A stretch of DNA of 64,000 bases from contig NC_086097.1 in NCBI RefSeq assembly GCF_963921235.1, positions 6,448,001 through 6,512,000 of the forward strand, given 5' to 3'. Positions 1-64,000 of the stretch are shown in pieces. The stretch comes from Mobula hypostoma. Taxonomy: Eukaryota. Both the position numbers and the translations under genes were made by a program. Each line of letters opens with the position of its first letter. Positions within the stretch are counted from its first letter, which is position 1. The notes below the pieces were generated by a model. It ran no database searches. It worked only from the letters and a program-made list of their open reading frames with translations, and was not told the DNA's origin.

Positions 1-145
1 AGGTACAAAAGCCTGAAGGCACAGACTCAACGATTCAGGAACAGCTTCTCCCCTCTGCTATCCGAGTTCTGAATGGACAATGAATCCATGAACACTACTG
101 CATTACTTTTTTATCTGTATTTTTGTGCTACTTACTTATTTTAAG

Positions 146-187
<42 letters not shown>

Positions 188-320
188 GGCTATTGCAACT
201 ATCCATGCTATCAGTGCTCTCTGTGACTACTGGTATCGTACCGTGGCCCTGGAGGAGCCTTGTTTTGTTTGGCTGTATTCATGTGTATGGTTGAATGACA
301 GTTAAACCTGAGTTTGAACT
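1..320 (+). mobile_element. 3' end of Rex1/Babar-like LINE with (TA)n microsatellite at ~147-178
   Basis: Frame from base 1 reads RYKSLKAQTQRFRNSF, the typical Rex1 ORF C-terminus, followed by an AT-rich tail. Confidence 0.7.
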
Positions 321-1663
321 TGATGTGTTTCCAGAGTAAACATGGTTCAGTGATGCGATTCCATCACCGTCTGCTCTGTATCAGCAGTTTCCACCAGCTA
401 TAGACTCATGCAAATCCACCCAACAATTATCCCTCTCTTTTCCTCCTCATACAGATTCTTATTGACAGAACTGTGAAGAAAGGACTGGATGCGTGGCACT
501 AATTGAATGAGGTAAAGGATAAGGCAAAGGTCCAGATAATCCGATTTTCCACAAACTCTCGTTATTGATTTAGATTAGCTAACGTGTGAAACTTTACTGC
601 TTCTCGGGATGTGCACAGGAGTTGAAGGACAAGAAAAACACAACCAATACTCCCAATAATCTGAGGATGTGCATCTGAACACACAAATGCTGAATAGCAT
701 TAAGAGCGCATGCACACCTCCCTGAAAGGTCAACAAAGGTACTTTTCTGTTCTTGCCCTGACTTCTTCCCTTCTCTCCTTAAGATGAAACCATAATGTCT
801 TCACCAAAAATTGATAAACATTTTTGACAAAAAATTGTAAAGCTCAGATTGTCGAAACATGAAGGGACTGTATGTTTATAGACAGATCCAATCACGCCAA
901 TATTTGGTGCCTTTTACTCTGTGTATTGCAGGGTGTGATGGATTTGTCTTCTTCTTCTTTTTCTTGAGCCCTTAGGTACCATTGGAGCAAAGGCCATCGA
1001 TGACCTCCTTTTTTGGAGTCATCAGTGTTTCTGTAATCCACATACATCTTCACCAGAGCCCTATGGGCCAGCCCTACCCATTTCCTGCTCTAACGATAGG
1101 GATATAGGGTTGGACTTTGAGAGCTGTGATGGATTTGTACATGGATTGAATTATAAACTAATTACTTAAACTTGTTAAGCTTCACAATTGATGCAGCTTG
1201 CAAATGGTGATGAAGAAAAGCAAAGAATGCAGTCCATCCTTAGACATAACAGTGATTGTGACAAGTACTCAGAAGGAGACAGAGAGACCTCCATTCTGGA
1301 AATAGGGGTTGGATCACCTGCGTGTAAGTGACATGAACCCTTCTTCCAGATATAATAGCAACAGTTCTGCAAGAACCTGTTGCTGTATAGAGCCTGAGTT
1401 CTATATAGAGTATAGCAGAAGAAACGGCAGATAGCAATTGCATGTAGATCCAAATATAGACTAAGATTAACAATGCAATACCCTTCTGAGAGAGAAGAGA
1501 ACAGTGAACAAAAGTCTGGCTGACATCAAGACTGATGCAGTGAATGTGAAATTTATTTTGTACATCATTTGTGTCGTGAGCAGACATGGCATGGAGCCGT
1601 GAATGCTTAAATTCGTAGTGCTGACCAATGGCAAATTTTGTGGAATTTGTTGCCATAAGCAGC

Positions 1664-1853
1664 TGTGGAGGCCAAGTCACTGGATGTATTTAAGGCAGAG
1701 ATAGATAGGTTCTTGATTAGCTAGGGCATCAAAGGGTATGGGGAGAAGGCAGAGGAGTGGGATGACTGGAAGAATTGGATCAGCCCATGATTGAATGGGG
1801 GAGCAGACTCAATGGGCCGTATGGCCTACATCTGCTCCTATATCTTATGGTCT
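1664..1853 (+). mobile_element. CR1 LINE 3' end fragment
   Basis: Matches the 3' end of the long CR1 at ~25845-26036 (gaggccaagtcactggatgtatttaaggcagag...ggcctacatctgctcctatatcttatggtct). Confidence 0.8.
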
Positions 1854-2360
1854 AAATAGTTAGTAAGGCAGATTAATAAAGACTGATTTATTTATTTGGA
1901 GTGGTGATACACCAATATATTCAGTTCCCTTCTTTTAAAAGAATTTAGTCTGTTTTAAGACTTCCTCTAGGAAAGTTTTGAATACACTGGGGAAAATGCA
2001 ATGTGTCACTGGTATGCCAGCAACCAAAGTTACTAACAGTTGTAGCTGATACCCTGAACAATATCATCCTGTGTAGATTAGCTAGGAGGAATAAAACTCA
2101 CCTGCAAGTTTCCATGCTACGCTGACATTTCCCCTGGGATTTGCATGTGACGAATGAAGCTAATCTTTCTTCATAGAAAAAAATCCCTGTTCCACAAATA
2201 AAATGAGATTTTTAAAAATCCTGATGCTGGTATTACCAAGAATAAAATATATATATATACAGCAACTAGTGTCCTTCAGACTTTTGCACAATACTGTACT
2301 GCTGTCACAAAAAAAACAGATTTCATGACTTACGTGAGTGATGATAAAACAAATTCTGAT

Positions 2361-2830
2361 ATAAGACCATAAGGATATAGGAGCAGAATCAGGCCATTTG
2401 GCCTATCAAGTCTGGTCTGCCCATCATGGCTGATACAATTTCCTTCTCAGCGCCAATCTCCTGCCTTCTCCCTGTATCCTTTCACGTCCTGTCTAATCAA
2501 GAATCTATCAACCTCTGCCTTAAATGACCTTAATATCGAATGACTTGGCCTCCACAGCCACCTATGGCAATGAATTCCACAGATTTACTATTCTCTGCCT
2601 GAAGACATTCCTCCTCATCTCCTTTCTAAAAGGATGCCCCTCCACTCTGAGGCTGTATCCTCTGGTCTTAGACACCCCCACCATAGGAAACATCCTCTCC
2701 ACATCCACTCTATCAAAGCCTTTCAGATTTGAAAGGTTTCAGTGAGGTCACCCCTCATTCTTCTGAATTCCAATGAGTAGAAGCCCAGAGCCATCACACT
2801 CTCCTTATATAAAAAGCCATTGAATCCTGC
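2361..2830 (-). mobile_element. CR1 LINE 3' fragment
   Basis: Reverse complement of the CR1 tail and ORF2 C-terminus. Confidence 0.8.
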
Positions 2831-2831
2831 C

Positions 2832-2937
2832 ACAAACAAGTGAAAATTTACAGATGCTGGAAATCCAAGCAACACACAAAAATGCTGGAGAACTCAGCAG
2901 GTCAGGCAGCATCTAGGAAAAAAGTACAGGCAATGTT
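2832..2937 (-). repeat. Penelope-like terminal repeat fragment, truncated at the hammerhead
   Basis: cagatgctggaaatccaagcaacacac...ggcagcatct is shared with the hammerhead-bearing repeats. Confidence 0.65.
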
Positions 2938-3064
2938 AACGGTTAAGAGCTGGCAAAGCTTGGAAGTGGGAGATTAGGTGAAAGCAACACAAATTGGATT
3001 GTCAACTCCAGTCATGGTGGTAATTCAATACCAGCGAGAGAAATTATTTACCAAGCATATTCTG

Positions 3065-3335
3065 TTATTTATTTACCGCCTGAGGCAGGCCCTTCCACTC
3101 CAGTCAGCCGATTCACCCATTGATTTAAACCTAGCCTACTCACAGGACAGTTTACCAAGACCAATTAAGCTACAAACCAAGTACATTGATGGACTGTGCG
3201 AGGAAACTGGAGCATCCATGCTCAGGAGGAGAACGTACCAACTCTTCACAGGTGACTCTGGAATTGAACTCCAATCTCTGGAACACCCCGAGCTGTAATT
3301 GTGTCACATTAAACCACTATGGTACTGTGGTGCCC
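3065..3335 (-). mobile_element. tRNA-derived V-SINE (HE1-like)
   Basis: Reverse complement of the V-domain core (gaggaaactggagca), with a degenerate B box. Confidence 0.6.
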
Positions 3336-3544
3336 CAGTCTTTTTTGTGTAGCATTATGGTGAATTTTATCCTGTTTGTATCCCCTATGTATCACAGCAC
3401 ACAACCACAGCAGATAATACAATACAATTTCAATTCTAAGCCGCATCACGTACAATTTCTATAACTAGGCAGTCTACTTTGGATTTGGCTGGGCTACAAG
3501 AAAAAGGCTTACCGGTACTTTTGAGAAAAACAGTATATGTAGTG

Positions 3545-3810
3545 TTTGAAGCCTCCATCGATTAGGGTGGACCATGAATCTTGTGCTCTAGCTGTCTAGA
3601 TATGCAACTTTGGCAGTACAATATGCGGAGCAAACAGTTGCACATGTAGCAAGCTCCCCCTTTCTACGCATCTGATGAACCCAAAGGAACAACAGAGACC
3701 AATACAGTTTGGCACCAGCAGCATCACAGGAGTTGTCAGTCAATGTAGGACTGCCTTATGGACTGCAGCTCTGAATTCTTCCCTCACGGTTTACTTCTGA
3801 AGCTTTCCTG
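3545..3810 (+). repeat. Interspersed repeat; a second copy lies at ~22880-23080
   Basis: Both copies share gttgc(a/c)catgtagcaagctc...ctgatgaacccaaag. Confidence 0.6.
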
Positions 3811-3979
3811 TGTTTTTCTTTCAATTAGTTTCTGGGGCTACAAAGCATAGCAGAGCAACAAGGAGCTTTAAAACGAAGCTGAGACAACTACCTAACCGTT
3901 GCAGTGCTGCACATTTTTCTTTGGAAAAGGAGAGAGAGACATTCGAGTTTTTTTTAAAAAAGCAGAGCACCTTTTTCTC

Positions 3980-4612
3980 TATGGGAAGATAGCTGCGTTT
4001 GATTGCAAATCAGATAATTGGAGGATGTACACTGAATTCGGCAGTATTCTGAAGCAAATAAGATAGCTGATGAAAAGTGAATGCCAGTGTTACTGAGTGC
4101 AATAGGTGGAAAACATGTGCTTTGCTTAGAAGTTTAACTGCTCCAGCCAAACCAGCCAAAATTAGTTCTGTTGATTTCATGAAAGCAATGCAGGAACACT
4201 TAAAACCAAAGCCATTGTTAATTGCAGAACACTGTAGGTCTCATTAGTGGAATCAAAAGGAAGGGGACTACATTTCAGCTTATGTGGCTGAATCTTGAGC
4301 GTTGTCAGTTCAGTGACGGACTTAATGAGAGATCATTTAGTTTCTGAAATTTTACAAGAAAGCATTCAAAAACAGCTCTAAACTGAAACATAACTCACAT
4401 TTAAAATAACAGTTCAAATCGCTGTATCAGTGAAAACAGGAGCCAGAGACACAATTGAGTCGCAGTTAGGAAAGAAAGTTAATGTGAACAAAATTACAAC
4501 ATCTAAACAGAAACCTGCCTGGCCAAACAAATTGTGTGATCATTGTGGCAGGGGCTCACATGCATCAGACCAATGCAGGTTCAAAGGCAAAATCTGCAGA
4601 AAATGCAACAAA
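3980..4612 (+). mobile_element. Degenerate Ty3/Gypsy (Mag-like) gag fragment
   Basis: Frameshifted LLSAIGG / LTAPAKP / KPKPLLIAE motifs and the knuckle CDHCGRGSHASDQC followed by CRKC. Confidence 0.75.
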
Positions 4613-5910
4613 GTTCAAAGTTGAAATCACATTTTGGGTTCAGATGAGCTAAGCTGTCTGCAGGCCCTGTTGCTGCCTGCTACTCGGAAGCATTGAAGTT
4701 GGTGCAGTATAACTGTAGGAGATTGTCTCGGACATTCCAACTGCTGGCATGACACTGTTGGACAGTGATAATATCTGTTGCTACAAGCCTGATACCCTTG
4801 TCTGGTGGATGGGACTGGCAAAATGGAAGCTGCATAGCCTCGGTTGTAGTGAGAACTAGGCCTCATGCCTCGGGCTTGCCTGCTGCTGCAGACCAGTTGA
4901 GAAGACACGGAATTGTTAGAGCATGGGGTCATCGCTCAGCTGGGGCTTGGTCTCTCCCAGCGGTGCTGCCCTCCCGTGTTCAAGTGGTGGAATGACAGGC
5001 TGGATTGCGTGCATCTGCTCACTGTTGGGAGACTGTACCATCGATGGCTGGACATTGTCACTCAGGGTCTTGGATTATATATATGTTTTTTTCCCAAGTG
5101 AGTATGCTTTTTTGCTTGCTATTTTGAATTACGTTACTCACTATTTTGAATGTTTGCTTGCTACTTTGAATGTTTTGCACTTGGCCCCAGAAGATTGTTG
5201 TCTCAATCAGCTGTATGGTTTGAATGATAATTAATATTGATTTGATGTGATACATTTATTATCAACTATGTATATATTATACTACTTTGAGACTTGTCTC
5301 CATATAGGCAGCTATAAACAAAGAAACCCAAAAGAACCCGTTAAAAAGACTATAAAACACCCAGAGATGGAAAAAACACAAACAAATCAAGCAAACAATA
5401 GAAGTAAACACATAGCATTCAGAGCAAACGTGAGTCCTCAAACACAAAGCCTAGAGCAGTTGGAGCAGGCAATAGCCTCAGCCTCATTTCTGCACAGAGC
5501 TGATCAAATATCACAGAGCAGTGAGCGGAACTGGCCCGATCATCGCCTCTGGTCCCAACACCCTTCCTCCTCAATCTCTGACATTTAAATCACTTTGATA
5601 CAATCTGAGTCTGGACCCACCATTGTGTTTGGCTCAACCTTTCCAAATCAGCCTGCTGCTTAGATCGATCAGCCTTGGGTCTTCATCAATTTTGGTTTAG
5701 GTGGACGGGCCTTGCCTCGAATCTGCCTCATCTCTGCTCGCCTCGACTTTGCTTCTCTTCTGCTTGCCTCACCTCCACTTGCCTTGAACGTGCCTCGACC
5801 TTGCCTTGACTTTGCTTCACACCAGCTCGCTTAGATCTTTAACTCAACCTTGCCTGTCCTTTGTCTGCAGTGATTGTTTATCATAAATTTTACCACAGGA
5901 AGTGCTTTAA

Positions 5911-8755
5911 CCCATACATACTGTTCGGGTCAAATTTTACCCGTTTTGACATTTGACAGAAGTAAAAACACCCTAAATGCCATTTTTTAAGCCAAAAATT
6001 GATGACTTTTCCTAAAGTGACCCAAAATGTGCAAAAATGAAAATATTTAAAAATGTTATACTTTTGTACAGGTGCTACAATTTTTTGTACATTGAGGCTG
6101 TTCCGGGTCAAATTTGACCCGTATCTATTGAAGTGGATTTTAGATCCACCAGTGTGGGTCAAATCAAGGAAAATGTTGGTTTTAGGGAATCTTGAAACTG
6201 TGAAACTGTACATGCCATGTCTGTGTATATCTTTTATGGGACAGTAGTGACAGAATTCAAGGGAGACCTCAACACTGTCACGAGAACTGCCTGCGTTCCC
6301 ACCACGTTTGCCCAGGTTCCCACCGAGACAGGCACCTGTTGGTCTTTGAAGTGCATTGGGGGAATCTCAAAACAGTGAAAGAGTAAAACAGCATAGGCAT
6401 GATCATATATCATAAGACTATAAAGGTACCTGAGCTGCCATTTCAGTGACTGAGGTTATGGCAGCAAGACTTACTGTCCAAGCAGTCATTATTCTGGTCT
6501 TCCAAGATGAGCAAGCAGACAGTGATTTGCAGGAGGAAGTATCAGAGCAGAAGGACAACACGGAGGAAAACTCTGATTACAGCCCCTCGGATGAAGATGA
6601 CTCTGAGAGAGAGGAGCAGGAAGCAAGGGAGACATTTATGTCCAAGGATAACACAACCAGTTGGTCCTTACTACCGTATCAGGTTACAGGCAGGATGGCA
6701 GCGGAAAATATCATTTGAATGACTCCAGGACCCACAAGACTGGCTACTTCCCATGTATCCGACATTTTTTCAACTTTACAGATCTTCCTCCCTCCAGCCA
6801 TTGAAAAAATTGTCATTGAAATGACAAACATGGAGGGGATTGAAGGGTATGGTCAAAAATGGAAGACTATGGATCTGACTGACCTACATGCCTACATGGG
6901 GCTTCTAATACCGGCTGGTGTGTATAGGTCCCGAGGTGAGGCTGCTTCTAGTCTTTGGAATGCTGAGATGGGAAGACCAATTTTTTGTGCCACAATGTCC
7001 CGGGAAATGTTCAGTACCATATTGGCGCTGCTCAGATTTGACAACCGTGAGACAAGACCTGCACAGCTTGTCACTGACAAACTGGCAGCAATCAGGGATG
7101 TCTGGGACAAGTGGGTGGAATGCTGCCTCTCATGTACAACCCTGGTCCTGAGGTCACAGTGGATGAAAGACTGGTTCCATTCAGACGTAATAAATGCCTG
7201 CCCTTTTATTGTTAGACTAGTTAATCACTGTTTCAATATATACATGCTATTGGTTGTGATATCAAATGATGTTTCCCCTTTTTGTGTTTTTGCAGGTCGC
7301 TGTCCTTTCCACCAGTACATGCCTAGCAAGCCAGGAAAATATGGATAAAGTCATGGGCAGCCTGTGATGCACGTTCCAGTTATGCTTGGAACATGCAAGT
7401 ATATATTGGGAAGCCAGCTGGGGGAGCACTGGAGAGAAAACAAGGCATGCGCGTCGTGTTAGAGATGACAGAAGGGCTAAGAGGACACAAAGTGACCTGT
7501 GACAACTTCTTCACGTCTCATGAGCTTGGTCAGGCGCTCCTGAAGAAGAACATCACAATGGTGGCACTGTGAGGCGGAACAAGCCTGAGATGCCACCTGC
7601 TGTGATTGCAACAAGCGGGAGAGATGTCTTGTCTTCTAAGTTAGCTTTCACCCATGACACCACAGTTGTCTCATATATGCAAAAGAAGAACAAGAATGTC
7701 ATCCTTATGAGCACATTACATAAGGTTGCAGCAGTCAGTGCTCAGGGGGACAGAAAACCAGCCACCATCCTTGACTACAATGCCAACAAAGGAGGAGCGG
7801 ACAAACTTGACAAAGTAACAGGCGCATACAGCTACAAGAGGAGAACAGCCGGCTGGCCTCTCACCATATTCCATAACATCACTGACATATCGACCTACAA
7901 TGCCTTTGTCATATGGAGTGAGCTGAACCCTACCTGGAGGGCAAGCAAGAGGAACTGGAGGAGGTTCTTTTTGGAGGAGTTTGGGAAGGCCCTTGCGACT
8001 CCTTTTATGAAAAGGCGACACCACCTTCCCCACACAGCAGCCTCAGCAGCTCTGGTCAGGACAGAGCAACGATCTGAACCTGGCCCTGATCCACAAGTCC
8101 CACAAGAAGCCAACACAAGGGGACAGAAGAGAAGGAGATGCAACTTCTGCTCTGCAAAAAAGCACTGCGAAACAGGGACAACTTGCTGCAAATGTGGGAA
8201 ACAAGGGCCACACACATAAGGTTTCCTACCACTGCTTTGAATGCGAAGACTAGATGCAAAAAGCACTTTCTTTTTGTTTTGTTTGTTGGTTAAATGTTAG
8301 TTAATATTGAATTAATAGTTAATAGCTATAATTAGATAGTAGTTATGAGGATTTTTATGATATAGCAGTGAGGACAGTGTTTGATGATTGTAATGGTTAT
8401 AAATAGTTATATAATAAACCCCACAGTTCCAGAATGTTCCTGCCATTTTCAGTTTAATAAAATATATTTAAATCATTATGGTTGTTACGTTTTCATGTCT
8501 CAGATAAAATAGGACATGATATTGTGTGATAGTAGATGTTTTTTCTCCACGAGTGGTGTAAAACCTAAAAAATGCACTCTCCCTTCTCTCTGAAACATTA
8601 ATTAAGGATTAATCACCCATTTATTAATGTCAGATAGGCTATTTATACATTCTAAATAGATCTGTGGTTCAAAATTTGGTTTAGACATTTGTTATGAGGG
8701 GATTCTTGGGCCGGGTCATACTGTGAAGGTATGGAATATGAACAGTATGTAAGGG
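5911..8755 (+). mobile_element. Full-length piggyBac DNA transposon (defective)
   Basis: TTAA TSDs at 5907-5910 and 8756-8759. 16-bp TIRs CCC(A/T)TACATACTGTTC with 1 mismatch. Palindromic subterminal repeats cgggtcaaattt(t/g)acccg at ~5926 and ~6104. Confidence 0.95.
6459..8253 (+). pseudogene. piggyBac (PGBD4-like) DDD transposase pseudogene with one intron (7187-7295)
   Basis: Acidic N-terminus; VDERLVPF|RCPFHQYMPSKPGKYG, CDNFFTS and YNANKGGADKLD motifs; Cys-rich C-terminus. Stop at 6716-6718 and frameshifts. Confidence 0.9.
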
Positions 8756-8949
8756 TTAATAAAGTATTTAGTTATATTCTTTGTTTTGTTTTCCAGCAGT
8801 AAGTAGTCACTGGGCTTCACCAGTGCCATCTTAAACCAGAAGCAGGATACATGCAAAGAGCATGCTTTCATTTTGACTCGTTTTTGGAGTTACAAACCAT
8901 AACACAACTTCCAGGATTGCACATCTTGCACAACCACTCCTGGTCCTTG

Positions 8950-9603
8950 GACACATCTTACGCAATCAGGGGAGGACACCAATACCTCTACTTTTCTGAG
9001 GAGGTTGAAGAGAGCTTGGCTTTGTCCATTCATACTCATGTCATTCTACACATGTGCAGTAGAGAACACCTGGACAAGCTGCATTACTGATTGGTACGGA
9101 AACTGCACTGTGGCAGACAGGAAGCCTCTACAACAGGTAGTCTAAACTGTCCAACACATCACCGGGGCAGGGGGTGTGGGGGGGAGGACACCAGCCTACC
9201 TTGGCATACATGCAGAAAGGTGCTGGAAGAGGACCGGTAACATCATGAAGGATCCCACCCACCCTGCTCATGGACTGTTTGTCCCACTCCCATCAGTGAG
9301 GAGGCTATGTAGCATCCACACCAGGACCATCAGACTCAAACATTCCCTAAGCGGTAAGTCCCCACCACAACTTTATCATTTCTGGTCAATCACCTTATGT
9401 ACAGCCCCATATCACTTTATGGACATACAATCAATTTATGTATGTAAGCAGTGTTATGTATTTATATATTTTTTAATTTAAATATTACCATGTATTTTAT
9501 CTTATTGTGTTGTTTTTGTGCTGCATCAGATCCAGAGTAATAAGTATTTCATTCTCTTTACATTTATGTACTGGAAATGACATTAAACTATCTTGAATCT
9601 TGA
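8950..9603 (+). mobile_element. Rex1/Babar-like LINE 3' fragment
   Basis: IMKDPTHPAHGLFVPLPS.RRL motif and a tail ending atcttgaatcttga. Confidence 0.75.
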
Positions 9604-9854
9604 TAGATGCAGCCAACAAACAGCATCAGAAATATGGATACAGGAGAAACATGCAGCACTAACCACTTATCAACAATAGTTTTCTTTTGGAAAATATAAT
9701 CCATGTTTTAGGGACTTGCTAAATTTAACTCTCAACTGCATCAATTAAAATTTACTGCAGAGCTTATAAATTCTGCTATAAAGGAAATGAATTATTACTT
9801 GCTTTATCCAGAGGGCTTCATGGGAATTTAGTAACAATGAACCTGATTTCTCCT

Positions 9855-10240
9855 CCAAGAGGGCCACAACCTTGTCGTAGGGTTTGGAGGTAAGTGTGCC
9901 TCAATGATCCGGAGAGCTATGTTGGATGGAGTCAGGGCTTTCTGTTTTGGCTTGTGACCAAGTCACCCATGCCAAACAGATCAAACTGTAGAGGCCAGAC
10001 TAAGAGAGATCCACTGGTCCTCCAGATTCAGGGTTTCAGCTTAGGGCTAACAACCCTGATTTGCCATAGAAAACTGTTACAGAAACAGCAATGAAGAATC
10101 CTTCTATCTCTGAGTGTGACTGTATTCTTGAATCTCCACCTGGGACTTGCACACCACCTGAGTTGAAGGACTATAATTGCTTCTCTGAATGCCTGCACCA
10201 TAATGAGTATTAACAAAACCAGGCTATCTGCTCACCCGGA
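9855..10240 (+). mobile_element. RTE-clade (Rex3/Expander-like) 5' region fragment
   Basis: gtgtgcctcaatgatccggagagctatgttg resembles recalled RTE 5' UTRs. Confidence 0.4.
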
Positions 10241-10770
10241 CAAGTTGGGTGACGGTGCAAAATAAATGGTGTCTGATTAGGTTCATGATTTTAACCTCAG
10301 TGATAGTACACCTGTTCAAAGATCAATACAAAAGCAAAAACTGCTTGTGTCACAAACAATGGTTTCTTTCATTATTCTCTCTTTACAGAAGCACTGTAAC
10401 AGGTCCTTCTGGCCCAATAAGCCAGCATCATTTCATTACAACCATGTGACCAATTAACCCGTACGTGTTCAGAACGTGGCGGAAAGCCAGAGCACCCAGA
10501 GGAAAGCCACATGGGAAGCAAAATTGTGGCAAAGCTCAGCCAGCCATGCTGTGTCTGTGTACAGGGAGTCAGGCTTAACATTTCAGTTCAGAAGAGGTCA
10601 TCAGTCTGAAAACTTACACATTCTCTTTCCACAGGTGTTGCCTGAATGATAGTTCGAACACAGAACATAGAACAGTACAGCACAGGCCCTTCGGGCCCAC
10701 AATGTTGTGCCAAACCAAAACAATTATGTGAATAGCTAAATAACTTAATCTTCTCTGTCGACACAATGTT

Positions 10771-11365
10771 TGTTGTGTCTGTAAACCTATATATCAAATA
10801 AATAAAAGTACACATAGGATAGATGAGATGTACTGGCGTATCCACATTGCAGGGAGAGAGAGAGAGAGAGAGAGAGAGAACAGATCGTTATGCATGCGCA
10901 GGCAACAGATCACTGTGCATAGGGAAGTTATCAGTTCGTGAACTGTGCTTAGGGGAATGAATTCTCTAAAAGAAATAGAACAATACATTACACTTCCTCC
11001 CCTTTTAGATTAATGTGACACAAAACTGTGTATGTAACAAAACATTCCATTTCCTTTAACAAACCATACTCAAATAAACATGCTTTAACAATAACGGTTC
11101 ATAACTAACTTTACTGTTCTAAAGATTCAGGCTTTGAGCATGCACTCTGTTTCTTTCAGGATTGTGCATTTGGACCTGTGGAGTGGCATTAGGTTTGCCT
11201 GGTGTCTTGTCGAAGACAACCTGTTCTTGGTGTCACGTTGCTGTTAGTACCATGATCAACACTGAGAGGCCTAGTCCAGTGGCTGTAATGTGTCAGTCTT
11301 GTTGGATGCAGTTGACTCAGATGTGATCTCTGGCTAAGCAACCAATATCTGGTCCACACAATGCC
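10771..11365 (-). mobile_element. 3' LTR (10771-10992), PPT and internal remnant of a Mag-like Gypsy element
   Basis: On the minus strand, PPT aaaaggggaggaag precedes TGTAATGTATTGTTCTATTTCTTTTAGAG, which is related to the LTR at 61149. Confidence 0.8.
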
Positions 11366-11810
11366 TCCTGGCCTATAATCTTTCTTCTGCCTCTCTCCCT
11401 TCTTGAAGAGTGGAGTGACATTTGCAATTTCCAGTCTTCCGGAACCATTCTAGAATTTAGTGATTCTTGAAGGATGATTACTACTGCCTCCACAATCTCT
11501 TCAGTCACCTCTTTCAGAACTCTGAGGTGTACACCATCTGGTGCAGGTGGCATTTTACATTCAGACCTTTCAGTTTCCCAAGAACCTTCTACCTAGTAAT
11601 GGCAACTTCACACACTTCTGCCCCCGACACTGTTGAACTTCCACTATACTGCTGGTTTCTTCTACAGTGAAGACTGATGCAAAATACTTATTCAGTTTGT
11701 CCACCATTATTTCCTTGTCCCATGTTACTACCTCTTCAGAATCATTTTCCAGCATTTCAATACGCACTCTTGCCTCTCTTTTACACTTTGTGTATCTGAA
11801 GAAACTTCTG
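11366..11810 (-). mobile_element. CR1 ORF2 internal fragment
   Basis: LNKYFASVFTVE and PDGVHLRVLKE motifs. Confidence 0.85.
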
Positions 11811-11917
11811 CCTTCTTAACAACCCTAATCAATCTGTGTAACCACTTTCAGGGAGCTATGAACTTGGACCCAAGATCTCTCTGCTTATCAACAGTGCCAG
11901 TGTCTTGTCCTTAACAT

Positions 11918-12212
11918 GTGGGCATGTGGCCAAGTGGTTAAGGCATTGGACTAGTGACCTGAAGGTCGTGAGTTCAAGCCCCAGGCAAGAGAATGTGTTG
12001 TGTCCTTGAGCAGGGCACTTAATCACACAGAGCTCTGCGATGACACTGGTGCCAAGCTGTATGGGTCCTAATGCCCTTCCCTTGGAGAGGGAAGACTTGC
12101 AGCATGGGCAACTGCTGGTCTTCCATACAACCTTGCCCAGGCCTGTGCCCTGGAGAGTGAAGACTTTCCAGGCCCAGATCCATGGTCTCGCAAGACTAAC
12201 GGATGCCTTTAC
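11918..12212 (+). mobile_element. tRNA-derived SINE (CORE-like centre)
   Basis: A box TGGCCAAGTGG, B box GTTCAAGCC, then gtgtccttgagcagggcacttaa. Confidence 0.7.
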
Positions 12213-12703
12213 TATGCCCTTAACAGAGTACTATCTCTTTACATTTGACAACGAAGGTGCAACACTTTACGTTTTGCCATGTTATACTCCAGTTCAAAAA
12301 TTAAATTGCTTAAAGTGCACTGAAGATTACATTGTGTTTAGCTATCATAATATTCCATAGGAGTAACTCTTACCCCTGTTACTGAAAAAACTGTGTTGTA
12401 TCTGTTGACTTCTTTTGAAAATCAATTATGGGAGGAACAGAATTCAAGCTATTTTCTTGCTTCAGTAACTACATTTAATGTTGGCCGTTTCACAGAGCTG
12501 TGGTCACAGGTTTAGCGAGTAAAACTTCGACTTCTTGATCATGTGGCACCTATTAGAGAAAAATGAATCATCTCTCGTACAGGCCACATTCCTTTACAAA
12601 ATCAAATTCATCTTACTCCCCAAATGTTTTCTGTTGGTTTGTAATTGATTTTGCCAGGGCTGTTCCAACAAATAATAGCTCTATCAAAATTGAAGTACTT
12701 GTT

Positions 12704-13086
12704 GGAAGAGAGAGAGAGAGAGACAGACAGACAGAGAAAGGGGGGGAGAGGGAGAGAGGAGGAGAAGATGGAAAAGAGAGAGAGAGGGTGAGGGATAAGG
12801 AGATAGGGAGAGGGGAGGATTGGGAGGGAGAGGCAGAAGAGCAGAAGGAGGAGGGAGGGAGGGACAGAGGGAGAGAGAGAAAGAGCGGGATTGGGAGAGA
12901 AAGAGGGGGAGGGAGAGAGAGGGAAAGATAAGGAGATAGGGTGAGAGTGAGGGGCGAATTGGGAGGGAGAGGAAGGGAAGAAGGGAGAGAGGAGGAGAGA
13001 GAAAGGGGGAAGAGAGCAGAGAGAGGGGAAAGAGAGGGAGAGAGAGGCAGAAAGGAAGGTAGGGAGGGAGAGAGAGGATGAGAGGA
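12704..13086 (+). repeat. ~380-bp polypurine (GA-rich) low-complexity tract
   Basis: Almost exclusively G and A on the + strand. Confidence 0.95.
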
Positions 13087-13465
13087 AGTGAGGGAGGGGG
13101 TGAGAGATTTCATAGCTGACAAAGAAAACCTTCAACTTGATAGTTTTTCATTATGCAGGTAGCAAACGTGCTTCATGGTTGATATTTCCCAGTAATTACT
13201 ACAGATTGGCATTCACATTATAAATTGAAACCCCTAAGCCATCAAGTCAGACGCTATATCAAGAGAAATGCTAACTCATGAAGGCAGAAAGGAGTTCTCT
13301 AACTGAAGCGTTGTCCATAGTCAGCAAAACCATTGATCCTCAACAAATCAATAAGCACGACAGTGCCTCTACTTCCTTTGGATTTTGCAGAGATTTAGCA
13401 TGACATCTAAACCTTTGACAAATTCTGAAGATGTGTAGCGGAGAGTATATTGACAAGATGCATAC

Positions 13466-14670
13466 GACTATAAGACATAAGAGCAGAATACAGACCAGCA
13501 AGTCCGCTCCACCATTTCACCATGGTTGATCCATTTCCTTCTCAAAACCCATTCTCTTGTCTCCTCCCCTTAACTTTTCATGGCTTGACTTAACAAAAAC
13601 ATATCAACCCTCACCTTAAATGCATCTAATGATGTGATCTCCGCAGCCACCTGTGGCAAGGACTTCCACAGATCCACGACTCTCTGGCTAAAGAAATTCC
13701 TCCTTATCTCCATTCTATTCTGACACTGTGTCCTCTGGTCTTAGACTCACATACTACATCCTCTCCACATCCACTCTTTCAAGGCCTTTCAACATTCAAT
13801 ATGTTCCAATTGGCCATCCCTCACTCTTCTAAATTTCAGTGAGTAGAGGCCCAATGACATCAAACTCTCTTCGGATATCAAGCCTTTCAATCCTGCAATC
13901 ATTTTCGTTGACTTCTTGTGAACCTTCTTCAATGTCAGCACATCTTTTCTTAGATAAGGGGCCCAAAACTGCTCACAATACTCCAAGTAAGGCCTTTCTG
14001 GTATTTTATAAAGCCTCAACATTACAACTTTGCTTTTATATTCCAGTCCCCTTGAAATAAATGCTAACATTGTATTCGCCTTCTTCACCACCTACTTAAA
14101 CCTGCAAATTAACCTTTAGGGAATTGTGCACAAGGATTCCCAAATGCCTTTGCACCTCGGATTTTCGAATTTTCTCCATGTTTAGAAAATTGTCTATTCT
14201 TTTATTCCTTCAACCAAAGTGCATGACCATACACCTCCCAATGCTGTATTCCATCTGCCACCTCTTTGCCAATTCTGCTGATCTGACCTTCTGAAGCATC
14301 TCTGCTTCCTCTACACTACCTGCCCTTCCACCTATCTTCATCTCATCCACAAACTTGGCTGAAAATTCCTTAATTTCATCATCCAAGCAGTTGACACATG
14401 ACATAAAGAGAAGCAGTCCCAACACCGTGGTCACCAGTAGTCAACCCGAAAAGCATCCCTTTTTTCCCCACGTTTTGTCTCCCACGAATTAGCCAATGCT
14501 CTTTCCATGCTTGTATCCTTCTTATGGTACCTGGGCTCTTACCTTGTTTAGCAGCCTCATGTGTGGTACCTTGTCTAAGGCCTTCTGAAGACCCAAATAC
14601 ACAACATCTTTCAATTCTCCTTTGTTTGTTCTGCTGGTTATTTCTTCAAAACCTTCCAACGGGTTTGTCA
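13466..14670 (-). mobile_element. CR1 LINE 3' portion, degenerate
   Basis: VVYLGLQKALDKVPH and LEYCEQFWAPYLRKD motifs plus the CR1 tail. Confidence 0.9.
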
Positions 14671-14749
14671 GAGTGGATATGGGACCCAATGAAAACAATG
14701 CTGGAGTGGTAGTAATGGGGGACAAGGAAATAGCGGTAAATTGAATACC

Positions 14750-15122
14750 TATGAGGAGTTACAAGCATCAGTGACTGAGATTGGAGAGATAACACATACA
14801 ACAGCTGTTACCCAGGTGCTTCACCAGTCACAGCTTTATGGAAGAGTGGGAAAGAGAAACACACTGTTGAAAAAAACACAGATGAGACCTCAGCTAAAGT
14901 TTGCCAGAAGGCACATGGGAGACCTTGAAGTCAACTGGGAGAAAGTTCTAATGTCAGATGATATCAAAATTGAGCTTTTTGGTCATCAGACTAAGCGCGA
15001 TATTTGGTGTAAACCAAACACCGCACATCATCAAAAACACACCATCTTTACTGTGAAGCATGGTGGTAGTTGCAACATGCTGGGGGAATGCTTCACTGCA
15101 GCCGGCCCTGCAAGGCTTGTGA
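14750..15122 (+). mobile_element. Internal Tc1 transposase fragment without TIRs, embedded in a CR1
   Basis: WEKVLMSDDIKIELFG and TVKHGGS motifs; same family as 36815-37710. Confidence 0.85.
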
Positions 15123-16140
15123 GTTCTGAAAGAGCTGGCTGGAGAGATTGTGGAGGCATTAGTAATGATCTTTCAATAACCACTAGGTTCTGGAATGGTT
15201 CCGGGAGACTGGAAAAGTGCAAATGTCATTCCACACTTCAAGAAGTGAAAGAGTCAGAAGAAGGGAAACTATACCTGGGGGAGAGCCAGAGAGATTTGAG
15301 GAAATAGAACGGATACTGAAGGACTTAGACAGATTAGGAGAATGGTCAAAGAAATAGAAGATGGGACAGAGTGCTGTAAAGTGTACAATCATGCATTTTA
15401 GTAGAAGAAATGAAAGGTTTGACGATTTTCTAAATGGAGGGAACACAAAAAAAACTAAGATGCAAAGGAGCTTGGAATTCTTTGTGCAGGATTCCCTAAA
15501 GGTTAATTTGCAGGTTGAGTCTGTGTTCAGGAAGGCAAATGCAAAGTCAGCATTCATTTCAAGAGGACTAGAATATAAAAGAAAGGATGTAATGTTGAGG
15601 CTTTATAAAGCTTGGCTATTGTGAGCAGTTTTGGGCCCATTATCTTAGAAAGGATGTGCTGAAACTGGAGAGAGTGCAAAGGAGGTTCATGAAAATGACT
15701 CCAGGATTAAACGGTCTATCATATGAAGAGCGTTTGATGGTACCATGCCTGTATTCAGAAGAATAAGGTGTGACCTGATTAAAGCCTATCAAATGATGAA
15801 AGGCTTTGTTAGAATGGATGTGGAGAGGATGTTTCCTATGGTGGGAGAGTCAAAGACCAGAGGACACAGCCTCAGAATAGACGGGTGTTATTTTAGAAGG
15901 GAGATGAGGAGAAATTATTAGTCAGAGAGTGGTGAATCTGCGGAATTCTTTGGCACAGGCAACTGTGAAGGATATGTTTTTGTGGATACTTAAGCAGACA
16001 TTGATAGGTTCTTGATTGGTCGGGTTATGAAGGGATGCGGGAGATGGCAGGAAAATGGGTCAGCCCTAGGGCAACATAGTTTTGATAGGCCAAATGGCCT
16101 AATTCTTCTCCTATATCTTATGTATTGTGGTCTTATGGTC
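15122..16140 (+). mobile_element. CR1 ORF2/3' fragment with internal deletion
   Basis: KCTIMHF and AFISRGLEYK motifs; the tail ends ...ggtcttatggtc. Confidence 0.85.
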
Positions 16141-16860
16141 AGGCAAGAATTGAGGAAACTATGCTGAATTTGGACTATTTTGTCATGTGCCTCCAAGTAC
16201 TCTGAAACCACATCCTTAACAATCAACTCCAAGATCTTCCCAAGCACTGAAGTCAGGTTAACTGGCCTATAATTTTCTTTCTTATACCTCCCTCCTTCTT
16301 GAAGAGTGGACTGACATTTGTAATTTTCAAGTCCTCAAGAACCATACCAGAATATATTGCTTCTTAAAAGCTCCTTCTTCTAGAACCTTTGGGTGTAGTC
16401 CATCAAGTTCAGGAGACTTATCTACCTTCAGATCTTTCAGTTTCTCAAGCACCACCTCCTTAGTAATAGCAACTGCACTCCTTGCTGCCCCTTGACACTC
16501 CTGAACTTCTGGCATTGTTCTAGTATCTTCCACAGATGCAAAGTACTCTCAAAGTAGTCTATTCAGTTCATCTACCATTTCCTTGACCCCCGTTACTTTC
16601 TCTCCACCAACATTTTCCTGTGGTCTAATATCAAGTCCTACCTCTCTTTTACGCTTTATATTTCTGAAAAAAAACTTTTGGTATCAATGTTGATATTATT
16701 GGTTAGCTTACCTTCATATTTCATCTCCCCCCAACCCCTCATAGTTTTTTTTTTGCTTCCTTGCGTTGGTTTTTTAAAATTTCATAAACCTCTAATTTCT
16801 CACTAGTTTTTGCTCTATTATATGTACTCTATTTTGTTTTTATGTTGGCTTTGATATCTC
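16141..16860 (-). mobile_element. CR1 ORF2 fragment
   Basis: LKVDKSPELDGLHPKVL and GKILELIVKD motifs. Confidence 0.8.
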
Positions 16861-16864
16861 TTTG

Positions 16865-17900
16865 CCTTGTGTAGCTGGATTCTGTACTTCCTGTCAGATC
16901 ACCAGCAGGTGGTAAGAATGGACACTCTCACCTCTGCCCCCTGACCCTCAACACAGGTACCCCTCAGGGCTCTGTACTAAGCCCCATCCTTTACTCCCTG
17001 TATACCCAAGACTGTGTCGTTACCCATGACTGCGTCGTTACCCATGACTGCAATCTGCTAATTAAATTTGCTGACAACACTATACTGATTGGCCTAATCT
17101 CAGATAATAATGAGGCAGCCTACAGAGAGGAGGTCATCAGCCTGACATAGTGGTGTCAAGAAAACAACCTCTCCCTCAATGTTGTAAAAACAAAAGAGAT
17201 GGTTGTGGACTACGGGACGAATGGAAACAGGCTAACTCCTATAGAAATCAATGGATCTGGGGCTGAGAAGGTGAACAGCTTTAAGTTCCTCAGCATAAAC
17301 ATCACCAAGGATCTCATGTGGTCTGTACATACCGGCCGTGTGGTGAAAAAGGCACAACAGCACCTCTTTCACCTCACACGGTTGAAGAAGCTTGGTGTGG
17401 TCACCCAAATCCTAAGAACTTTCTATAGGGACACAATTGAGAGCATCCTGACTGGCTGCATCACTCTTGGTATGGGAACTGTACTTCCCTCAATCGCAGG
17501 ACTCTGCAGAGAGTGATGCGGACAGCCCAGCACATCTGTGGATGTGAACTTACCACCATTCAGGACATTTACAGAGACAGATGTGTAAAAAGGGCCTGAA
17601 GGATTGAAAACCTGAGTCACTCCAACCACAAACTCTTCCAGCTGCTATCATCCGGGAAACAGTACCGCAGCATAAAAGTCAGGACCAACAGGCTCCGGGA
17701 CAGCTTCTTCCACCAGGCCATCAGACTAATTAATTCATGCTGATGCAACTGTATTTCTATGTTATATTGACTATCCTGTTGTACATAATATTTATTATAA
17801 ATTACTATAGTTACACATTGCACATTTGAATGGAGATGTAACATTAAAAAAATTATTCCTCGTATATGAAGGATGTAAATAATAAAGTCAGTTCAATTCA
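16865..17900 (+). mobile_element. Rex1/Babar-like LINE (RT C-terminal half and tail)
   Basis: GTPQGSVLSP, KFAD.T and TIESILTGCIT motifs; 18-bp tandem duplication at ~17030-17051. Confidence 0.85.
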
Positions 17901-17902
17901 AC

Positions 17903-18455
17903 TCTTGTCTGCCACAGTTATGTCTTCAGAATACTTCCTCTTCTTTGGGATGTATCTATCCTGCACCATCCAAATAGCATACAGAAACTCCACCCATTGC
18001 TGCTCTGCCATCATCCCTGCTAGTGTCCGCTTCCAATCAACTTTAGCCAGCTCCTCTCTTATGCCTCTGTAATTTCCTTTACACCACTGTAATAGTGATA
18101 CATCTGACCTTAGCTTCTCCCTCTCAAACTTCAGCATGTGTTCTATCATATTATGATCACCCACTCCTAAGGGTTCCATTACCTTAAGCTCTCTAATCAT
18201 ATCCAGTTCATTACACAACTCCCAAGCAAGCACTGATGTTCCCCTAGTGGACTGAACCACACGCTGCTCTAATAAGATATCTTGCACCCTACAAATTTCT
18301 TCTGCTGGGATCCAGCATCAACTTAATTTTCTCAATCTATCAGTATATTGAAATCCACCATGACAATTTTAACATTATTTTTCCTACCTCCCATTGTAAT
18401 TTGTAGACTACATCCTGGCTACTGTTCGGAGGCCAGTAATTATCTCCCATCAGGT
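17903..18455 (-). mobile_element. CR1 ORF2 endonuclease-region fragment
   Basis: PLGVGDHNMIE motif. Confidence 0.8.
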
Positions 18456-18489
18456 TTTTCTTATTCAAATTTAACACCTTTAGTTCTGC

Positions 18490-20192
18490 ATCTCAGCCTG
18501 GAATGGAAAACCCTACAAAACTAGTAGATTTGGCCTAGTTCACCACATGGACAGCCCTCTCCACCTGTGAAACACTGTCACAGGAAAGCAGCATCCATCA
18601 TCAGGGACCCCCACCATCTCAGACACGCTGTCTTTTCAGTGCTGCCATCAGGAAGAAGGTACAGGAGCATTAGGACTCACACCACCAGGTTCAGGAACCT
18701 GGTTATTACACCTCAACCATTAGGCTCTTGAACCAGAGGAGATAACTTCACTCAACTTCATGTGCCACATCATTGAAATGTTCCCACGACCAATGGACTC
18801 ACTTTCAAGGACTCTTCATCTTATCTTCTCAATATTTATTGCTTATTTATTATCATTATTTCTTCTTTTTTATTTGCACAGTTTGCTGTCTTCTGCACTC
18901 TAGTTGAATGCTCCAGTTGAGCGGTCTTTCATTGATTCTGTTATAGTTATTACTCTATGGATTTATTGAGTACACTCACACAAAAATTAATCTCAAGGTT
19001 GTACATGATGACATATATGTATTTTGATGATAAATTTTCTTTGAACTTTGAATACCTCGTGCAAATGGATGCTAGATTTCTTTACTTGCAGAGCCCAGCC
19101 TGTTTTGATTGTCAACAACATCTCCTCCACAGTCTCCATCAGCACTGGTACACTACAGGACGGTGTGCTTAGCCTTCTCCCCTACTCACTTTACACTTAC
19201 AACTGTGAGGCTAAGCACAACTCCAAAGCCATATTTAAGTTTGCTGATGATACCACTGTTGTGGGGTGAATCAAAATTCGTCATGAATGGCATATAGGAG
19301 GGGGATTGAAAATCTGGCTGAGTGGTGCCACAGCAACAACCTGCCACGCGATGTCAGCCTTAGCTGCAGGACCAAGGAGCAGATTACTGACCACAGGAGG
19401 AGGAAACCAGTTGTCCATGACCCTGTCCTCACTGAGGATTCAAATGAGAAGCGAGTCAGCAACTTTAAATTCTTTGGCGTCATCATTTCAGAGGATGTAT
19501 CCTATCATAGCTTTTCATTCATCAGTCCAGCACGCAAGTGCCATTAACAAAGAAAGCACGGCAGCACCTCTGCTTCTTTAGAAGTTTGCAAAGATTTGAG
19601 ATAACGTTGGAAATTTCTATAGATGAGTGGTAGAAAGTATATTGACTGGTTGCACATTGGTATGAAAACACCAATGAACTAGGAAGAAAAATCCTACAAA
19701 AAGTTCAGATACAACCCAGTCCATCATGAGTAAAGCCATCCCCACCATTAAAAATATCTACACAGAGTGCTGTCACAGGAAAAGAGCATCCATCATCAAG
19801 GACCCCATCATCCAAGCCATACTCTCTTCATGCTGCTGCCAGAAGGTACAGGAGCCTCGGGTCTCACATTGCCAGGTTCATAAACAGTTATTTCCCCTCA
19901 ACCATCAGGCTCTTGTACCAATGGGCATAACTTCAGTCACACAATCATTGAACTGTTCATATGCTCCATTGACTTACTTTCAAGGGCTCTTCATCTCATG
20001 TTCTTAATATTAATAGTTTATTTATTATTATTATTTTTTTTTTGTATTTGCACAGTTTGTTGTCTTATGCACATTTATTTTTATGTCCATCCCTTTGGGC
20101 GCGGTCTTTTACTGTGTATGCCCGCAACAGATCTCCAGGTTGTATATGGTAACATATATTTACTTTGATCATAAATTTACTTTGAACTTTGA
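18490..20192 (+). mobile_element. Two tandem Rex1/Babar-like fragments
   Basis: KFADDTTVVG at ~19237; two tails ending tttgaactttgaa at ~19050 and ~20190. Confidence 0.75.
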
Positions 20193-20554
20193 AACATCTA
20201 TAGACAGATGAATAAATCATTAATATCATGGTACACCACACTCACTCCATTCTGCTATGAGTGAAATCTGTTTTACTCTCAGCTGGTAATCTAACCCACA
20301 GTGCAACACATTCAGGTTGGTTTAAAATTTAGGAATACTGTGTCCATCATGGATTGTTAATTCAGTTCCAGTGAAGTCCTCATGAACAATCTTTGCCTGA
20401 AATATTGACTGTTTGTTTATTTCCATTTCCTGCCTGACCTGTTGAGTTCCTTGAGTACTTTGTGTGTGTTAGGATTTCCAGCATCTGCTGAATCTCTTGT
20501 GTTTATGATTCAGTTCCAATTTTTTTGTTTCCTAAGTCTCCTTTTACCCATAAG

Positions 20555-21071
20555 TGTTGCAACGAATGAGGCGAACCCAAACACAGGACATAGGCATGGA
20601 GATTGAGTTAGGATGCAGATGCTGGTGTGAGCAAACAGGAGGGAGTGCAGGAAAGCAGGAGGCAGGCAGAACTTATCTTGACACGGAGCATAGAAAGGAA
20701 AGCAGCAGACAAAACTTTTCTTAGCACCGAGAGATGGAATTACACAGGTAAACCTTGGCGCTGAAGTAAAACTTAGAAAACTTATCTTGACATGGAGAGA
20801 CTGAGTTTCACTGATAAATCTCAGTACTGAAGCAAAACTTAGAACACACAATCCTAAGCGGCCGGGAAACATTAATTACCACACTGGCAAAACCAACGAT
20901 CTGGCAACTAGTGGGTGCAAAGCCGGGGTTCTTATGCTGCAGGTCTTGATTAAAACCAGGTGTGTTGCCTTCAAAGGAAATTAGGAGAAAATGGGGACTT
21001 AACTGTCAGAACCGTGGCACAATAAAAGGGAATTAGGAGAAAATGGGGAATTAACGATCGGGACCATGACA
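20555..21071 (-). mobile_element. Solo LTR (Gypsy-type)
   Basis: TG...CA termini with 5-bp TSD ATAAG (20550-20554 and 21072-21076). The minus-strand start TGTCATGGTCC is shared with the LTR at 48188. Confidence 0.9.
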
Positions 21072-22179
21072 ATAAGACAATGAAGTCACCTCTTCCTGAT
21101 GAGACTGATTGGTTGAACAACTGATCAATTACCATTTCAAGCAAAAATATTATATTGAAAATGTGAGATCTGTAATAGAACAGGAAATATAGAAAATTGC
21201 CCCATCTCCCAGGTCATGTTCTCTTTCCATTACCACCTTCAAGGAGGTGGTACAGGGTCCTGAAGACACACACTCAATGTTTCAGGAATAACTTATTTAG
21301 TTTATTTTTTCATACTTCTCCTTGTAATTTACAATTTTAAAAATTATTATGCATTGCATTCTACTGCTGCCGCTAACCAAGAAATTTCATGACATATGCC
21401 AGTGATATTAAACTTAATTCTGTTTCTAATTCTTCCTAAGGCTCACTTAATTGTCTTCATGTCATCTACCTTCACTATCTCTCTGGGCATTTTTTTTCTC
21501 CTAAGGTCACAGTCATGCTGCTCATATGCATAATTTAGCTGAAATGTCTGCTCTTTTTTTTGCAGCTATAATGCCTGTAATCACAATCCTGCTGATCGTA
21601 ATGATCGTCTCTCGCTTGTAAATGTATAGGCTTGTTATGACTTTCTTCGCCCTTGATGAAACAATTTATCTTAATTTTTAAAAAGCCATTCAAGTATGTG
21701 ACCTGATTTTTTTCCTTCCCCAGGAATTCAAGAATAGGAGTAAATTTTCTAACTTTTTATTCTTTTGGATTTTTGAGATGTACAGTATTAATATTAGAGC
21801 GGCTCATTTAGAATAATGCATTTTAACACATTAAAGGTGATTAGACAAAGATGTGGATTTTCTTTCAACAAAAAAAAATGTGGGGAAGTTGGAAATTCAC
21901 CACCTAACTAGGTAATAATGCTGACTTTGCATGTACGAGTTCTTGCGTTTAATCCCCAGCATCTCCATCAATTTTGAACAGTGAGCAAAAAAGAGCAGAA
22001 AATCCCATTCGAATGTAGAATGGATTTGGGCTGTAAAATCCAAATCTGACATCGGTCTGAGTCCAAACAGACAGATCAGTATATGAGTTGGTGTCTGATG
22101 CCAATATAGCAATGTTGTGATTCTAACGGCTTCTCTTTATCTTGTACTGCTGAAAACAACCTCAGTGACAAGAGGAACA

Positions 22180-22480
22180 GCACAGCAGTGTAGCAGTTAG
22201 CGCAATGCTTTACACTGCCAGTGTTAAGTCATTTGGAGTTCAATCCCCATGACTACCTGTCAGGAGTTTGTGCGTTTTCCCCGTGACCGCATGGGTTTCC
22301 TCTGGGGGCCTAAGTTTCCTCCCACATTCTGGGGTAGGGTTAGTTTTGTAAATTGGAATCACAACAACAATTGTGATCTATCCTGAGCACATCTCCAGTC
22401 TCTGTTGGTCATTTACACAAACATCACATTTTACTGTATGTTTCAATGTGTTGATATACATGTGACATGTAAAGCTAATC
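22180..22480 (+). mobile_element. tRNA-derived V-SINE
   Basis: B box gagttcaatcc and V core tgggtttcctc...gtttcctcccacatt. Confidence 0.65.
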
Positions 22481-23188
22481 CGACACATTTTATTAAAATC
22501 CCAAATAACTATTTTCAGGCTGGTTGCTGGATTATTTCCATCAGCTTTTTGCACAGGGATGTCCAGGTCCAGTCATCACAACTGGAGTCTACCTTCGTTG
22601 CAGTGGATGACCGTGACATCTTTTATGCCTTGTCATTCCCTTCACTCTCCCCAAAACATTGCAGAACTACCTTCCTGGCCGTTGGATCTCACTGTAGATC
22701 TCATCTGCCAAGTCCACCAGAACTAACTTCACAGGCACATCCCTATCTCACTGTGGTATGAGGCCCACAGGCTACCCTCACCGAGCTTAGCCCACTTGCT
22801 GAAGAGGTATACCAGGGTTCAGCCGCTGTTGCATGTGAACAGCTACTTGGAGCCATAGGAGTGAACTGAGTGTCTGGTGGGGCGTGAAGGTGAGTGCGCT
22901 TCGCAATCCGGGACTGTACCATACGGAGAGCAAGCTGTTGCCCATGTAGCAAGCTCTCCCTCTCCACACAGCTGATGAACCCAAAGTAGCGGCAGAGTGG
23001 TACCAGTGGTGTTACAGGAGTTTCCACTTAGTGTTGAACTCAGCATAGGACTGCTTTGGGAATTGACACTCTGGATTTCAAAACACAATAACTATAAATA
23101 CGTAAGTTAGCTTCCCTGTATATATATAGATTGATTGTATTTCCATAAAGTGACACAAGGCTGTACATATTTCTGATCATGTCCAAGA

Positions 23189-23460
23189 TATCCTGAAGTG
23201 GGAGGGTGAGGAGCCAGAGGTCGTGGTACATATAGGTACCAATGACATAGGTAGGAAAAGGGATGAGGTCCTGAAAGGAGAATATAGGGAGCTAGGAAGG
23301 GAGTTGAGAAAAAGGACCGCAAAGATAGTAATCTCGGGATTACTGCGTGTGCCACGCGACAGTGAGAGTAGGAATGCGATGAGGTGGAGGATAAATGCGT
23401 GGCTGAAGGATTGGAGCAGGGGGCAGGGATTCAAGTTTTTGGATCATTGGGACCTCTTTT
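23189..23460 (+). pseudogene. CR1 ORF1 SGNH/GDSL esterase fragment
   Basis: VVVHIGTNDIG block and INAWLKDWSRGQGFKFLDHWDLF. Confidence 0.85.
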
Positions 23461-25946
23461 GCCACCTAACAGTAGTAGTGAGGTCGGAGATGGTATTAAA
23501 CAGGAAATTAGAAATGTGTGCAATAAAGGAACAGCAGTTATAATGGGTGACTTCAATCTACATGTAGATTGGGTGAACCAAATTGGTAAAGGTGCTGAGG
23601 AAGAGGATTTCTTGGAATGTATGCGGGCTGGTTTTTTGAACCAACATGTCGAGGAACCAACTAGAGAGCAGGCTATTCTGGACTGGGTTTTGAGCAATGA
23701 GGAAGGGTTAATTAGCAATCTTGTCGTGAGAGGCCCCTTGGGTAAGAGTGACCATAATATGGTGAAATTCTTTATTAAGATGGAGAGTGACATAGTTAAT
23801 TCAGAAACAAAGGTTCTGAACTTAAAGAGGGGTAACTTTAAAGGTATGAGACGTGATTTAGCTAAGATAGACTGGCAAATGACACTTAAAGGATTGACGG
23901 TGGATATGCAATGGCAAGCATTTAAAGGTTGCATGGATGAACTACAACAATTGTTCATCCCAGTTTGGCAAAAGAATAAATCAAGGAAGGTAGTGCACCC
24001 GTGGCTGACAAGAGAAATTAGGGATAGTATCAATTCCAAAGAAGAAGCATACAAATTAGCCAGAGAAAGTGGCTCACCTGAGGACTGGGAGAAATTCAGA
24101 GTTCAGCAGAGGAGGACAAAGGGCTTACTTAGGAAGGGGAAAAAAGATTATGAGAGAAAACTGGCAGGGAACATAAAAAACTGACTGTAAAAGCTTTTAT
24201 AGATATGTAAAAAGGAAAAGACTGGTAAAGACAAATGTAGCTCCCCTACAGACAGAAACAGGTGAATTGATTATGGGGAGCAAGGACATGGCAGACCAAT
24301 TGAATAATTACTTTGGTTCTGTCTTCACTAAGGAGGACATAAATAATCTTCCAGAAATAGTAGGGGACAGAGGGTCCAGTGAGATGGAGGAACTGAGTGA
24401 AATACTTGTTAGTAGGGAAGTGGTGTTAGGTAAATTGAAGGGATTGAAGGCAGATAAATCCCCAGGGCCAGATGGTCTGCATCCTAGGGTGCTTAAGGAA
24501 GTAGCCCAAGAAATAGTGGATGCATTAGCGATAATTCTTCAAAACTCGTTAGATTCTGGATTAGTTCCTGAGGATTGGAGGGTGGCTAATGTAACCCTAC
24601 TTTTTAAAAAAGGAGGGAGAGAGAAACCGGGGAATTATAGACCGGTTAGCCTAACGTCGGTGGTGGGGAAACTGCTGGAGTCAGTTATCAAAGATGTGAT
24701 AACAGCACATTTGGAAAGCGGTGAAATGATCAGACAAAGTCAGCATGGATTTGTGAAAGGAAAATCATGTCTGACGAATCTCATAGAATTTTTTGAGGAT
24801 ATAACCAGTAGAGTGGATAGGGGAGAACCAGTGGATGTGGTATATTTGGATTTTCAAAAGGCTTTTGACAAGGTCCCACACAGGAGATTAGTGTGCAAAC
24901 TTAAAGCACACAGTATTGGGGGTAAGGTATTGATGTGGATGGAGAATTGGTTAGCAGACAGGAAGCAAAGAGTGGGAATAAACAGGACCTTTTCAGAATG
25001 GCAGGCGGTGACTAGTGGGGTACCGCAAGGCTCAGTGCTGGGACCCCAGTTGTTTACAATATATATTAATGACTTGGATGAGGGAATTAAATGCAGCATC
25101 TCCAAGTTTGCGGTTGACATGAAGCTGGGTGGCAGTGTTAGCTGTGAGGAGGATGCTAAGAGGATGCAGAGTGACTTGGATAGGTTGGGTGAGTGGGCAA
25201 ATTCATGGCAGATGCAATTTAATATGGATAAATGTGAAGTTATCTACTTTGGTGGCAAAAATAGGAAAACAGATTATTATCTGAATGGTGGCCGATTAGA
25301 AAAAGGGGAGGTGCAACGAGACCTGGGTGTCATTATACACCAGTCATTGAAAGTGGGCATGCAGGTACAGCAGGCGGTGAAAAAGGCGAATGGTATGCTG
25401 GCATTTATAGCGAGAGGATTCGAGTACAGGAGCAGGGAGGTACTACTGCAGTTGTACAAGGCCTTGCTGAGACCACACCTGGAGTATTGTGTGCAGTTTT
25501 GGTCCCCTAATCTGAGGAAAGACATCCTTGCCATAGAGGGAGTACAAAGAAGGTTCACCAGATTGATTCCTGGGATGGCAGGACTTTCATATGAAGAAAG
25601 ACTGGATGAACTGGGCTTGTACTCGTTGGAATTTAGAAGATTGAGGGGGGATCTGATTGAAACGTATAAAATCCTAAAGGGATTGGACAGGCTAGATGCA
25701 GGAAGATTGTTCCCGATGTTGGGGAAGTCCAGAACAAGAGGTCACAGTTTGAGGATAAAGGGGAAGCCTTTTAGGACCGAGATTAGGAAAAACTTCTTCA
25801 CACAGAGAGTGGTGAATCTGTGGAATTCTCTGCCACAAGAAACTGTTGAGGCCAGTTCATTGGCTATATTTAAGAGGGAGTTAGATATGGCCCTTGTGGC
25901 TACGGGGATCAGGGGGTATGGAGGGAAGGCTGGGGCGGGGTTCTGA
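23461..25946 (+). pseudogene. CR1 ORF2 (partial APE plus reverse transcriptase), with a frameshift at ~24180
   Basis: IMGDFN, SDHN, NYRPVSLTS, LDFQKAFDKVPH and GVPQGSVLGP motifs. The catalytic FADD reads FAVD. 559-aa open frame at 24267-25946. Confidence 0.92.
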
Positions 25947-26075
25947 GTTGGATGATCAGCCATGATCATAATAAATGGTGGTGCAGGCTTGAAGGGCCGA
26001 ATGGCCTACTCCTGCACCTATTTTCTATGTTTCTATAAGGTGAATGGCAGGAAATAATAAAGCAGTGGTGGAGTT

Positions 26076-27442
26076 AGACCATAAGATATAGGAGCAGAAG
26101 TAGGCCATTCAGCCCATCGAGTCTGCTCCACCATTCAATCATGGATGATCCAATTCTCCCAGTCATCCCCACTCCCTTGCCTTCACGCCATACCCTTTCA
26201 TACCCTGGCTAATCAAGAACCTATCTATCTCTGCCTTAAATGCACCCAATGACTTGGCCTCCACCACCACTCGTGGCAACAAATTCCACAGATTTACCAC
26301 TGACTGAAGTAATTTCTCCGCATCTCTGTTCTAAATGGATGTCTTTCAATCCTGAAGTCATGCCCTCTTGTCCTTGACTCCCCTACCATAGTAAGTAACT
26401 TCGCCAAATCCAATCTGTTCTGGCCTTTTAACATTTGGAATGTTTCTATGAGATCCCCCTCATTCTCCTGAACTCCAGGGAATACAGCCCCAGAGCTGCC
26501 AGATGTTCCTCAAATGGTAACCCTTTCATTTCTGGAAACATTCTCATGAATATTCTCTGAATCCTCTCCAATGTCAGTATATCCTTTCAAAAATAAGGAG
26601 CCCAGAACTGCACACAATTCTCTAAGTGTGGTCTCAGGAGTGCTTTATAAAGCCTCAACATCACATCCCTGCTCTTATATTCTATACTTCTAGAAATGAA
26701 TGCCAACATTGCATTTGCCTTCTTCACCACGGACTCAACCTGGAGGTTAACCTTTAGGGTATTCTGCACAAGGACCCCCAGGTCCCTTTGCATCTTTGAA
26801 TTTTGAATTCTCTCCCCATCTAAGAAATAGTCTGCCTGTTTATTTCTTCCACCAAAGTGCATGACCTATATTTTCCAGCATTGTATTTCATTTGCCACTT
26901 CTTTGCCCATTCCTCTAAGCTATCTAAGTCTCTCTGCAGGCTCTGTTTCCTCAACACTACCCACTCCTCCACCTATCTTTGTATCATTGGCACATTTAGC
27001 TACAAATCCATTAATACCGCTGTCCAAATCATTGACATACATCGTAAAAAGCAGCGGTCCCAACACTGACCTCTGTGGAACTCCACTGGTAACCGGCAGC
27101 CAGCCCGAATAGAATCCCTTTATTCCCACTCTCTGTTTTCTGCCGATCAGCCAATGTTCCACCCAAGTTAGTAACTTCCCTGTAATTCCATGGGATCTTA
27201 CCTTGCTAAGCAGCCTCATGTGCAGCACCTTGTCGTAGGCCTTCTGAAAATCCAAGCACACCACATCTACTGCATCTCCTTTGTCTGCTCTGCTTGTAAT
27301 TTCCTCAAAAAATTGCAGTAGGTTAGTCAGACAAGACTTTCCTTTCAGGAAACCATGCTGGCTTTGGCCTATCTTGTCATGTGCTTCCAGGTACTCAGCA
27401 ATCTTATCATTAACAATTGACTGGAACAACTTCCCAGTTACT
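26076..27442 (-). mobile_element. CR1 LINE 3' half, tail-to-tail with the previous CR1
   Basis: QHGFLKGKSCLTNL and LDFQKAYDKV motifs plus the CR1 tail. Confidence 0.92.
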
Positions 27443-27933
27443 GGGTGGAGCTGTTAATCAGCCTTACTACTTGGGGAAAGTAACTGTATTTGAGTTTGGT
27501 GGTTCTGGTGTGGATGCTACATAGCCTCCTTCCTGATGGGAGTGGAACAAACAGTCCATGAGCAGAGTGGGTGATTACAGCCTCCTCCTCTGCTATCAAG
27601 CCAAATCTCTGAACTTGTCAGTTTAAGCAATTTACAAACTAGTCGAATGAATAACTTGAAAATCTTATGTTCAGCTACATGAGGTCTAAATGAGATTTTA
27701 ATAGCATATGAAGATATAATTACTGCTTAGCAAACTCCCTAGTCCTACAGAAAACTGATTTATGTACTTGTGAATAAATTCACCCAGAAATACTTCAGAA
27801 TATAATGGATCATCTCATTATAAAGGTTTTCTTATAAGATAGGACCTGTATTCACTGGAGTATAGAAGAAAATGTTAGAAGCTATCCTTCAGTCTGGTGG
27901 GATATGCTTTCAGGATTTTTTATCTTCTACATG

Positions 27934-28141
27934 ATAGAAACATAGAAACATAGAAAACCTATAGCGCAATACAGGCCCTTCGGCCCACAAAGCTATGCTG
28001 AACATGGCCTTACCTTAGAAACTATCTAGGGTTACCCATAGCCCTCTATTTTTCTGAGCTCCATGTACTTGTCCAGGAGTCTCTTAAAAGTCCCTATTGT
28101 AACTGCCTCTACCAATGTCACTGGCTTCCCATTCCATGCGC
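27934..28141 (-). mobile_element. CR1 3' end, (tttctatg)n subfamily
   Basis: (atagaaac)n followed by sequence matching 35673-35820. Confidence 0.8.
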
Positions 28142-29934
28142 AAGTGATGGTAGGGAAGAAAAGAGAGAATAATGATGATGGTAATTATAGTTTGGGTTGT
28201 CAGAGTTCAAAGTTCAATTCTGGCCTGTGAATGCGTAGGTTTTCTCTGGGTGTTCTGGTTTCCTCCCACAGTCCAAAGACATATGAATTAGTAGGTTACT
28301 CAGTCATCGTAAGTTGTTCTGTGATTAGGCTAATGTTAAATAGGTGGTTTGGTGTGCAGTACTGCTTGTTGGACCAGAGAGGCCTGTTCCACACAGGATC
28401 TCTAAATTTAAAAAAAATGAAATATTTACATAATTCCTCTGTGTAAATAAAATCACCAGAAAACGATGGTGTACTGACAAGATTACTTCACAATGTCAAT
28501 ATGAAAAATAAGGCTGTAACTTATCTGTCAAAGATGGCATGAAAGTATTGATTTTTTAGGAGGTGCTCTGACACATGCTGCTAACTGTAGACAGACCTGA
28601 GACAGATTGCTTTCTGAGTTTAGTTCTGTGACAGACTAATTTTTGAGGGGAGAATTATTTCTCTAGCGATAAGTCTGCTGATCATTTGGTTCACTTGTGC
28701 TGTACAAGCTGCTGTAGAAATGTCTGCGACTTGACATATTCCACTGTGATGTCTTTCTTGGGGAAGGTATGACTTGTTAACAAATGCACATGTCTATATA
28801 ACTCGTGCAATGTGTATTGTGTTCCACAGTAGCTTACAGAAAAATATCAAGTGGGCAGTCAGCAAACTATGTGAACAACGTTTAGAGGTTTGACTGGAGG
28901 CTACATTAGAAAGATGGATATTGGGAATATTACTATAGGAGAATATGATGACAATACAGGTCAGGATGTTTGCTCAGGGGCTCATTTCACCAAAAACCTA
29001 ACAGTCAGAGCAGATGATGGACAGAAACCCAGAGACATGAATAGCACATAGTGCAGGAAGATTTGCCAGATTGGTGACTTCGGGATGTGTAAGTTCTTAG
29101 GTTGAGGGCATGGATTTTAAGGCAGATGCAATGGGTGCAGAGGAAACAGTGCTGCTCACAAAGGATGGTGTTAATAAGTAAGACAGACAAAGTGTATGTC
29201 AGACTGAAGAATATCTACTGATATGTACTCATGCACTGATATATACTGGTATGTACTGATTCTACAACCTATCAACTAATTTTTACAACTTTACAACTTG
29301 CATTCTCAACTTTTATTGTGTATTTATTTATTTTTATTTTTCTATTTCTACAGTTTGTTGTCTTTTGTATATCGGTTGTTTGTCCATCTCTGTCATGTGC
29401 ATGTTTTCATTGTATCTATTATGTTTCTTTGTATTTACTGAGAACACCCGCAAGAAAATGAATCTCAGGGTTGTATATGGTGACATATCTGGACTTTGAT
29501 AATAAACTTACTTTGAACTTTTATGTACAGTAAGTATCTGTTCAACTGAACACTTGGGACTTTGGTAGCACTAGACTGCCAGATTTTCCAGTCAGATGGG
29601 ACCGCAGAGACTGCTGAGAGGATCATCGGGGTCTCTCTTCTACCCATCAGAGATATTTACCAGGAGTGCTACAAACACAAAGCCTTGAACATATTGTCAT
29701 TGATCCTTCCATCTGTCCAACAATGACTTTAACCCCCTATCATCAGAGAAGAGGTACTGTATTATTAGGACAAGAACTGTTAGGATGGGAAACAGCATCT
29801 TCCCCCAGAGTATGAGACTACTGAACTCACTGCCACCACCCAGACCTTGTCATGTATGAAGCAACAGTAGCATAATACAGTTTTTTTTTAACTTAATTGT
29901 AAATGTGCCATGTTTTTTGTTAATTTATTTGTGG

Positions 29935-30660
29935 TCGGTCAGTATCCTGGGACAGAGGTGAGCTTCCTTGATGCTCTGCAGGAAATAAAGGCGTGTTGCG
30001 CCTTTTTGATCAGGATGGAGGAGTTCAGGGACCAGGTGAGATCCTCGGAAATGTGGACACCAAGGAATTTGAAGCTTGATACATGCTCCACTACAGCTCC
30101 GTTGATGTAGATGGGGATGTGAGTGTGGCTCCTAGCATGCCTGAAGTCCACGATGATCTCCTTAGTCTTCTAGGTGTTAAGGGCCAGGTTATTGTCGGCA
30201 CACCACGCGGCCAGGTGCTGGACCTCGTCCCTGTAGGCCATCTCATCGTCCCCTCTGATCAGGCCAACCACCATGGTGTCGTCTGCGAACTTGATTATGG
30301 AGTTTGAACCATGTACAGGAACGCAGTCATAGGTGAAAAGGGAGTACAGAAGAGGGCTCAGCACACAGCCGTGAGGCACGCCGGTGTTCAGGGTGAGAGT
30401 GGAGGAGGAGAGGTTGTCTAACTTAACTGATTGGGGTCTGTTAGTCAGAAAGTCCGAGGTCCAATTGCAGAGGGATGAGCTGATACCAAGCTGGCAAAGT
30501 TTGGCGATCAGCTTGGAGGGGATCACAGTATTGAATGCTGAACTAAAGTCAATATACAGCATTCTGACGTAAGAGTTGGGGCTGTCCAGGTGGGTCAGGG
30601 CAGAGTGAAGTGCCGTGGAGATGGCTTCCTCTATTGACCTGTTGGTGTGATACGCAAATA
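29935..30660 (-). mobile_element. Rex1/Babar-like RT fragment
   Basis: [19 protein letters not shown] and KFADDT motifs. Confidence 0.9.
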
Positions 30661-30886
30661 GTCAAATAAGGTTTTATTTCATTATTGTTACAGATGTTAC
30701 ACAGTAGTACAATAAATACTACTTTGTATTGAAGCATTTACATTGAAGCCTGTAGATATAAAACATGTAAGAGCCCTGATGAATTGTAAGGGAGTGTGGA
30801 AAAAGAACCTGGTGAGCTTAAAGAAATACACACAAAATGCTGAAGGAACTCAGCAGGTTAGGTGGCATCTATGGAAATGAATGAAC

Positions 30887-30922
30887 AGTCAACGTTTCAG
30901 GCCGAGACCCTTCTTCAGGACT
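30887..30922 (-). ncRNA. Minimal type I hammerhead ribozyme motif (intact core)
   Basis: Minus strand reads AGUC-CUGAAGA-AGGGUCUCGGCCU-GAAA-C-GUU-GACU. Confidence 0.75.
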
Positions 30923-31001
30923 GGAAAACAAAGAAAAAGAAGCTAGAATACTCCTTACCCTCCCCCACATTCTTATTTTGGCATCTTCCTCCTTCCTTTC
31001 C

Positions 31002-31037
31002 AGTCCTGAAGAAGGGTCTTGGCCTGAAACGGCGACT
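31002..31037 (+). ncRNA. Hammerhead motif with mutated cleavage triplet
   Basis: AGUC-CUGAAGA-AGGGUCUUGGCCU-GAAA-C-GGC-GACU. Confidence 0.6.
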
Positions 31038-32098
31038 GTTTATTCATTCCCTTAGGTACTGCCTGACCTGCTGCGTTCCTCCTGCATTTGTATGTGTTGC
31101 TCTCGATTTCCTGCATCTGCAGAAACTTCTGAGTCTCTGGTGAATTTAAAGAGATTCTTTTGTCAGACCTGCACAGGTATGCACCTCATAGTCTCCACCC
31201 AGCTAACAGGAATTAAAAACCACTTACTTCCAACTCATAAAATGCAGCCAATTTAAACAATCACTTTAAATTCACCAGCGACACAAGAGTTTCTGCATTT
31301 AAACTCAGCTCACATCCGCATTCCTCTTCACTCGTCTGAACTAGCCAGCCTCAACCAGTTGTTCCTAGCCTCCAGTTACCTTGTTGCCTTGTTGTGATCC
31401 TGTAAGTATCCCTCCTCTATTGTTTTGTGCCCCTGTGGCTTGTTATTTTGCAGTTTATTATTAAAGTTACCACTCACCGTTAGATAGTCTCTGCTGTTCT
31501 GTGTTTGGGTCAAGCTTCCTCTACATTGCTTGCTATCTACCTGGGCAGTGCATTGATTCACTTGCACATCTTCCAGTCAAGTTCACCATATTCAGTGTTC
31601 ACATAGTGGCTTCCTCTTCACTGGGGAAATCAAACACAGATAGGTTAATCACTTTACAAAACAAGACATTCTCTCTTATCCACCTTCTCTGTTACTTTGA
31701 CTAACCTTATTTGTCTTTCTTGAATCTGAAAAAGGGTCTTTGACATGAAACTTCAGCTGTTTTTTTCTACAGATGCTGCCTAACCCGTTGAGCTTTTCCA
31801 CCATTTACTAGTTTTCTTTCAGATTTATAGCCCTGTTTGAGAACCCCTTATCCAAAATCCAACAACCTCCGAAATCCAAGGTTATTTTGAGTGCTGACAT
31901 AATATTGAAAATAGAAAATTTCACAAGACATTGGGAAGGTTCAAAGGCAATATGCAGGTCTCTGTACACTACAGACTGTTATGAGAAGTGACCTCATATA
32001 TGTAATGAAAAATAAATAAACACTGCACAAGGCGAAAAATGAAGATCTCGAATGTGTATTGAAAGAGTGGATTTTTCAGTGTTAGAGTGAATATATGG

Positions 32099-32908
32099 TG
32101 TGACTGGGTCCTGAATTACCCCTATGAACTGTGCTTTTGAAAAGAGGGAGAGAGAGTTATTTAACATGGACATCTTGTTTTTAAGAGAGAGAGAGAGAGA
32201 GATACGAAGACTGCTCACAGTTTGTTTATACCTTCCCATGGACATCGCCCGCTTGTACATTCTTACAGACAGAGAAGGGAGGAGCTGTTGTTTGAATGAC
32301 AGTACGGGGAGATAAATAGAAGGTCAGATGATAGACCTGAGACACATGATTTTGGACACAGAATGAGGTTTGCTGTGCCCACAGAAAAAGTATGTTTTGT
32401 TGGATCGATCAGGCGGATCAATCAGTGGCTCTCACAGTGTGGAGAAGGTGTGACTGGTGGGGAATTATTTGTGTGTCCTCGCCTGGGTTGATAACCCCAC
32501 CACAGAAGAATAGTCCCCTTTTGTTGTGGTCACAGACGGTGACTTCTGAAGGATTTCGGAGGACAACGGGAAGATTGACGGTGACAGCTCACTTGAAGAC
32601 TCAAATCTCTCCCTCTCTCTCTCTCCATCACTACTCAACTCAATACCACGAACTGAACTGAACCTTACTCATTATCGTAAGACTGTATCTATTTACCCCT
32701 AGACTTGAAGAAGCTTGATTTTTATATATTTCCACACTTACTGATATATTTACTTATATATAATGATTGCTAATCTGTTTGATTTATCTGCATTTATATT
32801 ACTGTATTGTGTAGTTACTAATAAATACCGTTAGTTAATAGCAATACTGGACTCCAAAGTGTTTTTCCATTTCTTCTGGTTCTTTAACCCGTCATGGGGT
32901 ACGTGACA
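32099..32908 (+). mobile_element. Solo LTR (810 bp)
   Basis: TG...CA termini, 4-bp TSD ATGG (32095-32098 and 32909-32912) and AATAAA at ~32820. It interrupts the Tigger reading frame. Confidence 0.88.
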
Positions 32909-33257
32909 ATGGTATGCTGAATAATGAAACATACAAAAGATCTATTACAACGATCTGAAAATTTAAAGTAATTCTGAATATTCAGCAGGCAGGTTGCAAA
33001 AATTTAGGAAAAGGCATGGCATTAAATTTTTAAATATTTATAGTGATAAAGCATCTGCCAATGGCAAAGCAACAGTGAAATTCATTGATGTGTTGCCAAG
33101 ATCACCACGAATGAAAATCTAACATGCTAAATGGTTGCATCAGTACATATGTGTGATGATCAGGTGTAAGAATTCCAATAAGAATCAGTTAAATGCCGGC
33201 AGGTTCTCTCATGGCATTCCAACCACTGGCCCAGTGTTACACTGATGAATTCCCTGA

Positions 33258-33905
33258 ATCGGAATCAGTTTTAGTATCACTGGCATACGTCATGAAATTT
33301 GACATTCTGCAGCAGCAACACATTGCAATACATAATAATAAAAATGATAAGTTACAAGAAGCAAATATAAAAACAAATGAAATAAGTACTGTAAAAAGAA
33401 GGGGAAAATGCTGAGGAAGTGTTCACTGGTTCATTGCCCATTCAAAAAATTGATGGTGGAGGAGAAGTTGTTCTGAAAACACTAAGTGTACTGTATATCT
33501 TCAAGTTCCTGTACCTCCTCCTTGATGGTAGCAATGAGACAACATTCCTAAGTGATGGGGATCCCTAGTGATGAATGCAGCCTTTTTGGGGCTTTGCCTT
33601 TTGAAGGTGTCCTGGATATGGGGAGGCCATTATCCATGATGAAGCTGCATGAGTCTACAATGTTCTGCAGCTCTTTCTAATCCTGTGCAATGTTCCATAT
33701 CCCCACTCCCATACCAGACGGTGAGGCGACCAGTTAGAATGCTCTCCATGGTACATCTGTACAAATTTGCAAGTGTCATCAGTGACATTCCAATCTCCTC
33801 AAACTCCTAATGAAATACAGCTGCTGCCACACGTTCTTTGAAATTGCATCAATATGTTGGGCCCAGGATACATCCTTACAGATGTTCACTCCCAGAAACC
33901 TGAAG
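33258..33905 (-). mobile_element. Rex1/Babar-like 3' fragment
   Basis: Reverse complement of the SILTG/WYG and LPSRRRYR regions plus the tail. Confidence 0.7.
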
Positions 33906-34290
33906 CAGACAAAGACTGCTTACTGGTAGCACGTAAAATTTTAGAGTCGTGAATAATAGTATTGTCCAGCAGCCACTGACTGTTCACCTGGCCAGCCAAG
34001 GTAGTGATAGCTTACTTATCTGATGGTTCAATATATACATTATTCTTTCATGCACAAAATTTTTAAAAATATTATATAAAAACTACCTTCAGGGTATATG
34101 TATAAGCTGTTTATGCCAATGTATAGACTTGGGCCCCATCCCCAAGGTACCTCATTACATTGATAGGAATGTTCTCCAAAATCCCCCAAAAAATGCAAAA
34201 TCTGAAGCAATTTCAGCCTCAGACATGTTGTGCTCAGTGGTGCTCAACCCATCTTATACTGACCAGCCTATAGTTATCCAACAAGCACAA

Positions 34291-34326
34291 AGTCCTGACG
34301 AAGGGTCTCGGCCCGAAACATCGACT
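34291..34326 (+). ncRNA. Hammerhead motif at the 5' end of a 128-bp insertion
   Basis: AGUC-CUGACGA-AGGGUCUCGGCCC-GAAA-C-AUC-GACU. Insert 34295-34422 is flanked by AAAGTC direct repeats. Confidence 0.7.
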
Positions 34327-35672
34327 GTACCTCTTCCTAGAGATGCTGCCTGGCCTGCTGCGTTCACCAGCAACTTCTATGTGTGTTGCTTGAATTTCCA
34401 GCATCTGCAGATTTCCTTGTGTAAAGTCTTTAACCTCTTGTTTTGAAAAGGTTATAATATTGGCCATTTCCACCCCCCTGGTATGTCATGAGAATTTTTG
34501 GAATATTACATTCAATGCACAACGTACGATTTTGGGATACATTTTGCCCAAGGCATTTGCCCCTTTAACACATTAGTTTGCCTAATACTATTTACCTAGC
34601 AATGCTGATCATGTTTAATCCCTACCCTACATTTTGTTTCAGTGTATTGGGGTGATTGTAGCATCTTAAGAAGTGAAGAATGGTACCAAATATCTCATTG
34701 ATTCCTATGTTCTTTCCTTGTTTCCCATGAGTATTTCAGCAGCCTTATTCTTTAAGAAGCCTATGTTTACTTGGACCTCACCTCATGGCTATGTATTTAA
34801 TGAAACTCTTACGGTCAGGTTTATATTTTTGCTGATTTACCCTCATGTTTTTCTTTCTTACTTTAGTCTTCTTTTGCAGGATTCAGAAATTATCTCCATC
34901 TTGGGTCTGCCCTTTAATGATTTCCGTCCGATATGCAGTGTCTATAAAAAGAATTCACACACCGCCCCCCACCCCCCGAAGTTTTCATGTTTTATTGTTT
35001 TACAACATTGAATCACAGTAGATTTAATTTGGCTTTGTTTGATTCTGATCAACAGAAAAAGACTCTTTCCAGTGTTTCTCTCTCCCCTCCCTCACCTTTT
35101 AAATCTATTCCTCAGCTTTTTTTTCTCCAGTCCTGCAGAAAGGTCTCGGCCCGAAATGTTGACTGTACTTTTTTCTATAGATGCTGCCTGGTCTGCAGAG
35201 TTCTCCCAGCATTTTGTGTGTGTTGCTTGGATTTACAGCATCTGCAGATTTTCCCTTGTTTGTAATTGGTGAATTCATCGTTTCCTGTCAGAGTCACCTT
35301 TTGAAGCACCACCCTGGCGCAGTGGTTATTGTGAAATTATTACAGCTTGAGACATTGGAGTTCAGAGTTCAATTCCATTGCCACCTGTAAGGAGTTTGTA
35401 CGTTCCATCCCATGTTTGCATGGATTTCCTCTGGGTGCACTGTATTCCTCCTGTGGTCCAAAGATGTACTGGCTAATGGATTAATTGGTCATTGTTAATT
35501 GTTTTGTAATTAGGCTGGGATTAAATAGGTGGTTTGCTGGACAGTGTGGGTCGTTGGATCGGAAGGGCCTGTTCTGTGCCGGATCTTGAAATAAATAAAT
35601 GTACAGACACTCCTGTACCTGGCATCACTTTACGTCCATATGTCAATTACGTCAATCTGTGTATATCAGCAA

Positions 35673-36392
35673 ATAGAAACATAGAAACATAGAAAACCTA
35701 CAGCACAATACAGGCCCTTCGGCCCACAAAGTTGTGCCGAACACGTCCCTACCTCAGAAATTACTAGACTTACCTATAGCCCTCTATTTTTCTAAGCTCC
35801 ATGTACCTATCCAAAAGTCTCCGCAGCACCTTAAACTTGTGGCAACCATTTCAGCCCTGGGAAAAAGCCTCTGACTATCCACACAATCATTGCCGCTTAT
35901 CATCGTATACACCTCTATCAGGTCACCTCTCATCCTCCTTCACTCCAAGGAATAAAGGCAGAGTTCACTCAACCTGTCTTCATAAGGCCTGCTCCCCAAT
36001 CCATGCAACATCCTTGTAAATCTCCTTGCACCATTTCTATGGTTTCCTCATCCTTCCTGTAGTGAGGCGACCAGAACTGTGCACAGTATTCGAAGTGGGG
36101 TCTAACTAGGGTCCTATATAGCTGCAACATTACCTCTCGACTTCTAAATTCAGTTCCACGATTGATGAAGGCCAATACACCATATGCCTTCTTAACCACA
36201 GAGTCAACCTGTGCAGCTGCTTTGAACGTCCTATGACTCCAAGATCCCACTGATCATCCACATTGCCAAGAGTCTTACCATTAATACTATATTCTGCCAA
36301 CATATTTGACCTGCCAAAATGAACCACTTCACACTTATCTGGGTTTAACTCCATCTGCAACTTCTCAGCCCAATTTTGCATCCCATCAATAT
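35673..36392 (-). mobile_element. CR1 3' fragment inserted in the filler DNA
   Basis: LYRTLVRPHFEYCAQFWSPH motif and (atagaaac)n tail. Confidence 0.88.
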
Positions 36393-36515
36393 CTTATCTT
36401 AATCTTATGCACTCATGTTTATTGTGTTTTTTGTGATTGTGTATTTTATTTTATGTATATTGTGCTTTTTTAATACTGCATCAGATCTGGAGTACCAATC
36501 TTTTCTTTCTCCTTT

Positions 36516-36779
36516 CCCAGCAGATACCTGAGAACACCACCACTTGGAAAACCCTCTCCAAGTCACTCACCAACCTGACTTGGAAACATGTCACCATTCC
36601 TTCATTGTTGCTGGATCAAAATCATGGAATTCCCTCTCTAACAGCACTGTGGGTGTACCTGCACCTTATGGTCTGTAGCAGTTCAGGAAGGTAGCTCATC
36701 ACCACCTTCTCAAGGGCAACTAGCGATGGGCAATAAATGCTGGCTTAGCAGATGACGCCCACATCCCATAATTTTTTTT
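36516..36779 (+). mobile_element. Short retroposon/LINE-tail insertion, absent from the paralogous copy
   Basis: Contains ...ccaccttctcaagggcaactagcgatgggcaataaatgctgg... It is missing at the matching point (~41880). Confidence 0.6.
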
Positions 36780-36814
36780 AATTGTTTCCTGATGATTGAC
36801 AATAAACAATCTTA

Positions 36815-37710
36815 AGTACTGTTAAGTCAATCATCAAGAAAAGGAAAGAATATGGCACAGCTGTAAATCTGCCTAGAGCAGACCATCCTCAAAAACTGAG
36901 TGACTGTGCAAGGAGGGGACTAGTGAGGGAGGCCACCAAGAGATCCATGACAACTCTGGAGAAGTTACAAGCTTCAGTGGCTGAGATGGGAGAGACTGTG
37001 CATACAACAACTGTTGCCCAGGTGCTTCACCAGTCCCAGCTTTATGGGAGATTGGCAAGGAAAAAGCCACTGTTGAAAAAAAAACTCACATGAAATCTTG
37101 GTTAGAGTTTGCCAGAAAGCATGTGGGAGACACTGAAGTCAGCTAGAAGAAGGTTCTATAATGCGATGAAACCAAAATTGAGCTTTTTGACCATCAGATT
37201 AAATGCTATGTTTGCTGTACGGCAAACACTGCACATCATCAAAAACACGCCGTCCTTACTGTGAAGCATGCTGGTGGCTGCATAACGCTGTGGGGATGCT
37301 TCACTACAGCAGGCCCTGTGAGGCTTGTGAAGGTAGAGGGTAAAATGAATGCAGCAAAACAGAGATCTCCAGGAGGAAAATCTGATGCAGTCTGCAAGAG
37401 AACTGCAACTTGAGAGAATGTTTGTTTTCCAGCAAGACAAAGCCCCAAACATAAAGTCCAACACAGGAATGGCAAAAAGTTAATGTCCTGGAATGGCCAA
37501 ATCTGAGTCCAGACCCCAATCCAATTGGGAATTTGTGACCGGGCTTGAAAAGGGCTGTTCATACAATCTGACAGAGTTTGAGCAGTTTTGTAAAGAAGAA
37601 AGGGGAACAATTGCAGTGTCCGGATGTGCAAAGCTGATAGAGACCTACCCACACAGACTCAAGGCTGTAATTGCTGCTAAAGGTGCATCTACTAAATTCT
37701 ATCTTGAAGG
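36815..37710 (+). pseudogene. Tc1 transposase remnant, N-terminally truncated
   Basis: STVKSIIKK..YGTAVNLPR, DETKIELF, TVKHAGGCITLWGCF and FQQD motifs; ends LKAVIAAKGASTKF. Confidence 0.9.
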
Positions 37711-38011
37711 GAGCGAATACTTATGCTACCAATTAGTTTGTATTTTATATTTGTAATTCATTTAGATCACTTTGTAGAGATCTGCTTTCACTTGGACATG
37801 AAATTGTCTGTTGATCAGTGTTAAAAAAAACAAATTAAATCCACTCTGATTCAATGTTGTAAAACAATAAAACATGAAAACTTCAAGGGGGGTGGAAGTG
37901 AATACTTTGTGTAGTCACTGTTTTTTTTTTGTTTATTGAATTAATAGTGTCCTCGGAGTATTGTGAGCAATTTTAGGCCCCTTATCTAAGAACAATTGTG
38001 CTGCCTTTGTA

Positions 38012-38468
38012 GTCCAGGCCGAATTGGAAAGATCAGGTATGGACCGAATTGAGAAGGCAGAGTCCGGGCCCCAGGACGTACCAAAGCAACTGAACACAAT
38101 GTTTTGATGGCGATTTAGGCACCGGGCCAGACTGGAAAGTTCAGGGTGTCGGGAAAAGTTGAGGGGCTGGCCAGTTCAGCTTGCTGCTCTGTGACGCTTA
38201 CTTGGCTCTGCACTGAACTATGGGACTGAGGACGGGCTGTCTACATGGACTTCAGATCTGAACGCTATTTGCTTGCCTTTATTGTTTGCATGATTTGTTT
38301 TTTTTCTCCCTGCACATCAGATGTTTGACCATCTTTATTTTAAAGGGTTCTTTCAGGTTTCTTTGTTTTGTGGCTGCCTGCAAGGAGACGAATCACAAGG
38401 TTGTAGATATGTGGTATGTATACTTTGATAATAAACGTACTTTGAAGTTCAACTGTGAACTTTGAACT
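38012..38468 (+). mobile_element. Non-coding element with Rex-like tail
   Basis: Tail is shared with 5250-5345 and ends ctttgaact. Confidence 0.55.
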
Positions 38469-38483
38469 ATATAAATTTGATGA

Positions 38484-39167
38484 GGGGTAGGAGAAGATGG
38501 CGACACAACGTAGCGCGCGTGGCCACTCAGAAATGATATCATATGTGTTAACTAGGGGCCGTGCACAATCCTGATTTGATGGTGGCAGACGTGAGAGTCA
38601 TGGAGGAACACCTGGTGAAACTTCTGAAATGCCTGCTTCGCTGCCGCTGCCACTGTGCGGTCGACAATCTCTGGAGGGGAAGGCCCCAAATCCTCGGCTT
38701 TGCCTATTGCCTGTTGCTGGGGCCGGAGTCGAAGCGCTCGGCAGAAATGGTGCTCGGTGCTCGGTGTCAGAGGGCTGGTCGGAGGCTCGAAGTTTTTTGA
38801 TGGACTCAAAGAGTCGGCTGTGGTCGGGTGCTTCCAGGATGCTGCATCGGCAAGTTTGCGGCGCTGGAGGTTAATGGCAGGAAGAGTTTTTTTTTTCTTC
38901 CTTCTACCGTCTGCGTGAGATGATGGGACTTTCAAGAGACTTCGAGACTTTTTTTTACCGTGCCCATGGTCTGTTCTTCATCAAATTACTGCATTGCTTT
39001 GCATTGTTGTAACTATATATTATAATTATGTGGTTTTTGTCAGTTTTTCAGTCGGTTTGTCTTGTGTTTCCGTGATATCATTCTGGAGGAACATTGTAAC
39101 ATTTCTTAATGCATGCACTACCAAATGACAATAAAAGAGGACTGCGTGTCCTCATACTCTAATCTAA
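38484..39167 (+). mobile_element. ~680-bp non-autonomous retroposon (AAGATGGCG head, (ctaat)n tail)
   Basis: CpG-rich head. The 3' ~270 bp are nearly identical to 45777-46047. Confidence 0.75.
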
Positions 39168-39589
39168 AAACTTAATGCAATTTACAATGCAGGTATTTTA
39201 CCCAATTTCTAGGCCAGGTTAAACTTTGTAGTTTTATAACTAAACTATTCTTTAATTGATTTTTAGATAAAGAATTGATTGCAAATGCTTTAAAATGTGA
39301 AATAATTAACTGCATAGATCTGTTTTTGTGTTGACAACTCTGGTGCTCATTATTAATAGTCTCAACACATTGCCTGATGGGCAAATTTCCCAGGCACTTT
39401 TTGTTTCTTGCTTTGTGGGTTTTCGCAATTGCTTCGAAAACATTGTTGGTGAATTTGAACCCTGCAGTAATACATGGACAGCCATTAGCTAAATCAAATG
39501 TTGTTTTTCCTGCAACCTTGCCTTATTTTTACCAAAGCTTACTGTTAACTGATTCCTTCATTTATTTTGTTTTGAAGGTATGGAAAGGA

Positions 39590-40082
39590 GTTCCTTGTGA
39601 CCGGCTGCATCACAGCTTGGTAGAGGAAAAACCACACCCTTCAATGGAAAAACCTACAAAAAGTGGTGGATACGACCCAGTCCATCACAGGTAAAACCCT
39701 CCCCACCATTGAGCACATCTGCGTAAAGCATTGTCAGAGGAAAGTAGCATCCATCAACAGCGACCCCCACCACACAGACTCACTTCTCACTGCTGCCTTT
39801 AGCAAGAAGGTACAGAGCCCTCAGGACTCACACCACCAGGTGCAGGAGCAGTTCTTACCCTTCAACAATCAGTTATTACTATTATTTCTTCTTTTTTGTA
39901 TTTACACTGTTTTCTGTCTTTTGCACTATGTTTCAGTGCCCAATTTAGGTATTTTTTTATTGATTATGCTCCAGTCATTATTCTATAGATTTATTGAGTA
40001 TGCCCACAAGAAAACGAATCCACAGGGTTGTATGTGGTGATATATATGTGCTTTAATAATAAATTTACTTTGAACTTTGAAT
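39590..40082 (+). mobile_element. Rex1/Babar-like 3' fragment
   Basis: QSITGKTLPTIEHI motif; tail tttgaactttga. Confidence 0.75.
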
Positions 40083-41913
40083 CTCTGAGTTTCTACCATA
40101 AAAGGCGCAAGACTTTGGAAAGTTTTCTTAAAAGACAATGAACATCACTAGCGAAAGATTCTGGGCTTTCACAGGAAATTATGAAAATCGTGTGATCAAT
40201 ATAATCACTGATTTCATTCCTTTCCAGAATTTAAGAGGTCCTAAACCATAACATTACAATGGTAAGGATGTTTCAGAGGTAATGTCCTCCTCGCTGATTG
40301 TCAACACTGGCACACATCAAGATGCATGCTTTGCCCACAGCTCTACCGTCTCTACACTTACAACTGTGTGTGGCCAAGCACAGATAAAATACCATCTGTA
40401 AAGTCTCAGATGGCACCACTGCTGTTGGTAAGATATTAGGTGGTGATCAGGAGGCTTATAGAAGATACATAGGTTGGATGTTTGAGTGGTGTCTTAACCA
40501 CAATCTTGTACTCAACATCAGAAAGACAAAGAACAGATTGTGCACTTACAGAAGAGGAAGTCAGCTTCAATTTCCTGGGGTGTCAATGTCTCAGTGGATC
40601 TCTCTGCTGCCAATGTATTGACGCAATCATGAAGAAGGCACTCAGTGGCTCTATTTTGTTAGGAGTCGGAGGAGATTTGATTTGTCACGAAAGGCTTATA
40701 CAAAATTCTATAGCTATATAGTGGAAACATACTGACTGAAATCGTAAGACCATAAGACACGTTAACAGAATTAGGCCATTCAGCCCATCGAGTCTGCTCT
40801 GCCATTCCATCATGGCGGATTATCCCTCTCAACCCCATTCTCCTGTCTTTCAATCTGTGAGAGATTGGAAGAGGCTGCAAAGGGTTGTAAAGTCAGCCAG
40901 CTCTACCACAGGCACAAGCCTCCCCACCATCAAGAAGTGGTCAAGAAGCTAGCCTCCATCTCTATTTACTTAGCGACACAGCATGGTGTAGGCCTTTCCA
41001 GCACTTTGAGCCACAGCCCACCCCCCCCCCGGCAACCCCTGACAAATGTGATTAACCCTAACCTAATCATGGGACAATTTCAAAGACCAACAAACCTACC
41101 CGGTTACATCTTTGGATTGTGGGAGGAAACCACAGCATCTGAGGAAAACCCACACATTCCACTGGGCGGATGGACAAACTCCTTATAGACGAGGCCTGAA
41201 CTCCAGAATGCCCCGAACTGTAACAGTGTTGCGCTAACTGCTACACTACTGTGGTGCCCAAGGTCTCTTAATATTGGGGCCATGCCTTCTTCTTGTTACC
41301 ACCATCAGAGAGAAGATACAGGAGTCTGAAGATCCACACTCAAGAATTCCTTCCCTCTGCCATCAGGATTCTGCGAAAGCCACAAGATCTTGAACACAAC
41401 CTCAATATTCCTATATTTTCCCATAACTCAAAGATTTTTTTTATATATTTGCACTGTACTGCTGCTGCAAAACAACAAATTCCATGTCATATGTCAGTGA
41501 TATTAAATCTGATTCTGATTCTGGATGCGAATTACTTTAGGATGCCCTGATCATACAATGCACATCTTTTCTACTTCAGGCTCTGATTATTTAATCTTTA
41601 TTGTTTCTTTGTAAGAATTTGTCCTGCATTTACTGTATGTCCTTCATAATGTGATATTTGTATCCGCCCAAACCACATGAGCCATATCTCCTTGAAACAC
41701 TTTCTAGAGCAGGGAATTTGAATTCCCCAAGAACAGCTGTGCTTAGAAAAGATGGGGGTGGGAACAGAGGGAAGATTTTTGAAGTGGGTGCACGACCCAG
41801 TTCCAGCAAATCGTTTGAATGAGAAACGTATTTGGGATTGAAGATTCAAGATTGTTTATTGTCACTCATCAGGACACAATTGTAAAGGAGAAGGAAATGA
41901 TTGGTACTGTGAT

Positions 41914-42363
41914 TTGGATTGGGGAGCATGCCTTATGAGAATAGGTTGAGTGAACTCAGCCTTTTCTCCTTAGAGCGGCTGCGGATGAGAGGAGACTTGA
42001 TAGAGGTGTACAAGATAATGAGAGGCATTGATCACATCGATAGTCAGAGGCTTTTCCCCAGGGCTGAAATGGCTAGCACGAGAGGGCATAGTTTTAAGGT
42101 GCTTGGAAGTAGGTACAGAGGAGATATCAAGGGTAAGTTTTTTACACAGAGAGTGGTGAATGCAAGGAATGGGCTGTCGGCAGCGGTGGTGGAGGCGGAT
42201 ACGATAGGGTCTTTTAAGAGACTCCTGGATGGCTACATGGAGCTTAGAAAAATAGAGGGCTATGGGTAAAGCCTAGGTAGTTCTGAGGTAGGGACATGTT
42301 CGGCATAACTTTGTGGGTTGAAGGGCCTGTATTGTGCTGTAGGTTTTCTATGTTTCTATGTTT
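41914..42363 (+). mobile_element. CR1 3' fragment with possible 7-bp TSD
   Basis: LFSLERLRMRGDLIEVYKI motif. CTGTGAT occurs at 41907-41913 and 42364-42370. Confidence 0.88.
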
Positions 42364-42844
42364 CTGTGATACAGTATTAAAAAAGCACAATATGAGTCAC
42401 AAACACAATCACAAAATACAAAATAAATATGAATGCATAAGATTAACTGATATACACAGATTGACTGTATGTCCATAAAGTGATGCCAGGTACAGGAGTG
42501 TCCGTACATTTATTTATTTCAAGATCCAGCACAGAACAGGCCCTTCTGATCCAACAACCCACACCGTCCAGCAAACCACCTATTTAATCCCAGCCTAATC
42601 ACAAAACAATTAACAATGACCAATTAATCTGTTAGCCAGTACATCTTTGGACTGCGGGAGGAATACAGAGCACCCGGAGGAAACCTACGCAAACATGGGA
42701 TAGAATCTACAAACTCCTTACAGGTGGCAATGGAATTGAACTTTGAACTCCAATATCTCAGGCTGTAATAATTTCACAGTAACCACTAGCCAGGGTGGTG
42801 CTTCAAAAGGTGACTCTGACAGGAAACGATGAATTCGCCAATTA

Positions 42845-43275
42845 CAAACAAGGGAAAGTCTGCAGATGCTGAAAATCCAAGCAATGCATGCAAAAAGTTG
42901 GAGGAACTCAGCAGACCAGGCAGCATCTATAGAAAAGAGTACAGTCGACGTTTCAGGCTGAGATCCTTCGGCAGGACTGGAGAAAAAAAAGCTGAGGAAT
43001 AGATTTAAAAGTTGGGGGGGGGGGGAGAGGGCAACACAAGGTGATAGGTGAAACTGGAGGAAGAGGGATGAAGTAAAGATCTGGGAAGTTGATTGGTGAA
43101 AGAGATTCAGGGCTGGAGAAGGGAGAGTCTGACAGAATAGAACAGAAGGCCATGGAAGAAAGAAATTGAGGGAGGAGCACCAGAGGGAGGCAATGGGGAG
43201 GCAAGGAGATAAAGTGAGAGAGGGAAAAGGAGATGGGGAATGGTAAAGCTGAGGGAAGGTGGGGGACATTTCCTG
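42845..43275 (-). repeat. Penelope-like terminal repeat with variant hammerhead (CUGCCGA) at 42943-42978
   Basis: Minus strand reads AGUC-CUGCCGA-AGGAUCUCAGCCU-GAAA-C-GUC-GACU, after a pyrimidine-rich leader. Confidence 0.75.
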
Positions 43276-43999
43276 AATTCACCAATTAGATAGAATTTTC
43301 CATTCATTGTTAAAACTAATATTCTCAGCTGATAATAAAATTTCTTTCCATTGATTCTTGAGATGTCCACATCAATAACACAGAGAGTTTGTACGGCTTG
43401 TATTTCATAACACCCAGAGTGGTGGCAAACTACCTTCTGACGATCACAACAGTTTTAAGTCAGGGTGTTTTCACAATGTGGCAAGACTGGAAACTCCAGA
43501 TTTTGGCAGAGTAAAGGTGTTATTCTTGAGTTAGTATGATATTTTTCAACTCAGAACATGCCCCCTTCTCATTGCTACCATCAAGGAGGAGGTACTGGAG
43601 CCTGAAGGCACCCACTCAATGTTTTAGGAACAGCTTCTTCCCCTACGCCATCAGATTTCTGAATGGACAATGGTCCCATGTCCACTATCTCTATTTTTGC
43701 TCTCTTTTTATACTACATATTTAATTTAATTTTTGTATATATTTGTTACTGTCATTGATGGGAATTTTATCAAAATGTATTGCAATGTACTGTTGACACA
43801 AAACAAAAAGCTTCATGACATGTGCCAGTGACATTATAGCTGATTCTGATTCTAGTGGTTTTCTCACTCATTGCCAAGGCCCCAAGCCGAGGAGGTACTG
43901 TCAAACAAGCCGTGTCAAGACACTGTTGCACAACGTGTAGATGGTGCACTCTGCAGCCACAGTGTGCATGAACAGTTTTAGATTGTGGATTTGGGTGAT

Positions 44000-44266
44000 G
44001 ATAAAGTGCAGGGGTCAGTGCAATTGTTTTGCAGGTCCAGTGAACGAGGTTCGATTCCCACCGCTGTCTGCAAGGAGGTTGTACATTCTCCCTGTGACCA
44101 CATGGGTTTCCTCTGCGTGCTCTGGTTTCCTCCCACATCCCAAGGACGTACAGGTTAGTAGGTTAATTGGTCACATGAGTGTGATTGGATGGCATGAACT
44201 CATTGAGCAGGAAGGGCCTGTTACCATGCTGTCTCTCTAAATAAAAAATAAATAGAAATAAATAAA
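44000..44266 (+). mobile_element. tRNA-derived V-SINE (HE1-like)
   Basis: B box GGTTCGATTCC, V core, A-rich tail. Related copies at ~28200, ~35314, ~40965(-), ~42510(-), ~45066 and ~46150. Confidence 0.75.
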
Positions 44267-45776
44267 GCTGAATGCCTTTATGGAATAATATCAAGCCTTT
44301 TGGGCTATTGTGGAGCTGTGAGAATACCCCACCACATTCCTAACTTGTTAGAGACATGTTTAAGTTGGCTGTGAGTGTGACCTGAGGAAAATGGCTTCCT
44401 GAGGTTTGGGAAGCTGACAAGTGGCAAGTCTGAGCAGCGGTAGAGGTCGGTATTTAGACTCGTCACTGTCTCATCTCAATGAAGCTTGCAGCTGCTCTTC
44501 CTTCTGGCAAATCTCAGAGTTGTTGGGTAGAGACAGCTTTCTTCAAGTTGGAAGGATGACTGATTGATGGGATCATTCCTGAGAGTGACTTTGGATATCC
44601 CTGACAGGAAAGCAATCACGATTCAAAGATTGCAGTGTTGGGACCACCACGACGCAGTGATCTACATGAAGGAACACCCCGTGAATGATAGAGCTGAAAT
44701 CCTCAGCCAGAATGAGTGGTAGAGGCAGAAATATTTGCATTTATTTAGAGTCACAGAAAAGAACAGCACAGAAACAATCCTTTGACCCATCTAGTCCGTG
44801 CTCCCATCGACCTGCAGAAGTTAAATAACTGTGTGTTTATAGGTAATGGACAAAGAGCTGGGCAGCGTCTGAAATTGCTCTTTTTGAGAACACAATGAGG
44901 TGAAGAATCTCCTTATATCTGTGCACGTCTCTGTTTTTATTGTTCACAACTGGTGAGGTACAAAGGGAATTATCTAAACTTTATGATAGTGCTCTATGTA
45001 ATCAGATAAATCATATGCAATGCTCCGTTGTTTTTGCTGACATTTCCTCATTTGCGGACATATAGGGCGTCACACGGTAGCGCAGTGGTAAGTGTAACAC
45101 TATTACAACTGGGGGCATCAGAGAACTATTTCCACATCCTCTGTAAGAAAGCTTATACGTTCTTCTCAATTCCATGTGGGTGCTCCAGTTTGCTACCACT
45201 GTCCAAAGACATAACAATCAGTACGACAATCTCCTGCTGTCTGGAAGGAGATACAGAAACATCTTAACCAAGAAGGTAAGATTGGGAAACAGCTTTCTCC
45301 TGAGGGCTGTTGTGCAGCTGAATAATGCACAACAGGGCCTGTGCCACACTATATCTCTCAGTATATCTATAAAAATAAATTGCAATTAAAGGAAATGAAC
45401 GAAGAACTTGTAGACAGAAGAGACTACAGATGCTGGAGTCTGGAGCCACACACAACCTGCTGGGAAAACTCAGCAAGTTGAGCAAGATCGGTGGGAGAAA
45501 AGAAATTGTTCCCACTTTGTGCCAAAACCCTATGTCAGGCCTGAGACAAGAGAGGTGAGATGGTCTGCAGAGAGAGGAGAACGGATTCTGGGGTGATTGT
45601 TGGACTGAAGAGAGGTGTAAGATGGTAGGCCAGGCAGGGGACGTGAGCAGAGGTGGAATTGGTGGGGTGTGGCTGGTAAATGATAGATGGAGGCAGACAA
45701 AGGAGTAAGGTGGGGAAGAAGTGTGAAAATTGTGGACTTGTGTTGGAGGGTGATAAGCAAGAACACCTGTACCGGA

Positions 45777-46047
45777 TTCCTTCTACCATCTGCGTGAGAT
45801 GATGGGACTTTCAAGAGACTTTGAGACTTTTTTTACCGTGCCCATGGTCTGTTCTTTATCAAATTACGGTATTGCTTTGCAATGTTGTAACTATGTGTTA
45901 TAATTATGTGGTTTTTGTCAGTTTTTCAGTCTTGGTCTGTCTTGTGTTTCTGTGATATCATACTGGAGGAACATTGTATCATTTCTTAATGCATGCATTA
46001 CTAAATGACAATAAAAGAGGACTGCGTGTCCTCATAATCTAATCTAA
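45777..46047 (+). mobile_element. 5'-truncated copy of the 38484-39167 element
   Basis: Direct near-identity to ~38897-39167. Confidence 0.85.
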
Positions 46048-48187
46048 TAAGTAAAGGGAATAAGGGAGAAACAGTGAGTTGAATTGAGATCCTGGTTTAA
46101 GAAGACCTGGAAAGAGAACTAAAAGCCACAGATGTCATGATATTATAGTGATTAGTGAGAAACTATTACAGCTCAAGGGTTTGGAGTTTGGAGATCATCT
46201 CTGGCATCCTTCTGTAAGAAAGTTTGTACACTCTCCCTGTGTGCACGTGGATTTCCTTTGGGTGCTTCATTTTCATCCCACAGTCCAGTCAGTAGGTGAA
46301 GTGGTCTTTGTAAATTGTCCTGTGATTAGGTTAGGGTTAAATAGGTGGGTTGCTGGTTGATGTGGCTCATTGGGACGGAACGGTCTGTTCCCTGCTGTAT
46401 CCCTGAATAAGTAAAAATAAGGCCATAAGGTGAGAATAAAAGTATAAAAGATCATGAGTCAAATTTATTGTCATGAGAAGGCCAGGTACAGTGAAAATCT
46501 CGCAGCAGGTTCACAACACCAAGACAAGTAGACAACACAGAATATAAATTAGACTTTATTTATTTATTTATTTGTGTATTTACTTACTTATTCAGAGATA
46601 CAGTGCAGAACAGGCCCTTTCTGTCCAATGAACCCCGGCACCTAGCAGCTCACCGAGAGCCTGGCGAGAATGGAAAGGCGAAAATACAAGAAGACATAGG
46701 AGCAGAATTAGGCCATTTGGCCCAGAGTGTTCTCTGCCATTTCATCATGGCTGATCTAATTTTCCTCTCAGTTTCAATCTCCTGCCTTCTTCCCAAATCC
46801 CTTCATACCCTGTTCAATCAAGAATCTATCAACCTCTGTCTTAAATATACATAAAGACTTGGACTCCACAGCTACATGTAGCAAAGAATTCCACAGTTTC
46901 AGCACTCTGCAGCTAAAAAAAAATCCTCCTCATCTCTGTTCTAAAATGACACCTCTCTATTCTGAGGCTGTGTCCTCTGGTCTTAGACTCTCCCACCATA
47001 GGAAACAGTCTCTCCAACCTCTCAAGGCCTTTCACCATTCTATAGGTTTCAATGTGTCACCCCTCATTCTTCTAAATTTTAGTAAATACAGGCCCAGAGC
47101 TATCAAACACTTCATATGACAAGCCATTCAATGCTGGAGTCATTTTCATGAACCTCCTTTGAACTCTGTCCAGTTTCAGCCCATCCCTTCTAAGATAAGG
47201 AGCCCAAACCTGCTCACAATAATCAAAGAGAGGCCTCACCAGTGGTTTATAAAGCCTCAACATCACATCTTTGCTTTTATATTCTAGTCCACTTGAAATG
47301 AACTCTGACATTGCATTTGCCTTCCTCACCATAGTCTCAATCTGCAAGTTAACCTTTATGGAACCCTGCACAAGGTCTCCCAGGTCCCTTTGCACCTCAG
47401 TTTTTTAAAATATTTTCTCTCCATTTAATAAACAGATTATCCTTTCATCTCTTCTGCCAAAGTGCATGACCATACACATCCCAATACTGTATTCCAGCTG
47501 CCATTTCTTTGCCATTTTTCTCCTAATCTGTCCAACTCCTTCCGTAGCCTTTCTACTTCCTCCAGAACTATCTTCCTCTCTGCCTATCTTCATATCGCCT
47601 GCAAACTTTACAACAAAGCCATCTATTCCTTCACCCAGATAAATCATTGGCATATAATACGAATAGAATTGGTCCCAACACAGACCCCTGTGGAACACCA
47701 CTCATCACTCGCAGCCAGCCAAAAAAGGTTCCCTTTATTCCCACTCTTTGCCTCCTGACAATCAGCCACTGCTTTATCCATGCTAGAATCTTTCTTGTCA
47801 TACTACTGGCTTGTAGCTTGTTAAGCAGTCTCGTACATGGCACCTTGTCAAGTGCCTTCTGAAAATCCAAGTACACAACATCAACTGATTCTCCTTTGTC
47901 TATCCTGCTTGCTATTTCTTCAAAGAATTCCAACAGATTTGTCAAGCAACATTTTTCATTGAGGAAACCATACAGACTACAGCCTATTTTATCATGTGCA
48001 TCCAAATACTCTGAGACCTCATCCTTAATTATTGACTCCAACATCTTCTCAACCACTGAGATCAGACTAACTGGCCTATAGCTCTCATTCTGCCTCTCTG
48101 TCTTCTGGAGAATGGAGTGACATTTGAAATTTTCCAGTCTCCCGGAAGTATTCCAGAATCTAGTGATCCTTGAAAGATCTTTACTAA

Positions 48188-48544
48188 TGTCATGGTCCGG
48201 TCTGTGAAACCCGCGTTCCGGTTCTCAGTCCAGTCCATGGACTCTGGACTCCAGGTCTTCCGGCTGTCCCTTGTTTCATTTGGGCTTAGTCATAGGCACC
48301 TGATGCTCGTCTTGGGGCTGGGAATATCAGTGGCCCTGGGTTCGCGTGTGGTTGCTGGTGTCTCGTCAGTATCCCGTCCTCACCTACGTGGGGTAAGTCA
48401 GGCTCTTTGCCGTTACCCTGAGGCTGGACTGTTCCCTTCCCTTGCCCTTCCTTCTGAAGTCTTGCCTGTGACCTGCGCCTGAAGCCTTGCTCACAACCTG
48501 TGTCTTGCATTTGGTTCTGCCACCCAGCACCTCCCTTTATGACA
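48188..48544 (+). mobile_element. Solo LTR (357 bp)
   Basis: TGTCAT...ATGACA termini with 5-bp TSD ACTAA (48183-48187 and 48545-48549). Confidence 0.92.
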
Positions 48545-48858
48545 ACTAATGTATCCACAATCTCTTCTGCCACCTCTTTCAGAACCCTGGGGTGTTCACC
48601 ATCTGTTCCAGGTTGTTCAGACTTTTCATTTTCCCAAGAAACTTCTCTCTAGTAATGGTAACTTCACACACTTCATGTCCGCTGATGCCTGGAATTTCCA
48701 CCATGCTGGTATTGTCTTCCACAGTGGAGTCTGATGCAAAGTACTTATTCAGTTTGTCCACCATCTCCTTGTCCCCCAGTACTACCTCTCCAGCATTGTT
48801 TTCCAATGGTCCAATATCCACACTTGTCTCTCTTTCACACTTTATATATCTGGATAAA

Positions 48859-49042
48859 GCAACACACAAAAAAGTTGCTGGTGAACGCAGCAGGCCAGGC
48901 AGCATCTCTAGGATGAGGTAGAATTGATGTTTCGGGCCGAGACCCTTCGTTAGGACTAACTGAAAGAAGAGCTAGTAAGAGATTTGAAAGTGGGAGGGGG
49001 AGGGGGAGATCCGAAATGATAGGAGAAGACAGGAGGGGGAGG
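48859..49042 (-). mobile_element. 184-bp Penelope-like hammerhead repeat insertion with 13-bp TSD
   Basis: ATATCTGGATAAA at 48846-48858 and 49043-49055. Degenerate hammerhead at 48922-48957. Confidence 0.85.
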
Positions 49043-49417
49043 ATATCTGGATAAACCTCTTTTTTTGGTATCCTCTTTAATATTATTAGCTAGCCTACTT
49101 TCATATTCCACCTAAATCTTCTTAATGACCAGATGACACAGAGATACTGAAAGCTGACATATCCTAAGGATCCACATTCCAGAGTTCTGAAAGAGGTGAC
49201 AGCAAATTTAATGGATATAGGAATTACCATCCATCTATAGTAGGGGTTCCCAGCCTGGGGTCTAAGCCCCTTTGCTTACTGGTATTGGTCTATGGCATAA
49301 AGAAGGTTGGGCATCCTTGATCTTTTGGGAAGAGTTCACTACTATATAGTCCTCCCATTCTTCTCATAAGTTCGTACACCTCAGGAAAATAAAGATCCAG
49401 CAATCCATAACACAGGA

Positions 49418-49856
49418 CATTCTGCAGATGCTGGAAATCGAGAGTATCACAGTCAAAATATAGGAGGAACTCTGCAGGGCGGGCAGCATCTGTTACTTAT
49501 TTTTATGCACACATTCTTTCTCTCACTCTCCTTTTTCTCCCTCTGTCCCTCTGAATATACCTCTTGCCCATCCTCTGGGTCCCCCCCCCCTTGTCTTTCT
49601 TCCCGGACCTCCTGTCCCATGATCCTCTCATATCCCTTTTGCCTATCACCTGTCCAGCTCTTGGCTCCATCCCTCCCCCTCCTGTCTTCTCCTATCATTT
49701 TGAATCTCCCCCTCCCCCTCCAACTTTCAAATCCCTTACTCACTCTTCCTTCAGTTAGTCCTGACGAAGGGTCTCGGCCTGAAACGTCGACTGCACCTCT
49801 TCCTACAGATGCTGCCTGGCCTGCTGCGTTCACCAGCAACTTTGATGTGTGTTGCA
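49418..49856 (+). repeat. Penelope-like repeat with short inverted upstream copy
   Basis: 49418-49491 is an inverted partial copy of the repeat 3' end; 49492-49856 is the forward repeat. Confidence 0.75.
49757..49792 (+). ncRNA. Minimal type I hammerhead ribozyme motif (perfect core, GUC triplet)
   Basis: AGUC-CUGACGA-AGGGUCUCGGCCU-GAAA-C-GUC-GACU. Confidence 0.82.
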
Positions 49857-49869
49857 TGAATAAATAGTT

Positions 49870-52800
49870 GATATTTCCAGGCAATGCCAAGTTTTGTGGC
49901 CAGCCAGGACATTTCCGGGATACTTGCCCTCAGCGGCGAAAAGGGAAAGCTCACCAGTGAAAATGGGGGCCCTGGTCAGCCGGGTGATACTCCCTTCAGC
50001 CCCCCAGACTCGGATGCAGATCCCGGCTACCATGAATTACCAACGACAGTCCCTGTCCCCATCCGCTTTGGTGGATTCCGGTGCTGAAGGCAATCTGCTG
50101 GACGAAGGGATAGCCATCCAGGCCGGAATACCTCGCAAGCTGCTAACTATCCCCCTGGAGGCCCGGGCCCTGGATGGAAAACTACTGGCTCGAGTGACCC
50201 ACCGTACGTCGCCCCTGACCTTGATCCTGTCTGGCAACCATCGGGAGGAGGTACGATTCAGTCTCATTCATTCACCTCAAGCGCTGGTAGTTCTAGGGTA
50301 TCCATGGCTGACCCAATACAATCCCCACATCGACTGGTCTAACGGGAGGATAGCCAAATGGAGCCAGTCTTGCCACGCCAACTGCCTGTGGTCAGCCCCA
50401 TCTCCCAGAGAAGGTACCGCGACCCTGACTGTCCCGGAACCCCTCGATTTGTCCCGAGTCACCACAGAATACCATGACCTGGGACAGGTGTTCAGTAAAC
50501 AACGGGCCCTTTCCCTGCCTCCGCACCACCCATATGATTGTGGCATCGACCTTCTCCCTAGGGCCTCGCTACCCACCAGTCGCCTTTTTAACCTATCCCG
50601 ACAGGAGAGAGGCCATGAAGAAGTACATTAGTGAGTCCCTCGCGGCGGGCATTATCACACCTTCATCCTCCCCCGGTAGGCGCCAGTTTCTTCTTTGTGG
50701 AAAAGAAGGACTGGTCGCTTCGTCCTTGTATTGATTACAGAGGCCTAAACAGTATAACAGTTAAGAATAAGTACCCTCTACCCCTCATTAGATCGGCTTT
50801 TGAACCACTGCATGGAGCCACCATCTTCTCAAAGCTGGACCTTCGTAACACCAACCATCTAGTCAGGATGAGGGAGAGGAACGAGTGGAAGACGGCCTTC
50901 GATACACCTCTGGGCTTCTTCGAATATTTGGTCATGCCATTTGGCCTCACCAATGATCCCGCCATTTTTCAAGCCCTAAACAATGACGTACTGAGGGATT
51001 TTATTAATCGGTTCATATTGGTTTACCTTGATGATATCCTGATATTTTCTAGCACCCACCAAGAACACGTTCACCATGTCCGTCAAGTCCTCCAGAGACT
51101 GTGGGAAAACCAGTTATTTGTAAAGGCGGAGAAATGCGAGTTCTACATTCCTTCGGTCAGCTTCCTGGGTTATATCATTGAGAGCGGGCAGGTGAGAGCA
51201 GACCCCGAGAAGATCCGGGCAGTGGAAGAATGGCCTAGGCCCACGACCCGCAAACAACTTCAACGATTCCTGGGGTTTGTAAACTTCTACCGCCGACTTA
51301 TCAGAGACTACAGTCGAGTGGCTTCCCCCTTTACCCGGCTTACCTCGCCTACCATCCCCTTCTGTTGAGACTCCGAAGCTGACTCGGCGTTCACTGACCT
51401 GAAGAGGCGTTTCACCACCGCTCCCATCCTGGTCCATCCGGACCCTTCCCGCCAATTCATTGTTGAGGTGGACGCCTCTGACTCCGGGATAGAAGCAGTC
51501 CTGTCCCAACGATCAAGTTCGGACAAAAAGCTTCACCCCTGTGCCTTATGTTCTTGCCGACTGTCCCCTGCCGAGTGGAATTACGACGTGGGGAATCGGG
51601 TACTCCTGGCACTCAAACTAGCATTGGAAGAATGGAGGCACTGGCTAGAGGGGGCAGAACAACCAGTTGTGGTGTGGACTGATTATAAAAATTAAGACCG
51701 CCGAAAGTTTGAACTCCCGCCATTGAACTCCATTGGGCATTATTTTATTGACAGTTCAAGTTTTCCCTCACATACTGTCCAGGGTCCAAAACGGGAAGCC
51801 GGATGTGCTTTCCCGCCAATACGACTCCAAGGCGGACACTTCTAGCCCAGGGACTATCCCCTCACCATCCTGTGTGGTTGCCACACTCACTTGGGAGATC
51901 GAGCACAAAGTAAAAGAAGCCCAATGAGACGACCCCGACCCCGGCAGTGGACCCGGTGATCGCCGGTATGTGCCCGTTTCCGTCAGGTCTCAGGTTCTCC
52001 AATCGGGGCACACATCTCGGTTCGCCTGCCACCCTGGGAGTGATCGGACCCTAGTGCTCCTGAAAAAACACTTTTGGTGGCCATCCATGGAGGTGGATAC
52101 CCATTAATATGTCTCGGCATGTTCCATCTTTGCCTGGGGAAAAGCCTCTCACCGGCCACATGCGGGTTTACTTCGTCCTCTACCTGTCCCTGGTCATCCC
52201 TGGTTGCACATCACCCGAGAGTTCACCACCAGTCTACCGCCTTCACATGGAAACACCACCGTACTCACCGTGTTAGACCGGTTCTCCAAGGCGGTGCCCT
52301 TCGTAGCCCTCCCTAAACTCCCTTCCTTTCAAGAAACCGCAGATCTTCTCATCCGCCACGTCTTCCACCTCCACGGAATCCCCGCGGACATCGTCTCCGA
52401 TCGAGGTCCCCAGTTCATCTCGCAGGTATGGAAGGCATTCTGTCAAATCTTCGGTCAGACTGTCATCCGGCTTCCATCCCCAGACGAACGGGCAGACGGA
52501 AGGGGTCAACCAAGACCTGGAGGCGATGCTACCTTGTGTAATGGCAGACAACCCGTCGACCTGGAGCGACCACCTCCCGTGGGTTGAGTACGCCCACAAC
52601 TCCCTTGCGAATTCTGCCATTGGAAGGTCTCCATTCGAATTCTCCCTGGGGTACAAACCCCCGCTGTTCCCCGCGCAAGAAGAGGAGGTTGCGGTACTGT
52701 CGGTTCAGGACCATATCGATTGGTGCCTTAAGGTTTGGGAGCAGACACGCACGGCCCTACTCAGATCAGCAAATCGCAATAAAAAGATGGCCGACCGACA

Positions 52801-53672
52801 CCAGACTCCGGCGCCTGAGCACCAACCGGGGCAGATGGTGTGGCTTTCATCCAAGGACATCCCGCTCAAGAACGAGCAGAGGAAACTCGCCCCTCGCTTC
52901 CTGGGACCATTCAGGTCGAAAGTGTTATCAATCACGCAGCGGTTCGCCTAAAACTGCCAAGATCTATGCGCATCCACCTGACTTTCCATGTTTCCCAGTT
53001 AAAGCCAGTTTCCATCAGCCCCTTGTGTCCCCCGGCTGAGACTCCCCCACCTGCCCGTATGATCGACAACCACCCGGCATACACCGTCCGACGGCTACTG
53101 GCTGTGCGCCGTCGGGGCAGGGATCTCCAATATCTGGTGGACTCTGAAGGGTACGGTCCAGAAGAGCGTTCCTGGGTCCCCCGCTCCTTCATCCTAGACC
53201 CTTCCCTCATCCAGGACTTTCATCGGGACCATCCAGACAGGCCTGGAGGATCACCTGGAGGCTCCCGTTGAGGGAGGGATACTGTTGTGGTTCCTTCTGG
53301 CAATCCCCCACCTTCATTATTTACCTCAGGAATTGGGCCTCAATCCCCTCATTTAATTTCTAGTCATTCCCAGGTTCCACTAACTACACACACCTGCTTC
53401 CCATCAGAAAATGCAGGATAAAGACCCTGTGATCACAACAAGGATCTGCCAGTTCGTTGGTCGACTCTGGTGTGAGTAACCACGTTTCATGATTCTTAGC
53501 ACTGTTAGTTCTAAGTCAAGCATCGCTCCTGGATTCTCTCCAAACCTAAGACTTCGAGTAAAGACTCTCCTGAAAACCGATTCCACGCTCACTATGGAAA
53601 TAATGCCCCCCGACTCTGCCCCCACGCCCGTGTTCTGCACTTGGGTTCGTCCGCCGCCAAGCTCATGTAACA
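49870..53672 (+). mobile_element. Sushi-like chromovirus (Ty3/Gypsy) lacking the 5' LTR; 3' LTR at 53283-53672
   Basis: Knuckle FCGQPGHFRDTC, then PR-RT-RH-IN-chromodomain, PPT gagggagggatac, and LTR TGTTG...TAACA. Confidence 0.93.
49962..53271 (+). pseudogene. Gypsy pol pseudogene (protease, RT, RNase H, integrase, chromodomain)
   Basis: [39 protein letters not shown] and [16 protein letters not shown] motifs; several frameshifts and stops. Confidence 0.93.
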
Positions 53673-53870
53673 GGAATACAGGAGGATGTTTACTCTGGGT
53701 AGGATACAAGATGTTTACTCTGGGTGGGTGTAATCCAGAGAGCCGTGCCTGTCACAGCTCAGCACTGCCCTCTTCTCCCCTTGTAAATAAACTCCTTATT
53801 GTTAAAACTGTGTGTCTAGAATCCTTGCCTTTGAGACCCAAAGAATCTGCCTCATTTCCATCAGAACATT

Positions 53871-53889
53871 TGGCGCTGCGAAGCAGGGT
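53871..53889 (+). promoter_or_regulatory. Primer binding site, tRNA-Ser-like
   Basis: TGGCGCTGCGAAGCAGGGT lies 2 nt after the LTR. It resembles the complement of recalled vertebrate tRNA-Ser(UGA/CGA) 3' ends. Confidence 0.7.
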
Positions 53890-53925
53890 CTCACAGGTCT
53901 TGGTTGGACACAGAGCACAGGGGGA

Positions 53926-55130
53926 ATGTTCTGGAACAAGGGGAAGAAAGCCAGTGCAGGCACCCAGAATAAGATCCCCGGGTGGACCGATGAAAGGGAG
54001 GGATTTGAGAGTCTGGTGAGCATGCTGGCAAACCACAGGAAACCTGCGGACTGATCTGAGCAGCTAGACCCCCGTGGCGAGAAGCCGGGCCAGCACGTGG
54101 TCTCCCTCCCTAAGGAATCAGGGTTCCCCAAAGCCAAGGGGAGTCAAAGAGGTGCCTTTTGGTCGTTTGCGTTCCTGCTGAGACGCCAGGTCAGGATTAC
54201 CGACGACATTCAGCACTTGCGTGGTCAGAAGGACAAGGGGCTAGAAGAACTCCGGCAGAGCTGCTGCATGCTGGAGGAGGCAGCCAAGGAGCTCGAAGTC
54301 AGGGGATCTGAGGTCGTCTGCAGGCTCATACAACTGCAGCAGGTGCGGGCAGCCCGTCGGTCTGGCTGGCAGCCGGACCGGCTAAAGATTCGAGCCCTGG
54401 TCCAGCGCAGCGACAAGCTGGACGCGTGGCTGGTGTACGGGGACATCCGGCTGGATAGCGACGAGGAGGGGGTGCCCGAGGAGCCTAGGTCCCACAACCA
54501 CCCTTCCCCCTTCTCACCTGCTCAATAACATGCCTGACCCGTCACCACGCGGTCCCAGGTTCACCGCAGGGAGGAAGGGGATGAGCGGGGCCCGGCCAGA
54601 CCTACCCCTGGTCACTCCGAGACCACGGAGACCCGGGACTTCGCCCCCAAGGAGATGTCCCAACTGTCGGATCGGTACCGCCTACAACCAGGCGAGTACC
54701 TGGCCGCCCGGATGCTCCGGCTGTGGGACGCGGGGCGGGGGTGCTGTCCCAACCTCAGCCTCTCCCATTAGGAGGCAAGCGCTCTGTGAAGCCTCCCTGA
54801 CCAGCAGAGCATAAATAATGCGCTGTGGGCGCCACAAACACGAGACCGCGATGGCACTACCCTGTGGGATCGGGCAGTGACCGCGGTAAGAGCCCGATAT
54901 CCCACCCTTCTGGAGTGGGATCTACACGGGCGCCCGCAATGGGGTACGGTCAGTGAGGGCACCCGGCTTATCAGGGAATGGGCACTGGTCAACGGCATCT
55001 ATCAATGCGCCTGCGACCGTAACTTCCTCGAAAACAGACGAGTGACCGGTGCCCTTGCAGGATACCTGGTCACTACCGCGCGCCCCGACCCGAAGGCAGT
55101 TATCCTGCCCCTCATGGCACCAGCCAGTGG
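53926..55130 (+). pseudogene. gag: ERV-L/S-like gag pseudogene (one frame, five point stops)
   Basis: KIRALV...YGDI.LDSDEE, A*PVTT, TRDFAPKEM...YRLQPGEYLAARMLRLWDAG, TLWDRAVTAVRARYP and WGTVSEGTRLIREWA motifs. Confidence 0.8.
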
Positions 55131-55142
55131 TAGGACCGTACG

Positions 55143-55340
55143 GACTCCATTCAAACCCCACTACAGGAGGCAGTTATTAGACCCACAGCATCCCCTTTCA
55201 ACAGCCCCGTTTGGCCCGTCCGCAAAAAGAACGGCTCCTGGCCGATGGGGACCGTTGACTACAGGCACCCAAACAAAGCTGCAACTCCCCCCGGCCACCA
55301 CCGTACCCGACATTGTCACCTTCATTGAGGACATCTCAGG
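55143..55340 (+). pseudogene. pol: Class III retroviral RT N-terminal fragment
   Basis: VIRPTASPFNSPVWPVRKKNGSWPMGTVDYRHPNKAATP, then a frameshift to ATTVPDIVTFIEDIS. Confidence 0.85.
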
Positions 55341-57048
55341 ACATCCACATAAACTGCTCAGCACTGCCCTCTACCTGGTCGGAAGACACACCACATGCCA
55401 GTCAACATTTCACCCCTCCCAACTAATCAACACACACTTAACCATTGGCCACCTTAATTGGATTTTAACCCGTCTAGCACCAAGCCGTTGCTCCCCCCCA
55501 CCCCCGCCCCGATGAATCACCTGGGCTGGACCCTCCAGCCCCCTGACCTATAAAGGGTGCTACATGTGCTTGGCTCGCTTTCTTTTTCTGCTATCTCCGA
55601 GGGACCACCCTGCTGTTGGTGAGTTGCGCATTGAGTAAGGTTTTGGGGGCGTTTATTGTTGTCCCTGTAGAAGAGAGCCGTGCCTGCCCATAGTCAAGGG
55701 GTGGCAGGTACCGTAGTTACTTTTCCCTTGCTTGTATATGTACCTGTACTCTGTCCCCACACCGCTTTCCCGTGTATTGTACTGCCGACCCGGCTTTTCC
55801 CACGCTCGTCTATTCTAAGTGTGCTTGCGTGAATATTGTAGCTGCTTGTGTTGTCGCCAAGCTCTCCTCTCCTTGTAAATAAACTCCTTATTGTTAAAAC
55901 TGTGTGTCCAGAATCCTTGACTTTGACACTCAAAGAATCTGTCTCGTTTCCATCACAACAGTGGGTACAGGAGGATGCTTACTCTGGGTGGGATATAGGT
56001 GTTTACTCTGGGTGGGATACAGGTGTTTACTCTGGGTGGGATACAGGATGATGTTTACCCTGGGTGGGATTCAGGAGGATGCTTACTCTGGGTGGGATTC
56101 AGGTGTTTACTCTGGGTGGGGAGTCTAGAAGCAGGTGATTTCGGTCTCAGGGTATTTAGGACTGAGGAGGATATAAATCATGAGTAAAAGAGAGCCTGCT
56201 GTCTCCTTAGGTCTGTTGTGACATGCAATTAAATCCCAGCTGATCCAATCTTGCCTCAGTATTAATCCAGGTGATCAACACGGAGATCTGAGCACCAATC
56301 CCTGTGGTACTTGAATAATTTCTGATTTCCAACCCATAAAGACAAGCACATTTATCCCAAATTTGTTTTCTGTTTGTTCACTAACTCTTTCTTTTTGCCA
56401 AGATATTATCCACAACGCTTTGCATTCTGATATGCTATCTTTTATGAGACACCTTTTTGAATGTCTTGAAGAAATCCAGATACACTGTATCTTCTGTTTT
56501 CACCTTTATCCTCCAGGTTGTCACATTCCCTTCTTGTAAGTCTGTCAAGCTCTATTTTTCTTTAATATGATTTTCTAGATTTCCTTCACATTGCCTCAAA
56601 AATGGATCACGGCATTTTCACAATAATGCATGTTAGTCTAACTGGGTTATTGCTTCTAGTTTTCTGTCTCCTTTCTTGAAAGCTACCATTCTTCAATTGT
56701 ATTTTGTTTTACTGATGCTATCTGATCTCACCTGGATGGAAGGAGTTTAGTTGGTTACAACTAATGCATCCACTATGTCTTTGGAGCCTCTTCATTTCAA
56801 ACTCTAATTGGAGAAATGTCTTGAAGGAGCAAGTAGAGAAATGTACTGAATTAGTGAATTTAATCAGAGGCATGAGGAGACTTATTAAATGCGTTTGTTC
56901 AGAAGACCACAAGTCTTGGGGCAGAATTAGGCTGTTCAGTCCATTGACTCTACTTCATAATTCCATCATGGCTGATTTATTATCCCCCTCAAACCCTATT
57001 CCCTCCATAACTTTTGATGAACTTACTAATCAAGAACCCATCAATATC

Positions 57049-60000
57049 TGTGAAGTATGGCTCTAATAGATCTATTTCTTTTAGAGCAATGACTCCTGTT
57101 AGCACTACGTATGGACTGCTAACTTACCTATGTGCATTGATATGTTGTCTATGCATGTGTATTGATCTGCCCTCTCTCTCGCTCAATGTGAATACTTCTG
57201 CTGAAGCTATCTCCCGTGTACATGCTTTTATTTAATTGACATGTAGTTGCACAGTTTCAACAAATTGGTGACGAGTATGAAGCTAAATGTCAGAGAATAT
57301 CAACAACTGCACCAACCATTACAGGATGATTACGGAATGAAAGAGCAAGAGGAAAGAGTTAAACAGTATGTAGAAAGCAGTCACAGATGCTAACGAAGGA
57401 ATGTGTGAGTAACCGCATAGTACACAGTGTGAGACGCACAACTAGCAAAGTTAAAGTGAAAATAACATGGTGCTGACTTGTGAAAGTTGATGAATTGGAT
57501 AGCGCTAATGAAGGCTGGGAGTTGTATTTTGTGAGGATTGAACTGTATTGTAATGTGAACAACATGGATGAGCAATAGGTGCTAAAACGTACAGTCTCTT
57601 ACATATTCTAGTAACCCCTGAAAAGTGAACAAGCAACACTTCCAAGGAAATTGGTGCCATTTTACAAAATCACTTGAGCCCTAAACTGCTAGTAATAGCT
57701 GAGAGATTTAGATTTTAGAAAAGGAACCGGTCAAAGCATTTCTGAAAACATTGCACAAACTTTCCCAGTACTGTGACTTTGGAGATGGGGTTTCTGATAC
57801 ATTAAGGGACAGGTTTGCATGTGCATGCATAGTCAAAGCACTCAAAAGTGGCCATTGTCAGAAAGAGACCTAACCTTAAAACGGACATTGACCATTGTAA
57901 TATCATTAGAGACTGCAGCAAAGGATGCAGCAGAACTACAGAAAAAGAGTTTAGAATGTGAAATGCAGAAAATGTCCCCGAATGGTACAAAAAGCCATAA
58001 ATGTTTTTGATGTGGCAAATCCTCCCATGATGCAAATGACTGTTAGTTGAAAGAAAAAGTTTGCAGAAAGAGTCACCGACAAGACAAACATGTGCAAGGC
58101 AGACTAAAATCATAACCGAGTGAAAAACCTCAAATACAAAACTAAACAAACATATAAAATGAACGAATGTGAAACAGACAACACAGAGTCAGACAAAGGT
58201 GAGCTATCATGCCTAGAATTCCATAGTATTACTGAAGCAGACCACAAAATCATATGGATAACAATAGAAGTGTCTGGTGTAAAACTGAAAATGGAGCTAA
58301 ATTTAGGGTCAGTTTTGTCTATAATTTCAGAGGCTGACTACAAAAGACTGTTTTCAGAGCTACCATTAGAGAAGACCTCAGTGAAGCTAAAGACCTAAAA
58401 AGACAAACTGAAAGTGAATGTGATGAATGGAGACCACATACAGCTTTATGTATTGAAAAGTGCTGGACCAGCAATTTTCAGACATGAATGGTTGAGAAAA
58501 ATCCAACTAAACTGGCACACAATCAATGTGTCATCAACAGGCAACTGCAGCCTAAATGGTAGCACTAAACAGAGACTGGCACATCTGCTTAATGCTAATG
58601 AGAAGATGTTTGAGAAGGGGTTTGCTAAACTCAAAGGCACGAAGGCCAGAATTGAACAGGATGAAGCAGCAACACAATGTTACAGCTATATAAGACCTTA
58701 ATTAGACCCCACTTGGAGCATTGAGTTCATTTCAGGTCACCTCACTAAAGGAAGGATGTGGAAACTATAGAAAGGCTGCAGAGGAGATTTATAAGGACGT
58801 TTCCTGGATTGGAGAGCATGGCTTATGAAAAACAGTTGTGTCAACTTGGATTTTTCTCCTTGGAGCGACGAAGGATGAGAGGTGACCTGATACAGGTGTA
58901 TAAGATGATGAGAGGAATTGTGTGTGTGGATAGCCTGATGCTTTTTCCCCAGGGCTGAAATGGCTAACATGAGGGGGCATAGTGTTAAAGTGCTTGGAAG
59001 TATGTACAAGGGGATGTCAGAGGTAAGTTTTTCATACAGAGAGTGGTGGGTGCATGGAATGTACTGCCAGCAAAGTTGGTAGAGGTGGATACAACAGGAT
59101 CTTTTAAGAGACTTCCAGATAGGTGCATGGAGCTTAGGAAAATAGAGGGCTATGCAGTAGGATAATTCTAGGCAGCTTCTTGAGTAGGTTGCATGGTCAG
59201 CACAACATTTTGGGCCAAAGGGCCTGTAATGCATTATAGATTTTCTATGTTCTAACACCAAGAATCAATAAAGCATGTTCAGTACCTTACGCATAAGTCC
59301 GAAAGTGGATGCTGAAATTCAGAGCTTGGTACCGTCCGGAATTCTGTCCAAGACTGAGGAAGCAATTGGGTCACACCCATTTTCCTGGGGATCAAGAAAG
59401 GGAAAGTCAGAGCTGTTCACGTATGTGGGGATTTCAAAATGACCATCAACCCAGTACTGCATACAGTACAGTATCCCCTGCCTCGAATAGAAGACATTTT
59501 TGCATCTTTGGAAGTGGGGAGATTTTTTCAAAGATTGACTTGTCACAAGCCTATCTACAAATGGAGACTGAGGAGTTAAACAAGAAGTTCCTCACAATCA
59601 ACACTCACAAGGGACAGTTCCAGTATAATTGTCTCATCTTCGATGTCGCATTAGCTCCAGCAATTTGACAAACAGCAATGGACAAAGTGCTCCCTGATAT
59701 CCCAGGAACACAATGTAACCTTGATGACATCGTCATGACTGGCAAGAGTGATGAAGAGCACCTCCAGAACCCTGGAAAATTGAGTATGGTCTGCGCATGA
59801 AGAGAGAGAAATGTGAGTTTTTCAAGAATGAAATCTCAGATTGCAGACATGTCATTGACAAGCGTAAGTCACAAGACTGAAGCAGTGCTACAGGAACCTA
59901 AACCAGAAAATGTGTCACAACTCAGGTCATACTTGGGCCTTCTCAACTACTACTAACAACTTCTCCCAAACATTGCCACAACGCTGCATCCATTGAATGC

Positions 60001-61275
60001 ACGGTCATAAACAGGAGCAAGCTGGGAATGGTCTGAAAGATGTGAAAGAGCATTCAAGGGAACAAGGTGCCTAATAACATTTCAATGAACTGCACATCCA
60101 ATATGATCCATCCTTACCCATCAGCCTGTCATACCATGTGTCCCCTTATGGCATTGGAGTCATTCTGTCACACACTATGAAAGATGGATCTGAACGTCCG
60201 AATCTGCTTGTTTCAAGATCACTGATGAGTGCAGAATGCAACTACACTCAGATCGATCGAGAGGCCCTTGGTCTAGTATGGGGCATAAAGAAGTTCCACC
60301 ACTACCTTTATGGACAAATGTTTACGCTAGTGACAGGCCACCAGCCCCTTGTGCCCACTTTCAATCGCAGGAAAGAAATACCAGTGAGGTCTGCTACCCG
60401 GTAACAACGTTGGACACTGCTCCTACAAGTCCAGTCTTATGACCTACAGTTCCAGGGTATCAAACAACACAGCAATGCTGATGGCTTGTCACGTCTTCTA
60501 CTGTTGACAAGTGAAGATGAAAAGTCTTCATACTGTGACCCAGCAGAATCAAACACCTGCAATGCTCTTCATGGACAGGAGTCTGAGATCTTGCATAGAC
60601 TTCCAGAAGCCAAACCTATGGAGGGAAGTGCAGAATAATCAGTTCAGCCAGTTACCTTATGAAGTGTTGATGCCGGACAGAAAGTCCTAGCACGTGATTA
60701 CCGCGAAGACAAGTGGACACGCTGTAGGATAGTTACAAGAACTGAACCACTGATGTACACTGTGGATGTTGGAGATCAGACATGGAGACACCATGTGGAC
60801 CAGATACTAGATGCTCAGCCTAAGAAGACATCTGAGCTGACTGCATCCATCAAGAAGGACACATTGCAGCCACTAGACTTGCCTCTCAGTGAAGATTACG
60901 TCACTAATAGCAATTCGACACCAGCAACCGAAAATGTTTTCTTTGACAAGACACCTGCCAAACCTGATGCTACTCCACAGGTCCAAAGAAACAGAATGCC
61001 AGAGAGAAGACTGAATTTTTAGTATGGCAAAGTTAGTTATGGACTGTTATTGTGAAAACATGTTTATTTAAATATGGTTTGTGAAAGCAAAATTGAATGT
61101 TTTGTACATATACATTTTTATGTTGCATTAATCTAAAGGGAGAGGAAGTGTAATGTATAGATCTATTTCTTTTAGAGCAATGACACCCCCCCCCCAGCAC
61201 TATTCATGGACTGATAACTTACCTATGTTCATTGATCTGTTGTCTACACATGTGTAATGATCTGCTCTCCCTCTC
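57049..61275 (+). mobile_element. Degenerate Mag-like Gypsy element with both LTRs
   Basis: 5' LTR ends at 57262, PBS TGGTGACGAG at 57266. FSKIDLSQAYLQ and NYTQIDREAL motifs. PPT then 3' LTR from 61149, matching the 5' LTR and truncated. Confidence 0.88.
58682..59253 (+). mobile_element. CR1 3' fragment nested in the Gypsy element
   Basis: LERRRMRGDLIQVYK motif and tttctatg tail. Confidence 0.88.
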
Positions 61276-61289
61276 CCCCCCCTCCCTCA

Positions 61290-62140
61290 CAGAAGAGGAA
61301 TGGGAAGTAAAATTAAAATGGGTGTCCACTGGGAGATCCTGCTTTTTCTGACAGATGGAGTGTAAATGCTCAGTGAAGCTGTCTCCCAATCTACATTGGG
61401 CCTCACCAATATACAGGAAGCCACACCGGGAGCACCGGATACAATAGATGACTCCAACAGACTCACAGGTGAAGTGTCCCCTCTCCTAGAAGAACTGCAT
61501 GGGGCCCTGAATGCTAGTGAAGGAGGAGGTGGTGTATCATTTGTTCTGCTTGCAAGGATGTGCCAGGAGGGAGATCAGTGTGGTGGGACGAATGGACAAG
61601 GGAATCACGTATGGAGAAATCCCTGTGGAAAGCAGAAAGTGGGGAAGTCAGGGGTGGGGGGGGGAAGATGAGTTTGGTGGTGGGATATTGTTGGAGGTGG
61701 CAGAAGTTATGGAGAATTATGTTCTGAATGCGGAGGCTGGCGGGGTGGTAGGTGAGGACAAGAGGAACCTTATCTCTGGTAGGGTGGCGGGAAGATGGGG
61801 TAAGGCCAGATTTGCGCGAAGTGGAAGAGATGCAGGTGAGGGCAAAGTTGTTGGTGGAGGAAGAGAAGCTCCTTTCTTTGAAGAAGGAGGACACCTCCTC
61901 TGTACAGGAATGAAAAGCCTCATCCTGTGTGTAGATGCAGTGGAGATCGTGGAATTGAGAAAAGGGGATGGCGTTTTTACAAGTAACAGTCTGGGATGAG
62001 GTATAGTCCAGTTAGCTGTGATAATCAGTGGGTTTATAAAAGATATCAGTAGATAAGCTGTCTCCAGAGACTGAGAAGGAGGAGGAAGGTTTTGGAAATG
62101 GACCAATTAAATATGAGGGCAGGGTGGAAGTTGGAGGCAA
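61290..62140 (-). mobile_element. Penelope-like element fragment (RT thumb and GIY-YIG endonuclease)
   Basis: MSSFFKER and DKVPLVLTYHP motifs. The minus strand near 61370-61470 reads CESVGVIYCIRCSRCGFLYIGE (GIY-YIG). Confidence 0.85.
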
Positions 62141-62309
62141 ATAAAAATAGTTACTATTCTCTAGATTTGCTGGGTCTGCCCGCAAGAAGATGAATCTTAG
62201 GTTGTATGTGGTGACATCTATGTACTTTGATAATGAAATTTAATTTCAACTTTGGCTCAGCCTTCACAGCTGTCTGTGACAATGAATTCCACAGATTTAC
62301 CAATTAATA

Positions 62310-62557
62310 AGGTACATTTACGACATACCGAGATACAACACTGGGCGGCACGGGAGGTTGTTCCTGCCTGTGGCCATCGAACTTTGCAGCTCCTCCCGTG
62401 GAGGGTCAGACACCCTGAGCCAATAGGACTTATTTCCATCTGGCATAGTTTGTATTTTGTTGTTTGATTGTTTGTGGTTTTCGTCTTGCTATCTTGGTTG
62501 GTGCGGCAGTAACGAAACCCAATTTCCCTCGGGATCAATAAGTATCTATCTATCTAT
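62310..62557 (+). mobile_element. Rex1-like 3' end with (tatc)n tail
   Basis: FLPVAI-type C-terminus and aatttccctcgggatcaataagtatctatctat. Confidence 0.6.
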
Positions 62558-64000
62558 AAGTTAAAAAGTAAACAGTATCATGCTGCTGGTATTTCATATG
62601 CGATGAGAACTGGGTGGTCGCAGGAGTTCAGTGGTCTCGCAGCCTGGCAGAAGAAGCTACTTCACATCCTAACAGTCCTTGCTCTAATGCTACGGTACCT
62701 CTTGCCTGATGGTAAGAGTCAAAGAAATTATTGGACGGATGGTAGGGATCATTGACAATCTGTTTTATGTCTTTCATTTCTGTTCTTCATAACCCTTGGC
62801 TGCTCTCTGCTCCCGCACCTCTCAGCCTTCATGATTCAATACATACAGTGCTGATTTTTGTTCTTAAAAAGTACATATTTTTTATAGTAAGGAATGACAG
62901 CTTGAATTAATGAACTCTTAATGTTGTTGGAAAACTGTCAACTTCTGAAACAAATTCATTTTGAAAATCAAGTAGCAAACTGAGCATGGATTCAAAATTA
63001 TATCACATAGCACACACTGAGTGGGGCAATGGTAGCAGATATATCTCAAGACCTTCTCTCTGTTGTCTAATTTTTCCATTAATCCTTTCTTTCCATTGAC
63101 AGGAAGCCCAGATTATATTTGGTATTCGTGCTGCTGTAACCCAGGTTACTTAAACCCAAAGATGTAGCATTAGAAAGCTCCACCAATGGAAGGATGAAAA
63201 TGAGGTTTACAGAATTTTTTTGTAAAAAGGAACTTGGGGAAAAAAAAGCTATGCGAGCACGGGGTGTGGTCAAGCAACAAAAATGCAGCGAACTATTAGA
63301 AACTAAAGATATAAACTGTTAAAAGAATTAGCAGTGAGTATCTCTACCCTACTTACTTGAGAACCTCAGGGTGAAACCCTGAGAGGAGAGATTATATCGA
63401 TAAAAGGTGTGTTGAACCTATGGGTATAATAAGCATCAGTTACAGCAAAACAATATCGGCAGGGACAAGTGTCCAAGACTGTACAGGGTAACCAGGAATT
63501 AGTTCTGTTAAATCCTACCAAGGATCTTGGTGAACTAAAACACTTCTACTGTTCAAAGTGTATAATCTGTGTGTGAAATATGTTCAGTAGTCTTGTAACA
63601 GAGAAGTGTTTGGAAATGAGATTGTGATATTGAGTTATTTTTGAAATCGAAAATAGAATGCAAAGAACTTATGCATTCTAATCCTGTTGTATACAGATCA
63701 GGTTTTATTGTGTAAGTATTGTGAATCAACCTTCCATCCTACGAACCAAGAAACAAGATGGCGAGCCAACCAAGATCGAAGAGTCAGCGCGGGAGTGAAA
63801 CTTTCATGACGTAGAGGATTTAATACGTTGGATGTAAAAGTTTAATTTTCATTCAAAGAATCTAAATTTGATTTTCTTGAAGAACTGATAATTTGCAAGA
63901 ACTTTGATAAGTTACTGAATTAGATTTACTTTGTTTAAATATAGTGATTTTGAGGAATTGTTGTGAAAGGAGTTAAGCTGTGTATATGTGTGTGTACGTG

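What the first reader, a model, noticed from the sequence alone, without database searches (positions are those of the whole stretch)
49757..49792. Family of minimal hammerhead ribozymes scattered through the window
Seen: the 36-nt motif AGUC-CUGANGA-(stem II)-GAAA-C-NUH-GACU or a near variant at 30887(-), 31002(+), 34291(+), 35129(+), 42943(-), 48922(-) and 49757(+). More decayed traces lie near 10590, 20372, 31723 and 45510. Copies 49757 and 30887 have intact cores. Stem III is reduced to palindromic ACGU with no loop. Knowledge: Penelope-like elements carry such minimal type I hammerheads, thought to cleave as dimers. A PLE RT/GIY-YIG fragment is at 61290-62140. Inference: about one copy per 9 kb here suggests a very large genomic ribozyme reservoir that could cleave host transcripts.
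Basis: partly seen in the sequence, partly recalled or inferred. Interest (0 to 1): 0.7.

Follow-up and report, generated by a model that had tools for sequence, protein, structure and literature searches.

The report
Penelope retrotransposon minimal hammerheads in ray
These are real copies of the small, pair-dependent self-cutting RNA motif that Penelope-like jumping genes are already known to carry, left behind as mostly decayed end-pieces in the genome of a ray-like fish, so the catch is correct but ordinary.

Summary
All 7 named copies exist. A strict minimal-hammerhead descriptor finds 2 (49757+, 30922-) and none in 500 of 500 shuffles. The motif lies in the 3' pseudo-LTR of a Penelope-like element (PLE), probably Neptune clade: a Mobula predicted RT/GIY-YIG protein that reads on into its 3' UTR matches 49488-49619 at 93%. 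Target-site duplications and inverted truncated pairs fit PLE insertions. The anatomy matches the published metazoan min-HHR consensus (PMC4209133). In contigs from 3 deep public runs, only CpG positions of the 36-mer vary, while flanks carry subfamily changes (0 of 26 vs 16 of 69 non-CpG sites; 11 rows unshown). This fits selection in transposing lineages. CpG changes that break the core occur at background rates, which fits neutral decay after insertion. Cleavage of host transcripts is unsupported: the two intact copies lie on opposite strands 19 kb apart, and such motifs need a partner and probably the PLE protein. The scan noted the same motif before, in this genome and in shark genomes. 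New member of a known kind; low interest.

The parts
49757..49792 (+). Complete minimal type I hammerhead: stem I 49757-60/49789-92, core C3-A9 49761-67, extra A 49768, stem II 49769-72/49777-80 (G10.1-U11.1 wobble) with a 4-nt loop, GAAA 49781-84, palindrome ACGU 49784-87, C17 49788; predicted cut between 49788 and 49789
   Evidence: matches the consensus in PMC4209133 Fig. S3
49494..49756 (+). Pyrimidine-rich 3' UTR / pseudo-LTR of the PLE, 5'-truncated; it begins shortly after the GIY-YIG stop
   Evidence: P0001 residues 379-422 match 49488-49619 at 93%, E 1e-9
49793..49858 (+). Conserved 3' tail of the element, downstream of the hammerhead
   Evidence: shared by all copies; contig depth ends near 49860
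49422..49493 (-). Inverted tail-only piece of another subfamily abutting the 5' end of the 49494-49858 copy (typical PLE inversion)
   Evidence: E 2e-9; arrangement described in PMC8557442
30887..30922 (-). Second complete min-HHR (GUU site), left arm of an inverted pair
31002..31037 (+). Copy with NUH lost (GGC), right arm of the same inverted pair; a 7-bp direct repeat at 30809-15/31137-43 flanks the pair
34291..34326 (+). Copy with core and NUH (AUC) intact but palindrome broken (ACAU); the insertion starts at stem I; a 6-bp repeat lies at 34289-94/34423-28
35129..35164 (+). Copy with A6->C; lies in a local duplicate of the 42978 locus
42943..42978 (-). Copy with A6->C within a 42845-43273 insertion that has a 15-bp TSD (1 mismatch)
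48922..48957 (-). Copy with G5->A and CpG changes within a 48859-49042 insertion that has an exact 13-bp TSD (48846-58/49043-55)
20375..20410 (+). Decayed copy (core and stem II broken)
   Evidence: E 4e-13
31557..31757 (+). Old PLE 3' end: GIY-YIG remnant 31557-31661 followed on the same strand by a decayed hammerhead at 31722
   Evidence: E 9e-5 (P0007); E 8e-10
45507..45542 (-). Strongly decayed copy
   Evidence: E 6e-7
10518..10644 (.). Two weak, head-to-head decayed traces (10586- and 10591+), probably an old inverted junction
   Evidence: E 0.013 and 0.073 (weak)
2849..2937 (-).
   Evidence: E 2e-16
61291..62141 (-). Broken PLE fragment (end of RT, thumb, linker, GIY-YIG) with stops and frameshifts; an older subfamily with no hammerhead attached
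   Evidence: relatives carry RVT_1 and GIY-YIG

Best explanation
The motif is the minimal type I hammerhead (min-HHR) in the 3' pseudo-LTR of an endonuclease-bearing Penelope-like retroelement, most likely Neptune clade, in a batoid (myliobatiform) ray genome. Shown here: it sits about 350-400 nt after the GIY-YIG coding end and about 65 nt before the element's 3' end, and the window copies are 5'-truncated retrotransposed ends. Inferred from published work: a tandem element transcribed through two pLTRs carries two copies on one RNA; they swap stem I strands and pair ACGU with ACGU to form a shared helix III, then cut 3' of GUC, slowly and probably with the element's own protein as chaperone, to process the element RNA. 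The dispersed single copies are passengers. They lack a partner, are mostly broken, and decay neutrally, mainly at five CpG sites, whereas the lineages that keep transposing keep the motif.
For: Descriptor 2 hits vs 0 in 500 of 500 shuffles. Link to the PLE ORF: P0001 holds RT-thumb and GIY-YIG (PF01541 E 5e-4) and continues into residues matching 49488-49619 at 93%; a GIY-YIG remnant lies 60 bp upstream of the decayed copy 31722. TSDs of 13 and 15 bp; inverted truncated pairs, as described for PLEs. P0001 has a CX4CX2C linker, the Neptune/Nematis mark (PMC8557442). The published consensus has the extra nucleotide after A9, G10.1, a palindromic 15.2/16.2 and a U-rich 5' flank; G-U at 10.1-11.1 occurs in several of its examples. 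In 3 deep runs (7676, 5641 and 1139 contigs laid), 0 of 26 non-CpG motif positions vs 16 of 69 non-CpG flank positions show a change of at least 2% (Fisher p 0.005). The best-supported loose ends start at 49757 and stop at 49793, the edges of stem I. Harmless CpG changes are enriched (N7 C>U 7.5-11.9%; U11.1 71-84%). Damaging ones sit at background and are symmetric (15.2/16.2 2.1-5.3%; G12>A 0.9-3.2%, i.e. 5-10% of C11.1-bearing depth).
Against: No cleavage was tested. There is no compensatory pair change among 10 window copies (0 of 8 pairs). Within the window the core is no better kept than the stems (5 of 88 vs 10 of 128, p 0.6). The core-vs-flank test depends on 11 unshown rows: p rises to 0.03, 0.14 and 0.26 if 1, 2 or 3 of them lie in the motif, and 49810-49826 of the tail is equally invariant. 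Contig shares are depth-weighted, biased to the young subfamily, and may come from other species. Nearest-neighbour folding puts the active double hammerhead (-9.5) far above inactive dimers (-28.3 kcal/mol), and monomer folds are no better than shuffles (z -1.2 to -0.3). No full-length element with two pLTRs was seen, and no RT tree was built for the clade call.
Confidence: 0.82

Rival explanations
1. The sequence is kept in ray PLEs mainly for a non-catalytic job, for example as a 3' splice acceptor whose AG is the first two bases of stem I, or as a promoter or RNP signal. Self-cleavage would then be dispensable in at least some lineages.
For: In 6 of the 8 best-kept copies (those that retain element sequence upstream) 15-19 of 20 upstream bases are pyrimidines. 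5 of 11 protein models returned with this stretch (P0019, P0020, P0024, P0026, P0027) start their match within a codon or two of an AG at or 2 nt before stem I (junctions inferred from residues, DNA not seen). The D. virilis Penelope intron ends at helix I (PMC4209133). A6->C occurs in the 42978/35129 locus and is implied in P0026 and P0027, all with the same subfamily tail. Hammerhead mutants did not affect insertion in vitro (PMC11167929).
Against: The whole 3' UTR is pyrimidine-rich, and a U-rich flank is general for min-HHRs. Gene predictors choose such AGs without RNA support. A>C at 49764 is below 2% in X1, X2 and X19 (all A>C changes counted in table 1 are accounted for by other rows). 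A search for further A6C relatives returned 0 of 11 candidates. An acceptor does not explain the conserved CUGANGA, GAAA and palindrome.
Confidence: 0.1
2. One reading: the dispersed copies form a large ribozyme reservoir that cleaves host transcripts, in cis when two sense copies share a pre-mRNA or in trans with PLE protein.
For: Intact density extrapolates to about 31,000 per Gb (95% range 3,800-113,000). Four named ray gene models (STARD3NL X3, SIRT3 X6, COASY, one uncharacterized) translate this stretch or its tail in sense, so some annotated host mRNAs may contain it. Retrozyme-type repeats are depleted in Xenopus introns and exons (10.64898/2026.07.22.740005), which hints at a cost.
Against: Only 2 of 12 remnants are intact, and they lie on opposite strands 19 kb apart. 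Damaging CpG changes are not purged. Published monomers are inactive and dimers weak; 8 of 9 Xenopus dimers did not cleave; no RNA-seq ends were found at the Anolis site. No host exon was identified in the window (crude scan).
Confidence: 0.05
3. The copies are monomers of a non-LTR retrozyme (tandem satellite making circular RNA) rather than truncated PLE ends.
For: Two copies (34291, 20375) begin at or next to stem I as short units of about 130 bp. Retrozymes were found in 1 of 1 chondrichthyan genome sampled.
Against: No head-to-tail array of the unit occurs in the window. 5' ends vary, and one copy reaches almost to the GIY-YIG stop. Among the joints, the 'goes back' joints are single contigs of low depth.
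Confidence: 0.03

Closest known systems
Minimal hammerheads (min-HHR) in the pLTRs of metazoan Penelope-like elements (Cervera and de la Pena 2014, PMC4209133)
   Same: Type I topology, helix I of 4-5 bp, an extra nucleotide between A9 and 10.1, G10.1, palindromic 15.2/16.2 with no loop 3, location in the pLTR, mostly single dispersed copies from truncated elements, and opposite-strand pairs 100-700 bp apart.
   Different: Helix II is short (4 bp, vs 7-8 in Schistosoma, though 3-5 bp examples are listed). No cartilaginous fish appears among the chordates in the part of Fig. S3 that I read, and 'shark', 'Callorhinchus' and 'Leucoraja' have 0 hits in the searched supplements. The extrapolated count may exceed the ~9,000 reported for Xenopus tropicalis.
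Poseidon_Ac (PAc) hammerhead of Anolis carolinensis (Frangieh et al. 2024, PMC11167929)
   Same: A vertebrate PLE pLTR hammerhead followed by a conserved tail that sets the 3' end of insertions.
   Different: Poseidon clade, with the ORF starting in stem II; here the linker zinc finger points to Neptune, and the ORF start was not located. PAc was assayed (protein-assisted); this motif was not.
Non-LTR retrozymes (Li et al. 2026, 10.64898/2026.07.22.740005; PMC7229834 seen as listing only)
   Same: Type I hammerhead derived from PLE pLTRs; reported from one chondrichthyan.
   Different: Retrozymes are defined by tandem units; the window has none.
Rfam hammerhead families
   Same: Same catalytic core (established knowledge).
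   Different: No Rfam family matched at gathering score over the whole window, and no hammerhead family was among the 6 matches at E up to 10 over 30000-50500.

Membership tests
Metazoan PLE min-HHR | CUGANGA and GAAA core with NUH site, type I topology | tested here: met
   2 of 12 remnants complete (49757+, 30922-)
Metazoan PLE min-HHR | [quoted passage not shown] | tested here: met
   A in 8 of 8 best-kept copies
Metazoan PLE min-HHR | G10.1-C11.1 pair | tested here: met
   G-C in 1 and G-U in 5 of 8 copies, changed in 2; G-U also occurs in published examples
Metazoan PLE min-HHR | Palindromic 15.2/16.2, no helix III loop | tested here: met
   ACGU in 49757, 30922 and 42978; AUAU in 20375; broken in 4 of 8
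Metazoan PLE min-HHR | Located in the pLTR of a PLE | tested here: met
   P0001 read-through matches 49488-49619 at 93%; GIY-YIG remnant before 31722. A full element with both pLTRs was not seen.
Metazoan PLE min-HHR | Covariation in stems across families | tested here: inconclusive
   0 of 8 pairs with a two-sided change in 10 closely related window copies
Metazoan PLE min-HHR | Self-cleavage as a dimer or with protein | not testable with these tools
   needs an in vitro assay
Neptune clade PLE | RT followed by a C-terminal GIY-YIG endonuclease with CCHH | tested here: met
   P0007 has RVT_1 and GIY-YIG, P0001 has GIY-YIG; order and Cys/His residues
Neptune clade PLE | CX2-5CxxC zinc finger in the RT-EN linker (absent in Penelope/Poseidon) | tested here: met
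   CX4CX2C in P0001 and P0007; decayed in the window fragment; the criterion, from PMC8557442, is shared with Nematis
Neptune clade PLE | RT phylogeny with Neptune references | not tested
   no named reference set was fetched
Non-LTR retrozyme | At least two consecutive tandem units, each with a hammerhead | tested here: not met
   none in the window; the rest of the genome is not held

The most novel reading that the evidence does not exclude
In rays this PLE left on the order of 10^4-10^5 intact min-HHRs, each with a 3' splice acceptor built into stem I. Sense-strand intronic copies would then be spliced into host mRNAs, with the upstream exon's last bases restoring or removing stem I, and would become cleavable only when the element's protein is expressed (for example in the germ line). 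One subfamily may even have spread with a dead A6->C core, a natural test of whether PLE hammerheads are needed for transposition.
Probability: 0.06. Interest if true: 0.6.

Novelty: new member of a known kind. Interest (0 to 1): 0.2.

Why it matters
As it stands it extends a 2014 finding to a ray genome: ordinary. It would matter more if the copy number is confirmed at 10^5 or above. So many copies in several subfamilies would allow a clean population test of an open question, namely whether PLE hammerheads are under selection for cleavage and at which step, since in vitro insertion does not need them (PMC11167929).

Tried and rejected
Rfam: 0 matches at gathering score in 64 kb; 6 matches at E up to 10 in 30000-50500, none a hammerhead; four of them (microRNA families) reflect the 30922/31002 inverted repeat and were rejected as chance. 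The window's genome is not held, so no genome-wide count was possible. A motif pattern found 0 matches in viral contigs and 0 in metagenome contigs. Expression: no RNA holder listed; the 4 of 22 runs laid are contigs, which cannot show ends, strand or level, and table 6 was empty. This says nothing for or against cleavage. X9 (6 records) was left out of the shares. One contig joint skipping 49684-49757 was too weak to count as splicing. The window PLE ORF piece alone hit 0 Pfam families; its identity rests on relatives. The profile search of the motif's translation gave 9 proteins, of which P0022 and P0025 are repeat-protein chance hits and were dropped. The organisms behind P0023-P0028 remain unknown. 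A search for more A6C relatives returned 0 of 11 candidates, and a sequence look-up in earlier findings returned nothing. A crude exon scan gave 25 candidates, none recognisable as a host gene; they were not scanned further. No TSD was found for the 49422-49858 unit. Chance was rejected as an explanation. Lunse et al. 2017 (dimer cleavage of PLE hammerheads) is not held; I know it only from its citation in PMC6765202, and it may list shark or ray examples.

Full report
Observation. The 36-nt motif at 49757-49792(+) is as described. A profile built from the 7 named copies recovers all 7, the 4 decayed traces (three clearly, the 10590 pair only at E 0.013 and 0.073) and two more tail-only pieces at 2937(-) and 49493(-); the best hit on the reversed window is E 7.8. 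The bare core pattern is not above chance (9 vs 6.1). A full minimal-hammerhead descriptor finds 2 sites, 49757(+) and 30922(-), and none in 500 of 500 shuffles. Of the other five named copies, 31002 has lost NUH, 34291 has a broken palindrome, 35129 and 42978 have A6->C, and 48957 has G5->A and more. The copies are fewer as events than as motifs. 30922/31002 form one inverted unit flanked by a 7-bp repeat, and 35078-35669 duplicates 43029-42447 with its flank. There are 12 hammerhead remnants and 2 tail-only pieces, from about 10 insertion events, and 2 are intact.

Host and element. The best relatives of the ORF piece at 61517-62011(-) are predicted proteins of Mobula and Hypanus (58-69% identity), then sharks (17 hits among 384 candidates). 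The window therefore comes from a batoid ray, probably myliobatiform (inference). These proteins carry RVT_1 and/or a C-terminal GIY-YIG domain. The window fragment 61291-62141(-) is an older, broken copy that ends inside the endonuclease and has no hammerhead, so it shows that PLEs are present but does not link them to the motif. The link comes from P0001, a Mobula hypostoma model that reads on into the sequence after the endonuclease: its residues 379-422 match 49488-49619 at 93% (E 1e-9). So 49494-49858 is the element's 3' UTR/pseudo-LTR, with the hammerhead about 65 nt from the end. A second link is a GIY-YIG remnant at 31557-31661(+), 60 bp before the decayed copy 31722(+) (E 9e-5). Insertion marks fit retrotransposition: TSDs of 13 bp (48846-58/49043-55) and 15 bp with one mismatch (42830-44/43274-88), variable 5' truncation, and inverted truncated partners (49422-49493 against 49494-49858; 30922 against 31002). 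Such inversions are typical of PLEs (PMC8557442, 12 of 26 passages seen). The CX4CX2C linker of P0001 and P0007 marks Neptune or Nematis rather than Penelope/Poseidon; no tree was built.

Anatomy against the published motif. Cervera and de la Pena (PMC4209133; parts 1-2 of 4 of the text, part 2 of 3 of supplement file 2, file 1 not searchable) define min-HHRs by a helix I of 4-5 bp, an unpaired base after A9, G10.1-C11.1, palindromic 15.2/16.2 and no loop 3. They report thousands of single copies per genome (about 4,000 in coelacanth and 9,000 in Xenopus tropicalis) and opposite-strand pairs 100-700 bp apart. The window motif meets each point. G10.1-U11.1, the majority form here, also occurs in their cichlid, coelacanth and Xenopus examples. 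Rfam has no match.

Is it kept by selection? Four of 22 listed public runs were laid on 49640-49900. They are contigs, may be DNA, and may come from other species; three laid 7676, 5641 and 1139 records, and the fourth (6 records) was left out. In the 40 of 51 variant rows shown, every change inside the 36-mer falls on one of five CpG sites. 0 of 26 non-CpG motif positions vary at 2% or more, against 16 of 69 non-CpG flank positions (p 0.005). The p value rises to 0.03, 0.14 and 0.26 if 1, 2 or 3 unshown rows lie in the motif. Among the 24 of 485 loose-end rows shown, the large ones start at 49757 (98, 66 and 29 contigs) and one stops at 49793 (107 contigs): subfamilies that differ outside share the motif from edge to edge of stem I. 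At the CpG sites the harmless changes are in excess (N7 C>U 7.5-11.9%; U11.1 71-84%). Damaging ones occur at background and about equally on both strands (15.2 C>U 2.1-5.3%, 16.2 G>A 2.7-4.2%; G12>A 0.9-3.2%, or 5-10% of the CpG-bearing share). G8>A is not among the shown rows, and may be among the unshown. The simplest reading is selection in lineages that transpose and neutral decay after insertion. Against this: part of the tail (49810-49826) is as invariant; among the 8 best window copies the core is no better kept than the stems (5 of 88 vs 10 of 128); and there is no compensatory pair change.

Mechanism. Shown: sequence, position in the element, and insertion marks. Inferred from the literature: two copies on one tandem transcript swap stem I strands and share a 4-bp ACGU helix III, cutting 3' of C17 (49788/49789). 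A single Schistosoma min-HHR did not cleave, and dimers cleaved weakly. The Anolis PLE hammerhead cleaved only with the PLE protein present, its mutants did not affect insertion, and no RNA-seq ends mapped to its site (PMC11167929, parts 1-2 of 4). 8 of 9 Xenopus dimers did not cleave (10.64898/2026.07.22.740005, parts 1-3 of 5 and a passage search, supplements closed). In a nearest-neighbour model the active dimer of 49757 (-9.5 kcal/mol) lies far above inactive pairings (-28.3). That fits a need for help, but the model ignores the tertiary core.

Host-transcript cleavage. The two intact copies lie on opposite strands 19 kb apart, so no RNA from this window holds two of them. No host exon was recognised by a crude scan, and expression could not be tested. 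The count may be large: about 31,000 intact per Gb (95% range 3,800-113,000) and about 190,000 remnants per Gb, extrapolated from one window. Four named ray gene models translate the stretch or its tail in sense. This shows annotation through copies, not cleavage.

Side leads. The AG that opens stem I follows a pyrimidine tract in all three well-kept subfamilies. Five of 11 returned protein models begin their match at about that AG or the one 2 nt before it (inferred from residues; two further hits were dropped as chance). The D. virilis Penelope intron also ends at helix I (intron described in PMC2377424, 12 of 25 passages). A6->C appears in one window locus and is implied in two unnamed proteins with the same subfamily tail, but it is below 2% in the laid contigs, and a further search found nothing. 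Both leads are weak.

Novelty. The kind is known since 2014. I found no paper holding both 'hammerhead ribozyme' and 'elasmobranch', or 'Penelope', 'stingray', 'genome assembly' and 'repeat' together. Searches gave listings with no ray-specific study. However, a 2026 preprint reports retrozymes in one chondrichthyan, and Lunse et al. 2017 could not be read (seen only as cited in PMC6765202, 6 passages). Earlier notes of this scan describe the same motif in this genome and in shark genomes; I had stated my reading before seeing them, and I could not test their figure of over 150,000 motifs. Verdict: real, a new member of a known kind, interest 0.2.

Noticed in passing
window 49864-53271 (+): Broken LTR retrotransposon of Ty3/Gypsy type (RT hits RVT_1 at E 1e-32; protease-, integrase- and chromodomain-like ORFs read by eye) starting just after the 49494-49858 PLE end.
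   Followed up: partly
window 23154-25946 (+), 26920-27453 (-), 47631-49100 (-), 17898-18317 (-): Several non-LTR (CR1-like, label from recall) LINE remnants; 24177-25946 is an open 589-codon RT frame (RVT_1 E 5e-31). The 48859-49042 PLE end is inserted in one of these remnants.
   Followed up: partly
window 6719-8219 (+): piggyBac-like transposase remnant (PF13843 DDE_Tnp_1_7, E 7e-13).
   Followed up: partly
window 14693-15307 (+): ORF resembling a Tc1/mariner transposase (by eye, label recalled).
   Followed up: no
window 35078-35669 and 42447-43029: 592-bp inverted local duplication at 90% identity that includes a PLE end and its flank; the flank is itself a repeat also seen near 3115-3319 and 46147-46415.
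   Followed up: partly
window 63070-63150 (+): A pyrimidine tract and AG followed by about 50 bases that look like a short host exon; gene not identified, and not among the candidates.
   Followed up: no
window 34291 and 20375: Two insertions begin at or within a few bases of the 5' edge of stem I rather than at the predicted cut site; AT-rich loose ends at 49758-49759 in X2 and X19 hint at the same pile-up.
   Followed up: partly
window 59300-61020 (+): A second, more decayed LTR-retrotransposon pol remnant (by eye).
   Followed up: no

Follow-up and report, generated by a model that had tools for sequence, protein, structure and literature searches.

A decayed provirus in Mobula hypostoma that probably represents a ray family of class III, ERV-L-related endogenous retroviruses

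Results

We found that positions 53729 to 55960 of the window, the 64,000-nucleotide stretch of Mobula hypostoma DNA analyzed here, very probably hold one old, dead copy of a multicopy batoid family of endogenous retroviruses (ERVs), a family that groups with retroviruses of class III, the ERV-L-related kind. The copy retains both long terminal repeats (LTRs) in damaged form, a putative primer binding site, most of gag, and a stub of reverse transcriptase (RT), flanked by a target-site duplication (TSD). Its features are as follows.

53724..53728, + strand: left TSD copy, GTGGG, inside a minisatellite (read directly)
53729..53868, + strand: 5' LTR, 140 bp, TGT...ACA (terminal 99 nt matched to 55862-55960)
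53871..53888, + strand: putative primer binding site, 18 nt, beginning TGG, 2 bases past the LTR (read directly)
53926..55143, + strand: gag, a single frame with five in-frame stops (translation and homology)
55134..55292, + strand: N-terminal RT fragment, in a frame different from that of gag (translation and blastx)
55297..55350, + strand: frameshifted continuation of RT (..TTVPDIVTFIEDISGHPH..), where RT ends (translation and blastx)
55353..55960, + strand: 3' LTR, ending in ACA, with its first ~25 bp gone, fused to the RT stub
55961..55965, + strand: right TSD copy, GTGGG (read directly)

Insertion site and LTRs

The element starts with TGTAATCC at 53729 and ends with CACAACA at 55960. Direct reading bore out the TG...CA ends and the exact 5-bp TSD, GTGGG, that the initial annotation had placed at these positions. 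The insertion site is a 24/28-bp minisatellite whose repeat unit also contains GTGGG. When we excised the element and one GTGGG in silico, the flanks joined as CTCTGGGTGGGTACAGG, 1 base short of the repeat unit; with both GTGGG copies retained, there was no fit to the minisatellite unit. Since a near-perfect unit is restored when the element and one copy are removed, the duplication is not a mere repeat artifact. The right element junction is bridged from 55890 to 56400, with zero differences, by a 1084-nt contig of run X1 that may come from the source sample. Among the matches listed in the read search, no contig from the second organism bridged an empty site or the 5' junction.

The LTR tails at 53770-53868 and 55862-55960 are identical at 90 of 99 positions (90.9%; blastn E 3e-34) and are the sole internal repeat that blastn found for the element in the 64-kb window. 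The paired LTR ends reported earlier thus stand as far as the tails go, but the two LTRs are not a simple pair, both being damaged. A 20-mer at 53754-53773 reappears at 55353-55372 (19/20 identical), contigs from other copies connect 53755 to 55359, and four further contigs carry 5'-LTR-like letters immediately before 55375. These loose ends and joints, at 55359 and 55375, mark the start of the 3' LTR, and from the contig joins and the shared 20-mer we put the full LTR at about 630 bp. About 490 bp are missing from the 5' LTR after 53773, among them the counterpart of the 3' LTR segment with TATAAA (55549-55554). AATAAA persists in the 5' LTR at 53786-53791; the corresponding motif of the 3' LTR lies at 55878-55883. 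In each of the four runs, the 3' LTR had a greater summed contig depth than gag.

The putative primer binding site, at 53871 as first described, starts with TGG on direct reading. The name ERV-L refers to a tRNA-Leu primer site. In the 64-kb window, ARAGORN detected no tRNA gene, and a literature search with the primer-site string gave no match. A scan of metagenome contigs with 16 nt of the site gave at least 118 matches, which is chance level, and 60 of the 80 metagenome loci retrieved contained no tRNA gene.

The gag frame and the RT stub

Translation from the ATG at 53926 gave a gag frame interrupted by exactly five point stops (54052, 54526, 54535, 54769, and 54787) and free of frameshifts over 400 codons, in agreement with the initial annotation. 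The C-terminus is about 120 to 130 codons short of full-length relatives, which are 521 to 532 amino acids long; in the alignment, two of these (P0125 and P0133) continue beyond it. Contig pieces from other copies end at 55142/55143, with loose ends beyond.

RT homology begins near 55143, where blastx matched the Hemitrygon akajei gene model P0003 and Pol proteins of many vertebrates. Here the gag frame reads VPDIVTFIEDISGHPHK downstream, and RT, in a second frame, reads ...SPFNSPVWPVRKKNGSW..TVDYR. Translation bore out the frameshifted RT segment of the initial annotation, TVDYR in one frame and VPDIVTFIE in another. A contig piece from another copy spans 55149-55341. The deletion joint near 55143 has removed the end of gag, protease, and the start of RT; at the joint near 55351, the remainder of pol is gone, together with any env, the polypurine tract, and ~25 bp from the start of the 3' LTR. 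Within 53600-56100, blastx found no similarity to protease, RNase H, or integrase; about 71 N-terminal RT residues are left, and coding similarity is absent past 55410. P0003 and the Hypanus model P0071, the longest ray model, which itself stops inside integrase, carry RT, RNase H, and integrase; the loss of pol is therefore a deletion of the present copy and not a feature of the family.

Related contigs were numerous in all four runs (four organisms), and their pieces and loose ends mark both deletion joints. The stops at 54535 and 54769 are absent from most of them. The CpG observed/expected ratio is 0.61 in the element versus 0.24 to 0.29 in the flanks. From general retrovirus biology, the retroviral genome would have been reverse transcribed from a tRNA primer bound just past the 5' LTR, and integrase would then have placed the provirus in the minisatellite, duplicating 5 bp. 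Since insertion, the copy has undergone two internal deletions (joints at ~55143 and ~55351), has shed some 490 bp of its 5' LTR, and has acquired the five gag stops and the one RT frameshift. With 9 differences over the 99 positions of the LTR tails, its age comes to at least tens of millions of years, a figure that hinges on the host substitution rate. As it has neither protease, polymerase, or integrase coding nor a complete promoter LTR, the copy is an inert relic.

Relatives of Gag and RT

The closest relatives of the element are gene models of the stingrays Hemitrygon akajei and Hypanus sabinus and of one electric ray. Window Gag and H. akajei P0003 share 143 of 192 residues (74%). An exhaustive phmmer search with Gag gave 48 matches at E<=1e-3, and names were obtained for 10 of them: two from Narcine bancroftii, one from H. 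akajei, four from birds, two unnamed, and one Citrus zinc-finger protein, which we rejected as spurious. NCBI names one of the N. bancroftii relatives "Friend virus susceptibility protein 1-like." The electric-ray and bird homologues are distant, and Gag has only retrovirus-type relatives. The full-length relative P0125 (521 amino acids) is 28% identical to window Gag over residues 9 to 400 and lies on a contig of 6537 bp, equal in length to the contig of the Pol protein P0006, which carries a dUTPase. In gag-pol models from birds, the N-terminal region was matched by window gag at 27 to 34% identity (E 1e-8 to 4e-13).

The 71 RT residues of the window best matched P0003 (44/64 over both pieces), followed by lungfish and bichir; they matched the neighboring Gypsy RT at 11/25 and epsilon-like rows at 16/38 and 11/27. 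A quick tree paired window RT with P0003 (SH-aLRT 94). The P0003 RT is 50 to 55% identical (350 to 420 bits) to Pol proteins of amphibians, owls, killifish, bichir, and lungfish; the three fish sources do not support the earlier suggestion of a lineage best known from tetrapods. No mammalian sequence was among the best 120 RT matches listed. The order RT-RNase H-integrase-dUTPase was found in five of the eight Pol relatives scanned from other vertebrates. Against solved structures, the P0003 RT scored higher with MLV/XMRV RT (149 to 151 bits) than with foamy PR-RT (122 to 126 bits), a ranking that does not by itself point to class III.

A more careful RT tree of 45 rows had a Gypsy row as outgroup, on a very long branch. 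An epsilon-like reference in it was L001, the sole locus from a scan of viral contigs, which has a complete gag-pol-env and salmonid ERVs as its closest proteins (83%); we presume that it is salmon swim bladder sarcoma virus. The tree supported a class III-like clade (94/86) and an epsilon-like clade (95/96). P0003 fell in a 12-row clade (96/91), as sister to the other 11 rows. Since the tree was built without mammalian ERV-L, ERV-S, SnRV, foamy, beta, or gamma references, the term "ERV-L-related" rests on the relatives' domain order, on source labels, and on published papers. P0003 is a "LOW QUALITY" chimeric gene model, and its gag and RT are therefore tied to one family solely via the RT stub of the window.

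Taken together, these comparisons support a class III, ERV-L-related affiliation for both gag and RT of the window. A class III provirus in a cartilaginous fish, as first proposed, is supported by the ray relatives, the dUTPase-bearing Pol proteins, the 5-bp TSD, and the TGT...ACA ends, and a separation of its RT from epsilon-like fish ERVs and Ty3/Gypsy was seen in the trees and in the match counts (44/64 versus 11/25). Three further suggestions fared less well. That the lineage is undescribed is not supported: a survey of six chondrichthyan genomes has already counted more ERV RT loci in clade III than in all other groups together (PMC11089739). Deep branching is not borne out by the best tree, which nests the stingray RT in the 12-row clade; a placement of that RT below the 34 remaining class III-like rows was not rejected either (p-AU 0.25). 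As for cross-class transmission, outside the rays no relative exceeds 55% RT identity, and nothing therefore indicates a recent transfer.

The fold of Gag

By its sequence homology to Gags linked to class III Pol, gag encodes a capsid-type protein. Pfam found no family in window Gag and the RT stub and nothing relevant in 16 Gag family members. No zf-CCHC was found by Pfam in the full-length relatives P0125 and P0133, the corresponding C-terminus being missing from window Gag. PDB sequence searches with Gag and with a Gag profile gave no match.

The model of whole Gag had a pLDDT of 67.5, and that of the conserved C-terminal domain reached 80.1. With the whole model, Foldseek returned nothing at E<=0.001, and the matches of a wide structural search were taken up by coiled coils resembling residues 70 to 146. 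The C-terminal domain had no significant Foldseek match, its best row being HIV CA at E 1.3. Retroviral capsids nevertheless made up 10 of its 12 best structural matches, all at low Z (3.0 to 4.1), which hints at a capsid fold for this modeled domain. In the model, a capsid-like domain comes after a long helical hairpin, a layout like that of Fv1. The Atlas structural lead of P0125 was the "Friend virus susceptibility 1" cluster (TM 0.36/0.50 over 205 residues), which we take as a lead only; the Pfam family of that cluster was matched by none of the 16 Gag sequences.

Alternative readings

Foamy-like and SnRV-like ERVs are the lineages already described from the elephant shark (PMC5512871 and PMC4422223), our RT tree had no reference from either, and the prototype foamy virus capsid was among the best matches of the Gag domain (Z 4.0), tied with orthoretroviral capsids. 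Even so, a foamy-like (spuma-related) or snakehead-retrovirus-like ERV in place of an ERV-L-related one seems improbable to us: P0003 RT scored only 122 to 126 bits with foamy PR-RT as against 350 to 420 bits with Pols that carry a dUTPase after integrase, Pfam finds no foamy Gag family in window Gag and 15 relatives, and, on the Gag side, NCBI labels one relative Fv1-like and the Atlas lead of P0125 is the Fv1 cluster. Fishes also commonly carry epsilon-like ERVs, and just 450 bp separate the element from a Ty3/Gypsy pol upstream of it. Yet the match counts given above (Gypsy 11/25, epsilon-like 16/38 and 11/27, stingray class III 44/64), the split of class III-like from epsilon-like RTs in the tree, and Gag relatives of retrovirus type only make a nonretroviral Ty3/Gypsy retrotransposon, or an epsilon-like class I ERV, extremely improbable. 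We found no LTR pair for the neighboring Gypsy element.

The gag frame itself might be read as a host-domesticated, Fv1-like restriction gene: it runs over 400 codons without a frameshift, it counts a ray protein labeled Fv1-like among its relatives, and the model has a hairpin and capsid-like domain in an Fv1-like order. Against this, it has five stops and lacks about 120 to 130 C-terminal codons, still sits between its own LTRs with a primer site, and is one among many diverged copies; we regard domestication as very improbable. A decayed copy of a class III, ERV-L-related family is the reading that we retain.

Comparison with known elements

According to PMC8278194, XtERV-S of Xenopus tropicalis is a class III, ERV-L-related element with TGT...ACA LTR ends, a 5-bp TSD in related copies, a 705-bp LTR, YIDD in RT, a primer site assigned to tRNA-Ser, and a gag of about 530 codons that is related to ERV-L gag and has no Cys-His box; 5-bp duplications and TGT...ACA ends are stated there for ERV-L/class III. 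The ray element resembles XtERV-S in its TGT...ACA ends, 5-bp duplication, and LTR length (~630 bp), in Gag relatives of 521 to 532 amino acids in which Pfam finds no zinc knuckle, and in the YIDD of P0003. The X. tropicalis Pol model P0025, which we do not equate with XtERV-S, falls within the stingray RT's 12-row clade but is only ~50% identical to that RT, and the ray copy retains no env, integrase, or dUTPase for comparison. With mammalian ERV-L (MuERV-L/HERV-L), the element shares the 5-bp duplication and, through its nearest fuller Pol relatives, the dUTPase after integrase. The likeness to Fv1, which derives from an ERV-L gag, lies in the Gag relative that NCBI labels Fv1-like.

Avian ERV-L-related groups L1 to L3 are described in PMC12287698, and window gag matches the gag part of bird gag-pol models. 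Birds make up 4 of the 10 named Gag clusters, and their RTs are 42 to 51% identical to that of the stingray; the abundant bird clade (Grus/Anas/Corvus/Hirundo) and a Lepidothrix/Gavia pair branch outside the stingray RT's clade. PMC6001957 assigns class III elements to a clade that it describes as infecting every major lineage of vertebrates. Table 2 of PMC11089739 lists 2,843 clade III RT loci in six Chondrichthyes genomes, the majority of ERV RTs; these loci share host class and broad retroviral clade with the present element, and the survey gives counts, not families. In the partial texts that it returned, our literature search for ERV-L in cartilaginous fish or elasmobranchs found no description of such a family.

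Discussion

That cartilaginous fishes commonly carry ERVs of the class III type is established. Our analysis describes the anatomy of one such element and the way in which it decayed, in a group, the chondrichthyan class III ERVs, that surveys have only counted. The present copy is functionless; its use is as a marker, both in annotation of the family and in flagging ray gene models that have swallowed family fragments (P0003, P0004, and P0124).

We consider it unlikely that the ray family is the earliest branch of ERV-L-related retroviruses, or of the Xenopus/lungfish/bichir subclade, having diverged with the jawed vertebrates and not by transfer. Should fuller ray copies show a dUTPase after integrase together with a sister position to bony-vertebrate lineages, the family would help to trace the ERV-L-type lineage, from which the mouse restriction gene Fv1 arose, back to early jawed vertebrates. 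If the ray family proved basal, ERV-L/Fv1-type Gag and Pol would have had a marine origin that predates the divergence of cartilaginous from bony fishes.

Ends of the provirus and target-site duplication

The element begins at 53729 with TGTAATCC and ends at 55960 with CACAACA, and GTGGG directly flanks it on both sides. Its terminal pair, 53770-53868 and 55862-55960, is identical at 90 of 99 positions (blastn E 3e-34) and was the only internal repeat of the element that blastn found within the 64-kb window. A putative primer site of 18 nt, opening with TGG, starts at 53871, 2 bases past the 5' LTR. The initial annotation had described these ends, the duplication, the LTR pair and the TGG, together with a gag frame carrying five stops and a frameshifted RT, and we found all of them as stated.

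A host minisatellite of 24/28-bp units surrounds the insertion (53674-53728 and 55961-56120, interrupted by the ERV). Since the unit itself includes GTGGG, matching 5-mers are by themselves weak proof of duplication. Excision of the element with one GTGGG left CTCTGGGTGGGTACAGG, 1 base short of the repeat unit, whereas retention of both GTGGG copies gave no fit to the unit. Because only the one-GTGGG excision approximately restores the unit, we accepted the 5-bp target-site duplication as genuine. A second organism's contig omits 104 bp of the minisatellite (55999 to 56104), so its length varies between organisms.

LTR anatomy and internal deletions

Public contigs from four runs, whose organisms are coded A, B, C and E, were aligned to 53300-56400 at 80% likeness. 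A 20-mer of the 5' LTR (53754-53773) was found again, with 19 of 20 positions matching, at 55353-55372, coinciding with the end of RT coding. The contig of another copy (n = 1) joined 53755 to 55359, four additional contigs carried 5'-LTR-like letters immediately ahead of 55375, and every one of the four runs showed greater summed contig depth across 55380-55900 than across gag. The 20-mer, the joins and the depth together point to a full LTR of ~630 bp.

LTRs of the element
~55353-55960: 3' LTR, without its first ~25 bp, fused to the RT stub (20-mer match, contig joins)
5' LTR, 140 bp: ~490 bp gone after 53773, including the TATAAA stretch

TATAAA lies at 55549-55554 in the 3' LTR. There is a second deletion joint at ~55143, where pieces of other copies end (55142/55143) and loose ends continue beyond. 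By blastx, protease, RNase H, integrase and env were without any match in 53600-56100. The 14-nt string AGAGAGCCGTGCCT is present in two exact copies, one near the LTR start (53737-53750) and one at 55672-55685, ~320 bp inside the 3' LTR; the pair, which misled a simple LTR alignment, may represent a repeat internal to the LTR.

Gag and its relatives

Translation of the gag frame from the ATG at 53926 gave 400 codons with zero frameshifts and stops at exactly 54052, 54526, 54535, 54769 and 54787. Two of these stops, 54535 and 54769, were absent from most related contigs, so at least those two arose in this copy. The element itself is inert, a relic.

Neither Pfam nor PDB sequence searches were informative for Gag. 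A word-indexed protein search matched gag to P0003, a 663-aa "LOW QUALITY" model from Hemitrygon akajei that is identical at 143 of 192 residues and additionally bears a full RT, and to P0004, a TRIM-like model with a gag fragment swallowed inside. An exhaustive phmmer search yielded 48 Gag homologues at E<=1e-3. Among the 10 whose source names were checked, Narcine bancroftii, an electric ray, accounted for two (one labeled "Friend virus susceptibility protein 1-like"), H. akajei for one and birds for four; a Citrus zinc-finger protein in the set was spurious. Among the matches listed, the closest family proteins came from dasyatid stingrays (74-84% identity), followed by the electric ray, which makes a batoid, probably a stingray, the likeliest host. 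P0125, a full-length Gag relative, covers nearly the entire window Gag at 28% identity; it and P0006, a Pol relative with dUTPase, each come from a 6537-bp contig. The window Gag alignment ends where P0125 and a second full-length relative, P0133, extend another ~120-130 residues. By blastx, window gag also matched bird gag-pol models in their gag portion, at 27-34% (E 1e-8 to 4e-13).

Several NCBI models from H. akajei and N. bancroftii (P0003, P0004, P0124 and P0126) are or include ERV pieces. A TRIM/A33-like ray model has C-terminal ERV gag and Gypsy RT fragments. Two other ray entries, an isoform named "sperm acrosome-associated protein 9" and a protein named "Fv1-like", are Gag from a related ERV family.

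In the fold prediction for the whole Gag, with X replacing stops (pLDDT 67.5), residues 74-146 make up a long helical hairpin; a disordered stretch separates it from a C-terminal helical domain that is modeled with confidence. Folded alone, this domain reached pLDDT 80.1 and pTM 0.72. Foldseek returned zero significant matches to this domain model. In a wider structural search, just 58 of 48,161 chains reached Z 2 and none Z 5; retroviral capsids nevertheless made up 10 of the best 12 (HIV-1 4.1, prototype foamy virus 4.0, HERV-K 3.7, MLV 3.4 and others), hinting that the modeled domain may have a capsid fold. The Atlas cluster structurally nearest P0125 was "Friend virus susceptibility 1" (TM 0.36/0.50), a likeness that we treat only as a lead.

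RT phylogeny

A second frame of the element reads DSIQTPLQEAVIRPTASPFNSPVWPVRKKNGSW..TVDYR, after which the gag frame reads TTVPDIVTFIEDISGHPHK. The window's 71 RT residues matched P0003 best (44/64), compared with lungfish (38/61) and Gypsy (11/25); in a quick tree, their partner was again P0003 (SH-aLRT 94). With P0003 RT as query there were 348 matches at E<=1e-10. In the best 120 of these, identity was 50-55% to Pol of frogs, caecilians, newts, owls, killifish, bichir and lungfish and 42-45% to the abundant bird class. RT, RNase H, integrase and dUTPase occurred in that order in five of eight scanned relatives, two others being cut short and one having no dUTPase. ERV-L-type Pols scored 350-420 bits with P0003, far above the solved structures of MLV/XMRV RT (149-151 bits) and foamy PR-RT (122-126 bits).

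We then built a careful RT tree of 45 rows and 333 columns, rooted on the window's own Gypsy RT. Its rows were P0003, 34 relatives chosen for host spread from the 120 best listed, 8 epsilon-like teleost sequences (from 120 listed matches) and L001, an IMG/VR contig; foamy, SnRV, gamma, beta and mammalian ERV-L references were not among them. L001, a retrovirus genome of 10,305 bp with complete gag-pol-env, served as an epsilon-like reference; salmonid ERV proteins share 83% identity with its RT. The class III-like clade (35 rows, 94/86) stood apart from the epsilon-like clade (95/96), with Gypsy at the root. The reading of the element as a class III provirus in a cartilaginous host is supported.

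P0003 was the first branch within a 12-row clade (96/91) with P0006, Pleurodeles, Polypterus, Protopterus, Xenopus tropicalis, turtle, pheasant and further rows; outside it lay the major bird clade, as well as Lepidothrix paired with Gavia. When the stingray RT was constrained to a sister position to all 34 other class III-like rows, the tree was only 4.6 log-likelihood units worse (p-AU 0.25), so that its branch may lie at either depth. The "deep-branching" position first proposed was not shown, nor was cross-class transmission.

Age of the insertion

Between the LTR tails there are 9 differences in 99 positions; over gag, two organism A copies depart from the element, one at 19 of 228 letters and the other at 21 of 222. 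At the elephant shark rate implied by Han 2015 (PMC4422223), 0.033 divergence per 75 My, the insertion would be ~200 My old; assuming 1-2e-9 substitutions per site per year instead gives 25-50 My. The element retains a CpG observed/expected ratio of 0.61 versus 0.24-0.29 in the flanks, which argues against the oldest age.

Neighboring sequence

The element has a GC content of 0.57 versus a background of 0.40-0.43. Two further retroelements lie upstream.

Neighboring retroelements
47631-48224, - strand: non-LTR (LINE-type) reverse transcriptase fragment (RVT_1, E 6e-18)
49864-53271, ending ~53672, + strand: degraded Ty3/Gypsy chromovirus-type pol in several frames (aspartic protease, RT, RNase H, integrase, SH3-like, chromodomain)

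Many contigs of other Gypsy copies terminate at 53672/53673; the Gypsy element therefore adjoins the minisatellite that holds the ERV, and the two are just ~55 bp apart. We looked for its LTR pair and did not find one. The segment 53300-53507 is repeated at very high copy number, since each of the four runs gives it a summed contig depth of ~1e4, which greatly exceeds that of the ERV; it is probably a Gypsy tail or LTR, or a SINE. Across 48000-56000 the Gypsy element and the ERV jointly form an island rich in GC (0.53-0.58) and in CpG (observed/expected 0.6-0.7), where the host background has GC 0.40-0.43 and CpG 0.24-0.29.

Relation to known lineages

According to the XtERV-S paper (PMC8278194), ERV-L and class III are characterized by LTRs with TGT...ACA ends, a 5-bp duplication and a dUTPase that follows integrase. 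Xu et al. 2018 placed class III inside a clade present in all major vertebrate lineages and found retroviruses of cartilaginous fish not to be basal (PMC6001957). SnRV-like, epsilon-like and foamy-like lineages are already described from the elephant shark (PMC4422223, PMC5512871). The lineage had been proposed as possibly undescribed, which was not shown: a 2024 DIGS survey of 6 chondrichthyan genomes counts 2,843 RT loci of clade III, the majority of the ERV RTs there (PMC11089739). Within the text it covered, our literature search did not turn up an ERV-L-type family described from rays. The family would therefore be a further member of a kind already known.
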